Shown here: positions 1 to 64,000 of the stretch, one piece after another
Position numbering within the stretch: the first letter of the stretch is position 1
Layout: every line of letters begins with the position of its first letter
NCBI RefSeq assembly: GCF_000142905.1
Contig: NW_013657616.1
Coordinates: 124,001 to 188,000, forward strand
DNA length: 64,000 nt
Direction of reading: 5' to 3'
From: Thecamonas trahens ATCC 50062
Lineage: Eukaryota > Protista > Apusomonadida
Notes under the pieces: model-generated
Told to the model about the DNA's origin: nothing
The model's input: the letters and a program-made list of their open reading frames with translations, nothing else
Database searches by the model: none
Program-made: the position numbers and the translations under genes

Positions 1-563
1 TGATGGTGACCAACCGCACCGGCCTCACATCGGTTTCCGATGCCACTTCGCGCCCCGGTGCCGAGACCTACACCTTTGCCTTTGGCCTGCCCAAGTTCTC
101 ACAGGTGGTCGTCGTCCGCGACGCCGCCGGCGCCGTCGTCACCTTTGACCAGCCGCTGCAGTTCTCGTACACCCACTCGACCGCCTATGACCGCAACGGT
201 GACGCGTCCAACGACGGTGTCCCGGCGCTGCTCAACTACGGTGGCACGGGCGATCTTTGGGGCATTCCCTGGGAGCAGGTCGATTCGAACGGCGACGGTG
301 TGCCCGACCGCTTTGCCCCGGCGTTTGCCATCAAGGACGGCACACCTGTCGGCGGCGACTACGTCATCAAGGGCCTCTTTGGCGACATTGTCCTTGGCGC
401 CGCCACCGTCAACGAGTGCCAGTCCGCCGGTGTCGCCGTCTCGGCGCCCATCCGCCCCGTTCCCAACTCGTACCGCGGCGAGGCCATCTTCCCCCACGAG
501 ACCGCACCCATCCCCGAGATCGCCGACGATCCCAAGGTTGTTGGTGGTGTTGTTCAGGTCTAA
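1..563 (+). CDS. 3' end of a hypothetical protein (5' part outside the window), bacterial-like, with DxNGD motifs
   Basis: Open frame to TAA at 561-563 with strong C-ending codon bias; FDQPLQFSYTHST...YGGTGDLWGIP...DSNGDG...PKVVGGVVQV. Confidence 0.7.
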   Translation, partial: MVTNRTGLTSVSDATSRPGAETYTFAFGLPKFSQVVVVRDAAGAVVTFDQPLQFSYTHSTAYDRNGDASNDGVPALLNYGGTGDLWGIPWEQVDSNGDGVPDRFAPAFAIKDGTPVGGDYVIKGLFGDIVLGAATVNECQSAGVAVSAPIRPVPNSYRGEAIFPHETAPIPEIADDPKVVGGVVQV

Positions 564-768
564 TCCGCCCCCCCCCCCCCCTCACCGGCTGAACTTGGTG
601 GCGGTAAATGCCTTCAATTTTCCCTCAACGACATGTTTAATAATGGTATGCGTGCGTAGGGAGCGAGGGAGCAAGTGACTGATACCCTGCTGCCCGGCCA
701 CGCCCGTCCCAGTCCGTGAACCCCGCCACCCCGTCTCCACGCCCACCACTCTACTCGCCTTGCCCAGC

Positions 769-1919
769 ATGTTCTACTTCTTGGCGTGTCTCCTTGTGGC
801 CTTTGGCCCCTACCCCATGGTATACTATGGCTCCAAGCTGTACGTGTGTGCGTAGCGTAGTGCGTGTGTGTGTGGGGGGGGGGGGGGGAGGGGGGGAGGG
901 GGGATGGGTGGGGACTCACGGGGTGTGTGGGCATGGGTGTGGCTATGTGGGGTTGCTGGTCTTCTGGTGGGGTGGGACTGCTGGACTCGGACTGGCTGGC
1001 TGGCTGGCTGGTTGCTGCTCCTCCTCCTCCTCCTCCTCCTACGTCTGCCTGCTGGACTCGGACTGGCTGGCTGGCTGGCTGGTTGCTGCTCCTCCTCCTC
1101 CTCCTCCTCCTACTCCTCCTGCTGGACTCGGACTGGCTGGCTGGCTGGCTGGTTGCTGCTGCTCCTCCTCCTCCTCCTCCTACTCCTCCTGCTGGACTCG
1201 GACTGGCTGGCTGGCTGGCTGGTTGCTGCTCCTCTTCCTGCTGCTACTCTCATACCAACCACTCTCTTATCTCGCTCTCCATGCACAGCTCCGACTACGC
1301 GTCCACGTCGTTGGTCGTCCGCGGCGCGCTGGGCTACGTCCTCACCTCGACGGCGCACATGATCTTCATGGCAACGTTTCTGCCCGTTGATGCTCACGAA
1401 GGAACCCTCCGCGTCGTCTCGCTCGTCGGGCAGACAATCATCTCGCTCGTCGCCATTGTCGGTGCGCTGGCCACGGTCTCGTCGGCTTCGGGTTCGGACA
1501 AGACCAAGATGAAGGCGCTCGCTCTCGGCTGGGGCGCCGCCGAGGCCCTCGGCAAGGTCCCGCAGATGTGGATGGGCTCGCGGGCCCACGAGATCGACCT
1601 CTCATGCATCGGCCTCGCCATCAAGTCCAACTTTGATGGCATCGCTGCCGTCGGCTTCCTCTACGGCGCCTTCCTCCTCTTCGAGTACGCCTCGTCGCTC
1701 CGCTTCACCTCGGCGCGCCAGTTTGTGCCCTCGCTCTTCCCGCTCACCGCCATCCTCCTCTCCATCAAGTCGGTCGTCCCCGTCGCCCTCTCCGCTCTCG
1801 CCCTCCCGCTCCCGCTCGCCATCGCCACCTCGGCCGCCATCGCCTTTGGCTCGTACTACCTCGCACAATCTGCCTTTGCCATCCATCGCTCCACCCGCTA
1901 CAAGAAGCGCGACCGCTAA
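769..1919 (+). CDS. TMEM147: TMEM147 (BOS complex subunit), 2 exons: 769-839 and 1289-1919
   Basis: ATG 769 MFYFLACLLVAFGPYPMVYYGSKL; GTACGT donor at 840, CACAG acceptor at 1288; in-frame join to SDY...MIFMATFLP...ALGWGAAE...WMGSRAHEIDL, matching TMEM147 motifs. Confidence 0.85.
979..1245. repeat. Intronic minisatellite, about 4 copies of CTGCTGGACTCGGA(CTGG)nTTGCTG(CTC)n
   Basis: Directly visible ~60-70 bp units inside the TMEM147 intron. Confidence 0.9.
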
Positions 1920-2551
1920 AAGCCAGCCGTCCATCATCGTCTACCGCCCGTAGCCTCGCCTGCCGCCCGGCCGCGAACCCTTGCCCGAACCGGGCACGTC
2001 ACCACCACCCTCCTCTGGCCACCCGAACCGCCACAGGCACGGGCACGCCACGCCACTTCACCTTCCCCGCCCCCCCCCCGCCCCCCGGTTACCGGGTAAA
2101 CGGGTAAAGGGTTTAGTTAACTTAACCCTTAAACCCCGTTTTANNNNNNNNNNNNNNNNNNNNNNNNNNNNNNNNNNNNNNNNNNNNNNNNNNNNNNNNN
2201 NNNNNNNNNNNNNNNNNNNNNNNNNNNNNNNNNNNNNNNNNNNGCCCCCCCCCCTTCCCTCCCCCCTTCCCTCTCTCCCTCTCTCCCTCTCTCTCCCCAT
2301 ATCTCCACCCACACACCGCAACCATGCGTATACACCCCCTCCCCTCCCCGCGCCGCCTTGGTCACGATCGATCACCCTTGTGATCGATCGCGTGGCGATC
2401 GTCTCCCTCCTCCCCCTCCTTCCGATCAAAGCCCCCTTCCAATCCCCTCTACCTCCCCCCTTCCCCTTCCACGACCTTTTCTGGCTGTTCACGACCTTTT
2501 CCGTAAAACGGTGAATGGCGGCGGCGTTTCACGACCTTTTTCTGCAAAGCG

Positions 2552-3223
2552 GTGAATGCGGCGGCGGGGCGACTGACCGAGAGCTCACGGTGGTGTTGGT
2601 GGGCGGGGTACTTGCGCAGCGGCGATGAGGCGCTGGTGTACACATGGGTGACAACGGCGAACGGAACCATGAAGGCGCCGTTCTTCCCCAAGGTCGACGA
2701 GATGTCTGTCCTCGAAATCCCGTACTCTGGCGCAGCGCTCTACCGGAACGACTCTGTGCGGATCCACACCTCGCTGGGGAGCTTCACCACGGCGCCGAGG
2801 CCGTACACCGACGGTTCGTCATTTGTGGGCTACTACTCGGTCCTCGTCCACATGCGGTCGGGCAGGATTGTCCGCCTCGAGTACGATGAGGGCTGCTCCG
2901 ACTGCCCCGGATCATGCGTCGGCTCCAACTGCGCCCTCTCGTACGCAGACTACGGCGTGCCGTGCTACGATACCGCCTGCGCTGTCAAGGTCTACCTCGC
3001 CTGGCTCGGGACCGACAAGGACGAGACTGAGCTCGTCTCGGCCTCACTGCTGCCCTCCAACTTTCGCCGCTTTTCTCTCTCAAATGTCCGCAAGGACGCC
3101 TCGTCGGTCTCGGGCAACGCCGTCGCCCGCGCCAGGGAGGATGCTCCCAGCACCCGCTCCTGGTCCGGCTGGCTGGCCTCGTGGTGGCCCTCTGATGCTG
3201 CTTCAGATGCATCGCACTCGTGA
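2552..3223 (+). CDS. Expp1-like conserved protein (5' end uncertain, near gap)
   Basis: FFPKVDEMSVL...GRIVRLEYDEGCSDC...CAVKVYLAWLGTDK...NFRRFSL resembles the plant/amoebozoan Expp1-type family (FRPKVDEISLL...GCxxC...LAFSGTDK...LRQYSL), recalled from memory. Confidence 0.65.
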   Translation: MNAAAGRLTESSRWCWWAGYLRSGDEALVYTWVTTANGTMKAPFFPKVDEMSVLEIPYSGAALYRNDSVRIHTSLGSFTTAPRPYTDGSSFVGYYSVLVHMRSGRIVRLEYDEGCSDCPGSCVGSNCALSYADYGVPCYDTACAVKVYLAWLGTDKDETELVSASLLPSNFRRFSLSNVRKDASSVSGNAVARAREDAPSTRSWSGWLASWWPSDAASDASHS

Positions 3224-3280
3224 TCGGCTACACGGCTTCACCTACTCGGTTTATCGCTTCCCTCGCGCTCGCCAAGCGGC

Positions 3281-4786
3281 TCACCGCCGCAGGAACCAGC
3301 CCCACGCCGCAGCCATGGCCACCATGCTTGGGTACAGCACGCTCGGCGTGCTCATAAACGGCTTCCATCCATCGGCCCACCACCCGCTCGCACTGTCAGC
3401 GTTGTAGCCCCATCCGCCGGCAAAGCCCACACAGGCGCCGGCGACCACAGACATGAGGAAGAGCTGGAAGCGAAAGACGGCCCACTCGGCGGCGCTCGCG
3501 TCGGCCTGCGGATGGCCAACCGTCCGCGCCACAACCTGGACCGCCACAATAGCGCATGCCACCGCCAGCGCTGCCACGCAGCACTCGATCTTGTGAACAA
3601 GCAGGATCCACGCCGCAAGCGTCCACGGGAGCAGGCTCGGTGCGAGGTGGTTGACCACCACCAGCCCGCCGCCGGCCGCAGCCATGCCGACCGTCGCAGC
3701 CACACCCGAGCTCAGTGCCCGCGGCATCAGCCATGACGTTGACGCTGCTGGCACAGGCAGCGCCACACTCGCCATCAGCGCTCGCGCTAGCGAGATCACG
3801 GCATCGCTCGATCGGACGGTGAGCGCAAAGCTGAAGATCGCAAACGCCGCCGTGCTCAGCACCGTCTCCTTGCGGAGCGCACCGAGCCGGGCTTCGAGCG
3901 CAGCAGCCGCAGCGGCCACCCGCTCTGCGCGGCCGGCGATCCGTGCGTGGATGGCGTCAATGTCGTCGCGGAGCTCCTTCAGCTGCTGCCGCGTCTCCGC
4001 CCGCAGGCCGAGCGTCGGCAGCGCGTGCGCGTAGTACTCGGCCAGCTGCTCGTCAAACTCGGCTTGCTGCGCTGCGCTCAGCTCGCGCCGCCGTCTTTCC
4101 CGCTGCACCGTCAGCGCCTTCGCCAGCTCGTCCGCTCCGATCCGTTCCGAGGCCAGCCACCGCTGCGCTCGCGGCGACGCGTTCAACACCACCAGCTCGG
4201 GCGTCGACGCAGCCATCTCCATCTCAATCTCGGGCGTCTTTTGCCCGTCTGCCTCGGCCACCACCACCATCTCGCGAATCGCTCCTCCTGTTCGCTCTTG
4301 GAAAAGCGTTCGCGGAAGGACAACCACGTCCTCCTCCTCGTCGTCGATCACCACACTGGCGCCCGTGCCCGCGCCCTCGCCCGGACCATCACCAGATGCA
4401 ACTACGACACGATCATCCTTGCGTCGGCGTCCTTCGCCAAAGGATCGGCTCCACGCACAACTATGGCAGCAGGCGCACCGACACCGTCGGGCGTAGAGCC
4501 AAGGACCATGTTGGTGATCATGATGATGACAGGGACCAAGATGAGGACGAGGAGTAAGGCCAGAACCACAGCAGCCAGGCCAAGAGCCGACCATCGATCC
4601 GCCAGCACAACGCCAACGGAGCGAGGGCCGATCGGACGAGATCGACCAGATGACGACCATGACCGTGATGATGATGACGATGATGATCATGATCATCGAT
4701 GAGACGATCGAGATGGTAGCCGAGCCAATGGAGGGGAAAGAGCCAAGACAGAACGATGACGTCATCAGTCGGTGGCAGACCTGCAC
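3281..4786 (-). CDS. Hypothetical protein: coiled coil followed by 4-5 C-terminal TM segments (5' end uncertain)
   Basis: 501-aa ORF; heptad-like region ~4150-3870 and hydrophobic stretches to the stop; the N-terminal ~110 aa look less coding. Confidence 0.6.
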   Translation of the reverse strand: MQVCHRLMTSSFCLGSFPSIGSATISIVSSMIMIIIVIIITVMVVIWSISSDRPSLRWRCAGGSMVGSWPGCCGSGLTPRPHLGPCHHHDHQHGPWLYARRCRCACCHSCAWSRSFGEGRRRKDDRVVVASGDGPGEGAGTGASVVIDDEEEDVVVLPRTLFQERTGGAIREMVVVAEADGQKTPEIEMEMAASTPELVVLNASPRAQRWLASERIGADELAKALTVQRERRRRELSAAQQAEFDEQLAEYYAHALPTLGLRAETRQQLKELRDDIDAIHARIAGRAERVAAAAAALEARLGALRKETVLSTAAFAIFSFALTVRSSDAVISLARALMASVALPVPAASTSWLMPRALSSGVAATVGMAAAGGGLVVVNHLAPSLLPWTLAAWILLVHKIECCVAALAVACAIVAVQVVARTVGHPQADASAAEWAVFRFQLFLMSVVAGACVGFAGGWGYNADSASGWWADGWKPFMSTPSVLYPSMVAMAAAWGWFLRR

Positions 4787-4819
4787 TGGGCCATGTCGTC
4801 GATGGGCGATGGTGTGTGT

Positions 4820-4885
<66 letters not shown>
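4820..4885. repeat. (GAT)n microsatellite
   Basis: About 21 perfect GAT units. Confidence 0.95.
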
Positions 4886-4886
<1 letters not shown>

Positions 4887-5130
4887 GGTCAGAGTCGGTC
4901 GAGCACACGCCGCTAGGTACGGCATGGCCGAGTCGACGGGTGTGGAGGTGGTGGGACTGGGGAGACTGGGGAGGGTGGAGCAGAGCATGAGGATGAAGAT
5001 GAGAAGGAGGAAGGCCGAGCAGTTCTGCGCCATGCCGTGCCGGTCGTCCCCACCGTCGTCGTCTGGCTGGCCGACGGGCGAGTTGAGCGCCGAGTCGCCA
5101 AACTGTCGCTTCAATTGACGAACGTTGAGT

Positions 5131-5226
5131 GTTAGATTAATGTTTGGCGGGGGCATGCATTATGGGAACATTAGATTAATGGTTAGCGGGGGCATGCATT
5201 ATGGGAACGTTAGATTAATGGTTGGT
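5131..5226. repeat. 39-bp tandem repeat (TTAGATTAATG...GGGGGCATGCATTATGGGAAC), about 2.4 copies
   Basis: Directly visible. Confidence 0.85.
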
Positions 5227-5354
5227 GCCAACCATGTCGCGATGATCATCGTTGTCGCGCTGATCAACGCAGAGCCATATTGCCATCGCATATCATGTGA
5301 TGATGAACAGCGCCGCGGTTACAAAGGCTTGAGGGTTTACAAAGGCTTGAGGGT

Positions 5355-7844
5355 TTAGGTCTGGGTCTGGGTCTGGGTCTGGGGCTGGGGCTGACCCGGC
5401 TGGGGCTGACCCTCAACATGTTGCAAGGCCGTCAAGGCGAAAGCAGTGTCGGCAGAGACGCTGGCAACCACGGCATCGACGTCTGCTGTCAGCCAAGAGA
5501 GTGGCGCCGAGGCGAGAAACATGTCGCGATAGCCTTCGGTGAGGAGGAGGCCAGCGGCATCGGCGTAGCGCCCGGCTCCGGCGAGATGATGGACGACGTG
5601 AGAGCGGAGGTAGGCGCCATGGCGGTTGTGGCAGGTGCGAGGACAGCCATCCAGCTCGATGGCGTGCTCGGCTCGGTGCCGTAATCTGAAAGGCCAGCAG
5701 CGGCGTTGGCGAGAAGCGCGGCGTGAAAGGGAGCAGCGGCGCAGCGAGGGACCCGCCACTGAAGGTAGTCGTAGAGGAGGGCATGGATCGAATACATGCC
5801 GTCGGTTCGCTCGTCCTGGATGAGCCTGCGCGCCACAAGGAGATCGAGGAGGGCGTCAACTGGATCGTCGAGAGCACCCATTTCGTCGGTGCTGCCAGTC
5901 CAGAGGATGCGGAGGACAGAGGCGCTGACGGCAGCGTCACTGCGGAGGACAACGAGCTTGCGGTACTCGTCGGCGAGGAACGAGATCGAGGACACACAGA
6001 GATGGACGAGTCGGAGATGAGCCTCTGGTGCAGCCACGAGCTTGTCAAAGGCATGCATCAGCCGCGGAAACGAGCCTGGACGCGAGCCAAAGACGGCACC
6101 GATCATGGCGAGGAGGAGTGGCGAGTCGCCGCAAAAACCGCGAGCTGTGCTGCACGGTCTGGGAGCCGATCCAGCGGCAAGTCGGCCCACTTGGAAAGCA
6201 TGAGCAGAGCGGTATCGACGTCGAGGTCGCCAAGCTCGTATATCGGCCCGGAAAGTGGGGCGTTGTCTAGTGCCCGACTCGTTCGCGAGGTGACGAGGAC
6301 GGTGACCGCGAGTTGCGTGGTGGCAAAGGCGGAAGTGGCGGCAGCCAGCGCTTGCGCCACCGCGCTCGCCTCGCAGGCGTCGTCGAGTACAACAAGAACA
6401 TGACGCGGCGCATCGCGATGGGCTGTTGCAAAGGTAGAAGCGGCATCGGCGGCGCGGGCCAGCTCTGTGGCCACAAACCGCTCGTCCGGCAGCGCACCGA
6501 GGGCGATCCAGAAGAGGCCACATGCAAAGGCGCGACGGACAGCGTCATCGCGGACAATGCCAATGACTAGGTACGTCTTGCCAGTTCCGGATGGACCAAC
6601 AACGCCGACAACGCCCGCAACAGCGGGAGGAGGGCCTCGACAATGGCGGCGTGATCGGCGGAGCGCGGGACAATGTCGGCGATGGGCAGCTCCGGGACCG
6701 AGGCGTCGAGCGGGCCGAGGAGCAGGAGCTCGTGCAGAGCCTCGAGGCGAGTGACAAGCGTTTCAAACGACGGGCGGCGGGTCGGATCGGGGGCGACGCA
6801 AGTGGTGATGAGCGGATCCACAAGGGTGGCGAGGAACGAGGATCGAGAGGTCGGAGTTGGCGGTAGGAGGAGAGCGGCGTAAGCGTTGGTCTCGCGGAAT
6901 GCGGCGTATCGGGCCTTGTGGCGGTAGACGACCTCTGCGGCGGTGACGCCAAAGGCAAAGACGTCGACGGCCGGGGTGGGGCGGCCGCCGACAAACAGCT
7001 CGGGCGCCATGTACCTGCGGGTGCCGGCCATCATGGGCGCTGACATGGACTCGATGACGTGGGCGAGGCCAAAGTCGGCGATCTTGACCACGGCGCGCGA
7101 GGCGTCGACAAGAATGTTGGCCGGCTTGAGGTCGCGATGGAGGATGCCGCGGATGTGCAGGTACGCCATGCCCGACGCCACTCCGCGGAGGAGGCGGACC
7201 CTCTCGGCGTGGCTCAGCACCACCTCCGAGTAGAACAGCAGCGTCCTCAGATCGGTGTGGAGGAGTTCGAGGACAATGGCCGGCGGTGAGATGGAGACTG
7301 CCAGCAGCGTCACTGTGTTGGGGTGTGCCAGCTGCGACAAGACCTTGACCTCCTCCACCAGAGCCTGCCGGACCCGCATCAGCTCGGTCGCCTCGCTCTC
7401 GTCGAGCGTCTCAGCCTCTTTCTCCGTCATGTCTTGGGTCACAGCCGTAGATGTGACTGTTTTGTTGCCGCTCTGCCCATCGTCGGCATCGTCTTGGCTC
7501 TGCCCATCATGATCATGCTCGGGAGGATGATTATCAGCAACAGCATCAGCATGCTCAGGATGATGCTGATGACGACCGTGCTGCCGCCTGTGCAAGCGAA
7601 GTCGCTTGACGGCAACAGGCGTGCCCGCCCATACGCCGCGAAAAACATCGGCAAAGGCGCCCGAGCCGATGGTCTCGACAATCCTCAGCTCGTCCCAAGA
7701 GATGTCGTGCGCTCGGCGAACTGAGGCCGTGTCGTCCGACGACATGCCCCCGCCGCCGGCCCCTTCCCACACATCCTCCTCGCTTCCTCGCCTTTGTCCA
7801 GCCATCGGCACGCCACTCATAGTTTCTGTAGAAAACGTTGACAT
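5355..7844 (-). CDS. TKL-family protein kinase fused to an NB-ARC (Apaf-1-like STAND NTPase) domain; split by 3 single-base frameshifts
   Basis: Kinase motifs IGSGAFADV, VAVKRL, HRDLKPAN, DFG, YMAPE, DVFAFG; then across frames GPSGTGKT (Walker A), LFWIALG, VLVVLDDA (Walker B), VLVTSR, CGDSPLLL (GLPL), YSIHALLYDYL (MHD), YLRSHVVHHL (helical domain). Confidence 0.85.
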
Positions 7845-7980
7845 GATTCCCTCTGTAGAGTTTGATGTCTCTAGCAAGACGTATCCGACCGCTGGAGCCT
7901 CCACACTGCCGGGCCTCTGCACGTCGAGTGCGACTCTCCGCGTCGCCAACCCCAACGATAACCACGGGAACGATTAACAC

Positions 7981-8233
7981 GATAAATCCCAATGATCTCA
8001 ACGATTAACCACGACAACGATGAATCCCAATGATCTCAACGATTAGCCACGACAACGATGAATCCCAATGATCTCAACGATTAACCACGACAACGATGAA
8101 TCCCAATGATCTCAACGATTAACCACGACAACGATAAATCCCAATGATCTCAACGATTAGCCACGACAACGATGAATCCCAATGATCTCAACGATTAACC
8201 ACGACAACGATAAATCCCAATGAACTCAACGAT
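7981..8233. repeat. 38-bp minisatellite, about 6.6 copies, in a divergent-promoter interval
   Basis: AATCCCAATGATCTCAACGATTA(A/G)CCACGACAACGAT(G/A) with period 38 (7985, 8023, 8061...8213). Confidence 0.95.
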
Positions 8234-8345
8234 TCGATTCGAGCGATTCTTTCTTCTCTTGCACAGCTACGGCGCAGCCGACACCTCTCCCCTCCCCCCT
8301 CCCCCCCCCCCCCCCCCCTCCCGCCCATCATCCCCAACGTATATC

Positions 8346-10516
8346 ATGTTCAAAGGCCTCCTCAAAGCAAGTGGCGGTGGAGATGGCGGCGGAATAGCGG
8401 CGACCATGGAGGCGCACGCGACAGCTGAGCGATGGCCCGGACGGCCAAACATGTAGTGAAGCGAGGACACAGTGTTCGCAAGGCCATGACCAAGCTACGC
8501 AAGGCCATCACTGCGCATGCATCTGCTCTATCTGCTGCTGCTCGGCTTGATACAGATCTCATCAATGTCATCACCATCGCCATGGACTCGGCTCAGTCTC
8601 TCCGCCTCGATTCGGCTGCTCGGGCTCTCACTCCTGCTCCTCCCCGTCCTCCTCCGCCCAGCGATCAGTTCGATGCTGATGATCAAGAGAGCCAGCATGA
8701 GGCTTATGACGCGACTCGGGCAACTCGCTCGACCGACTCGCAGGGAAGACTGCTTGACGATGTCAATGCTGGTCTCGCTCACATCGCGGCGGTGCTCGAT
8801 GATGCGAGCGCGAGAAAGACGTCTGAGGCGCAGGTCTTTGCAACCGCCCTGGTGGGACGGGTCGAGTCGCTGCTGACAGCTCTGGACGAGGCACAGGTTC
8901 GCCACAAAGCTCTGCTTGACGATCGATACAAGGCGCTCAACTCGCGAGTCGTCTCGTTTGTCAAGGAGGCGACCAAGGCGAGGAAGCGACTCGCCCGGTT
9001 TGTGCGCAAGTACGGTTCGGATCCGGAGGAGCTCAACACTCGCCGTGTTGCGTACGAAGATCTGGTTGTTGACACCATCCACACCGAGCAGAACATGTTG
9101 TATGCCGCCAAGCAGGCACAGGAGTTTGCTGCCAAGCTCCTGCGCTCCGCCATTGTTGCCATTCGCTCGATCTTTACCGGCTTTGTCGACGGCCTCCACG
9201 CCTACCTCGTCACCGTTCGTGGCGTCCATCTTGCTTCGGCCGAGGCCCTCGCCCGCTCTTTCCCCGAGTGGGAGTACCTAACGCTTGCTGCCCACGTCCT
9301 CCCGCCTTCGGCTGAAGCCGCCATCTCCGATCCGGTCTCCACCGCCCAGCTCTTGCCGAGCGGGCTCGACACCCTTGTCGAAGCCGCCTTCCCAGGTGTC
9401 CTCATTGAGCCAAGCTCACTCTCTACCCAGGCTGCACTCTCGACTGCCGAGGCCGAGATCGACGCTACTGACGATGTCGACGCCGAGGCCGAGGCCGAGG
9501 CCGGCGCCACCGACGATGTCGACGAGACCTGGGACTCGACTACGTCTGCGCTGGCCGAGCCGGTCGAGGATTTGCTCGAGGGCGCCGCGCTACCGGACCT
9601 TGGCCCGGCCAGCGCCTCGTCGACCGATCGCATCCTTCATCTCCCGCTCTTCCAGCCCGTCACCATGCTGTATGACTACACAGCCATGACCGCCGATGAG
9701 CTCTCGTTCGCAGCCGGCGAGATCCTCATGTGGAACGGCGCCGAGTCGTCTGGCTGGGGCTATGCCATGCGCCCGGCAACTGCTGCAGAGGGCTTCTTTC
9801 CGCTCAACTACGCAGACTCGGCCGCCCTTCGCGCGCTGCCCACACCTCCGCCCATGCCCGCTTCTCGCCAGGCCTTTCCAGCCCATCCACAAGTTTTTAT
9901 CTTTCCCGACCACGATGCCGACCGCGATGCCGACCGCGCCGGCCCGTCGGCATCGACGGCATCGACCACGCCGGCTGCCAGCGGCGGCGCCACCCCGCCG
10001 CCGCTGTACTCGGCCATGTTTCCCAGCGGCCCACGTGGCTCGGCCGCCGCCGCCTCGCTGCCGCCGCTTGAGATCCCGCAGGGCATGGCGGTTGCTGAAG
10101 GTGTGCCGAGCACCCCGCCGGTCCTCAACACCCGTGCAGAACTCCTCCGCGACATCCGCGCCCAGCGTCTCGGCCGTGTTGTCCTCCGCGCGCCGGCTGA
10201 GCCTGCCGATGAGGCCGCCAGCGTCGAAGACGTCACGCCTGACACCATTGCTGCACCGACCCGCGGCGATCTTCTTGCACAGATCCGCAACGGGGCTGCT
10301 CTCCGCCGCACTCATGCTCCGGCAAGGGTAGCCGCTTCGTCATCAACAACATCCTCCCTCTTGCAAGACCTTCGCGTCGCTGCTCGGGATCGCCGCCGCG
10401 AGGCTATTACTCGGCAACTGCAAGATCATGTCGGCGCCTCATCAAGCAGGCATTACGACTATCTGCAGCGTAACAGCCTTCCGTCGTGGTCGTCATCTGA
10501 TGACGAGTCGTGGTAG
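8346..10516 (+). CDS. BAR-like coiled coil + SH3 + Pro-rich + WH2 x2 + central/acidic-Trp tail protein (probable frameshift near 8434)
   Basis: SH3 VTMLYDYTAMTADELSF...GW...GFFPLNYA; WH2-like RAELLRDIR and RGDLLAQIRNGAALRRT; C-terminus SSSDDESW; ATG 8346 joins the 8432 ORF with one added G. Confidence 0.8.
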
Positions 10517-11134
10517 GTTTCACCGGCCACCCGTCCCCCCGCTTGTAAGAGTTGCCCCTACCCTGACAGTCCGATCATGACGCTACAACCTGATCTCCCG
10601 TGCATCATCACCTCACCGACCAGCCACTCGCACATGCGCGCGCACGGCACACGTGCACGCGATGCAAACCTCAACAAACCACTCTCGCCGGTACCTCTCT
10701 CGCTCGCTCAGGCGCCAGAAAAAGTACGCAAAGGTGCCTGACATGGATGACTGACAACCAACCATCAATTAACCCATACATATCATCAATGTCGTCCGGC
10801 CGCACATGCGAGTTTCTTGCCCCCCGCCCACCTGCTGCTCGCACAGGCGAGACAAGGAGACTTCCTCGCTCGCTCCCTCCCTCCCTCGCTCCCTCCCTCC
10901 CTCCCTCGCTCGCTCGCTCCCTCCTTCCCTCCCTCCTTTCCTCCTTCTTCCTCTCCCCATCCTCCTTCTATCGATGGTGGAGGTGACTCGGCGAAAAAGG
11001 ATGGCGATTCTCGGCGACACGCACGCGCTTCACAGCCCCCCCCCCCCGCCCCCCCCTCCTCCCGCCCTCCTTACCCTCCTCACCCTCCTAACCCTCCTAC
11101 CCCCCCCCCCCCCTACCGTGTAGACTAGGTCGAC

Positions 11135-14100
11135 ATGTCGTCCATAGGCGAGGTTAGCCGGAGCACTACGATTCCTAAGAGGTCTTGGCTCGGCAAGCGG
11201 AGCCACCAGACCAAGGTCTTGCTGCGGAAGAATGCCATTCTCGCCAAGCGCAACTGGAAGTCGACGCTCTCGTTTGTCATCATTCCGTCTGCAATCATGA
11301 TTCTGCTCTTCCTCCTCTCGCTCATCGTCAAGACGCACTCGGATTTGACCAAGAACGTTCCCAATCCGCCGTCAAAGGCCATTTCCACTCAGCTCCCGCC
11401 GTGCAAGATCGGCGAGGGCAAGTCACATTGCTACACCTTTATCTATAACTACGCTACCGTGCCTGTGGTGGCGAGAATGATGGAAAAGGTGAGGCTCGCG
11501 GCGGGCGTGCCGGCGGCGAATGTGCATGGTATCCCAGGCGGCGATCTGGAGACGCTCAACAAGTTTATGTACGACGAGTACAACGTGACCCAGGCCGCGT
11601 ACGTGTTCAACTTTGACAACGCCACCCACTCTGATAGCCTTCCGAAGTCGGGCAACATCTACACGCTTGCCATCAACGAGACGCTCTTCTCAGACTGCGA
11701 CAACGACCTCAAGTTCTACGAGTGCGCCAGGTCGGCCGCGACATTGCCGTGCCCATGATGATGCTCCTCGACGAGGCCATTCTCGGCGAGGTGTCCGGCC
11801 GCCAGGGCGGCCCGGCGGCCTCGATTGTTGCCGCCATCACCGAGTTTGCCCACCCGGTCATCTTCAACTTTAACGTCAAGTCCTCGAGCGCCGGCCTCTT
11901 CCTCATGTTTGCCACCATGTTCCCGCTCGTCCTCATGCTCATGCAGGTTGTGGCCGAGAAAGAGGCCAAGCTCAAGTTCTCCATGTCGCTCATCGGCGTC
12001 ACCGGCGCCGCGTATTGGACCTCGTGGTGGGTCACCTTCCTCGCCATGTTCTTCACCGCAGACCTGCTCCTCATTGCCGTCTGCTACATCTTTGACTTTG
12101 GCATTGTAACCAAGTCGGCCTTTGGCATCACCTTTTTCCTCGTTGTCCTCTTCTCGCTCTCGATGATCTCCACCGGCTTCTTCTTCTCGACCCTTTTCCG
12201 CAACGTCAAGTCTGCCCGCATGATGGCCCTCTTCTACCTGTTCCTCTTTGGCCTCTTCTCCTCCATCGGCCAGTTTGTGTATGGCGACGGCACCTCGGTC
12301 TCGTCCTTCTGGCGCTACCTCCTCGCCCTCTTTCCGCCGGTCATCTTCAACAAGTCGCTCGTTGACCTCACCAACGCCTCGTCCGGCCAGTCGGTTGTTG
12401 TCGGTGTCACCTGGGCCCAGCGCTCCAACTACACCGAGATCTTCCCCTTTACGCAGGTCTTCAACTGGCTCGTCTTTGACACGATTGTGTACTTTGTCCT
12501 CGCGTGGTACCTCGACATTGTCCTGCCCAATGCCATGGGTGTCCGCCGCTCGCCGTTCTACCCGTTCTCACCACGCTATTGGGGCTTTGGCTCTTCGGCG
12601 TCGCCCAAGCCGCGGCCCGGCGCCGCCTGCGAGCTCCCGCAGGCTGACGGCTACGTCGGCGGCGACGCCGGCGTCGACGACCCGGACGTCCAGGCCGAGG
12701 CCGCCCGCGTCCGTCTCAACCAGTTCCACGAGGAGCCGGCGCTTGTCATCCACAACCTGCGCAAGGTATTTGGCTCGTTTGTGGCCGTCGACAACCTCTC
12801 CATCTCCATCGCCCGTAACTCGGTCCTCGGCCTGCTTGGCGCGAACGGCGCCGGCAAGTCGACCACCATCAACATGCTCACCGGTGGCGTCGAGCCCTCG
12901 TCCGGCTATGCCGTCCTCAACCTCGCTTCTGACGGAAACACGCCCGGCCGCTCACTCACTACCCTCACCGACCGCGATGCCATCCGTGACCACCTCGCCG
13001 TCGTCCCGCAGTTTGACGTCCTTTGGGACGACCTCTCTGGCGAGGAGAACCTCGCTGTCTTTGCCGGCCTCAAGGGTCTCGCCGGAGCTGACCTCGGCTA
13101 CGAGGTTCGCACCCGCCTCGATGAGGTCGATCTCCAGGGCGACCGCACCGGCCTCGCTTCTTCGTACTCGGGCGGCATGCGTCGCCGCCTCTCGGTCGCC
13201 ATGGGCCTCACCTGCGATCCGGCCATTGTCCTCCTCGACGAGCCGACGACGGGCATGGACCCGGTCTCGCGTCGCAAGGTCTGGGACGTCATCGAGCGCG
13301 CCAAGAAGCGGCCCAATCGTGCTCTCACTCTCACTACCCACTCGATGGAGGAGGCCGACGTCCTCTCCGACCGCATCGCCATCATGGCCAACGGCCGCAT
13401 TCGCTGCATCGGCACCTCGCTTCACCTCAAGCGCAAGTTTGGCACCGGCTACCGCGTCCAGGTCGTTGCTGCTCCCGAGCACATTACCGACGTCTGGGCT
13501 GCCTTCCTCCAGCGCTTCCCGCACTACCCTGTCGTCGACACCACGCCCATGCACTTTACCGTCGAAGTCGCGTCGACCCAGGTACCCGAGCTTCCAGGCG
13601 TCTTTGAGTACCTCCAGTCTGCGGCAAACATCAAGGACTTCCACGTCTCACTCACCACTCTTGAGGACGTCTTCCTCCGCGTTGCTGAGGATGCCCAAGG
13701 CGAGGAGTTTACCACCGTCTCGGGCGAGGCGCCGCTCGAGGACCCTGCCGCCGCCTCTTCCGTCAATCACGACATCCCGGTTGCCCAGCCGGTTGGCGAG
13801 CAGGCACCAGGCTCGGGTTCGGGCCCGGCCTCTGCCGCAGACACGCCGCGCTCCGACACGACTGCGCCCTCGCCGCCGCCACCGCCACCCGCCGCCACCG
13901 GCCGCCTCAAGCCGCGCTACGGCCTGCAGGTCAAGGCCCTCCTCGCCAAGTCGTACCACCTGCAGAAGCGGCGCAAGGTGACCAACTGCTGCCAGATCTG
14001 CTGCCCCTCGTTCATCGTCTTTATCCTCATTATGGTGCAGCTCTTTGTCATCTCCTCGCTCAACCGCACCGTGCAGGCCTCGCCGAACCCGACGCCCGCG

Positions 14101-16499
14101 CCCATGAACTGGCTCTTCTTCCCCAACGACGACTTTCCCAACCAGCTTGGCTGGTCCGTGCCGGCCTCGCCTTCGCCCGCCGAGCTCGCCGTCGGAAACA
14201 GCTTGTACATGGCGCCTTACACCAATCCACCGCTCGAAGAGCTATCCACCAACATCTCGTTTGTCAAGACTCAGTTCAGCTCGCTCGCCGCAATGCAGTC
14301 GACGCTCTACGCCGCGCACTTTGGCGGCGGCGGTTGGGCCGGCGGCTTTGACATTCTCTCGGCTACGGACAACGCGTTCTCGGTCAACCTCCTGTTCAAC
14401 CGGACCAAGGCCAAGTTCTACGACTCGCTGCCGGCGCTCTTTGCCTCGGCCTCCACCGCTTTTTCGCAACTCGCCCTCAACGCCTCGGCGCCGTACGAGC
14501 ACTCGTACGTCAAGCTCCCGGTTCGCGAGCACGAGGTCAAGATTGACATTGTCTCGTTCCTCGCCGCCATCCTCTTTCCGCTCATTCTCTTCTTCCAGTT
14601 CCCGCTTGTGGTCGGCTCCATCATGCACGACAAGGAGCACAAGCTCATTGAGATCCTCAAGATGCAGGGCATGAAGATGTCGGTTTACTGGCTCGTCAAC
14701 TTTGTCTTTTCGTTCATCCTCTACATCGGCGTCCTTGTTGTGCTCTTTGCCCTTGGCTTTGTCTTCCGCTTTGACTTTTTCATCCGCAACTCGTTCCCCA
14801 CCTACTTCATCCTCTTCCTCCTCTGGGGCGCCACCATGATTGCGCTTGCCTTTGTCTTCACCACCCTCTTTGGCCGCGAGTTTATCGCCACCGTCGTCTC
14901 GTACCTCGTCGTCATTGTCTCGTGGATCTCGGGCTCCATCCTTGTCGGCCAGGTCGAGGGCAACGGCGCGCAGAGCTTCTTCTTCTCGCTCTACCCGTTC
15001 TTTGCCTTTCAGCGCGGCGTCGGCTACCTCGCCGCCGCCGCCACCGCAGGCTCGGAAGGCCTCACGCTTGCTACGGTCAACTCGGGCGACGCCTACCTCG
15101 GCAACATCTACGGCTACCTCGCCGTCGAGCTTGTCGCCCTCCTCCTCCTTGCTTACTACCTCGACCAGGTTGTGCCGGCAGGCTTTGGCGTTACCAAGTC
15201 GCCCATCTTTTGCCTCAAGCCCTCGTACTGGCGCGGCTCCAAGGCGGGTTCGGACGCCGACGAGGAGCGCGCCCTCATGTCTGGCCCGCTTCTCCAGGAC
15301 AAGTATCCCATCGAAGACGAGGACGAAGACGTCGCGGCCGAGCGGCGCTACATCCTCGACCCGAGGCACGCCGGGACCAACGCCATTGCCATGCGCCACC
15401 TCCGTAAGGTCTACGACGGCGGCAAGGTCGCCGTTCGCAACGCCACCTTTGGCATCCGCCGCGGCGAGTGCTTTGGCCTTCTCGGCCACAACGGCGCCGG
15501 CAAGACCACCATCGCCTCGATGCTTTCTGGCCTCATCGAGCCGAGCTACGGCGACGCCCTCGTCGCTGGGTACTCGATCCGCGAGTCGATGGACGAGATC
15601 TATGGCGTCCTCGGCGTCTGTCCGCAGCACGACATCCTCTGGCCGACCATGACCGCCGAGGAGCACCTCTACCTCTACGGCCGCCTCAAGCGCATGACGG
15701 GTGCCGAGCTTAAGCGTGCTGTCGCCCGCACTCTCGACGAGCTCCACCTGACGTACGTCCGCAAGCGCCTCGTTGGCCGCTTCTCGGGCGGCATGAAGCG
15801 GCGCCTTTCCATCGGCATCGCGCTCATCGGCTCGCCGCAGGTCGTCTTCCTCGACGAGCCCACCACTGGCCTCGACCCAAGAACCGCCGCGAGGTGTGGA
15901 ACATCATCTCCCGCGCCTGCCGCTCCGGGAATGCCTCGGTCGTCCTCACCTCCCACTCGCTCGAAGAGGCCGAGGCCCTCTGCTCCCGCATTGGCATCAT
16001 GGCCTCAGGCGCCCTCGAGTGTGTCGGTTCGTCCGGCCACCTCAAGGCCAAGTTTGCCGCAGGCTATCGCCTCTCGCTCTCAATGCACCCCGACCACATT
16101 GACGCCGCGCCCGCCGCCGTCGCCGCTATCCTCGACCTCCTCCCGCGCGCCTCGCACATGCCGCACTCGCTCGGGCCCAACCAGCACTTCCACGTCCCCG
16201 AGGGCTCATTTGACCTCGCAGAGCTCTTCACTACCATGGAGGCTCGCAAGGACGGGCTCCACGTCGCAGAGTGGAACATCGCCCAGACCACCCTTGAAGA
16301 CGTCTTTATCCGCATCGCAGAGGCCGGCTCGGCAAAGGACGCCCTCGCTCGTTCGCTCACCGACTCGACCATCTTTGCCTCAAGCACCGCCTCGCCGCCC
16401 CGTCCCGGCGCCCACGACGCCTACATCCCACCGGTGGCCATCCCCTCGCGCGTCGTCGACGACGACGACTACGAGTACGACGATGAGCCTGACCGGTGA
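11135..16499 (+). CDS. Full-length ABCA-family transporter (TMD-NBD-TMD-NBD), 2 frameshifts (~11727, ~15877)
   Basis: Two GxNGAGK[ST]T Walker A motifs, [YF]SGGM[RK]RRLS signatures, LDEPTTG, THS[ML]EEA, LKxKF, TTLEDVF; EKE/DKE-K-L motifs after large exocytoplasmic loops. Confidence 0.95.
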
Positions 16500-16693
16500 G
16501 CCTTGCCACTGAAAACCATTGAAGCCACACAAGCTATATACCGGTGTTCCGCTGCCCGGTCAATCCCGTAAACCCCCCCCGCCCCCCGCCCCCCCCCCCC
16601 CCCCCCCACCTGCCACACACCACTCCCACACACCACTCCCACACACCACTCCCACACAACCCCCGCACCTCCCCTAACCCCCCTCTCTCTCCC

Positions 16694-19600
16694 ATGGCGT
16701 CAACGCTCACGCTCACTGCTCTAACCTTGCTCGGAATCCTACTCCTCACCCTCCCTTCCACTACGTTTTCCAGCCGGCCATGTGCCAGCGCAAATCCGGC
16801 AGGTCGTCGACTTGGTTTTCGTGCTGGCGGTGATGCCACTGTTTCATTGGCTTCTGATGTGGTCATTGGTGACATTGATGGTGATGGTGTGAATGATATT
16901 GTGAGTTCGGCGCCAGGTGGTGGAAGCGATGTCTTCTGGTTCAACTCGGTGGTGGCTAAGGGTCCTTCAAAGGCTCCTCAACTCGTGGCATCGTCCATGT
17001 TCAACCTTCAAACCATGGCCGTGGCTGATATGAATGCTGATAATCGTCTCGATGTCGTCATTTTTCGCATGTCTCATGTCGTTGTCGTCCTCCAAGACTC
17101 TCTCTCGCCCGTCTCGTGGCTCACGCCTGTGACTTACTCGGCCAGTGCTGTGCAGTTTGGTGAAATGGGCGACCTCTCTGGCGATGGCCATGCGGACGTC
17201 GTCGCTGCTACTAGCGGAGGCCATTTTGCCTGGTGGTCAAACAACGGCTCCGGCGTTCTCACGAGCAAGCCGGCCATTGCTGCTGGACTAGGCCTGCGCA
17301 GACTTGTCATTGTCGACATTGATAGTGATAATGATGCTGACCTTCTGGCGGCGGACTACTCTGGCTCGGCCGTTGTTCTCGCCACCAACGATGCGGGTGA
17401 CGGCTCCAGCTGGACGGTGAGCACAGTGTCTGTGACTAGTGGCGTGTGGGCGGTGGTGGTGGGCGACTTTAACGCTGACTCTCTCCTCGATGTTGCCCAT
17501 GTGTCTTCAACAACTTCCGGGCTTGGTTGGGCGATGGCGACTACGCCGGGAGTCTTCGGGCCCAAGCAGTCGGTGCCTGGGCCGTCTCAAGGGAAGGATG
17601 TTGCCGCTACTGACGCCGATGCCGATGGCGACATTGATCTTGTTGTCGCCGCTGTCTCCAAACTCGTTGTGTACCTCAACACGGGCTCTGGCGCCTCGTT
17701 CTCGCCCGTTGAGTTATACTCGAACATCGATGACGGCCAGTTCTTGGGTGTGTTTGGCGTCGAGGTTGCCGACGTCGATGGTGACGGCCTGTTCGATTGG
17801 ATTCTTTCAGCCAATAATTCTGGGCGGGTGTTTTGGTTCTCAGCAGCGGCAACGCAGTCGGCCATGCTCTACCCGTTTGACGTCGGTACGCAGCTCGTCT
17901 CGCCGGCAGTGGCCAATGTACTGACGGTCGCCGCCGGCGACATTGATAATGACGGGTGGGAGGACGTTGTGTCGCAGCAGAGCACGGGAGTCGTGAACGT
18001 GTATCGCAACCAGGGCGGCACCGGCTCGTTTGCCAACGGTATCACGGTCATGACAATACCAGACCCGATTGCTGGCGGACTGGTACTCGCCGACCTTGAT
18101 CAAGACGGGGAGCTTGATATGGTGGCCGCTTCAGCCCCCGGGAGTGGTGGGTCGATCATGGGTTGCTGGAGCCTCCCGGTGTCACTTTCCTGCGTCTTTC
18201 CCTTTTCAGTCTCTCTTGTCGACCTGCCGCGCTGGATCGAGGTGAGTGATGTCGACGCGGATGGCTTTCTTGATGTTTTGTGGAGTGACGTCAACGGCGT
18301 GCACTGGGTCCAGAATGTGGGAAAGGAGGAAGCATGGAATAACTTTCATTTAGTTACTGCAACTGGAACAACCGCGACCAATGCCGTGGGCGACATTGAC
18401 GCCGACGGCGACGTCGACGTGGCGGTTGTCTCGGGAAACGACGTGGTAGTTCTCGGCAACACCGGCAACGGCACGTTTGCAGTGGTCGACACCGCAGTTC
18501 CGCCGCCGCCGCTGTCTACGCTCGCCGCCAATGCATTGATGATCGCCGACCTCAACGTCGACGGACTCGGTGACATTGTGGGGTGCGGCAGCGGGGGAAA
18601 TCGCTATGTCTTTGCAGCAGTGCAGATCGCGCCAGGCGTTTTCGGCCCGATCTTTGGTCTGGCGACTGTTGTGGACTTTCCCGGTGTGGGCACAGACCTT
18701 ATTGTCACAGACCTCAACAGCGACTCTGTGCCAGACCTGGTTGTGGCGACGTCCAACTTGCTCTTTGCCCACGTCAACATGTACGGCGACCCGACAGGGA
18801 CTTGGAGCTCGCAGCAGCTGCGCGAGACCGACCCGCAAGCGGTTTACCATGTGGTCAACCTCGACGCAGATGGCGTCGGTCTTCGCGACATTGCTTACTC
18901 GCGCTATAATGAGGTTCGCGTGGCACGGGGCCGCGAGTTTGATCGTTTTACGACCGCTCTGCGGCCGGCGAGCTTGCGGCCCATACCAGAGATGTTCCCG
19001 ACATGCTCGACGCAGCTGCGTGGCGGCCGACGTTCAGTCGAGTGCTTGGCAGCGATGTCAACTGCCGGAGCTTGCGCGAGCCAGGAAGTTGTGTTTCCGG
19101 CGGCGACGTACACCAGCTGCCCGACGGCAAACCTTCAGTTGTGGAAGTCGGCCACGGTGAACGCCACAGGCGTAGTGATCGATTGCGACCACCGCAATGG
19201 GGGGCGTTCCGCATTGGCACCAATGTCTCGGTCTCGTTTGCTGGCCTCTCTGCCATCAACTCGACAGGAACTACGATGCTCATGGTCGAAGGCGAGGGTG
19301 CAGAGCTGGTCTTGACTCACTGCCACTTTGCGACTTTGGGCTCGACATTGTCCAATGGGGCTGTGGTGTCTGTGACTTCCGGCGGAGTGCTGGTGATGAC
19401 GGACTCGACGGCGGTTGACAACCTTGCGACCATTGGTGGTGCGGTGTTCGTGGTGAGTGGGACACTTCGTTTGGAGCGAGTCCACTTTTCGCTCAACCGC
19501 GCCACCATGGGTGGTGGCTCTGTTTACTCGCGAGATTCATCGTCTATCATCATTGGGTGCACGTTTGAGAACGGGTCGACGTTCTCGTTCAGCAGCTTTG

Positions 19601-22430
19601 GCGGTGGCATCGCTTTCGAGGGCGGAACAGCTCTTATTGCGAATTCCAAGTTTGCCAGGCTGGCATCAGGCAACGGTGGCTGTGTCACGATCTATGGGAG
19701 AAGCTTTGAAGTCTCGGTCGAGATTGTCGACACGACGTTTGTCGACTGTTCTGCGCGCAGTGTCGGCGGAGCTGTCAACATTGCCTTGTCGACCAGTGTT
19801 TCACGATTTCTTATGACGCGAGTCTCCATTTCCAACTGCCATGCTGCCGAGATTGGGGGTGGCATACATATTCGGAGCGTCCAAGACGCGGTTCTGACGG
19901 ATGTGACCATCTCGTCGACAAGTGCGGACCTGGCTGGCGGCGCTCTGGCCTGCGAAGATTTTTCTTCTTCCTCGGTGTCGTCTACCAAGGTTTGGGACCT
20001 GAGTCCTGTGGCATCGGGAACGTCGACTTCGTCTGTGACGATGGCTGGGTCTGGACTGTCTATGACGTCTGTGTCGGCAGGTATTGGCGGTGGCCTGTTC
20101 CTCTGCTCGTGCACTGTGAGTGGACCGATGACGATCATCGATGCTAGCGCAAGCGCGGCAGGCGGGGCCGGGTTTGGGTGTGTGAGCGAGCCTGCGGCGT
20201 TTCCGGCGTCGGGCCCGCCGGGCACGGTGTCGTCGAGCGTGGGAGCAGACGGCTACGGCCCGGGATGGGCGACGGTGCCGGAGAAGTTTGTGTGGATCCA
20301 ACCGCCGAGTGCGCGGATTGGATCGGCGCTCTTGCTGGCGGGCGTCTCGATCGAGCTTCTGGATGGAGTCGGGCAACGAGTGCGGGCGAGTGAGATTCGG
20401 ATTGGAGTGACGATCCTGGACGTGGAGGAGGACAAAGTGGAGAACATCGGACCGACGGCGATTCCGCAGGCTGGCGACGGGAGCTTCTCGCTGGTCTCGT
20501 CGTCACTGGGCATGTACGGCCCGCCGTACGACGACGTGCCTCTGCGGCTCGAGGTGGGACTGACCGACGGGGTGCGGAGCGACCTGGCAAGCACGTCGAC
20601 GATTGCGGTGACGCTGACGGCATGCCCGCCCGGAACCGGCGGTGGACCTGCGGACGAGTCGCCGTGGCTGGTCTGTACGGTATGCGGGGTGTCCGAGGTG
20701 TCTGAGGAGACATCGGTGGCGCCGTGCGCGCTCCGTGATCCATGCCCTGATTCGACGGTTGCGGTGGAGCAGAACCGGACTGTGAGCTGCGTGTGCAAGG
20801 ATGGTTTCTACTCGCACGCCGGGCGTGTCGAGGGTGAGGCGTGCGATGAGTGTCCTCCGGGAGGGCTGTGCGCGCTCGGCAGCGATGAGCCTGTTCCACT
20901 GGTGGGCTTTTACCCTGTGGGCGACGGCACGTTTGTGGCGTGCAGGCGTGCGGCCGGGTGCGTGGGAGGATCGAACGTGGCGCCGTGTAGGCGCGGATAC
21001 TCGGGCTTTATGTGCAACGAGTGCGAGGCCGGGCACTACTCGGACGCGTCCGGGGCGTGCGTACCGTGCCCCGAGGCAGCAGTCTCGACGTTTGTGTCTG
21101 CGCAGGTGATAATTGTGCTTGTGGCCAATGGGGTGGCGGTTGGGGTTGGATGGGCACTTGTGCGGGCCGGAATCCGGACCGGGACGGCGACGGGCGAGGT
21201 CAAGTCGCAGGCGCAGCTGATCCGGGCGTTTCGGCGGCTGACGTCGCCGGCGTCACCGTCGATGGTGCTTGTGGCCTTTCAGCTTGTGGGGCTTGTGGTG
21301 GACATAGACCTGGCGTGGAGCGGGGCGACACGCGACGTGCTCTCTTTTTCAATGTCTTTAACGTTGACGCCAACCTGTTTGCTTCCGAGTGCGCGGTGGC
21401 GTCGTTCCACACCAAGTACGCGCTCACTGTCCTCCTCCCTGTTGTTTTTCTCGGACTTGTCTTTGGTACGCTCATTCTGCTCAAGGTCGTGGCGCCCAAG
21501 GTGGGATTTTTCCACGGGCTGGATGAGGTGGCTGTGAGCACGCTGGCGGATGCGGTCTTGTTCACCATCACGCCGCTGCTGTACATTCCGATGTCTCGGG
21601 CGACGCTATTGATCTTTGACTGCGTGCGACTGCCAAACGGGCGGCTTGTTCTGGACACCGATCCTGGCGTGGCGTGCTTTGATGCGGCGTGGTGGGGTGT
21701 GGCTTGGTTGGGGCTCTGCTCTGTTGTGGTGTATGTTGTGGGCATCCCGCTGTACTTTGCTTACGCACTCGGACAGCACCGTCACGAGCTCTTCTCGCCG
21801 CAGGTGACGCTCCGGTTGGGAGCGCTGTATCGGCTGTACCGGCGCAAGTTCTACTGGTGCGGCGTGGGCGAGCTCGGTAAGCGGCTAGTTATTGTGCTTG
21901 TGGCCGTCTTCTTCTCGGGCATGAAGCTGTTGCTCATCGGGACACTGCTTATGGTGCTTGTGACGTCGCTCCTCTGCGTCGCGCGGTGGCAGCCGTACTA
22001 CTTTCCGCTGTACAACTCGCTAGACATGCGGCTCAACGCGGCGGTGTGTCTGGTTGTTTTCCTTGGCGCAGCGTCATACGCAGAGCGGCAGGCTTCGCCC
22101 AACTCCACCATGTTCCTCGTCTCGGCCATCGCGGCCGTCATCGTCCTCCTTGCGGTCTCGATCCACGGCATTGCCATGGACGTGATCCTTATTGTCCGTG
22201 ACCGGCGGGCAACGTACCTTGCGGCCAACGATCGCCAGCGACGGCTGATGGCGGTCATTACCAGCGAGCTGCAGGACGTGGAGGCCGGACCGGACGTCCT
22301 CCGCGATGCCGGGCGCTTCCTCGCCTCGCTCGACTCTGCCGTCGCCGCCGGCGTGTCGTCGGTGGAGAACACCACAGATGTGGGCGATCTCGGCGAGGTT
22401 GGAGAGGTGGAAATGGACGGGCTGATTTAG
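16694..22430 (+). CDS. Large cell-surface protein: signal peptide, FG-GAP/VCBS repeats, GGA(I/V) beta-helix repeats, Cys-rich repeats, ~9-TM C-terminal domain; 2 frameshifts (~19200, ~21347)
   Basis: Many GDIDGDGxxDIV motifs; GGAVFV/GGGIAF repeats; CxxCPxG repeats; TM block with LGALYRLYRRKFYW..KR..QPY..N. Confidence 0.85.
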
Positions 22431-22708
22431 TGAAGAACAGAACACTGACTCACTGTGGAAGCAGTGGGTTGGGTTGGATGGAGTGGTCGGGCGATGAGAG
22501 TCTGTCTGTCTGGCAAGCCTCAGGCGGCCAGGCACACAATGTGTTGGTTTGGTGCGGTCGATCACTCCATCCATCCATCCGAATAGTGCGACACAAGGGA
22601 GCCGAGGGCGACGACGAGGACGAGGAGGACGACGACGACGACAGACGGTGAAGCCACTCCCCCCCCCCCCCCCCCCCCCCCCTCCCCATATACCATATAC
22701 CATATACC

Positions 22709-24061
22709 ATGGCAACTTACACGACGCCCGGAGCCATTGAGCTGCCTGCGCTGGGCATGAACCTCCACTTCCACCCGTCCAACTATGTCCTGGCCGCCGG
22801 GTGTGTCGACGGAGCGCTCAACATGTACTCGCTGAGTGAGACGGCCGAGGCCAAGCTGATGTACACTGTGCCGTACAGCGATGGCAGCAGCAGTAGTGCT
22901 GTTGGGCAAAAGGCTGGTTCGACTTTTTCGGCTATTTCGGCTCGGGCCATCAAATCGTTGCGGGCAGCCGCGTTTTCACCCTCGGGCAATGCGATTTTTC
23001 TGGGCCATGCATCGGGCACCCTCAAGGCGGTGGATGTGGAGACGGGCAAGGGTGTGTGGACCATTCCCAACGCGACTCAGCCATCGTTGGCGCGTCGGTG
23101 GAGAAAGGCTGCGGGCGCTGCGGCAGAGACAGCGAGGGCGTTGGCGAGCGACTCGGCGGCGGCGGCGGCGTTGGCGGCAGAGGCTGCGCGCGGGCCAGAC
23201 GAGTCGGTGGCAGGCGCGCTGGCAGCGATTCGGCGGTCGGGCAAGAAGGGCGGGAAGAAGAAGAAGGGCGGGATGGCGTCGCGCGGTTTCGACTTTTACC
23301 TCGGCGGCGAGGGACAGGACGGCGGCGAGGAGGATGACGACGAGTTTGGTGGCGACGTGGCGACGCCGATCAACGCGCTGCTTGCGCTGGGCGAGTTTGG
23401 GCTGGCTTCGGGTGACGACACAGGAACGATCCGGATCTGGGACGTCCGTGCGCCCAACTATGTGCGGACGTCTGATATGCACGAGGACTATGTGACCTCG
23501 TTTACGTCGCTCAACGACGGGTCGATGCTGATCTCGTCAGGCGGCGACGGGCGGATCGGGGCGTTTGACCTTGCGGGCAACCGGCCGCTCTCGCAGTCTG
23601 AGCCGCTCGACGACGAGATTGTGAGCGTGACAGCGCTGGCGGACGGGTCCAAGGTTGTGGCCGGGGTGCAGACCGGTGAGCTCCATGTGTTTGAGGCCGG
23701 TTACCTCGGGGCGCCGCTCGACGAGTACGCCGCGCTCGGCTCGATCGAGGCCATGGTCAAGATCTCCGAGGGTGGGGTGGCGCTGGCGGCCGCTGATGGC
23801 TCGGTCCGTGTCTTCTCGGTCCATCCCAACAAGCTCGTCGACGTGGTCTCGGAGCACGACGTTGAGGTCTCGGCCATGGCGGTCTCGGGCGATGGCCTCC
23901 TCTTGGCGTCGACTGGTCACGACACGGTCATCCGCTTCACCAACCTCACCACCGTCCACGACAAGATCTTCCAGGCCCACTCGCATGAGCGGATGCCGCG
24001 TCGGAATGTGGTTCTGCAGTCGACCTCCGAGAAGCCCAACTCGTTCTTTGACGATCTCTAA
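22709..24061 (+). CDS. WDR55: WD40 protein WDR55/Jip5-like (ribosome biogenesis)
   Basis: FHPS..LAAG, LASGDDTGTIRIWDVR, HEDYVTSF, SEPLDDE, C-terminal SFFDDL. Confidence 0.8.
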   Translation: MATYTTPGAIELPALGMNLHFHPSNYVLAAGCVDGALNMYSLSETAEAKLMYTVPYSDGSSSSAVGQKAGSTFSAISARAIKSLRAAAFSPSGNAIFLGHASGTLKAVDVETGKGVWTIPNATQPSLARRWRKAAGAAAETARALASDSAAAAALAAEAARGPDESVAGALAAIRRSGKKGGKKKKGGMASRGFDFYLGGEGQDGGEEDDDEFGGDVATPINALLALGEFGLASGDDTGTIRIWDVRAPNYVRTSDMHEDYVTSFTSLNDGSMLISSGGDGRIGAFDLAGNRPLSQSEPLDDEIVSVTALADGSKVVAGVQTGELHVFEAGYLGAPLDEYAALGSIEAMVKISEGGVALAAADGSVRVFSVHPNKLVDVVSEHDVEVSAMAVSGDGLLLASTGHDTVIRFTNLTTVHDKIFQAHSHERMPRRNVVLQSTSEKPNSFFDDL

Positions 24062-25048
24062 CCCTTTAGCCCTTTACGGTACGGAATGGACACATTTGTC
24101 CGTCGCGCAAGCCGCGCTCCGCGACGCTCCACAGACGTCGCCACGGCCATCAATCGCGGTAAAAGAGTAGTACAATGCGTTAATGGCTGCCACAACAGAA
24201 AACAGTCGGCGATGCAGAGATGGACGCCGCACGCAGCGCAAAAGGTCCGCGGCCGCGATCGGTTGCCATGAAGCTTCCGGCCAGCGAGGCAGTCGCGTCG
24301 CACGGCGGCTTGTTTGGGAAAGTGGTGATGACGAGCAGCCGCTGCAGAGGGACGCTTCCGCTTGCGCGACGGCGCGGAGCTGACGGGGTCGGCGCTGGCG
24401 GGGAGGGTGTCGATGATGTCGTAGAGAAAAGCCACGCGAGTCATGGCGGGGCGTGGGATCGTGTCAGCGTAGAGCGCGTACGCGTTGATGAGCGCGGCGC
24501 CTAGAGTCCGATACAAGATGGCGTGCCACCACTTGCGCGTGCTCGGCGGCGCAGTGGAGAGCGAGGCGCGCAGGCGCGAGTTGAGGTCGACGCCGCCCAT
24601 GTGGTCGCTGTACTCCGTGACGATGAGACGGCCGGGGCGGACGACGCTTTGGCGCTCACTCCGGCTCCAGCGTCGCACGGTCGTCTTGGCGAGCAACGAC
24701 GATGTCGTTGAGTCTGGAGGACGAGAGCAGGTTGCCAGGAAACGGCACTCGATCGAGTCCTTCCACGCGACAACAGCGAGGTCGTCGCCCACGTTGCACA
24801 CAACGGCGTCGCTGGGACGAGCGTCGGGCGGCAGGCCCCACGTGCGAGCCACGCATCGGCCTCTGCGGACGGTGTTCGCCGCCCGATGCCCGCGCGTCGC
24901 GAGAGCGTGGAAGAGCTGCGCGCTCGAGTCGTACGAGTCCATGACAATAGTCTGCGGCGAGGCCACGGGCGCGACGAGAGCGAGCACGGTGACGATTCGT
25001 TTGATGATAGTCTGCGGCGAGGCCACGGGCGCGACGAGAGCGAGCACG
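24062..25048 (-). mobile_element. 5'-truncated piggyBac-family transposase with a candidate terminus at 24062
   Basis: IVMDSY...LATRG...TVR, WKDS, EYSDHMGGVD, RKWW, INAYALY, C-terminal Cys-rich domain (CAACGVHLC...CF); first catalytic Asp region absent; CTAA|CCCTTT at the end. Confidence 0.85.
24947..25048. repeat. Direct repeat of a 42-bp segment (period 60) at the truncation point of the transposase
   Basis: ATAGTCTGCGGCGAGGCCACGGGCGCGACGAGAGCGAGCACG present twice. Confidence 0.9.
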
Positions 25049-25049
25049 T

Positions 25050-25400
25050 TGTGTTTGATGAGAGGCATTGATTGTGTGGGGTGTGACGATTAATTTGATG
25101 AGAGGCATTGATTGTGGGGGGTGTGACGATTAATTTGATGAGAGGTATTGATTGTGGGGGTGTGGGGGGGGGGTGTGACGATTAATTTGATGAGAGGCAT
25201 TGATTGTGTGGGGTGTGACGATTAATTTGATGAGAGGTATTGATTGTGGGGGGTGTGGGGGGGTGTGACGATTAATTTGATGAGAGGTATTGATTGTGTG
25301 GGGTGTGGGGGGGGTGACGATTAATTTGATGAGAGGCATTGATTGTGGGGGTGTGGGGGGTGTCGATTAATTTGATGAGAGGCATTGATTGTGGGGGTGG
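25050..25400. repeat. Minisatellite, about 8 copies of GTGTGACGATTAATTTGATGAGAGG(C/T)ATTGATTGTG + variable G/T linker
   Basis: Directly visible 40-55 bp units. Confidence 0.95.
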
Positions 25401-25473
25401 CAGCGCGCGGGTCGACGAGTCGGCAGCGAGCGAAGCAAACAACGGCACACCTCACGACGGCAGCCATTTCACG

Positions 25474-27111
25474 AGTACGTAGCCATTGCAGGGAGGGTAC
25501 CAGCAGGTAGCGAACTAGCCTCGCATACTCTCCATACTACCCTCTCTCTCCTCATCTCACTGTATCCATGGGCATGTCCATGGGGGGTGGTACCAGAGGC
25601 TGAGGAATGGTGGTGGCGGTGGCGGTGGGGCGGCGGCGGCTAACCGACGCAGTGCGACATGGTTGGCGGGTGGCGGGGAGGGAGAGGGGAGGGGAGGGGG
25701 GAGGGGGGTGCACTCATCATTTTTTTTGAGGGTATGGTATGGGGACTCACGTGTGATACCATGTGTATGCTGCGTGGCTACTGCTTGGGGGTGTGGAAAT
25801 GGTCTGCGTGTGGTCTTTGGCTCTCTTTTTCTCCCATGTCTCCTTTGCCTGTGGCGAACCTGGCGTCTGGCATAACACCGTGAACGGACGGCGGCTGGGC
25901 TGCGGGGCTGTGGCTGGCGATGGCGATGGCGATGGCGATGGCGATGGCGATGATGATGGCGATGATGATGTCGATGACGATGTGTGGTGGTTGTAGTGGA
26001 GGTCCACAACGTGCTGACGGACATGGAGGTGCTGGCAAGGGCAACTGGGTACACGCTGTCGTTGGAACAGCAGGCGGCGCTGGGATCGTCGCTGGCGTTG
26101 CTGCAGACTAATCTCAAGTTTGCCTCGGTTCGGTTTGTGGGCAAAGTGCTCGGCGTGTCGGGCGACTACTTTGTGGCGCTGGGAACGGCGGCAAACGTGC
26201 TTGATGGTGAGGCGAAGCGGGCGTTCATCTCGACCGACTGTGCGTCGTGGGTGCAGCTGCCCAAGCTCGAGCCGGAGGAGCTGCCGTACATTGCTGCGGC
26301 ACGTGGGCGGTTCTCGGGCGAGCCGTCTTGGGAGTTTGTGGTTCCGGTGCCGGCGGGGGCAACGCCGCCAGCGACGCTCAAGGGCGCGCGGTCGATGGAG
26401 GACGGCGGCGGGGCTGGTGATGCGTCCGAGTACGGCGACGAGTCGTCGGCATACGGCGACGATGAGGCGTCGGAAGGCGGCGAGGGCGGAAGCAAGGTCC
26501 GACGGCACAAGTTTGTGCGAGTGTCGGAGGAGAAGCGGCTGGCGTACCTGGTGGAGACGCTCGAGTTTGACGTGGCGGTCGTTCCGCGCGGCGCGTACCT
26601 CAAGACGGCGACCGAGGTGGTGACGGCGAACCCGACGTTTGCCGGGCTTCCGGTCCCGATCTCGACCTCGCTCGCCATGTACTGCCACTTCCGGCCGGCC
26701 GTCCGCCTCCTCACCAAGTCGCTCCTCGAGCGCGAGGCCGACGATGCACACCTCGACTTTATGGACACGCTCGACGAGGACGTGCCGGCCGGGGCGTGGT
26801 CGGTCAACTACGACGTCGCCACGCAGACCGTCACCCTCCGCTCGCTTCTCTGGCCGGGCGCCGTCGCCTTCCACGTCGCCGGCACCCGCAAGTTTGGGTA
26901 CGCCTACTTTGGCACCGGCGAGAAGAACTGGAACCTGCCGTTCATGCTGCCGACCAAGGCGGCGATCGACGCCGCTGCCGCCGCCGCCGCCGAGGCTGCT
27001 GCTGCTGCCGCCGCTGCGGCTACGGGCGCCGGCGAGGTTCCCGAAGGCGAGGCTGCTCCCGGTGGGGAAGACGATGATGGAGTCGATGCCTACGAGTACG
27101 ACGACTATTAG
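25474..27111 (+). CDS. RSPH9: Radial spoke head protein 9; start codon probably split A|TG by intron 25475-25996
   Basis: LSLEQQAAL..SL...F.GKVLGVSGDYFVALG, EEKRLA, VVPRGAY, LRSLLWPG, YFGTGEKN; A25474 followed by GTACGT donor and TAG|TGGAG acceptor. Confidence 0.9.
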
Positions 27112-27512
27112 ATGTGTGTGTGGTAAAGGCGTATGGGCTGTGCAGCCAAGTGTGCTCGAGGCGTGGATCCCCCCTTGATCCGTCCCCCCTTGAGATCTGT
27201 CCCCCCTTGATCCCCTTGATCCGTCCCCCCTTGATCCGTCCCCCCACCAGTGCTTGACCCCCCCATCTACACCATGCCCATCCCCCCCCNNNNNNNNNNN
27301 NNNNNNNNNNNNNNNNNNNNNNNNNNNNNNNNNNNNNNNNNNNNNNNNNNNNNNNNNNNNNNNNNNNNNNNNNNNNNNNNNNNNNNNNNCCCCCCCCCAC
27401 CACGCCACCATGACGACACGACCCGATCACGACGCGTCGTCTCCCTCTCTGTACCCCCTTCCCCTCCCCTCCCTCCCCTCCGACACACTTGACTCGAGTA
27501 CACCCACTGGCC

Positions 27513-30500
27513 ATGCTCCGTAGTGTTCTCCATGCAGGACGGGTGTGCAGTAGAGGTGTTGTGAGCTATGGCCTTGGTGGTGGTGGTGGTGGTGGTGGTG
27601 GCCTCTCCGCCATGGGTGTGGCGGGACGGGTGGCGCATGGCTCGTCTATTGCTGGGGTTCCCAGAGGGGAGGGTACGTAGGCAAGAGGGGGGTATGGGCA
27701 TGGGTGATGGTGGAGGTGATGGGGGTGATGGTGGTGGGGGGTATGGGCATGGGTGATGGTGGAAGGTGGTGGGGGTGATGGTGGTGGGGGGTATGGGCAT
27801 GGGTGATGGTGGAGGGGGGTATGGGCATGGGTGATGGTGGAGGTGATGGGGGTGATGGTGGTGGGGGGTATGGGCATGGGTGATGGTGGAGGTGATGGGG
27901 TTGATGGTGGTGGGGGGTATGGGCATGGGTGATGGTGGAGGGACTCACATCGCCGTACAATCAACGTCATCGTCGTCATCGTCAACGTCAACGTCATCAT
28001 CATCGTCAACGTCATCATGGCCATCGTGCTTGTCATCGTCTTCAATGCCACAGACCGTGTCCCGCTCAACCTAGCCCGCGGCGATACGGTGGGATCGTTT
28101 GTGGTCGAGTCGGTGACGCCGGTGCCTGCGCTGGCTCTCGACGCCATCGAGCTGCGGCATCCGAGCGGGGCGAGCTATGTGCATCTCGACACGGCGGATA
28201 CGCACAACACGTTTGCCATCGGCCTGCGGACGCCGCCAGAGTCAGACAATGGCGTCTTTCACATCCTCGAGCACATGGTGCTCTGCTCGTCGGCCAAGTA
28301 CGCCGCCCGCGATGTGTTCTTCAACCTCTCGCAGCGGACCCTGGCTACCTTTCTCAACGCCATGACCGCTGCCGACTCGACCATCTACCCCTTCTCCACT
28401 GTCCACGCCCAGGACTTTGCCAACATCCTCGACGTCTACTGCGATGCCGTCTTCTTCCCCAACCTCACCAAGCACGACTTTGATCGCGAAGGCTGGCGCC
28501 TCGAGCTCGACGAGGCCTCGCCCGGCGGAGTTCGCTATCACGGCATTGTCTTTAACGAGATGAAGGGCGTGGTGACGGACCCTGCCGCTTGGTTCTACTA
28601 CCAGCTCAAGGCGCTCCGTGCCGGCGCTCCGCTCGACCGGGCCAGCCTCACCGTGCCGCGCGGCGGCGCCGCCTCGCCGTACGCTTACAACTCGGGCGGC
28701 GACCCGCTTGCCATCCCGTCGCTGACCCACGACGAGCTCCGCGCCGCCCACGCCAAGTACTACTCGCCGGCGAACGCGCTGTTCTTCTCGTACGGCGACC
28801 TCCCGCTCGCCCACCACATCGAGTACCTCGAGGACAACGTGCTCTCGCGAGTCCCGCCATCGCCTGCCGGCTCCATTGTCCTCCCGCCACTCCCGCGGAC
28901 ACCCGCTGCCGAGCGCGCCGTCATTGCCGGGCCCTTTGACTCGCTCTCGGCGCCCGACGCACAGGTATACCACGGCTCCGAGTGGCTGGCTCATGACCTC
29001 GGCTCGGCCTCGCCGGCGGCCAACCTCAACTTGCAGCTCCTCTCGTCGCTCCTGCTCAACGGCGCAGCGTCGCCGGTCTACAAGGCCGTCATCGAAACCG
29101 GGCTTGCCGCCGACTACTCTCAGCGGACCGGGCAGAATACCGAGATGGCGACGGCCTCGTTGGGCATCACCTTCCAGGGCATCTCGTCCAAGGCCGGGGC
29201 GACGGACCGCATCGACGATGCCGTCGCCGCCGCCCTAGACTCGGTCCGCGCCGATGGCTTTGACCCGGCCCGCATCGACGCCCTCCTCCACCAGATCGAG
29301 ATCTCGCTCAAGGCCCGTCCTGACAACTACGGCCTCGCGCTCTCGTCGTCGCTCCTTCACTCGACCTCGCTCGGCGCCTCGCTCCCGGACCTTGTCCGCA
29401 TCGAGGAGACCCTCGACGAGTTCAAGGCCGACCCACAGGGCGCGCTGGCGGCCACGCTTGACGCGCTCCTCGCCTCCCCGCCGGTCACCCTTACCATGGA
29501 GCCCGAGCCCGAGTTCCTCGCCTCCCGCGACGCCGCCGAGGCCGCCGCCCTCGAGGTTGCCGGCGCGGAACTCTCCGCGGGCGCAAAGGCCGAGCTCGAG
29601 GCGGTGACCAAGACCTTCTACGCCCGTGAGTCCGAGGACGTCTCAGCGCTCGCCGACACGCTCCCGGCCATCTCCATCGACGAGTGCTCCGAGGAGCTGA
29701 CGCGGCGGAACGAGACCGTGATCGCCGCGCCGTCGGGCATCTACACCCACGACGCACCGACCAACGGCCTGGTGTACGTCCGGGCGCTGACGCGGGTGCC
29801 TGACGAGCTCGCACCCGAGTCGGCTGCGCTCCTCCCGCTCTACGCCTCGCTCCTGCCCTCGCTCGGCACCGACGGCGGGCGCGGCAAGGTCCCGTACGCC
29901 ACCATCGACCAGGAGCTCCAGATGAAGGCCGGCTCGCTCTCGGCCGGCATCTCGCTCGCCGACGCGCTCGATTCGTCGGCCCACTTTACCGAGCGGGTCA
30001 GCGTGTCGGGCTCGTTCCTTGAGGCCAAGAGCGCCGACGCGCTCAACCTCTTTGCCGAGATCCTCACTGCGCCCGACTGGACCGACACGGAGCGGATCGG
30101 GACGCTGGTGGCGTCGATTGCCGGCGAGCTCTCGTCGTCGATCCAGTTCTCGGGCCACTCGTTTGCGGCGCTCAACGCGCGCTCGCGGCTCAACCGGGTC
30201 AACGCGCGCTCGGAGCTCTTTGACGGCCTCTCGCAGCTCAACGTCCTCGTTCCGCTCGCCAACGAGCTCGCCGCCGTCGACTCGCCGGCCGAATCACCGC
30301 TCCTCGCCTCGGTCATGGACGCGCTCGGCGGCCTGCACGCCCGCATGATCGCCGGCGCCTGGGGCCAGGGCTCGGCGTTCTCGGTCGTCGCCCCGACTGC
30401 CGCCGACTACGTGGCGCCGGTGGAGGACTTTGCCGGCGCGCTTGGTGCGCCCATCACGTCGTCGCCGCTCCCGGCGTCCGCGCCGTCGCACCCGGCCGGT

Positions 30501-31115
30501 CTCCCTTCACCCGACGCCTTTGCCCCCGCCCTCCGCTCCGAGTACGTCGTCCTCCCGTATCAGGTCCACTACGTGGCGTCAGCCATCCCCACCGTTCCTG
30601 CCCTTCATCCCGACGCCACGCCGCTTTCGCTCCTTGGCTCGATCCTCTCGTCCGAGTACCTCCTCCCGGTTGTGCGGCAGAAGGGCGGTGCGTATGGCGC
30701 GGGCGCCTCGCAGTCCTCGGGCGCCTTCACCTTCTTCTCCTATCGCGATCCGCAGTCGACGGCCACCCTCGACGCCTTTGCCGGCTCGGAGGCCTTCTGC
30801 AACTCGCTCTCCGACGCCGAGCTCGGTGCCATGCTTGCCAGGGCCAAGCTCCGCGGCGTCGCCCGCCTCGACGCCCCGCTCGCGCCCTCACAGTTTGGCG
30901 CCGCCTACTTTAACGCCGGCGTCGAGGACGACGTCCGTCAGCAGCTCCGCTCGGCTCTCTTTGCCGCCTCAGTCGACGATCTCCGCCGCGTCGCTGCCGA
31001 GCACCTCTCGGCCTCTGCCCCGCGCTCGTCGACCATCATCGGTCCTGGTGGCGCCTCGGTGCCTGCCGGCGATGACTGGGTTGTTGTTGATCCTGCTGCC
31101 AATGCCCGTGGCTAA
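27513..31115 (+). CDS. PITRM1: Mitochondrial presequence protease (M16C), exons 27513-27672 and 28054-31115
   Basis: HILEH zinc motif, FLNAMT, TIYPFST, REGWR, GIVFNEMKG, SGGDP, VRQKGGAYG, SYRDP; upstream exon MLRSVL... (targeting-like) joins in phase 1 via GTACGT...CACAG. Confidence 0.92.
27687..27940. repeat. Intronic G-rich minisatellite (GGGGGTATGGGCATGGGTGATGGTGGAGGTGATG...)
   Basis: About 6 units inside the PITRM1 intron. Confidence 0.9.
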
Positions 31116-31159
31116 CGGCACACAATCATTGGCCAACGATCATTGTAGCTCCCCTCCCC

Positions 31160-31292
31160 GGCACAGACACGGACACAATCAATGGCCTACGATTAATCAC
31201 GTTCCCTCCAAGCACAGACACGGACACAATCAATGGCCAACGATTAATCACGTTCCCCCTCCCCTCCCCGACACAATCAATGGCCAACGATA
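31160..31292. repeat. 51-bp tandem repeat (GCACAGACACGGACACAATCAATGGCC.ACGATTAATCACGTTCCC), 2 copies plus fragments
   Basis: Directly visible. Confidence 0.85.
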
Positions 31293-31356
31293 ACACTCGA
31301 ACAACGGGACAGCACTCGACTCAAGGGTGAGACCGCCGTGTTCCGCAGCTCTCGCC

Positions 31357-32853
31357 ATGGCGGAGACAGGCGCAGCAGGCGGAGGAGAGTCGCAGAGCAG
31401 AGGTGGAGGACACAGCAGCAGGATGATGGCTGACGCTGTCCACGCTGCCACCCAGGCCATGCTCACCGCACCATTGCAGCCAGCAGACCAGGCAGAGCGC
31501 CCTGTCGCTGCGAGCACTGGCGAATCACTCAATTTCAGCCAAAAATCGCAATCTCGCTCATCTCCACAAATCGCTTCCGCTCCGTCTCCTGCGTCCGCTC
31601 TCGCTCCTGCGGCTGTTCCTTTATCTGCAGCGATGAGCACAAGCTCCCCATCCGGCAAGGTCGCCTCGGACGCTGCCGCCGTCATCGTCGTCAAGTCCGA
31701 GCCCATCGATGATCAGCCCGGCGCGACTGACGCCCACGGTATCAACCTTGCTGGGCCGATGGAAGACGGTGTCGCGTCGACAGTGGCGCAGGTCAAGCTC
31801 GAGGGACAGGCCAAGGTCGAGACCAAGGTCGAGGCCAAGCCTCCGCCCAAGATCAAGGCGGTTGCCACTGCGAGCGCGTCCAAGTCAGCGGCAGGTAAGG
31901 CCAAGGCGGCAGGGGCCGAGCGGAAGCGGAAGCGCAAGCCGAGCGCCAAGGTCGTTGCGGCACGGAAGCGATCCAAGCGCGGCGGAGCCAAGGTGGAGGA
32001 GGACATCCACGCGCCGTCGTCGGGCATGCGGCGATCGGGCAAGTACTACCACCCCAAGGCCGACCAAGAGAAGGGTGTGCCGACGGTAGTGCCGGTCAAC
32101 GCCCTCCCGCTCCTCTTTGACCGCATCATGGTGACCTTCTCGGAGGAGGAGGCAAATCGGGTCAACGCATGGGCGGTGCAGAACGCACTGGTGGCCTACG
32201 CCATGATGTCCAAGACGTACGTCCCGCCCGAGGGCCCGCTGGTCATGATGGAGGACCTCATGGCCGAGGTCCACTCAAATGCCATCTACGCTGTTCCCTT
32301 TGTCCGCATGGACAAGCCGCTACTCGACCCGTCGCTTGCCGCGCCGTCGATTGTTCCGCCGACCGCTCCGTCGGCTGCCGCCGTCGACGCCGCCGCCGCG
32401 GCCGCCTCGGCACACACGGCGCTACAGGACGACAGCGAGTACAACCCGCTCCTCCCGCCGCCCATCGAGCTCGCTGCTGCCCGATCATCGGCCTCCACCG
32501 CCGCCGCGGCCGCGGCCTCGCCGGCCGTCTCGGCGCTCAACGCGCAGCTCTCCAAGTTTGACAAGTTTGTCGGCTCAAAGGCCGAAGCCCGCAAGCGATC
32601 GTACCGAGCGACAGGTGACTACGAGCGCAAGTGGACGGTGCTCGAGGTTGTCCGCTTTGTCGAGGGCTACGCCGCCATCCCCTCGGGTGCCACCGCCAAC
32701 CGCCGCATCGCCGAGCACATCGGCACTGACCTCTGGTCCTCGCACGTCGCCCGTATCAAGCGCGCCTACAAGAAGGATCCCACTCCGTTCGACGACATCG
32801 TCGCAAAGTACAAGGCCGGCAAGCTCCGCGACGATGCCCACGCCTACCCCTGA
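31357..32853 (+). CDS. Nuclear low-complexity protein with a C-terminal SANT/Myb-like domain
   Basis: RKRKRK NLS-like stretch; KWTVLEVVRFVEG...RRIAEHIG. Confidence 0.6.
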   Translation: MAETGAAGGGESQSRGGGHSSRMMADAVHAATQAMLTAPLQPADQAERPVAASTGESLNFSQKSQSRSSPQIASAPSPASALAPAAVPLSAAMSTSSPSGKVASDAAAVIVVKSEPIDDQPGATDAHGINLAGPMEDGVASTVAQVKLEGQAKVETKVEAKPPPKIKAVATASASKSAAGKAKAAGAERKRKRKPSAKVVAARKRSKRGGAKVEEDIHAPSSGMRRSGKYYHPKADQEKGVPTVVPVNALPLLFDRIMVTFSEEEANRVNAWAVQNALVAYAMMSKTYVPPEGPLVMMEDLMAEVHSNAIYAVPFVRMDKPLLDPSLAAPSIVPPTAPSAAAVDAAAAAASAHTALQDDSEYNPLLPPPIELAAARSSASTAAAAAASPAVSALNAQLSKFDKFVGSKAEARKRSYRATGDYERKWTVLEVVRFVEGYAAIPSGATANRRIAEHIGTDLWSSHVARIKRAYKKDPTPFDDIVAKYKAGKLRDDAHAYP

Positions 32854-32906
32854 CACCTCTCGGTCGGGCTCGCGGCAAGCATGGCTGCCTTTACTTACCT
32901 CTCTGG

Positions 32907-33593
32907 CTATGCCGCCTTGTCTGCAGCCTTTGCCGGGGCCGGCAGATCGAATGGGCGATGGGTGACGAGCATGCGGAGGAGGAGGCAAGCCGGGACAACG
33001 AACCACGGCGAGTTGAGGCAGAGGACAAAACCAAAGTGCGGCGTGGGATGCTCACCGTAGGCCTCCTCCATCATGATGATAAAGACGATGGTCATGATCG
33101 ACGCGGCGTAGACCATGGTGACGTCCCGAATCCAGGCGCAGCCCTTGGCAAAGGCGTAGAGGCCGACCATGTAGTACGGCCCGTAGAAGAGGACATCGGG
33201 CCAGAGCGTGGCCTGCCACCACGCCGGCCGGGCGAGGAGGACCGGATCAAACGCGCGCGAGTAGGCATGGATGAGCTTGATGAAGGCCTGCGGCGGCCAC
33301 GGAGCGGCGGCCACTTCGGCAGCGTTGTTTGGGTCCGCAATGATCAGCTGCTCGATGTCCACCAGATACGTCACCAGCACCAGATTGAGCACAAAGTAGC
33401 CGAGAATGCACCAATCGGCCGGCCGCTGCGAGAGCGGGGCAGGACGCGCGGGTGCTGCGGCCACAACTTTTTTTGTCCGCTCGCAACGCCACCGCCCACC
33501 TGCCGCCACACCATCGCACATGTCGTCAGCACACTCGCCACAGGCAGAACAAGACACGAGTACGTCACCGCAGTCATCAGGTGCTCCATCCAC
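32907..33593 (-). CDS. EXPERA-domain (TMEM97/EBP-like) 4-TM protein; 5' end uncertain
   Basis: DW..LGYF, DPVLLARPAWW, FYGPYY, NSPWFVVP. Confidence 0.75.
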   Translation of the reverse strand: MDGAPDDCGDVLVSCSACGECADDMCDGVAAGGRWRCERTKKVVAAAPARPAPLSQRPADWCILGYFVLNLVLVTYLVDIEQLIIADPNNAAEVAAAPWPPQAFIKLIHAYSRAFDPVLLARPAWWQATLWPDVLFYGPYYMVGLYAFAKGCAWIRDVTMVYAASIMTIVFIIMMEEAYGEHPTPHFGFVLCLNSPWFVVPACLLLRMLVTHRPFDLPAPAKAADKAA

Positions 33594-33997
33594 GGCTCAA
33601 AGCCAGGAGTCGCCGTCATCCTCACCGGGGCTTTACAAAGTGAGGTGTGCCCGTGGCCTCTTTCCCGCCCCCTCCTCCCGCCCGGCCCAACGGCTGGCCG
33701 GCCGTCCCGGCGCGAGCAGATGCGCGCCGCCTGGTGGATCACGGTCGGAAAGAGGGACATCAAACTGTGGATACCATCGCCGCGTGTGCAGTGCGCATCG
33801 CTTGTGCGTGTCGCGCGCGTGCGGATGGAGAGGGCGGGAGAGCTGATGCTGTGTGTGCGGCATGCGTGCGGCGACGGCGGATCGAGCGAAGATCACTCAT
33901 ATGCTGTCGAATGCGGCGCAGGCGGCGTGAAGGGATGCTCGCGTGGCAACGGTGGCTTGTCTCATTTACTCGCCGATCGGCAACATGCGGGGGACGG

Positions 33998-36900
33998 TCA
34001 ATGGGCGGCCCAGAACGAGTGACGGAGGGCGGGATCGCTGACATCGCAGCGGGAGAGGTTGGTGGTGATGGAGAGGAGACCAAGCTCAAAAGCGGCAACG
34101 AGGTCGATGTCGGCGTCGACCGCGGGCGGGGCGAGGCCCTGGATGGCAGCGGCGTGATCGACCGACTCGTAAAAGGCAATGAGATTCTCGAGGGCGAGGT
34201 TGAAGCGGGTGTAGACCGGGTCAAAGAGGTCGGTGATAAAGTTGGTTTCGACGAGGGTGCGTATAAGCGCCCGGTGCAGCCGGATGTTCCTGTTGATCGG
34301 ACGCGAGAGGAGGACCTGCAAGACGATGACGCCGATAAGCATGGTCCTGGGCGTCCGCGACCTGAGCTCGTCAGTGATGTTGCGAACGAGGCCTACGAGC
34401 GCCGTGGACGAGCAGTAGGCCTGTGGGGTGACGAGGACGGCGGTGACGAGCGACCACGAGGCGATGCGTTTGGAGAACGGGGTCCAGCAAGTCGGCGCGG
34501 CGGCGCCCACAAACAGGTTGGCCAGCTGGGCGTGCCGAGCGTAGAGGATGTCAGGCACGGCGGTTGCGTCGATCGAGACCGAGTCGGTGACGAGGGCGAT
34601 CGGCACATCGGTGCACCACAGCATGGGGATGTCAGACGATGAGCCGTCCTCAGAGGTGGAGGTCATGTCGTCCACGCCACGCCATGGATGGAGGGTGCAG
34701 TACGGGCAGGTGGCGCACATAAAGGTGCGATGAGTCGATGAGCCGCAGGTGTAGCAGTGGTTGTGCGGGGTGGTCAGCTCCGAGCCGGGAGCCTCCATGA
34801 GGGTGGCGACAACGACAGGCGCCCACCGCTCCAGGTACGTGCCGCGGAAGAGGCGCCAGTGCGACGGCGTCCAGTCGTGGAGGAGAGCGTGGACGGCGCC
34901 GATACCTGGCGCGCGGCAGTTGGCATCATCGCAGTCACAGAGTTGGTACGCTGCAGGCGACGCGCCGTCGGGAACCTCACCATTGTTCTCGTCGAGCTCG
35001 GCCAGCCGGCGGAGCCATGACACGCCGAGCCGGTCGACGGTCGACTCGAGCGTCCGCGAGCTCGCGATGTCTTTGGGCGAGTATGGTAGCTCCTCGGCGG
35101 CCGGCTCGCGGAGAAGGAGTGAGACAAAGAGACCGGCGATGTTGAGCTTGAGACCGCCAAGCGGCTCGAGGAGGACGGCACCGGCGAGGAGGGCAAGGAG
35201 GCGGGCCGAGAGCTTGAGCACCCCGACCGCGCAGGCGAGCTTGAGAACTTTGAGGACGAGAGCGCGACCAGCGCCTGCGCGAGCCTCGACGAGGGCACGC
35301 GGAGCGGCGACGAGAAGGGCTTCGACGAGGGCTGACGGAAGCGGCGAGGACTCGGGCGAGTCTGTCCGGAGAGCGGCCAAGACAGCGTTCCAGAGCTCGA
35401 CGTGCGTGACTGGATGCTTGACGGCAGCGTCTACAAGCTCGGCGACGAGCGAGGGGAGCGGCGAGGCGAGGAGAGACGGCTGGCGCATGGAGAAGGCACG
35501 AAAGGCGTAGAGGTCGCGGTAGACAAAGGCCGAGTTGAGGGAAAAGGCGTGGAGGACGTCTGCGATGGCGCGGTCTGCGTCGCCGACGTCGCGGTACATC
35601 TCTGCGCGCCAGAGGAGGACGCCGCGGTCGTAGGGGTCGAGTTCGAGGGCGGTGGTGTAGTCTGCGCGTGTTGCAGCGTAGCGGTGAAGGAGCTCTGCGG
35701 TAATGGCGCGGTTGCAGTAGGCGTCGACCATGTCTGGGGCGAGGGCGATGGCGGTGTCGTACGAGGCGAGGGAGTCCTCGCGGCGGGAGACGTTCTGGAA
35801 GCCGATGCCGAGGTTGTAGTGGAGGATGGACCGGATGTAGACGTGGCGTGGGTCGGCAACGGCTATGCCGGCGGAGCAATCGGCGATGGCGTGGTCGTAC
35901 ATGCCCGAGCGCGAGTGGCAGAAGCCACGGCGCGAGTGGGCCATGAGCAGACGCGGACAGAAGCAGAGGACGAGGTTGAAGAAGCGGATGGCCATGGCGT
36001 ACTCGCGGAGCTGGACGTAGACTTTGCCCCAGAGGTAGAGGAAGTGGCCCTCGATCTTGGGTTTCCCGGGGAACATGATCGGCGACATGACCTGGAGGGT
36101 GAGGCCGGCGTTGGGCGGACGCGTTGTTCGTCCGTCACGGCCGTAGACGGCGACAAGTGGGTCAAAGGCGGCGGCGCCCCATGTGGCGGCGTCGAACGGG
36201 CCGTCCAAGCTAGGGAGGGTGGCGGGATCGACGTGCTGCTCGGGAGCAGCAGTAGCAGCAGGGCGCGCAGCAGCGTCTGCGCCGGGCGATGATTCGGTGG
36301 CAGCCACTGAGTTGATGTAGCCCGCGGCGGTGTGAGCAAAGAAGGCGAGGAGGGCGTGGAGACGGGGAACGTGTTTGGACGGCGGCTCAAAGGAGAGGGC
36401 CTCGTACGGCACGGCCTCGCTCCAGTTGTACTCACCGGCCTTGAGGCGAAAGTTGAGGGTATCGACCCAGCGATGTGTGTAAAAGGCAGCGAGGCTTTTG
36501 ATGGCCCAGGCGCGGGCGGCGAGGACGTTGGAGCCCTTGTCGTGGATGACCACACAGTGACAGGGGCTCATCGGTGCCGCGATGCAAGCAAGCAGTTCGT
36601 CTGCTGGCTGCATCAGTAGCTCGTCCAGCCTGTTGGCAGCGGCTGCGTCCTTGAGCATCTCGATGATGTTGTCCACCGAGGGGAGGGTGGAGTGGCTGCG
36701 ATGGTTGGGCTGGTCGGGCTGGTCGGGTTGATCATCATGTCCGACATGACCGGGCTTGTCACCTTGCCCGACGTGATCGACCTCACCGACTTGGCCACCA
36801 CGGTCACCATGGTCACCACGGTCACCTTGCCCGACGTGATCGACCTCACCGACTTGGCCACCACGGTCACCATGGTCACCACGGTCACCTTGCCCGACGT

Positions 36901-37369
36901 GATCGACCTCACCGACTTGGCCACCACGGTCACCATGGTCACCACGGTCACCTTGCCCGACGTGATCGACCTCACCGACTTGGCCACCACGGTCACCATG
37001 GTCACCACGGTCACCTTGCCCGACGTGATCGACCTCACCGACTTGGCCACCACGGTCACCATGGTCACCACGGTCACCTTGCCCGACGTGATCGACCTCA
37101 CCGACTTGGCCACCACGGTCACCATGGTCACCACGGTCACCTTGCCCGACGTGATCGACCTCACCGACTTGGCCACCACGGTCACCATGGTCACCACGGT
37201 CACCTTGCCCGACGTGATCGACCTCACCGACTTGGCCACCACGGTCACCATGGTCACCACGGTCACCTTGCCCGACGTGACCGGGCTCGTCATCTCGCCC
37301 AGCCCTCGCAGCCTCCCGTCTGGTGGCAAAGAACAGACGATGAGGTGGCGGGGGGAGAGTGAACAGCAA
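33998..37369 (-). CDS. TPR-repeat protein with an N-terminal 21-aa tandem repeat; 5' exon structure unresolved
   Basis: About 5 TPR units (AHSRRG..YDHAIADC, HYNLG..., AYCNRA..., LELDP). Confidence 0.75.
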   Translation of the reverse strand: MLFTLPPPPHRLFFATRREAARAGRDDEPGHVGQGDRGDHGDRGGQVGEVDHVGQGDRGDHGDRGGQVGEVDHVGQGDRGDHGDRGGQVGEVDHVGQGDRGDHGDRGGQVGEVDHVGQGDRGDHGDRGGQVGEVDHVGQGDRGDHGDRGGQVGEVDHVGQGDRGDHGDRGGQVGEVDHVGQGDRGDHGDRGGQVGEVDHVGQGDKPGHVGHDDQPDQPDQPNHRSHSTLPSVDNIIEMLKDAAAANRLDELLMQPADELLACIAAPMSPCHCVVIHDKGSNVLAARAWAIKSLAAFYTHRWVDTLNFRLKAGEYNWSEAVPYEALSFEPPSKHVPRLHALLAFFAHTAAGYINSVAATESSPGADAAARPAATAAPEQHVDPATLPSLDGPFDAATWGAAAFDPLVAVYGRDGRTTRPPNAGLTLQVMSPIMFPGKPKIEGHFLYLWGKVYVQLREYAMAIRFFNLVLCFCPRLLMAHSRRGFCHSRSGMYDHAIADCSAGIAVADPRHVYIRSILHYNLGIGFQNVSRREDSLASYDTAIALAPDMVDAYCNRAITAELLHRYAATRADYTTALELDPYDRGVLLWRAEMYRDVGDADRAIADVLHAFSLNSAFVYRDLYAFRAFSMRQPSLLASPLPSLVAELVDAAVKHPVTHVELWNAVLAALRTDSPESSPLPSALVEALLVAAPRALVEARAGAGRALVLKVLKLACAVGVLKLSARLLALLAGAVLLEPLGGLKLNIAGLFVSLLLREPAAEELPYSPKDIASSRTLESTVDRLGVSWLRRLAELDENNGEVPDGASPAAYQLCDCDDANCRAPGIGAVHALLHDWTPSHWRLFRGTYLERWAPVVVATLMEAPGSELTTPHNHCYTCGSSTHRTFMCATCPYCTLHPWRGVDDMTSTSEDGSSSDIPMLWCTDVPIALVTDSVSIDATAVPDILYARHAQLANLFVGAAAPTCWTPFSKRIASWSLVTAVLVTPQAYCSSTALVGLVRNITDELRSRTPRTMLIGVIVLQVLLSRPINRNIRLHRALIRTLVETNFITDLFDPVYTRFNLALENLIAFYESVDHAAAIQGLAPPAVDADIDLVAAFELGLLSITTNLSRCDVSDPALRHSFWAAH
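36758..37280. repeat. Perfect 63-bp tandem repeat, about 8.3 copies, built from seven 9-bp subunits
   Basis: Period 63 (36758, 36821...37262); encodes GQGDRGDHGDRGGQVGEVDHV in the TPR frame. Confidence 0.97.
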
Positions 37370-38108
37370 TGGAGAGCATCTCCCCCCACATCATCCCTCC
37401 ATTCACAGGTAATAAGATGCGTAAACAACATCTCTACACAAGCCATGTGCAATTGATATTCGTGTCTCTATGTACTTTTTCCCCTTGATGCCCTTGAAGG
37501 ACAGGGTTTGGGAACCGAGTGGCGCGCGGCGAGCAGGGGAGGGGTCAGGGGTCAGGGGGGGGGGGGGGGGGCACAGGTCGCAGGGGGCAGGAGGCGGAAG
37601 GCAGGAGGCGGGAGGCAAGACAAGGAGGCGCGCGCGGGGGGGGGGGGAGGGTACCGTTGGTATAACACTCCCTCCTGCAATCTCCTCCTTCCTCTCCCTA
37701 TGCTGAGTGTGAGGTGTGGCTGTCGGCTGTCGGCTGGTGTTCCTGTCTCGATTCGGGCAAGTCGTGTTGTTCTTTGCTGTCCCGGCTCTCATTCACTTAC
37801 TTGGTCGGCCGGGATTCGCTGAGGACCTACATGAAGCAACATGAAGCACCATGAAGCAGCCATCAAGTACCATGAAGCATCATGAAACACCGTGGACACC
37901 GTGGAGGGATCAAACTGGATGAGTTTGTGCTGAATGGTGTCATCAGAGTAGATGTCCATGGTGATTGGTACTGGAAGTCGAGGGGGTATGCTATGCTGGG
38001 AACAACGAACGAGAGCAGCTGAGAGGGCGAGCAAGGAGAGGTGCACACAAGGAGCGAAAACAGGTGGTGTATTAGCTACTACCCAAAACAGCCATGGCAA
38101 GAGCGGGC

Positions 38109-39137
38109 TTAGTTGGCGACGCACAGGCGCTGGATCTCGGCCGACGGATGGAAGATGTTGGGGTCCTGCGGGGCGGCGTCAAACTCAAAGAACCGGTACT
38201 CGATGGTCTCCGACGGGCCAGTGCGACGGTCATGGACTTGGAGGTACACCGGATCACCAGTGTGTGCGTTCTCAGCGTACGTCACCGAGTTGTGGTCGTG
38301 ATGATCGGCGGCATGCCAGATGTACACCGTCTGGAAGTCGATGTCACCCTCGCCGACAAACTCAAAGTGCTCAAAGTTGGGGATGGGCATAGTCCCGTTG
38401 TGCATCTTCTGCGACTCGCAGAAGACCGAGTTCATGCCGTAGAAGACCTGATCCGCCTTCTCGCGCTTAAAGTCCGCGTACTCGGAAAAGCCGTACGTCT
38501 CACCATGATGCTCCACAGCACCGTCGACACGCGCAACCTGATGCGTCTGCGAGACAAACCAGCGGAAGAACTGCGGCCGCCTGCGCTTCTCGTTGTGCGC
38601 CATGATCGTCGCCGAGTAGTCCTGGCCACTGTCTCGCCGACCGTCATCCCACCTGTAAGTGCCGCATCATGTGACTCTCCCTCTCAGCACCCTCATACAC
38701 GGCTGCACACCATCCGTGCGTGGCATACATATATATATGAATATATATGTGGCTAATACGGAGGCTAGCTGGTCGGAGGCTTGCTGGTTGGCAGGCTGCC
38801 TGGCGGCAAGCGGCGTTTTTCGCCCCCAACCCCCGCCACTTCCAAGGCTATGGAACACGAAGCTGGCCACGGCTGAACTCGCTACTAAGGAGGGACATAG
38901 CATGCGGTATCCTCCAAACCTATACAGAGTTTGAACGTCATGGCGTGGTTTAACCGCACATGTCCGCAGGGTATGTGACGGGTGCGGAAGGAGGAAAACC
39001 TGGCACGCGTGCCGCCGCCAAGTCGCACCGCCACGCACAGCGCAAAACACCAAACGTACCACAGGCTTGGGAGGAGAGGCGGCCAAGGCCAGAGCCACAA
39101 GAGCCAGCATGACAATAATCGCCACCGTGAGCTTCAT
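38109..39137 (-). CDS. Secreted/lysosomal ependymin-related (LolA-fold-like) protein, spliced
   Basis: Signal-peptide exon MKLTVAIIVML...PKPV ending at a GTACGT donor (39059); main exon has FEFVG, VYIW and C-terminal F..FD..PQDPNIF.P...C; internal splicing unresolved. Confidence 0.55.
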
Positions 39138-40107
39138 GACAAACAGAACAACAGTCAAGTGTGCTGCTTGCCCTTTGGCTCAGCTCAGGCGCGCGCTGAC
39201 TGGTCAGGTTTCGGGCGAACCATCCGCCGCAGCTGGCGGCTCTGTCTACCAGCCGTCACCCAACAAACAATTATTTCACGTTGGAATTAATGGTTCACGC
39301 CAAGACGCGTAATGGCAAGCATATGCGACACCCAAGTGCTGTCAACCCAGCCCCCCCCCCCCCCCCCCCCCCTCCGTTCACGGGCTACATAAGGCGACCA
39401 CACCGCTCTCGCATCACAATAGTCTCAAGGCGCAACGCACATGTTGCGGCACATGGGTATGTTCTCAGGAGAAAGGGGGATAAGGGGAGGGGGAAGGGTG
39501 AAGGGGCTGGAGGGAAAGGGGGTGGGTGGTGATCGTCNNNNNNNNNNNNNNNNNNNNNNNNNNNNNNNNNNNNNNNNNNNNNNNNNNNNNNNNNNNNNNN
39601 NNNNNNNNNNNNNNNNNNNNNNNNNNNNNNNNNNNNNNNNNNNNNNNNNNNNNNNNNNNNNNNNNNNNNNNNNNNNNNNNNNNNNNNNNNNNNNNNNNNN
39701 NNNNNNNNNNNNNNNNNNNNNNNNNNNNNNNNNNNNNNNNNNNNNNNNNNNNNNNNNNNNNNNNNNNNNNNNNNNNNNNNNNNNNNNNNNNNNNNNNNNN
39801 NNNNNNNNNNNNNNNNNNNNNNNNNNNNNNNNNNNNNNNNNNNNNNNNNNNNNNNNNNNNNNNNNNNNNNNNNNNNNNNNNNNNNNNNNNNNNNNNNNNN
39901 NNNNNNNNNNNNNNNNNNNNNNNNNNNNNNNNNNNNNNNNNNNNNNNNNNNNNNNNNNNNNNNNNNNNNNNNNNNNNNNNNNNNNNNNNNNNNNNNNNNN
40001 NNNNNNNNNNNNNNNNNNNNNNNNNNNNNNNNNNNNNNNNNNNNNNNNNNNNNNNNNNNNNNNNNNNNNNNNNNNNNNNNNNNNNNNNNNNNNNNNNNNN
40101 NNNNNNN

Positions 40108-43100
40108 GGGGTGGCGGGCAGGCGGACGAGAAGTGTGCAACTAACGTCGCCTCGGATTTTGCGGGTGTTCGGCTGCACGCAAAATGCGTTTTGCGACCAT
40201 TTTGTGTGTTGGGATCTCGCTCCGCCTCGGATACAGCTTTGCAGAGCGTTGTAGCGTTGGCTGTCGTTGTCTTGACACTTGGCTGGTGCATGGTTGGAGT
40301 GTCGGCAAGTGGCTTGTTTTGCTTGTCGGAGACAACGGTGACAGCAACCCCGTTTACATCTGTGGCTCGAGATGACGATGGTTACTCGGCCCTGCTGGCG
40401 GCCGACTTTTTCGGATCGGGCTACAAGTCGATGGTCTATGCCGCCAACGGTGAGATCCGTTGGGTGCCGAACACCGGGAGTGGGCCAGACGACTTTGGCT
40501 CGTCGTTTCCCGTCATGACGCTTCCAGTGGAGACCAACTTTGAGAACCGGGTGAAGCTCATGTTTGCGGTCGATGTGGATCTTGACGGGGACCTCGACAT
40601 AGTGGTTGTGCATGAGGCGATTGGCGTACGGTGGGCAAACAACACAGTCATAGACACCAGCGGTGTCTTCTCACCGGCGGGCACCATCCATTCGTTGTTC
40701 TCGGAGGATAGTCCTGTGGCGCAGATGGCCGATGCCAACAACGACGGCCGGCCCGATATGCTCCTCTCTTACGGCTCGATAATCAAGGTTCTCACTCATC
40801 CGGGTGCCGAGCTCGTCAACGAGCTTGGGATACTCTGGCCGGAGACTGTGCTGACACCTGTGGCGAGCGCGCGGACTGCAGCGCTCGTCGATTGGGACAA
40901 GGATGGCGTACTTGACGTGTTGTACGCTGCGGATGGCCATGGCATCCGCTGGTTCCGGGCCACCAGCCCGGGCGTGTACGTCGGTTCCTCGACGAGCCTG
41001 TTGACTGTTGTCCAGCAAGTCGCTGTCAGTCATGTGGCGGACATCAATGCTGACGGGAGTGATGACCTTCTGTATGCGACCACGGGCTCGATTCTGAGCC
41101 TGACAAGCGGAGGGCCGGCGTCGGCATCACAACTGGCCTCTGTTTTCTATGTGTATCAGATGGAGACTGGGTCTGTTTCGGGCGATGGTGATCTGGTTGA
41201 CATCATTGTGTCGACGACCACGAGCGTGGGCTTTGTGCCTGCGCTTGCGCCAGGTGTTTATGGCACGTTTGTAGAAATCGGCCGACCGGCTTCGAGTGGG
41301 GGCCCAATTGTGTTCGCAGCGTACGCGTTTGACTTTGTGACTGGGCCGGGGATTTCGTTTGTAGCAGCGACGATGGCCAACTCGACCGACAACTTGGCGA
41401 TGTACCTGCGCGAGGACTCGGGGTCGTTCACGGTGCCCGTAGTGCGCGACTCGACGCCACGGGCGTGCTTGACTGTGGTGGTGGCCGACTTTGATGGCGA
41501 TCTTTCGGCCGACATTGCGCTCGGATGCACCGACGGTTTCGTGCTGTGGTATCCAAACACCGACATGAGCGGGCAGTTTTATGCGAGGCAAGTTGTGACA
41601 TCATCATTGGTGACGGCGGCCATAGCAGCGACCGACATCGACCACGACGGCGACCGCGACCTTGTCCTGCTCTCATTCGACAGCCTCTATGTCTCGATCA
41701 ACAGCAACGGAGCCGGCATGTTTTTGGCACCGTCAGCAGCGTTCAACGATGTTGGAATGGGGGTGCACATGGAAATGGAAGATGTGAACGGCGATGGCGC
41801 GATCGACGCTGTGGTCTTGGACGGATCCTCTGACAAAATCTATATCTACTGGGGCACGACAGCGGCGCCGTACTTTACGGCCCGGACCGAAGTGCCGCTA
41901 CCGGCGTCGTCGGTGAGCATGTTTGGCCTCGGCGACATGAGCGGTGACGGGCGGGTTGATCTTGCGTTCTCGCACGTCAATGGCCTGACGTATCTCCCAG
42001 GTGTGGCGACGTCGCCGTACTTTTCTACGGGCAGTGCAGTTGCGATCCTCTCGACGGTCGGGTACTTGGGCAACCAGCTCGTGATTGCCGATTTCGACGG
42101 CGATGGATACGGCGACCTGGCTGTGGCAGCGCGGAACTATAGGGCGCGTGTGTTTACCAATCCCGGCGCGACACCGTCACCGGCGCCGTGGGGTGGACCC
42201 AATCTTTCAACCGGCACCGACTCGAGCTCGGTGGCGGTGGCTGATTTTGACGGCGACGGCGACCTTGATGCGATCACAATCATCGATGAGACGGAGACGG
42301 CCATCGATTGGGCGCGTACAAGCCTCGGCGGCAGCATTTCGATAACCAACATCAACTCCGGCCCATCTCCGGCGCCTGCGGGCGCTTTCGTGTTGCGGTT
42401 GGCGACTTTGACGGCGACCTCGACATGGACGCAGTGGTGCTGTATAGTGTGGCGAGTCAACTAGGCACGTTTGGCACCGCCACTCACCTGCGCCGCAACG
42501 GGTACACGCTTGGCGTTCCTAAGCGGCGGAACCTTGATCTGAGCAAGAGCGAGTGCAAAGTGCAGGGCAACACGTCGCTGGCCTGCGTGGAGGCGTCACT
42601 GGCGGGCTTGGCACGGTGCACGACAGACACGCTCCTCCTCCCAGCCGGGCGCTACACCGGGTGCCGGCGCGACCGTGGGCTCAAGATCACGCGGCCGATT
42701 CGGATCGAGCCTGCTGAAAGTGCGCCTGCGCGAGTGGTTCTCGACTGCGAGGACTCGGGCGTGCTGTACAGCATGGAAGTGCTCGAGACGGACTCGTTTG
42801 CCGTAGGCCAGCTCGACTTGGCGCGAGTCGACGTGCGGCGGACCAGGAGTGCGACGCATTCATTGGTGGGTGGCCAAGGGCTACGTGCCTCGGGGGCAAA
42901 TACTCGCATTCTGCTTCATGACTCGTCGATCTCAGGCTCACAAGCGGCGGCGATGACGACGATGACGGCTGATGAGGGGCGCGGTGGCTGCGTGGCCATT
43001 TCCAGCGGCGGGCGGCTCGAGGCCAGCGGTTCGACAATTGGACCGTGCACGGCAATTGACTACGGTGGCGGGGTCTTTGTCCGCGATCCGACGAGCTCGG

Positions 43101-46027
43101 TGGTGCTTGATGGCTGCCAGCTGGTGGGCTCTAGCGCCGGGCGAAGTGGTGGCGGAGTGTACGCGAGCGCCGGAGCTGCGGTAACTCTCATCTCGACCAA
43201 CGTGACGAACAACCATGCCATGGCGGGCTCTGGCGGCGGGATGTATGTCGACGCGGCATCGTCTCTGCAGACGACAGACTCATGGGTCGAGGGCAACGAG
43301 GCTTCGGCCGGCGGCGGTGGGATTTTCATTGAGCTGCCGAGCAGCGACGAAGATAGTGCTGGCGTCTCGAGAGTGGCATCGAGTGTGGTTGGCAGCAACA
43401 CGGCGCGTTTTGGCGGCGGAATGGCTCTGTTCTCGCGCAGCGGCGCAGAGGCGGCAGCGCTCGCGCCGGCGTCTTGGGCGTACCCTGTGCCGGGCGCCGG
43501 AGTGGTGGGCAACGTGACGCTGGAGAGCGTGGCGTTTGTGGGCAACTCTGCGCGGCATTATGGCGGAGGCATGGCGAGCTGCCACCACAGTTCAGCGGTG
43601 CAAGTTGTGAAGAGCGGGAGCTGGAGCGGCAACCTGGCGTCGAGCTCGCGGGCGGCGCCTGCGCAGGATCTGTTTGTGTGCAACAAGTCTGTGGTGGAGA
43701 TGCTGCCGAGCGGGTTGGGAGCTGGGATCTCGTGGCACGGGCCGCTGCAGCGGCTGGAGTGGGTGGAGAGAGCATCGACGGAGTTTGCGTCGGGTCTCCG
43801 GCCAAGCGCAAAGATCCGTGGGCTGGGCACGCTCAATCATGTCCATGCGGACGGATTGGTGCGAATTGAGGTGAGCTACACGGCGGCGACGGATGCGATT
43901 CGGACAAACGCTGTGGTGCAGACGACGTTGGCTGCTGCAGATGTGGACTTGCCGCAGACGGTTGTGGCTGTGGTGACGCCTGCGCTGGATTCGGTGCCGC
44001 TTCCTGTTGGGCTCTCTGTGGGCGTGGCGTCATCGGCCAACGTTGCGCAGCTGAGAGCGACGTCTGTAGTGACGGCCTGTCCTGCCGAGTTTGGTGCAGT
44101 GGACGCAGTTGTGGGCGGCGAGGCGAGCAAGGTTTGCATTCGGTGCGCGGATGGCACGTTTTCGACGGAGTTGTCGTTTGCGGCGTGCAAGCCTGTGAAG
44201 CCGTGTCCCGACACAGCAGTGGATGTGGCACCGAGCGGGACGACTGCGGTGGAGTGCGTGTGCCGGGCCGGGTTCATGTACGCCGGGCGGTCGGTTGTGG
44301 ATCCGCTTGTGGACGACATTGTGTGTGTGCCGTGTCCTGCGGGCGGTAAGTGCTTGGGCGGCAACGGGCGACCCGAACCGCTGCCCGAGTTTTTCGCTAC
44401 GGGCAACGCGTCGTTTGTGCGATGCAAGCGGCCGTCCGCGTGTCCCGGCGGGGTTGCGCGGGCGTGTGCGGTCGGACATGACGGGTACATGTGCAACGTG
44501 TGCAAGAAGGGGTACTACTCGAACTCTGCGCGCGAGTGTGTGGCGTGTCCGTCGGGCGCGTCGGGCATTCTCTCGGGCGGGCTGGTGGTCCTGCTTGCGG
44601 CGGTTGCGGCAGTGGCGGTCGGTGTTGGACTCTCTGTGGCCAAGTCGCGGGAGATGGTTGGAGGCGGGGCGGCGATGGGCGGGGCGGGCGGCGACATCGA
44701 GGGCGGAGGAGGCGAGGTCGAAGCCAAAGAGGCGTCCGAGACAGAGAAGGCCAAGGCTGCGCTTCCGCGGACGGAGCGACTGCGTATGCGGAGCGTGCCG
44801 CCGTCGATCTCGATGGTCCTGGTTGTGTTCCAGGTCATCGGGCTGCTTGCGGACGTGCCGTTTGCGTGGTCGTCGTCTGCCGAGTCAACGATGGGGACGT
44901 TCAACGTGGCCAACATCGACGTCAACTTGTTTGCGTCCGAGTGTGCGCTGGAGAACTTCCAGACCAAGTACGTGGTGAGTGTACTGTTGCCGCTCGGGCT
45001 GATGTGTGTGGCGTGCGGCGGCGTGATCCTGCTGCGTGGGCTGGTGAAGGGCGGGTGGATGCCTGGCGGGTTTGCAGCGCTGGGCGAGGCAAGCATCAAG
45101 ACGGTGCTTGACGCGGCGGTGTTTGCGGTTGCACCTCTGCTGTACATTCCGCTTGCGCGGGCGACGTTTGTGCTCTTTGACTGCACGCGCTTGCCGAATG
45201 GGACGATTGTGCTCGATGTCGATCCAGGCGTGGAGTGCTTTGACAGCACGTGGTGGGGCGTGGCGCCCGTGGGCTTCTTGGGCCTCGGGTTGTTTGTGAT
45301 GGGCGTACCGGGCTACTTTCTGGTGTGCCTGATGTCGCACGCGGACGATTTGCTTAATCCGAGCACGTTTGCGCGGTACGGCGGGCTGTACAAGCTCTAC
45401 CGTGTCTCGCACTATTGGGGTGGGGTGGTTGATCTCGGCAAGCGTCTTGTCGTGGTGGCTGTGGCTACGTTTGCCTCTGAGCACCAGCTGGTGCTCATCG
45501 GCGTGCTCATGGCGGTGTTTTTGGCCTCGATGCTCTGGGTCTCGTCGGCGGCGCCGTTCTACTTTCCGCTGTACAACAAGCTCGACATGCGGCTGACGCT
45601 CGTTCTGGTGGCGATCCTCGTGCTCGGCGGAGCGTCGTACGCGGAGCGGCACACGGGGAGCTCGCAGTCAGACCAGGTCATTCTCGGCGTGCTGGTGGCG
45701 ACGCTCGTGGTACTCGCGGTGGTGGCGGTCCATGCAGTGGCAACAGACCTGATGCAGATCCGCAAGGCGCGCAAGGCGCGGTACTCGGCGTTTGGCGAGC
45801 GGCAGCAGCGGATGGTAGCACAGCTGAAGCGGGAGGCACTCGAAGCCACCGGCGAGGAGAGCGTGGCGATCGACGCGGCGCTCACAGCGCTCCGGCAACG
45901 GCAGCATGCCGGATGGAGCCCATCCGCATCGCGGATCGAGCCTGCATTCAAGCCAGCGGTCGTGTTGGATGGCGACGCGGCAGCATCGGGCTCGAGCCCA
46001 TCGCCGGTGAGAGCATGGGCATGCTGA
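40108..46027 (+). CDS. Second FG-GAP/beta-helix/Cys-rich/multipass receptor paralog (start in or near the gap; frameshift ~42363)
   Basis: Same architecture as 16694-22430; shared motifs FNV.N.D.NLFASEC, PLLYIP, FDC.RLPNG..VLD.DPGV.CFD..WWGV, YFPLYN.LDMRL. Confidence 0.85.
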
Positions 46028-46238
46028 ATGGGTCCGACTCGGCTACGTCGAGTCACTCGACGAGCTCGAGTTAAGTGAACGAAAGATCGATAGTCGATGA
46101 ATTATGGTGGGTAGCGATGGGGCGGAGGGGAGGGCGCGGGAGGGGGGAGAGGGGGGGCAGCGGGCGGCCGTCGTTCGTTGGCTGGCAACGGTCACGCCAC
46201 GCCAGTCAGCCATACTCGTCTTCACCGGCCAACCGACA

Positions 46239-47691
46239 ATGATGCGGCGGTCAAAGCTGAAGGTGCAGAGCATGGTGACGACACAGGCAGAGTGGGAGGA
46301 GGCCTTGACCTTTGATGGTCTTCTTGGTATGTGACTCGAGAAGGACCGCAGGCGTGCACTTGGGAGAGGCAACCGGTTGGCCGCGCGTGGTCGTGGTCGT
46401 GGTTGGTCGACAGGGCGGGCGGGGGCGGGCGTGGGTGACTCGGACGAGTGAGCGGGCGGAATGGTGGGTGAGCGAGCGGTGGATTCGTGGAGCGGCGCGA
46501 CGAAATTTTTGTAATTTTAGTGGCTGGCGGCGTGGCTCGGCGAATGGCGGAGCGCACCAGAAAAGAAAAAGAAGAGGTACTGGGACACAGGGTAGACTCA
46601 TGGAGCAAGAGTGTGTTTTGATGGAAGTGGTGGATGTTGCTGGATGGGCTGGACCGTGCGGGGCGCTGGAGCGGACGTATCGCAAGCTGTTTGTGGATCT
46701 GGGTAATGAGGGTGTGCGGTTTGTGACGGCGATGGCGAGCGGCATTGAGGAGCTTGCCGAGTTTGAGTCGCAGTCGCAGCCGACGGTGCTGATGTTCAAG
46801 CGCGGGCGGCAGTTTGCGACGATCCGTGGAGCACGGGCGGCCGAGGTGGAGGAGACGGTCGAGGTGTACCAGCCCAAGGAAGGCGATGCCGATGTGGAGC
46901 CCGAGTACGGTGCGCCGCACCTCTCGCTGCGGCAGCAGGCCGAGGCCAAGCAGCTTGCTGAGGCTGCCAAGAACGCACCGGTGGTGGTGGTGGCGGACGA
47001 AGACGAGGAGGAAGCCAAGGCACATGCAGCAGCGACCAAGATCCAGGCCGTCTTCCGCGGGCACAAGGTCCGGACTGGGGCGGAGCCGCTGGACGGCGAC
47101 GCGTTGGTGGGATCGGCGGCAGGAGCAGCGGTCGTGCCGGGCACTGATAGCGCGGACGCGGGTGGCGAGGACGAGGCTGAGGGTGAGGCCGCGGCGGTGG
47201 GAGCAGATGCAGGCGCAGCAGGCGGCGAGAACGCGGAGCCCAACGCCGAGGCCGGCGAGGCGAGCGAGGCGAACGGGCTGAGCGCGAGTGAGGCGCGGGC
47301 CTTCCTCAGCAGCGCCAAGCCGATGCTCGGGCTTGTGGCCAACGACAAGACCAAGCAGGTGCTGGTGACGGACGTCAAGGCGGGGTCGCCAGCCGAGGCG
47401 GCCGGGATTGTGGTGGGCGACATCATCGAGGGAGTGGGCGGCAAGGCGGTGAAGTCGATGAAGGCGCTCTCGGCTTCGTTCCGGTTTGTCTTCCCCGGCG
47501 CCGTGACCAAGTTCCGCATTCTCCGCAAGTCCGAGGCAGGGCGGACGCACGTGGTGACCAAGGGCAAGCGACTGGCCATGCCTGTTGTCATCGGGGCCAA
47601 GGGGCTGAAGATGCCTGAGCTGGACGAGTATGTCGCCGCAGCCGGGAGCGAGTGGGTGCGGGAGCAGGCTGCCATCCGTGCGCGTGGGTAA
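46239..47691 (+). CDS. NME8/9-type thioredoxin-like domain + IQ motif + PDZ domain; probable intron 46327-46627
   Basis: Q..VTTQAEWEE...GLL|VVDVAGWAGPC...F..A.A..I..L...PTVLMF..G....IRGA; AATKIQAVFRGHKVR; LGL...VLVTDVKAGSPAEAAGIVVGDII. Confidence 0.75.
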
Positions 47692-47935
47692 ACTTGACTT
47701 TGACGTGGCTGTGGCTGTGGCTGTGGCTGTGTGTGGGGGGTGTTGGGGTGCAGGGGATAAAATTTGTAGCTGTGATGGGGGACCACCCCCCATCTACACA
47801 TGTCGTTGCAGGTCACGGGGGGGGGGGAGGGAGGAGGTGGCCGATCGTGGGAGGAGGGGGGGAGGGGAGAGGGGGGGGGGGCAGCAGGGGCAAGGCGGAC
47901 GCGGGAAGACAGACTTGTCGGCGAGCCGAGTGAGT

Positions 47936-49069
47936 ATGGGTATGGGCATGTTTGCTTGTGTGTGTATGGTGGTTGTCTGGCTTGTGTGCGTATGCCTCCC
48001 CGTGGACGGGTTTTGGGGAGAGGGACACATGCTGGTGGCGACGGTGGCCGAGTTGAGCATGACGGGAGATACGCTGAGCAAGGCACAGGGAGTGGTGGGA
48101 GGAGCATCGGCATTGTTTGACAAGACACCATCGTTTGTGGCATCATCTGTTTGGATGGATGAAATCAAGGGCTCAAGCAAGGCCTTTCATGAATGGCACT
48201 ACATCACGTTGCCGTACAATCCGAGCTCGTTTGAACCGGTGCCGGCGACACCGGTGCCGAATGCGGTGACGGCTCTGGCGGATGCTCTTGCTACTCTGAG
48301 CAAGGCATCAGCAGATCGTTGGACGCTTGCCTTTGCTATGAGAGTCCTTACTCATATCGTCGGTGATTTGCATCAGCCTTGTCACTGCTGCTCGCTCTTC
48401 TCGGCTACTTTCCCCGATGGCGATCGTGGCGGCAACTCGTTCTCGGTGCAGTACGATGGCAAGACGACCAATCTGCACTCGCTCTTTGACTCGGTCTTTT
48501 ACTCGTACGACACGTCGTACTCGCTTCCGCTCTCAGAGGCTGACCTCAAGACGCTCGAGGGCAAGGCGCAGGAGCTCATCGAGACCTGGCAGCCGACGCT
48601 GACCATCAACGAGCTCGACGAGCTCGATCCTGCCGTCTGGGCGCCTGTCTGCCACGACAACGCCGTCAAGTACGCGTACCTCAACGGGTCGATTGTGCCC
48701 GGTGACGAGTACCCGGAAGCGGCGGCCAAGAACGCGGTCGACTTTTTGCACCGCAACATTGTGCTAGGCGGGATGCGGCTTGCGCGGATCCTCGACCAGA
48801 AGATGGCCATGCACAGCCTGCCGCCGCCACCGCCGCCACCGTCGCCGCCGCCGCCGTCGCCGGCGCTTCCACCGCCACCGCCGTCGCCCATCGCGCCGGT
48901 CCCACCGCCCCCCAAGGCCTCCACTGTCTCGGTCGCCTTGTTCTCTGTCGGCGTCATCGCTGCGCTTATCTTTGGCGTTGTCGGCGGCATCCTCGGCTTT
49001 GTCACCATCTCCGCCCGTCGGGCCGCCTACGCGCAGCTCTCCGACGCCACGCCGTTGACGGCCACCTGA
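47936..49069 (+). CDS. S1/P1 nuclease (3'-nucleotidase/nuclease type), signal peptide, Pro-rich stalk, C-terminal TM
   Basis: FWGEGHM, WMDEIK, WHYI, HIVGDLHQP.H, DRGGN, NLHSLFDS. Confidence 0.92.
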   Translation: MGMGMFACVCMVVVWLVCVCLPVDGFWGEGHMLVATVAELSMTGDTLSKAQGVVGGASALFDKTPSFVASSVWMDEIKGSSKAFHEWHYITLPYNPSSFEPVPATPVPNAVTALADALATLSKASADRWTLAFAMRVLTHIVGDLHQPCHCCSLFSATFPDGDRGGNSFSVQYDGKTTNLHSLFDSVFYSYDTSYSLPLSEADLKTLEGKAQELIETWQPTLTINELDELDPAVWAPVCHDNAVKYAYLNGSIVPGDEYPEAAAKNAVDFLHRNIVLGGMRLARILDQKMAMHSLPPPPPPPSPPPPSPALPPPPPSPIAPVPPPPKASTVSVALFSVGVIAALIFGVVGGILGFVTISARRAAYAQLSDATPLTAT

Positions 49070-49203
49070 TGGGTAAAAGCGGACCAGTTTGGTAGGATCG
49101 GGTGTGATGACGATGGTGATGGGGGAGGCGGGAGATCGGGGGTGACTGTGGTTTTGGCGAACGTGTCGCACATACACTCACGTGACTTTACCAACCATCA
49201 GCA

Positions 49204-51340
49204 ATGCAGGTTGTGCTTGTTGTTATGGTTGCGCTTTGCGCCATTGCCAGTGCCACAGCTGTGCACAAGACGCCCATGGCTCCGCCCGAGCAGGTACGTT
49301 TGATGTCAGCGGTATTGGTGGTGGTGGTGGTGGTGGTGGTGGTGGTGGTGGTGGTGGTGGTGGTGGTGGTGGTTGGTTGGGCACTTTGGGAGCATGCAAA
49401 CAAATTGCTGTCTTCCGCATATGCGACTCTTGGTGGTGGTGGTGGTGGTGTAGGGTGGTGGTGGCATGGTCTTGGTGGCTCTTGGTGGGGGTGTGTAGCG
49501 GTAGAGGTTGGGGGGGGCTAGGGGGATTGTTCGTGGGGAACGATTATTTGAATGATGATTAATTGGTGGCAATGATGTTGACGATGACTTATTGATGATG
49601 CGGAACGAAATTGTGAACGATGATTAATCGATGGCGGCGGGGGGGGGGGACGATTATGTGAACGATGATTAATCGATGGCGGCGGCGGGGGGGGGGGACG
49701 ATTATGTGAACGATGTTTGCGGGACGGCGACGCGGGACGGGCTAACAGTACTACGTTGAGCTCGAGGTGACGATGCCGACGTTCCCGATCGCCAAGGAGA
49801 AGATCGAGATCTGGTATGACGGCAAGAGCGGCAACGAGTACGTGTCGTACGACGACGACCTCGACGCCAACGTGTTCATCACCCAGGACGGCCACCAGCG
49901 TGCGTACCAGATCTCGCCGCAGGGCACTTCTGCCGACGACGTCAAGTACACGTGCATCACGTCGGGCATCAACCTCTCGCCGTTCATGTTCTCGGCCTTC
50001 CCGTACCAGCTGGAGAAGTTTGCGTACAAGCGGACCGAGTCGCTGGGAGGTGTGTCGGCTGACGTCTTTGTCTTTAACGACCCGCCGGCCGGCTTCCCCG
50101 ACGCCATCAACAACATGACGTACTGGGCCGACGCGTCAACTGGCGCGCCGCTCAAGTACGAGGTCATGGGCTACTACGGCCAGGCCGAGAACTACCTCAA
50201 CGGGCCCAACTACGACTACTTTGTGACGACGTTCTCCAACTACAAGCCCAACTACGTCAACGCGTCCAAGTTTGCCCTCCCCAAGATCTGCGCCGCCGAC
50301 TCGGTCGTCGTCTCGCCGTCAGTCGCCTCGCCGCGCATGGTCGCCTCGCGCTTCCACCTCGCTGCCGTCGACTCGCACGACATGCTTGTCGAGTACAAGG
50401 CCGCGGCCGGGCGGTCGTACGCGCACGACTCTGAGGAGCATGTGGCGCGCAAGGCCTCGTTTGCGCGCAACCTCGCGCAGATCCACCTCCTCAACAACGA
50501 GCACAACACGGCGCGGTTCGGGCTCGGCAACTTTGGCGACTACCACGCCGACGAGCTCAAGGCGCTCCGCATGCCGGCGACCAAGCGCGGCACGCTCGAC
50601 GCCGACGCCATTGTGTACAAGCCCAAGACCAAGTCCATCGCCGAGCTGCCCAAGGCCGTCGACTGGCGGACCAAGGGCGCGGTTGGCCCGCTCAAGGAGC
50701 AGGGCCTTGTGGGCACTTGCTGGTCGTTCGGCTCGGCCGAGGCCCTCGCCACGGCGTTCTTCCTCAAGCACGGCCTGCAGGACGGCAAGTTTGTGCAGTT
50801 CTCGGAGCAGGCTCTCATCGACTGCTCGTGGGCGTACGGCAACCAGGGCGTGAACGGCGGAACTGCCAAGGGTGCGTACAAGTACGTCGAGGCCGCCGGC
50901 GGCCTGCCGACCGAGGACGACTACCCGTACCTCATGAACGACGGCATCTGCCACAACAAGGGCCCGTGGAACCTCACCATGTCGCACCACGAGGACATCA
51001 CGCCGTTTGACCTCCACGCCACCCTCGACGCCGTCGCCAACCACGGCGGCCTCGCCATTGCCGTCGACACCACCCCGGCCGTGTGGACCTGGTACCACTC
51101 GGGCGTCGTCTCGGTCAAGGGCTGCAACCCGGTCTCGCTCGATCACGAGATCATGCTCGTCGGCTACGAGATCCAGGACGACCCGCTCAACCCGGTCTTC
51201 ATCGTCCGCAACTCGTGGTCCCGCGAATGGGCACCTACACCGCCAACGCCCGCAACGCCGACGGCGGTGGCTACATGTACATCACCCACGACTCGCACTG
51301 CGGCGTCACCACCTCGGCCGTCCTGCCGTTTGTCAACTAA
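49204..51340 (+). CDS. Papain-family (C1A) cysteine protease with an N-terminal ependymin-like domain and I29 propeptide (26/29-kDa proteinase/CfaD type); exons 49204-49293 and 49749-51340; frameshift ~51230
   Basis: LPKAVDWR, QGLVGTCWSF, FSEQALIDC, DHEIMLVGY, VRNSW..WG; donor GTACGT at 49294, GCTAACAG acceptor at 49748. Confidence 0.92.
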
Positions 51341-51368
51341 GCTGTAAATGACCGCATCTTTTGTGTTG

Positions 51369-52187
51369 TCACTGTGCCGACGGCCGCAGCGGTGCGGCCG
51401 CGAGGGGCGAGGCCGCGAGTGGCGACGACGGCTCGGACGGCACGACGAGGTCGTCGGGTGGGAAGCGCCAGTCGAGGCTGCGGAAAGCCATCTGGACGCG
51501 GGTGCCGACGCCGCGGAGCGAGAGGCCCGGCACATGCGGCTGCGCATGCAGCATCGCCGCCAAAGACGCCACCTCGGCGCCGTTGATGCTAAAGGTGACA
51601 ACCGTGTCGCCGTCGCCGTCGTCGACGCCGCGGGCGAGGCGGACGCCGATGACATCGCCTGCCGTCAGCGGAAGGTCGACAGCCTCGGGCAGTCGGGTGA
51701 ACACCCCGCTGTCGACCAGGTGTCCCGTCGAGAGGAGGCCGAGGCCGGCGTTGGGCGCGCCGACCGAGGTCTTCCACGGCGCGCTCTGCGGGACAACGCC
51801 GAGGCACACGCCGCCGTCCGGCGGCAGCGTCAAGATGAGCGCCTCAAAGTACTCGATCGGCGCCAAAGCACGCTCGGCCAAGCCCGCATCAGCGCCGGCA
51901 CAGCTTTCGGCTCCGCCCGTCTCGCCGCCAGCTACACTGGCCGAGCCTTTGAGCAGGCGATGGCGGCCGACGGTCTTTCGCGTTGCGCAGAGCGAGTTGC
52001 AGGTGACATCAAAGTCACCAGCTACATCGTCGGCCAGCAGCGAGCACGGGTCATCGCCGCAGACGGCTGCCCGAGCCGAAAATAGCAGTTCCGCGACGGC
52101 CGAGGGCGAGGCGGCAGTGGCTTCGGGCGGAGTGCGTATTGCAACAGTGTGTTCCGGAGACTGTGACAACGCACACATTCTTGGCAT
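51369..52187 (-). CDS. SPRY-like domain protein
   Basis: YFEA..., VCLGVV, GDVIGV, VTFSING. Confidence 0.6.
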   Translation of the reverse strand: MPRMCALSQSPEHTVAIRTPPEATAASPSAVAELLFSARAAVCGDDPCSLLADDVAGDFDVTCNSLCATRKTVGRHRLLKGSASVAGGETGGAESCAGADAGLAERALAPIEYFEALILTLPPDGGVCLGVVPQSAPWKTSVGAPNAGLGLLSTGHLVDSGVFTRLPEAVDLPLTAGDVIGVRLARGVDDGDGDTVVTFSINGAEVASLAAMLHAQPHVPGLSLRGVGTRVQMAFRSLDWRFPPDDLVVPSEPSSPLAASPLAAAPLRPSAQ

Positions 52188-52319
52188 GGTTAGATAGCTG
52201 AGAGTGTGAGCTCTCGACCGAGGTGAGAGTTGAGGTTGGGAGAAGAGAGTGCGAGGAGAGCGGGTGAGTTGAGTGTGGCCCGAGTCCGTTGGCGTGGTTT
52301 GCGGTGTGTTCATGACTGG

Positions 52320-53157
52320 TTATTGAAGGGTGATGGTGATGGTGATGGTGATGGTGATGGTGATGGTGATGGTGATGGTTATTGATGGTGATGGTGATGG
52401 TGATGGTGATGGTGATGGTGATGGTGATGGTTATTGATGGTGATGGTGATGGTGATGGTTATCGATGGTGATGGTGATGGTGATGGTGATGGTGGTGGTG
52501 GTGATGGTGATGGTGATGGTGATGGTGATGGTGATGGTGATGGTGATGGTGGTGGTGGTGATGGTGATGGTGATGGTGATGGTGATGGTTATTGATGGTG
52601 ATGGTGATGGTGATGGTGATGGTTATTGATGGTGATGGTGATGGTGATGGTGATGGTTATTGATGGTGATGGTGATGGTGATGGTGATGGTGATGGTGAT
52701 GGTGATGGTGATGGTGATGGTTATTGATGGTGATGGTGGTGGTGATGNNNNNNNNNNNNNNNNNNNNNNNNNNNNNNNNNNNNNNNNNNNNNNNNNNNNN
52801 NNNNNNNNNNNNNNNNNNNNNNNNNNNNNNNNNNNNNNNNNNNNNNNGTGATGGTTATTGATGGTGATGGTGATGGTGATGGTGATGGTGATGGTGATGG
52901 TGATGGTTATTGATGGTGATGGTGATGGTGATGGTGATGGTGATGGTTATTGCTGGTGATGGTGATGGTGATGGTGATGGTTATTGATGGTGATGGTGAT
53001 GGTGATGGTTATTGATGGTGATGGTGATGGTGATGGTGATGGTGATGGTGATGGTGATGGTGATGGTGATGGTGATGGTGATGGTGATGGTGATGGTGAT
53101 GGTGATGGTTATTGATGGTGATGGTGATGGTTATTGATGGTGATGGTCATTGATGGC
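52320..53157. repeat. (GATGGT)n satellite with GATGGTTATT interruptions, spanning an assembly gap
   Basis: Directly visible. Confidence 0.97.
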
Positions 53158-53490
53158 TAGCCATGATCATCATGGGAATAGCTGGGCGTGGGTATCGTTG
53201 TCGCCAGCACTGTCCCCATCCCACAGTCTCTCATACTTTTTCATATCCATCTCTTCTCCGTCGCTGTTTCAATCAAATCGCTGCACCGCTCTTCCTTCTA
53301 TTCGCGTGCGCGGATGAGGCGGCGACGGTGGCGGCGACGACGGCAGCCACTGCTTTTGTTTTTCAGCCACCTGATCAAAACCCGTCACTGCTGCCCCACT
53401 ACACACGCCATCAACACTCGCCACACAACCAACAACAAGTTAGCTACTCGCCAGCCGCCTGGTACAACACGCATCACATCTCAAGCAAGG

Positions 53491-54069
53491 ATGTTTGACG
53501 CAATCACCCGCATGTTCAGCTCTTTTAAGCTCAAGATCGGCAAGCTGTTCAACACGTCGTGGGGCGTTCGCAACGCGCGCATCACCATGATCGGCCTCGA
53601 TGCCGCCGGAAAGTCAACCATGCTGTACAAGCTCCGGCTCGGCGAGATCGTGTCAACCATCCCGACCATTGGCTTTAACGTGGAGACCATCGAGTTCAAG
53701 GGCGTCTGCTTCAACTGCTGGGACGTCGGAGGTCAGGACAAGATCCGCCGCCTCTGGCGGCACTACTTCAGCGGGCTTGACGGTCTCATCTTCGTCATTG
53801 ACGCCAACGACCGCGATCGGCTCTCCGAGGCCCGCGATGAGCTCAACAGCGTGCTCGCTGCGCCCGAGCTCGCAGGCGTCCCGCTCCTTGTCATGGCCAA
53901 CAAGATGGATCTGCCGTACGCGCTGTCCGTCCGCGACATCACCGACGCGCTTGGCCTCGTCGGTGAGAGCCGCGCCTGGCACATTCAGGGCACATCTTGC
54001 CTCTCCGGCGATGGCCTGTACGAGGGCCTCGACTGGCTCCGCACTGCCCCCTTCGGCGTTGTCTCTTGA
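53491..54069 (+). CDS. ADP-ribosylation factor family GTPase (Arf1-like)
   Basis: [38 protein letters not shown]. Confidence 0.95.
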
Positions 54070-54624
54070 GGCATCTGGAGCGCCCACTGCATCAACGGCC
54101 GCCTCCTTTCTCCGCCCCATCTCCTTCATCAAACACACACCGCACATCATCAAACACACTCTGCGCACACACATGAGCTTGCTAACCACCAGCTACTTTC
54201 TGGCTCCTCTTTGCCCCTCCCCTCACTGCGATCGCTTCATCCCATCCGCCTACCGCGCCGCACGCCACCCCCCCTACCCAGCCGCCCCACCACCGATCAC
54301 TCCAACCGATCACCCCAGCCAATGCCCACCACCCTTCCCTGACCCCAATCCNNNNNNNNNNNNNNNNNNNNNNNNNNNNNNNNNNNNNNNNNNNNNNNNN
54401 NNNNNNNNNNNNNNNNNNNNNNNNNNNNNNNNNNNNNNNNNNNNNNNNNNNNNNNNNNNNNNNNNNNNNNNNNNNNNNNNNNNNNNNNNNNNNNNNNNNN
54501 NNNNNNNNNNNNNNNNNNNNNNNNNNNNNNNNNNNNNNNNNNNNCAGACCCGGTCAGTCCTCCTGAGTCAGCGACAGGACCGCGACGGCGACGGCGACAC
54601 CTCACGGTCTTTGCCGAGTGAGGG

Positions 54625-57600
54625 ATGCAGAGCACCAAAGCGACACCAGCATACGCAGCATTACGACGTGAGCTCCTTCGACGACAAGGCAAGACACCGA
54701 CACCGCATGGCCTTCGGTCAGCCTCTCGCCTGCCCATCCCTCCACCCGACTTTCGACCTATGGACCATACCCGTTTGAGGGACCAGATAGCCGAGCGGAG
54801 ACGGCGGCATGCCGAGCTGATGGCCGATGACCATGACCATGACCATGACCATGACCATGACCATGACCATGACCATGACCATGACCATGACCATGACCAT
54901 GGCAATGACCATGATCATGGCAATGATCATGATCATGGTGATGGCGATGGCGATAGTGCTGTTGCTGCTACTGCTGGGGTGAGTCTGCTCGACGATCTGC
55001 TGGCGAGTGCAAGGAGCTCGACAGCCGGTGCGGGGAATGGCTCCGGTGGCGTGGTGGCGAGTTGGCGGAAGGGCAAGACGACGGTGGTGGTGTCGGAGAT
55101 GGCGAGTGATGCGAGCGATGATGATGATGACGATGATGATGGTGATGGCTTCATTGCCGGTGTCCACGGCGATTGGCATGCACTTCGCATTCATCCTCCG
55201 CTCGACTTGGTCGTCGCTCGTCAGGAGGCTCCCTCGCCGCGCCGTCGCATCCATCCTATTGTGGGACCGGGTTCCCACCGCTTGCGCAGCGGTGGGACGC
55301 CGCTGACGAGCAAGCTGGTCGCCGGTGGAGCTGGCTCTGGTCGCGCGCGTCTCAAGCTCCCTTTCGGCCTCGACCGCGGCGGAGGCGCGATGGCCGATGC
55401 ACGCCGTGGGCGGCCGACCGACAGGCTCCGGGCCCGGCGTCGGATGCAGAGGGCGTCCAAGGGAGCACAACCGGGGAAGAGGGCCAGGTGCACGGGCAGA
55501 GAGAGGACGAGGCCGAAGTGAGAGTCCTCGCCGACGAGCTCGGCGACGTCAATGCTGTCCTCGCCGAGAATGGAATCAAGACCACGCTGGCTGACATTGA
55601 GGCCGAGGTCCTGTCGGCGCCGCGATCAAGGACTCGCCACCGGCCGCGGGTCCGCCCGCTCAACTACACCACTCTTGGACTCGACGGTGCGGGCCGGGCC
55701 GGGAGCGGGAGCGGCCACCCGTCGGTGTCGTCGTCAAAGCTCATCACCGACGTCAGCCGCCTGCTGGAGATGGAGGACGAGGGCGAGGTCGAGACGTTCC
55801 GGACGTCGATGGCGCATGCGCGGTACTCGCGATCCAAGCGCGGACGGTTCTTGCCGGGCGAGACGCGGCCAGACGTGGCCCGGTCCGCGCGGAGCGGGCG
55901 GGCGGTCGAGTCGGGCTGGGGCGTGCAGGAGCGGAAGCGGAGGCGGCGGCGACGGATGACGGCAGACGGGCGGCAGCGGCGGCGGCGGCGGACAACAAGC
56001 CATAGCCTTGGCCCGGACTCGCTCTCAGGCTCGAGCTCGTCGCACGAGCAGCTGGAGGCCGAGGCCATGCATGCCATCGACCTCATGACGTATATCAACT
56101 CGAGCGAAAAGATCCACCAGCTCAAGCGGGCGTTCAAGGGTGGACTCGAGCTCGAGGAGTTTATCCGAGCCATGGTTGCATTTGTGCCCGAGAGCGACGA
56201 GCGCGCCGATGAGGAGCTCGTCTCGCAAATGACCGAGCTCTTCCGCGAGATCGACGTCAACGGCGACGGTGAGCTCTCGTGGCCCGAGTTTGTGGGCTTT
56301 ATCCTCGACGCCGGGCTTGTCTCGGACTCTGCGTACCGAAGCGAGCGCGCGCACTCGTACCAGCCGTCGGCGACAGCGATAGATAGAGTGGCGCGGAGCA
56401 AGGCGGTGACGCGGATCAAGACCTTCGACACACTTCCGAACCGGGTGGTGGTCATCTCGGCGCACTCGTTTGTGGGCATTCACGACGCGTACTCGCTCAA
56501 GCTGTTGAACAACCTCAGCGGGCACCGTGGGTGCGCGCTGGACGCGGTCTATGCGCCCGAGTACCGCTACCTCATCACCTCGGGCACTGACTGTGCGCTG
56601 CTTTTCTGGGATGCACACCACAAGCTCCAGCGGAGGATTCACACCTCGCACCCGCAGCACGCGCTGGCGTGGATCGGCAAGTCGCGGACGCTATGGAGCG
56701 GCGGCTCAACCGGGCGGGTACATGCGTGGGACTTTGAGAGCGGGCAGCACAAGTTCTCGTACGATGGCTACGGGCGCGGTCACGTGCTCGCCAACGATGC
56801 GGCCGTCCTTGCGTTGCAGGCCATTCCACGGCGCGGCGTGGTGGTCGCCGGCGCGCTCGACGGCTCGATTTTGGCGTGGGACCTCATCGGGCACACGGCG
56901 AGCCCCGCATGCGTCATCTCGACCCGCGAGGGCATGAACTACCGGCAACTCGAGCCGACGCAGCACGCATCGGGAGTGACGGACCTCGACTACTCGGACG
57001 AGTACTCGTTCCTGCTCTCGGCTGGATGCGACCGCGAGGCCTTTGTGTGGAACCCGTTTGTCCAACGCGGCTTTGTCGGCGTGCTCAAAGGCCACAAGGC
57101 ACCACTGGTCGGCATCAAGGTCATGGGCTCGTCTCCCGAGGTGGTCACTGCCGACGAAGCCGGGGTGGTCAAGATCTGGGACATCCGCACCCTCCGCCCA
57201 CTTCAGTCGTACACCATGTCGCTCGAGGCTGCGACGGCGACCCAGGCACCGATCTCGGCCCTTGCCACCGTCGCCTCGTACGACCGCATCCTTGTCGGTG
57301 CCGACAAAGTCTTTGCGCTCGACGCGCAGCGGAGCACGCACCCGGAGCTTGCGCACTCGGGACCGGTTGTCGGCGTCCTCTTCAACGAGGTCTTCCTCTC
57401 GTTTGTGACCATGGCCGGGCGCGGCATCCGTGTGTGGAGCGCGGTGACGGGCCGGCTCGAGCGGTCGCACCCGGAGCTGATGCCGGCTGAGATCACGTGC
57501 GGCGGTCTTGACGACCGCCAGCGCAAGCTCATTCTCGGTGACTGCACGGGCGCCGTCAAGGTCTTTACCTACGCCACGGGCCACTTTATGAAGGACCTCG

Positions 57601-59474
57601 ATGCGCACGGCGCCGAGGTGGCGGCGCTGCAGTACTCGTGCGGCGGGGCGGCGAGCATGAGCCCGAAGCGGCAGGTGGTGACGGCGGCGCTGGACGGGCA
57701 GCTCTGGCTGCAGAACGAAGAGTCACAGGAGCGCGGGTTCAAGCTCCCACGGTCGATGACGGCGCCGCCGCTGCCGCTGGCCGCCCGTACCCGCGAGCGG
57801 AGCCTGCACCGCATCCACTGCATGGACGTCTCATCGGCGTTTGGCCGCTGGGGCCATGTCGTGGCCGGCTGTGGTGATGGCTCGCTACGGGTGTGGGATC
57901 TGTACACCTTTGCCCTCCTCTCGGCTGAGGACGGGATGCAGACGCCGGCCGAGGCGGTGGCGGCGCGGCTGACGACGAGCCCGACATCACCGCTTGGCCT
58001 CCGCGGGTCGCCGAGCGGAAACTCGGCCCGTAGCAGCTCGCCCGAGGAGCGCGCCAGCGCGAGTGACTCGCCGGTCCACATCACGGGCGTAGTGTGGGTC
58101 GGCACGCTCCCGCTTGTCATGGCGGCCGACTCGCTCGGCTCACTCGCGCTGTGGGGCACGCGGGCACCATTCAAGTTCCGTTGCGTGGCGCGGTGGACTA
58201 ATGAGATGGCCGGCTCGATCGAGCCGCCAGTTGTCACCACTCTCACCTACGCCGGCACGCTGGCGTACTCGGAGCGAGTGCGTGAGGAGGTGAAGCAGCG
58301 GCGGACCGGCGGCGACGGAAGTGGCGGCGCTGACGGCAGCGGCGGCGCTGGTGGCGGCTTCTCAGAGTCTGATTCGAACTATGACGTCGAGTACGAGTCC
58401 GAGTACGAATCGGACGGCGAGAGCAAGGTGGTGACCAAGTACGTTCTGGTCCGCAAGCACCACATGCTCAAGCATGTGGCGGTGACCGGCGACGACAAGG
58501 GCGTGGTCAAGTTGTGGAAGCTCGACGCGCTGGTGCGGACGTCGACGCTGGCGAGTCCAGCGCGTGATGCGTCGGATGTGCTTGGCTACTCGCTCGACGG
58601 CATCTCGCTATCGGGCAAGGCCGAGGTGGTGCGGTCTTGGGTGGCGCACCGGCAGGAGGTGACCTCGATCGTGGTTGTCCGCGCCACCTCGCCGCCCTCG
58701 CTCTGCACCGCCTCGCTCGACGGGGCTGTCAAAGTCTGGTCGCTCACTGGCCACCTCCTCGGCGAGTTCCACCAGGGCCACGTCCGCACCGGCGCATCCG
58801 AATGGCGACTGGCCATCGACCATGCGGTGCGGGCGGCCGAGCAGGCGGCCGAGGCCAAGCTGCTGCTGGCCAAGTTTGAGCGACGGAATGGAGCGCTGCA
58901 GCGTGAGGCGGCTGAAGCCGAAGCCGTTGAGGTCGAGCCCGAGGTCGACGATATGGAGAAGAATTCGGCCGGTGGCAAGGCCAGGGCTGAGACCAATGGT
59001 GATGGACGAGACGACAACGAGGGCGATTCAGAGCTCTCGTGGCTCGAAGTTGCGTCACAGGCGTCGATGGCGATGATCACGCCGCCGTCGACACCGTCGT
59101 CGTCGGAGGACGACTCGGACGGCGAGGTGTACGTCGAGCCGACGGCGATATACCGGGCTGTGGCGCTCGAGGACGATGGCTCGTTGTCCGGAAGCAGCGA
59201 CGACGACGAGGCGCTGGCCAAGGTCAAGCAGCTGATGCAGCGCAAGTTCATCGACTCGGCCTCGGTCTCGTCCGAGACGTTGGCCGGCGTCAAAGGCGCA
59301 CGGGCAGCGATTCTCCGACAGGGCACCAGACGGCGGCTCTCAATCTACGACGCCAACACCCGCGGGCCTGCCGCAGCACTGGCACTGGCGGCATCCGAGT
59401 CTATGGCGGGGCCAAAGGTTGTCACGCCGTACTACAACCGGACGCGGCGGGACTCTGCGCCGCGGCGGCGGTGA
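54625..59474 (+). CDS. EF-hand + WD40 repeat protein (WDR49/WDR64/EFCAB8-like); frameshift ~55475
   Basis: LF.EIDVNGDGELSWPEF; LKGH.AP, VKIWDIR, AEITC..LDDRQRKLILGD..G.VKVF....G. Confidence 0.8.
54829..54940. repeat. (GACCAT)n coding repeat (Asp-His)
   Basis: 12 perfect units plus a degenerate tail. Confidence 0.9.
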
Positions 59475-59506
59475 TGCGGCAGAGGGAGGATGATGTGTAT
59501 TTGGTG

Positions 59507-60511
59507 CTACGGCTCGGGCGCAGGGACAGCGACACCGGCGCAGGCCAGGTCCGAGATAGCGGAGCCGACCGACTTGAAGAGGGTGATGTGCGAGGGCTCG
59601 CGCGGCGGGCGCTGGTCGGCGGAGCAGAGCGAGGCGAGGGTGCCGCGGACGTCGTCGGGCGCGAGGACGCCGGCAGTGATGGGCGAAGCAATGTCGCCAG
59701 ACTCGGCCAGTGCCTCGGAGACGTCGACGTATACCTCTGCTTTGGAGACAGCAACGTCGTCGGCCTCGCGCATGTGTGGCGTAAACGAGCCGATGAGATC
59801 GAGGTGCTGGCCCGGGGCGAGCCACTCGCCGAGGATGATGGGCTCGCGGGCGAGAGTGGCGCACGAGATGATGTCGGCGCTCCGGACGGCGGTCTCAAGC
59901 TCGGTAGCGACGACGGCGTCAAAGCCGTCGGCAATGAGCTGGTCGACTAGGAGCTGAGCCTTCTCTTGCGAGCGGTTGTAGACGGTGACATGGTTGATGG
60001 AGGGCATGGCGGCGGCGTAGGCGTACGGCAGTTGCGAGGCGACAGCGCCCGCGCCGACGATGAGCAGCTTGGTCGAGTCGGGACGGGCGAGGAGGCTAGC
60101 GCCAAGCGCACCAACAGCCGCGGTCCGACGAGCAGTCAGCACGGCACCGTCGAGCAGAGCCACATGAGCACCAGTCATGCCATCGATGACAATGTACGAG
60201 GCCATGACCGCCGGCAGCTGCCTGGCTGAGTTGCCCGGGACGACAGTGACGATCTTGACGCCACTGATACCACCGGATGAGCCCCATGCCGGCATGAGAA
60301 GGAGCGTGTTGTCCGGCGGCGGCGAGCTGGCTGTCGCGGTGGCGTCATCACTATCATGTGCGTCTTGATCAGCTTCTTGGGCGGGCATGGCATGATGATG
60401 GCGAGTCGGTGCCGTGAGCTGATCGCTGTGGGCCCAGCTGCTCTTGAGCGCCTCCAGCAGCGATGGGAACGGCAGCGCAGTCGCAGTTTCGGTGGCAGAG
60501 TACACGCGCAT
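59507..60511 (-). CDS. Ornithine cyclodeaminase / mu-crystallin family (ketimine or pyrroline-2-carboxylate reductase-like)
   Basis: LLLMPAW, GVKIVTV.PGN, LTARRTAA, IVGAGAVA, ADIISCAT, GSFTPHMRE, TLFKSVG.A..DL. Confidence 0.92.
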   Translation of the reverse strand: MRVYSATETATALPFPSLLEALKSSWAHSDQLTAPTRHHHAMPAQEADQDAHDSDDATATASSPPPDNTLLLMPAWGSSGGISGVKIVTVVPGNSARQLPAVMASYIVIDGMTGAHVALLDGAVLTARRTAAVGALGASLLARPDSTKLLIVGAGAVASQLPYAYAAAMPSINHVTVYNRSQEKAQLLVDQLIADGFDAVVATELETAVRSADIISCATLAREPIILGEWLAPGQHLDLIGSFTPHMREADDVAVSKAEVYVDVSEALAESGDIASPITAGVLAPDDVRGTLASLCSADQRPPREPSHITLFKSVGSAISDLACAGVAVPAPEP

Positions 60512-60533
60512 GGTATGACGGATTGGCTGACTG

Positions 60534-60535
<2 letters not shown>

Positions 60536-60578
<43 letters not shown>
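60536..60578. repeat. (GT)n microsatellite
   Basis: Directly visible. Confidence 0.95.
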
Positions 60579-60581
<3 letters not shown>

Positions 60582-61964
60582 GAGGGGTGAGTACGTATTT
60601 GCCATTGTTTGGCTGGCATNNNNNNNNNNNNNNNNNNNNNNNNNNNNNNNNNNNNNNNNNNNNNNNNNNNNNNNNNNNNNNNNNNNNNNNNNNNNNNNNN
60701 NNNNNNNNNNNNNNNNNNNNNNNNNNNNNNNNNNNNNNNNNNNNNNNNNNNNNNNNNNNNNNNNNNNNNNNNNNNNNNNNNNNNNNNNNNNNNNNNNNNN
60801 NNNNNNNNNNNNNNNNNNNCTCTCCCCCCCAAAGCGAAAAAGGTAGTCGGGCGGGGCGGGTACAGTGCTTGATTGGTTGACAATGTTGCGGCGCAGGTCG
60901 GTTTTTGTCGCGGAGAATATTGCCGACTGTAGCAAAAAACCGCACGTGTTGCCCGCGGATGCGGTCATTAAATAGCCAATATACTTATCAACCTCCATAT
61001 GCTCTTCTTTGGATGACAGACGACTGGGGAGCACTGCTAGAGCAGTGCAGGACATTAAGGCACCATCAACATGGGAGCGTTGGCCGTACCGGAGGCGGAT
61101 GGAGTGTATGTATAAGTTGCTGAGCGAAGATGCAATAGATCTCGCGTCCTGGCCGGATATTCTCAGTCAACGTTGCAGAAACACGGCACGTGGAGTAGCG
61201 ACCAAGTCTCGGAAACCGCAGCAGCCAGCGACCGCAAACTTCACAGAGTCATGTGCGATAAGCAGCACTGCTTCCATTATCACCGCTAGGTACAGTATAG
61301 GTACGGCTGTGCCGATGGTAGTATCGCCGAAAGGGTGTGCGGGTAGCGAGCGGAGGACAAACGCTTGATACAACGTCTATTGCCAAAATTGGATCTTGTA
61401 ATTGGCATGCAAAGTGAGCACTGAGGGGGGTTCGGAACTGTAAAGTGGGGACAGGAAGCTCAGGAAGGCACAGACGTGCAAGCTAAGGGTACCAAGGGCA
61501 AGCGCTGTGTACAGAGCACACGGGAAAAATGTTTCTTGCGGCGAAGGGACCGTCTCTCGAGTTCCTGTGGCGTCTGTTTCCTGCGGTCGTTTTCTGGCCC
61601 TTTTGCGCCGCGAGCGGAGTGTGCGGACCTTACCCACTGCAAAAGTTTTGAAGCAAACGACTAATTACCTGCTTGTAGCCAATATCCGGGAAACCAGATC
61701 ACTGAGCATACACTCGGAATACTCATGCCAGGGGTTTGCCGAGAAGCCCAACATGTAGCTCACACAGTATGCACATAGTGAGCGCGTTTGCAAAGTGTGA
61801 GCATGATGCAGTGATGCATGGGGACTGTGTGCCAGTTTGGTGCGGAGCGTGAGGGGGGTGTGCGGATGATTCGAAAATAAATTAGCTGACCACATCTTGC
61901 CCCTGTGTCGCACAGTATTTGTGGTCTTCCGAGCCAGCACTTCACCCACCACCCACCCAAGACC

Positions 61965-64000
61965 ATGCCCTCGTGCGACAATTGTCGCAAGGGCCACCGC
62001 AAGTGCATACCAAGCACAAAGCTTACTTGCCAACTTTGTGAGAAGCGCGGGGTGCCCTGTACCTATTCGTCCCGTGCAGCCGGTTCCGCCGCCGCGTTTC
62101 AAACCGCTCTCGTGGCTGCCTCCCACAACATGACCGTGCTTGTCAACCCGACCAGTTTGGACACAGCGAACAATGCTCTTAATTGGCACAACCATCCCGC
62201 ACCCACGTTGGGCCTCGAACAGCCACCTGCCAAGCGGCACCACATACTGCCGCCAGGCAACGTCCCACCCTCGCACATACCGTACCCTTCCATCCTCGCA
62301 CCATCACTTGCAGCAGCTGTGGGGCGGACGGATCTGCATCAGCTGTTCTTCACGTTTGTCAACCCCACTCTTGGTGCCGCCCAGCTGAGCGGCTCGTTCC
62401 AGGCGCTGGCCCGATTGCGGGCTCGCGAAGCTGTCTCGGCGCAAGACCTCGACGTGGACAACCTCACGCTGGACCTCCAGCTTGTCACCATTTCGGCAGT
62501 CGCGCAGCGGCTGTGTGGCGACATGCCCGGGTCGGACCAGTCGCTCTCGACGGCCAAGGCGGCGCTGATCAACTGCTTAGATCACGCGTCGCGCGACATG
62601 GCCATTATTCACCTCCTCCTCGCCTCCCTCTACGCCGGGTTCGACGAGTCGCAGTTTGCGGCCCACATCGGCATGGCGTGGTCAATTCTCTCGATCATTG
62701 CCTCGCGGTCGGGCCGGACAATTTCGCGGGCAAAGGACATATCGCCAGCCGAGCTCCCGCCGCTCATGCGGGCCTTTGCTCAGCTTGACAATCCGACGCG
62801 GTGCGCGTCGATTGCCTCGCTCACGACGGCGCGCGATGTCTTCCGCGTCCGCACCCTCCTCGGCTGCTCGCGTCACCTCCTCACCGACGTCTGGTCGCCG
62901 CTGCCTACCGTGTGGTGGACCGCCATCGCTGGTACCATTTTCCCGCTTCTTGAGCGCTACCTCCTGTCGCAAGCCTTGGTCGACGTGCTGCCGCAGGAGA
63001 CTGCACCGCTTGTTGCCAGCATCCACGCTCTCCCGCTCTTCACAACACTCTCCGGTACGGCATCGGCCAGCGGCGACGCGCCGGCGCCCATGAGCCTGAC
63101 CTCGCCGGCTGCCGCTCCCCAGCCGATGATGACCTCGCCGCAGATGACTCCTCACCCGCATCCGTTTGGGGTCACCCCAGTCAGCAACGCGGGTACTGGC
63201 CTGCGTGGCTTGCCACAGTCGGCAGCGCCAGGCAACTTGCCAAGCGGCGTGTTTTCCACGCCGTTCCCGGATCCGGCGTCGCGCTCAACCTCGATGTGGA
63301 CGCCGTCTCTTCAGCCGAATCTTGCCGGCGGAGTTCCGGCGCGCGGCGTCGCACCGCCGCCAATGGCTTCGGGCTCAAAGTCGGACACGTCCCACTCGAA
63401 CTCCAACTCCAATTCAAACTCGAGGACGCCGGCTCCGTTCTCGAACACGTTTTCGTCGTCGGCGAGCGGCACGTCGGGTCTGCCGGTCTCAGGCGGCTCG
63501 ATGGCCATCCCGACCTCATTCCCACCGCCGTCGTCATCAGCGTCGTCGTCGTCGTCGGCGACGGGCGGCCAGACGCGGCCACCGGGCGGCTCGAGCTCGG
63601 GCTCGGTCTCGAGCTCGAGCTCGACCGGGACGATGCCGGCGATCAGCGCCGCGACGCCGCTTGCGGCTGCTGCGATGGGCCTCAGCTACCACAACCTCGG
63701 AACTACGCCGACACCGGTCGCCCGCACCCGGATCTCGTCGTCACCGTCGTCGTCGAAGAACACGCCGTCAGGCTCGAACACGACGTCTGGCTCGGGCTCA
63801 GGCTCCCGCTCAGGCTCAGGCTCGGGCTCGGACTCGGAGTCGATTTCGCCAAACAGCAACAGCCAGAACCGGCATGCGGCACAGGGACACGGACAGCAGC
63901 AAGGCGCCAACCAGGGATCGACCTCGTCGTCCTCATCCTCGCACACCCGTGCGCCGTCCGTCAACACCTCGACTTCGCCCCTGACCAAGGCACCCGAGTA
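61965..64000 (+). CDS. Zn(II)2Cys6 binuclear-cluster transcription factor (runs off the window end; absent from the ORF track)
   Basis: ATG 61965 MPSCDNCRKGHRKCIPSTKLTCQLCEKRGVPCTY fits C-x2-C-x6-C-x7-C-x2-C-x6-C; helical middle region (LFFTFVNPTL) and Ser/Pro-rich tail; no stop found in this frame. Confidence 0.85.
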   Translation, partial: MPSCDNCRKGHRKCIPSTKLTCQLCEKRGVPCTYSSRAAGSAAAFQTALVAASHNMTVLVNPTSLDTANNALNWHNHPAPTLGLEQPPAKRHHILPPGNVPPSHIPYPSILAPSLAAAVGRTDLHQLFFTFVNPTLGAAQLSGSFQALARLRAREAVSAQDLDVDNLTLDLQLVTISAVAQRLCGDMPGSDQSLSTAKAALINCLDHASRDMAIIHLLLASLYAGFDESQFAAHIGMAWSILSIIASRSGRTISRAKDISPAELPPLMRAFAQLDNPTRCASIASLTTARDVFRVRTLLGCSRHLLTDVWSPLPTVWWTAIAGTIFPLLERYLLSQALVDVLPQETAPLVASIHALPLFTTLSGTASASGDAPAPMSLTSPAAAPQPMMTSPQMTPHPHPFGVTPVSNAGTGLRGLPQSAAPGNLPSGVFSTPFPDPASRSTSMWTPSLQPNLAGGVPARGVAPPPMASGSKSDTSHSNSNSNSNSRTPAPFSNTFSSSASGTSGLPVSGGSMAIPTSFPPPSSSASSSSSATGGQTRPPGGSSSGSVSSSSSTGTMPAISAATPLAAAAMGLSYHNLGTTPTPVARTRISSSPSSSKNTPSGSNTTSGSGSGSRSGSGSGSDSESISPNSNSQNRHAAQGHGQQQGANQGSTSSSSSSHTRAPSVNTSTSPLTKAPE

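What the first reader, a model, noticed from the sequence alone, without database searches (positions are those of the whole stretch)
5355..7844. Hidden kinase-NB-ARC (NLR/Apaf-1-like) fusion lacking a sensor-repeat domain
Seen: joining four frames gives a catalytically complete TKL kinase followed by the ordered NB-ARC motifs (Walker A GPSGTGKT, FW, LVVLDD, VTSR, GLPL-like CGDSPL, winged helix, MHD-like IHALL) and an Apaf-1-like helical domain, ending in QP/QT repeats with no WD40/TPR/LRR. Established: STAND NTPases oligomerise to activate N-terminal effectors in animal, plant, fungal and bacterial immunity. Inference: an oligomerisation-activated kinase and candidate protist immune or cell-death receptor that senses through a partner in trans. 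The ORF track shows it only as a kinase plus fragments.
Basis: partly seen in the sequence, partly recalled or inferred. Interest (0 to 1): 0.8.

Follow-up and report, generated by a model that had tools for sequence, protein, structure and literature searches.

The report
Kinase–NB-ARC gene split by assembly errors
This is one gene of the flagellate Thecamonas trahens that joins a protein kinase to an Apaf-1-type ATPase switch and has no sensor repeats; it looks broken only because the draft genome dropped three single bases, and it is the shortest of six such genes in this genome.

Summary
On the minus strand, 7844-5355, a complete kinase is followed in three other frames by a P-loop NTPase domain, a helical plus winged-helix part and a short helical tail. 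All four pieces are collinear with an intact 2114-aa kinase-NB-ARC-WD40 paralogue.

Each frame break equals one missing base. I first leaned towards a pseudogene, but this draft assembly (Thecamonas trahens, gene AMSG_10798) drops single bases in conserved genes throughout. I found 29 "one base missing" calls against 2 "one base extra" in 107 kb of coding DNA. They are enriched at homopolymers, and Pfam profile continuity confirms them in a Peptidase_M16 gene and a sulfate permease gene. The breaks are therefore most likely artefacts (about 0.8).

The public 644-aa model patches them with fake introns of 65, 41 and 35 nt, one of which deletes the P-loop.

The gene ends at TAA with no WD40, TPR or LRR. 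Five intact paralogues carry WD40 (four) or RWD (one).

Kinase-headed NLR-like proteins are already listed for fungi. Earlier notes of this scan, on other DNA of this genome, flagged the sister genes and the systematic base loss.

The immune role is untested. Moderate to low interest.

The parts
6570..7844 (-). Kinase open frame, from the first ATG at 7844 to the out-of-frame stop at 6567-6569. The true coding frame leaves it at about 6620-6630.
   Evidence: PF07714 E 7.6e-42, PF00069 E 1.5e-41. It is 42% identical to the kinase of paralogue C30.
6750..7691 (-). Protein kinase domain of TKL-like Ser/Thr type, with all catalytic motifs: GSGAFA, VAVK, alphaC Glu, HRDLKPAN, DFG and APE.
   Evidence: Motif coordinates; alignments to paralogues.
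7368..7595 (-). In-frame His/Asp-rich low-complexity insert of about 75 aa between strand beta3 and helix alphaC of the kinase.
   Evidence: Paralogue C30 has about 10 residues here. C3 and C11 also have kinase inserts.
6631..6749 (-). Kinase-to-NBD linker, conserved with paralogue C30.
   Evidence: tblastn alignment, C30 residues 582-621.
6619..6630 (-). Frame break 1. One base is missing in or beside a CCC or GGG run. It falls between the ALLP residues and the strand that leads into the P-loop.
6142..6618 (-). NB-ARC nucleotide-binding domain: Walker A 6597-6574, Walker B 6399-6379, TSR sensor 1 at 6300-6283.
   Evidence: Pfam NB-ARC 26.9 bits, above the cut-off of 23.5. hhalign to paralogues E 3.6e-14.
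6131..6141 (-). Frame break 2. One base is missing at a T5 run. Eight nucleotides stand where paralogue C30 has 3 residues.
5651..6133 (-). ARC part: helical domain 1 with a GLPL-like CGDSPL motif, winged-helix domain with an MHD-like IHA motif (5797-5774), and the start of helical domain 2.
   Evidence: hhalign E 3.5e-10. PF21296 scores 19 bits, below its cut-off of 27. The AlphaFold model has pLDDT 81, and the top Foldseek hits are Apaf-1 1z6t and 3sfz with TM 0.68-0.78.
5649..5650 (-). Frame break 3. One base is missing just after the conserved Trp, in a GG context.
   Evidence: Placed by the family motif W..GP....AYY.Q..V.HL.
5412..5648 (-). Helical domain 2-like segment (GAYLRSHVVHHL at 5618-5583). 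It is shorter than in the WD40 paralogues.
   Evidence: hhalign 69% probability, E 4.4e-5. tblastn to C30 residues 988-1021.
5355..5411 (-). QP/QT repeat tail encoded by a hexanucleotide microsatellite, followed by the TAA stop at 5357-5355.

Best explanation
The locus is one gene of Thecamonas trahens, public model AMSG_10798. In the organism it most likely encodes a single protein of about 830 residues.

The protein has these parts, in order:
- a TKL-like Ser/Thr kinase;
- a linker conserved in the family;
- an Apaf-1-type NB-ARC module (NBD, helical domain 1, winged helix, short helical domain 2);
- a QP/QT low-complexity tail, with no repeat sensor.

The three frame breaks are most likely single bases dropped by the draft assembly, which does this throughout the genome. 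The gene is the shortest of six kinase-NB-ARC paralogues.

How it works is inferred, not shown. The NB-ARC module would hold the protein as a closed ADP-bound monomer. Nucleotide exchange would let it oligomerise. Oligomerisation would bring the N-terminal kinases together for trans-activation.

With no WD40 domain, the trigger must come from elsewhere. The candidates are another protein (as CED-9 controls the WD40-less CED-4), mixed oligomers with the WD40-bearing paralogues, or an intrinsically loosened switch (MHD Asp replaced by Ala).
For: One collinear gene:
- tblastn of intact paralogue C30 runs through all four frames in order. The gaps at breaks 1 and 2 (32 and 8 nt) are too short for an intron.
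- hhalign profile columns are contiguous across break 2, at 211 and 213.
- The homology frame is the best codon-usage frame in each piece, with ordinary per-codon scores of 0.10-0.35 against a window mean of 0.32.
- There are no in-frame stops, and the Walker A, Walker B, sensor 1 and MHD-His motifs are kept.

The breaks are artefacts:
- In 43 predicted genes (106.6 kb) a codon-model Viterbi finds 29 one-base-missing calls and 2 one-base-extra calls. They are enriched at homopolymers: runs of 4 or more near 34% of events against 9% of random coding positions, p 3e-4.
- The detector is symmetric and clean in simulation: it recovered 57/60 deletions and 58/60 insertions, with no false calls.
- Pfam continuity proves such breaks in housekeeping genes. 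Peptidase_M16 matches profile 1-43 and 45-149 on pieces 2 nt apart. Sulfate_transp matches 2-89, 91-138 and 147-379.
- Neighbouring genes in this window have the same breaks, at 15878, about 19200, about 21343 and about 42364.
- Two of the 43 genes carry 3 or more events, so three in one gene is within range.

Fold: the ARC piece models as Apaf-1-like.

Family: five intact paralogues carry kinase plus NB-ARC.
Against: - Three breaks within 1 kb is on the high side. At about 0.26 events per kb, P(3 or more) is about 0.025 per gene, and lower if some Viterbi calls are intron read-throughs.
- Breaks 1 and 3 sit at runs of only 2-3 bases.
- The NB-ARC part keeps only 18 of 29 family-invariant residues. 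That is 56-61% in leave-one-out tests, against 71-91% for the WD40 paralogues and 54% for the RWD paralogue.
- The MHD Asp is Ala, and the RNBS-D-like LR.RF motif is lost.
- GC3 is lower after the kinase: 0.67-0.74 against 0.84.
- No transcript, read-level or second-assembly evidence was available.
- Only one of the five AlphaFold models was confident.
- The mechanism rests on analogy alone.
Confidence: 0.75

Rival explanations
1. The frameshifts are real. In this reading the locus is a decaying copy of a kinase-NB-ARC(-WD40) gene that has lost its sensor. At most it yields a stand-alone kinase of about 425 aa that ends at the stop at 6567-6569, and the NB-ARC remnant is untranslated.
For: - All three breaks lie after the kinase, and the kinase core has the strongest codon bias (GC3 0.84, LLR 0.40 per codon).
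- It is the most divergent family member at invariant positions.
- The sensor is missing and the MHD Asp is lost.
- Gene families of this kind turn over quickly.
- Three breaks in 1 kb is denser than the background rate.
Against: - The same one-base-missing signature pervades conserved housekeeping genes of this assembly.
- All three breaks are the artefact type. Real indels would include insertions and longer deletions.
- There are no stop codons in the homology frames, and codon usage is still ordinary there.
- All NTPase motifs are intact.
Confidence: 0.15
2. The public model AMSG_10798 is correct. In this reading three real mini-introns of 65, 41 and 35 nt are spliced out, giving a 644-aa protein that lacks the kinase N-lobe and the P-loop.
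For: All three have GT...AG ends and restore the frame. This is the deposited annotation.
Against: - Read in the homology frame, the 'introns' encode the P-loop strand and motif, and the W.D.P...LP..A segment that aligns to the paralogues.
- All three lengths are 2 mod 3, exactly what a one-base loss needs.
- Lengths of 35-41 nt are very short.
- The model's last exon junction uses a frame that the paralogue profile does not support.
Confidence: 0.02
3. The missing bases are real in the genome and are restored at expression, by programmed -1 ribosomal frameshifting or by insertion of a nucleotide into the transcript. This would act genome-wide, not only at this gene.
For: The bias is strikingly one-directional, 29 missing to 2 extra, in otherwise intact genes. 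Other first-stage notes of this scan raised the same question.
Against: - There are no slippery heptamers at the sites.
- The events cluster at homopolymers, as base-calling errors do.
- The window has six N gaps in 64 kb, so this is a draft-quality assembly.
- No such mechanism is known for nuclear genes (my own knowledge).
Confidence: 0.02

Closest known systems
Kinase-NB-ARC paralogues of the same genome (G000 C30, C53, C3 and C11 with WD40; C15 with RWD)
   Same: Same order of kinase, conserved linker, NBD, helical domain 1, winged helix and helical domain 2. Kinase identity is 39-46% and NB-ARC identity about 26%.
   Different: There is no C-terminal WD40 or RWD module and a shorter helical domain 2. 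The protein is about 830 aa against 1073-2382 aa. It is more divergent at family-invariant residues, and it is broken into four frames in the assembly.
Apaf-1 / CED-4 apoptosome ATPases
   Same: NB-ARC with an Apaf-1-like winged helix and a conserved MHD histidine. The model of the ARC piece matches Apaf-1 best, and CED-4 is also found. CED-4 likewise has no WD40 sensor and is controlled in trans.
   Different: The N-terminus is a kinase, not a CARD. The MHD Asp is Ala. No caspase partner is implied. Sequence identity is only about 20%.
Fungal NLRs with an N-terminal PKinase domain
   Same: A protein kinase stands in the effector position of a NOD-type STAND NTPase. It is listed as a rare canonical class (PMC4986451, PMC12258605).
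   Different: Fungal NLRs carry ANK, TPR or WD40 repeats. This protein has none. It comes from an apusomonad, for which I found no published NLR survey.
Bacterial NB-ARC-WD40 proteins of Chloroflexi (Roseiflexus, Chloroflexus)
   Same: They are the best database matches to the family's NB-ARC module, queried with paralogue C15: about 33% identity over 85% of the region, with Pfam NB-ARC and Apaf-1-like WHD.
   Different: None of the listed hits shows a kinase domain; some have TIR or a trypsin-like peptidase instead. They carry WD40 arrays. The comparison used the paralogue, not this locus, whose own NB-ARC part found only itself.
ROCO kinases (LRRK2 type)
   Same: This is a works-like comparison only: a kinase fused to a regulatory NTPase switch in one chain (my own knowledge).
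   Different: The NTPase is a Roc-COR GTPase, not a STAND ATPase. The domain order differs and there is no sequence relationship.

Membership tests
NB-ARC / AP-ATPase clade of STAND NTPases (Pfam PF00931) | Walker A motif GxxxxGK[ST] | tested here: met
   GPSGTGKT at 6597-6574.
NB-ARC / AP-ATPase clade of STAND NTPases (Pfam PF00931) | Walker B motif hhhhDD, and sensor 1 Arg (TTR/TSR) | tested here: met
   VLVVLDD at 6399-6379 and VLVTSR at 6300-6283. Both align to the paralogue motifs.
NB-ARC / AP-ATPase clade of STAND NTPases (Pfam PF00931) | Profile score above the Pfam gathering threshold | tested here: met
   The NBD piece alone scores 26.9 bits against a cut-off of 23.5, covering profile positions 19-139. 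The joined protein was not scored.
NB-ARC / AP-ATPase clade of STAND NTPases (Pfam PF00931) | GLPL motif, and a winged-helix domain with an MHD motif | tested here: inconclusive
   - CGDSPL keeps the Pro and Leu.
- IHA keeps the His, but the Asp is Ala.
- PF21296 scores 19 bits, below its cut-off of 27.
- hhalign to the paralogues gives E 3.5e-10.
- The model matches Apaf-1 HD1-WHD with TM 0.68-0.78.
NLR in the strict tripartite sense (effector, NOD, repeat sensor) | C-terminal LRR, WD40, TPR or ANK repeat sensor | tested here: not met
   - The ORF ends at TAA 5357-5355.
- All three frames close within about 100 nt.
- Paralogue WD40 regions give no tblastn relic in 1-12000.
- The downstream ORFs have no Pfam hit.
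Apaf-1 / CED-4 apoptosome family | N-terminal CARD that recruits a caspase | tested here: not met
   The N-terminus is a protein kinase, and Pfam finds no CARD.
Eukaryotic protein kinase superfamily (PF00069 / PF07714) | Complete catalytic core: Gly-rich loop, beta3 Lys, alphaC Glu, HRD...N, DFG and APE | tested here: met
   Pfam E values are 1e-41 to 1e-42 and all motifs are located. The third Gly of the loop is Ala, and a 75-aa insert precedes alphaC. Activity was not tested.
Thecamonas kinase-NB-ARC paralogue family | Collinear kinase, conserved linker, NB-ARC and helical domain 2 in one gene | tested here: met
   Collinear tblastn over the four frames and hhalign of the three pieces.

The most novel reading that the evidence does not exclude
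The gene is intact and acts as a sensor-less partner in a small network. It would form mixed oligomers with the four WD40-bearing kinase-NB-ARC paralogues, or be released by a bound inhibitor as CED-4 is. The outcome would be an apoptosome-like platform whose output is kinase activation. This would be a kinase-based NLR/Apaf-1 signalling system in a unicellular sister lineage of animals and fungi.
Probability: 0.15. Interest if true: 0.6.

Novelty: new member of a known kind. Interest (0 to 1): 0.3.

Why it matters
Apusomonads are the closest unicellular relatives of animals plus fungi. A family of Apaf-1-type switches headed by kinases there bears on how NLR-like and apoptosome-like signalling was assembled before multicellularity. 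A natural sensor-less member would be a convenient minimal construct for testing whether such a switch can drive a kinase.

The practical lesson is larger than the gene. This public assembly loses single bases in roughly half of the sampled genes, and its annotation hides the losses behind fake mini-introns. Domain surveys based on the deposited proteome will therefore miss or mutilate motifs, as happened here with the P-loop and the kinase N-lobe.

Tried and rejected
- **GC3 profile and per-segment GC1/2/3.** These were meant to date decay. The paralogues span the same range, so they did not discriminate.
- **My early argument that the assembly is clean.** I reasoned from long ORFs and from 106 of 129 whole kinase domains that three breaks must be real. 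I reject this. In this GC-rich genome wrong frames stay open for 60 or more codons, and a rate near 0.2 per kb still leaves most 780-nt domains whole.
- **Homopolymer run-length census.** Inconclusive.
- **First switch-point finder.** It picked ORF edges, so I replaced it with LLR profiles and a Viterbi model.
- **PDB sequence searches of the NBD and ARC pieces.** Nothing significant.
- **PADLOC.** Only generic kinase hits.
- **Word searches for an independent or intact copy.** Only the public model P0001 came back, so there is no second source for the sequence.
- **Literature.** Nothing on the sequencing method of this assembly or on apusomonad NLRs.
- **Programmed frameshifting at the three sites.** No slippery heptamer is present.
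- **Steps not run.** The large representative-protein search was left out because the verdict does not rest on an absence of relatives.
- **Joined protein.** The four pieces were never joined into one sequence, so no search or fold of the full-length protein was made.
Full report
**1. What is there**

The window is GC-rich eukaryotic DNA. The best database match to the kinase ORF names it: uncharacterized protein AMSG_10798 of Thecamonas trahens ATCC 50062 (P0001, 644 aa). The window is positions 124001-188000 of scaffold C64 in a 28.7-Mb assembly of 131 scaffolds.

A six-frame reading of the minus strand between 8100 and 5200 gives four pieces:
- A 462-aa kinase ORF at 7955-6570, with its first ATG at 7844.
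- A piece in the next frame with GPSGTGKT, FW, VLVVLDD and VLVTSR.
- A piece in a third frame with CGDSPLLLAMIG and MYSIHALL.
- A piece back in the kinase's frame with GAYLRSHVVHHL. It ends in QP/QT repeats and TAA at 5357-5355.

Each change of frame has the same sign and equals one missing base. Pfam results are as follows:
- The kinase scores E 7.6e-42.
- The NBD piece alone scores NB-ARC 26.9 bits, above the cut-off of 23.5.
- The Apaf-1-like winged helix scores 19 bits, below its cut-off of 27.

**2. It is one collinear gene, not a kinase plus debris**

A search of the genome itself with PF00931 finds 21 NB-ARC loci. I fetched the long ones. Five are intact single ORFs with kinase followed by NB-ARC:
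- C30, 2114 aa, with WD40.
- C53, 1921 aa, with WD40.
- C3, 2350 aa, with WD40.
- C11, 2382 aa, with WD40.
- C15, 1073 aa, with an RWD domain instead.

tblastn of C30 against the window is collinear through all four frames:

| C30 residues | Window coordinates |
|---|---|
| 357-621 | 7367-6621 |
| 647-797 | 6588-6142 |
| 801-951 | 6133-5762 |
| 988-1021 | 5630-5529 |

At the second break, 8 nt stand where C30 has 3 residues. Even the kinase-NBD linker is conserved.

Profile comparison of each piece with an alignment of the five paralogues (A1) gives:
- E 3.6e-14 for columns 50-211.
- E 3.5e-10 for columns 213-365.
- E 4.4e-5, probability 69%, for columns 349-438.

A codon-usage log-likelihood model trained on the paralogues makes the homology frame the best frame in every piece. 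Per-codon scores there are ordinary.

I folded the ARC piece with an alignment of paralogues and bacterial relatives. It gives helical domain 1 plus a winged helix. The best model has pLDDT 81, but the other four models score 57 or less. Its top PDB matches are Apaf-1 (1z6t and 3sfz, TM 0.68-0.78), then the plant NRC2 and CED-4.

Following the scan's rule, I searched and folded the pieces one by one, by reference. I never joined them, so no search or fold of the full-length protein was made.

**3. No sensor**

- After the TAA all three frames close within about 100 nt and the GC content drops.
- The WD40 parts of the paralogues find nothing in window 1-12000.
- The next minus-strand ORFs (4518-5156 and 3284-4888) have no Pfam hit.
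- The helical domain 2 segment is shorter than in the WD40 paralogues.

On the present assembly the protein ends without any WD40, TPR or LRR.

**4. Are the frame breaks real?**

I first leaned towards a pseudogene, for these reasons:
- Other NB-ARC genes are intact over as many as 2390 codons.
- At least 106 of the 129 scored kinase domains are whole in one frame.
- The locus is the most divergent family member. It keeps 18 of 29 invariant residues, or 56-61% in leave-one-out tests, against 71-91% for the WD40 paralogues.

That view did not survive calibration. Comparing the two giant receptor paralogues of this window showed a frame change with only 5 nt for 2 residues at about 21343, at a T5 run. 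Reading the repeat motifs showed two more such breaks:
- about 19200, at a G6 run inside a beta-helix repeat;
- about 42364, inside an FG-GAP repeat.

I then wrote a Viterbi model with codon scores and explicit states for "one base missing" and "one base extra".
- In simulation it recovers 57 of 60 deletions and 58 of 60 insertions, and makes no call on five clean ORFs.
- On all the DNA I held (43 predicted genes, 106.6 kb of coding sequence) it missing-base events and 2 extra-base events.
- 20 of the 43 genes are affected, and 2 of them carry three or more events.
- Events are enriched near homopolymers. A run of 4 or more lies near 34% of events against 9% of random coding positions. A run of 5 or more lies near 17% against 1%. 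Mann-Whitney p is 3e-4.

Pfam continuity proves several events in genes that cannot plausibly be dead:
- A Peptidase_M16 gene matches profile 1-43 on one piece and 45-149 on the next, 2 nt apart.
- A sulfate permease matches 2-89, 91-138 and 147-379 across two breaks 160 nt apart.
- An ABCA-type transporter breaks right after its Walker B motif LDEPTTGLD.

A few Viterbi calls are intron read-throughs; the one at 54978 sits on a GTGAGT donor. The rate of about 0.26 per kb is therefore an upper figure. Even so, three events in a 2.4-kb gene has a probability of the order of 0.01-0.025 per gene. That predicts on the order of a hundred such genes in this genome.

All three breaks here are of the artefact's type. 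One lies at a T5 run, like the receptor break. The window has six N gaps in 64 kb, which marks a draft. After my own tests, I found that other first-stage and follow-up notes of this scan report the same systematic one-direction base loss elsewhere in this genome.

I put the artefact reading at about 0.8 and a real pseudogene or kinase-only gene at about 0.15. No read-level or second-assembly data were within reach. The only database protein matching the locus is the public model itself.

**5. The public model is wrong in detail**

Reconstructing AMSG_10798 on the window gives exons 7430-6642, 6576-6191, 6149-5521 and 5485-5358, with GT-AG "introns" of 65, 41 and 35 nt. All three lengths are 2 mod 3.
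- The first "intron" removes the strand and most of the P-loop.
- The second removes a segment that aligns to the paralogues.
- The third junction keeps a frame that the family profile does not support.
- The model also starts inside the kinase insert, so it lacks the Gly-rich loop and the beta3 lysine.

**6. How it probably works (inference)**

The NTPase motifs are complete and the MHD histidine is kept. The kinase has every catalytic residue, although the third loop Gly is Ala and a 75-aa His/Asp-rich insert precedes helix alphaC.

By analogy with Apaf-1, CED-4 and plant NLRs, the NB-ARC module would switch from a closed ADP form to an oligomer. That would bring the N-terminal kinases together for trans-activation.

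Without a sensor, control must come in trans, through mixed oligomers with the WD40 paralogues, or from a loosened switch. The MHD Asp is Ala, a position whose change is known to activate plant NLRs (my own knowledge). None of this was tested, and an immune or death role is a guess.

**7. Comparison and novelty**

- A PKinase N-terminal domain is a listed, rare class of fungal NLRs (PMC4986451; PMC12258605 notes it "has been considered canonical ... despite being rare").
- CED-4 is a natural WD40-less Apaf-1 relative.
- The family's NB-ARC module, queried with paralogue C15, is most similar to NB-ARC-WD40 proteins of Chloroflexi. Identity is about 33%, and none of the listed hits shows a kinase.
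- I found no paper on apusomonad NLR-like genes. The only paper that mentions both Thecamonas and NB-ARC does so in separate contexts.
- The scan had already flagged the sister genes on other scaffolds.

This is a new, reduced member of a known kind.

**8. Verdict**

- The locus is most likely an intact gene masked by assembly errors.
- Interest is moderate to low for the gene itself. The systematic base loss, and the fake introns that hide it, are the more consequential finding for anyone using this genome.

Noticed in passing
window 15878, ~19200, ~21343, ~42364; L020:1711-1714; L017:2871-2874 and 3032-3035: The assembly drops single bases inside conserved genes: an ABCA-type transporter, two giant FG-GAP/beta-helix receptors, a Peptidase_M16 and a sulfate permease. 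Over 107 kb of coding DNA I counted 29 missing-base events and 2 extra-base events, enriched at homopolymers.
   Followed up: yes
window 5358-7430 (public model AMSG_10798 = P0001): The deposited gene model patches the three breaks with GT-AG 'introns' of 65, 41 and 35 nt. It starts inside the kinase, so the deposited protein lacks the kinase N-lobe and the Walker A motif.
   Followed up: yes
window 7979-8234 and 8284-8335: A 38-nt tandem repeat of 6.7 copies at 95% match, then a C-rich tract. Both lie in the intergenic region between this gene and the divergently transcribed BAR-SH3-like gene at 8432-10516.
   Followed up: no
window 4820-4886 and 5132-5357: A perfect (ATG)22 microsatellite lies inside the downstream minus-strand ORF. 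Repeats of 39 nt and 18 nt lie directly after the TAA of the kinase-NB-ARC gene.
   Followed up: no
window 3284-5102, minus strand: The downstream neighbour has good codon usage but no Pfam hit. It is a coiled-coil-like region followed by hydrophobic helices. The Viterbi model calls up to four frame events in it, some of them in low-complexity sequence.
   Followed up: partly
P0121-P0171 (hits): The nearest database relatives of the family's NB-ARC module are bacterial NB-ARC-WD40 proteins, mainly Chloroflexi, some with TIR or trypsin-like heads. This hints at a bacterial-type or very old module. No tree was built.
   Followed up: partly
window 11700-11760 and 47680-47930: One junction is ambiguous: either an upstream ORF stop overlapping an ATGATGATG start, or a base loss at about 11721. 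The other is a likely true intron of about 250 nt that starts with GTAAAC and contains a (GTGGCT)n repeat.
   Followed up: partly
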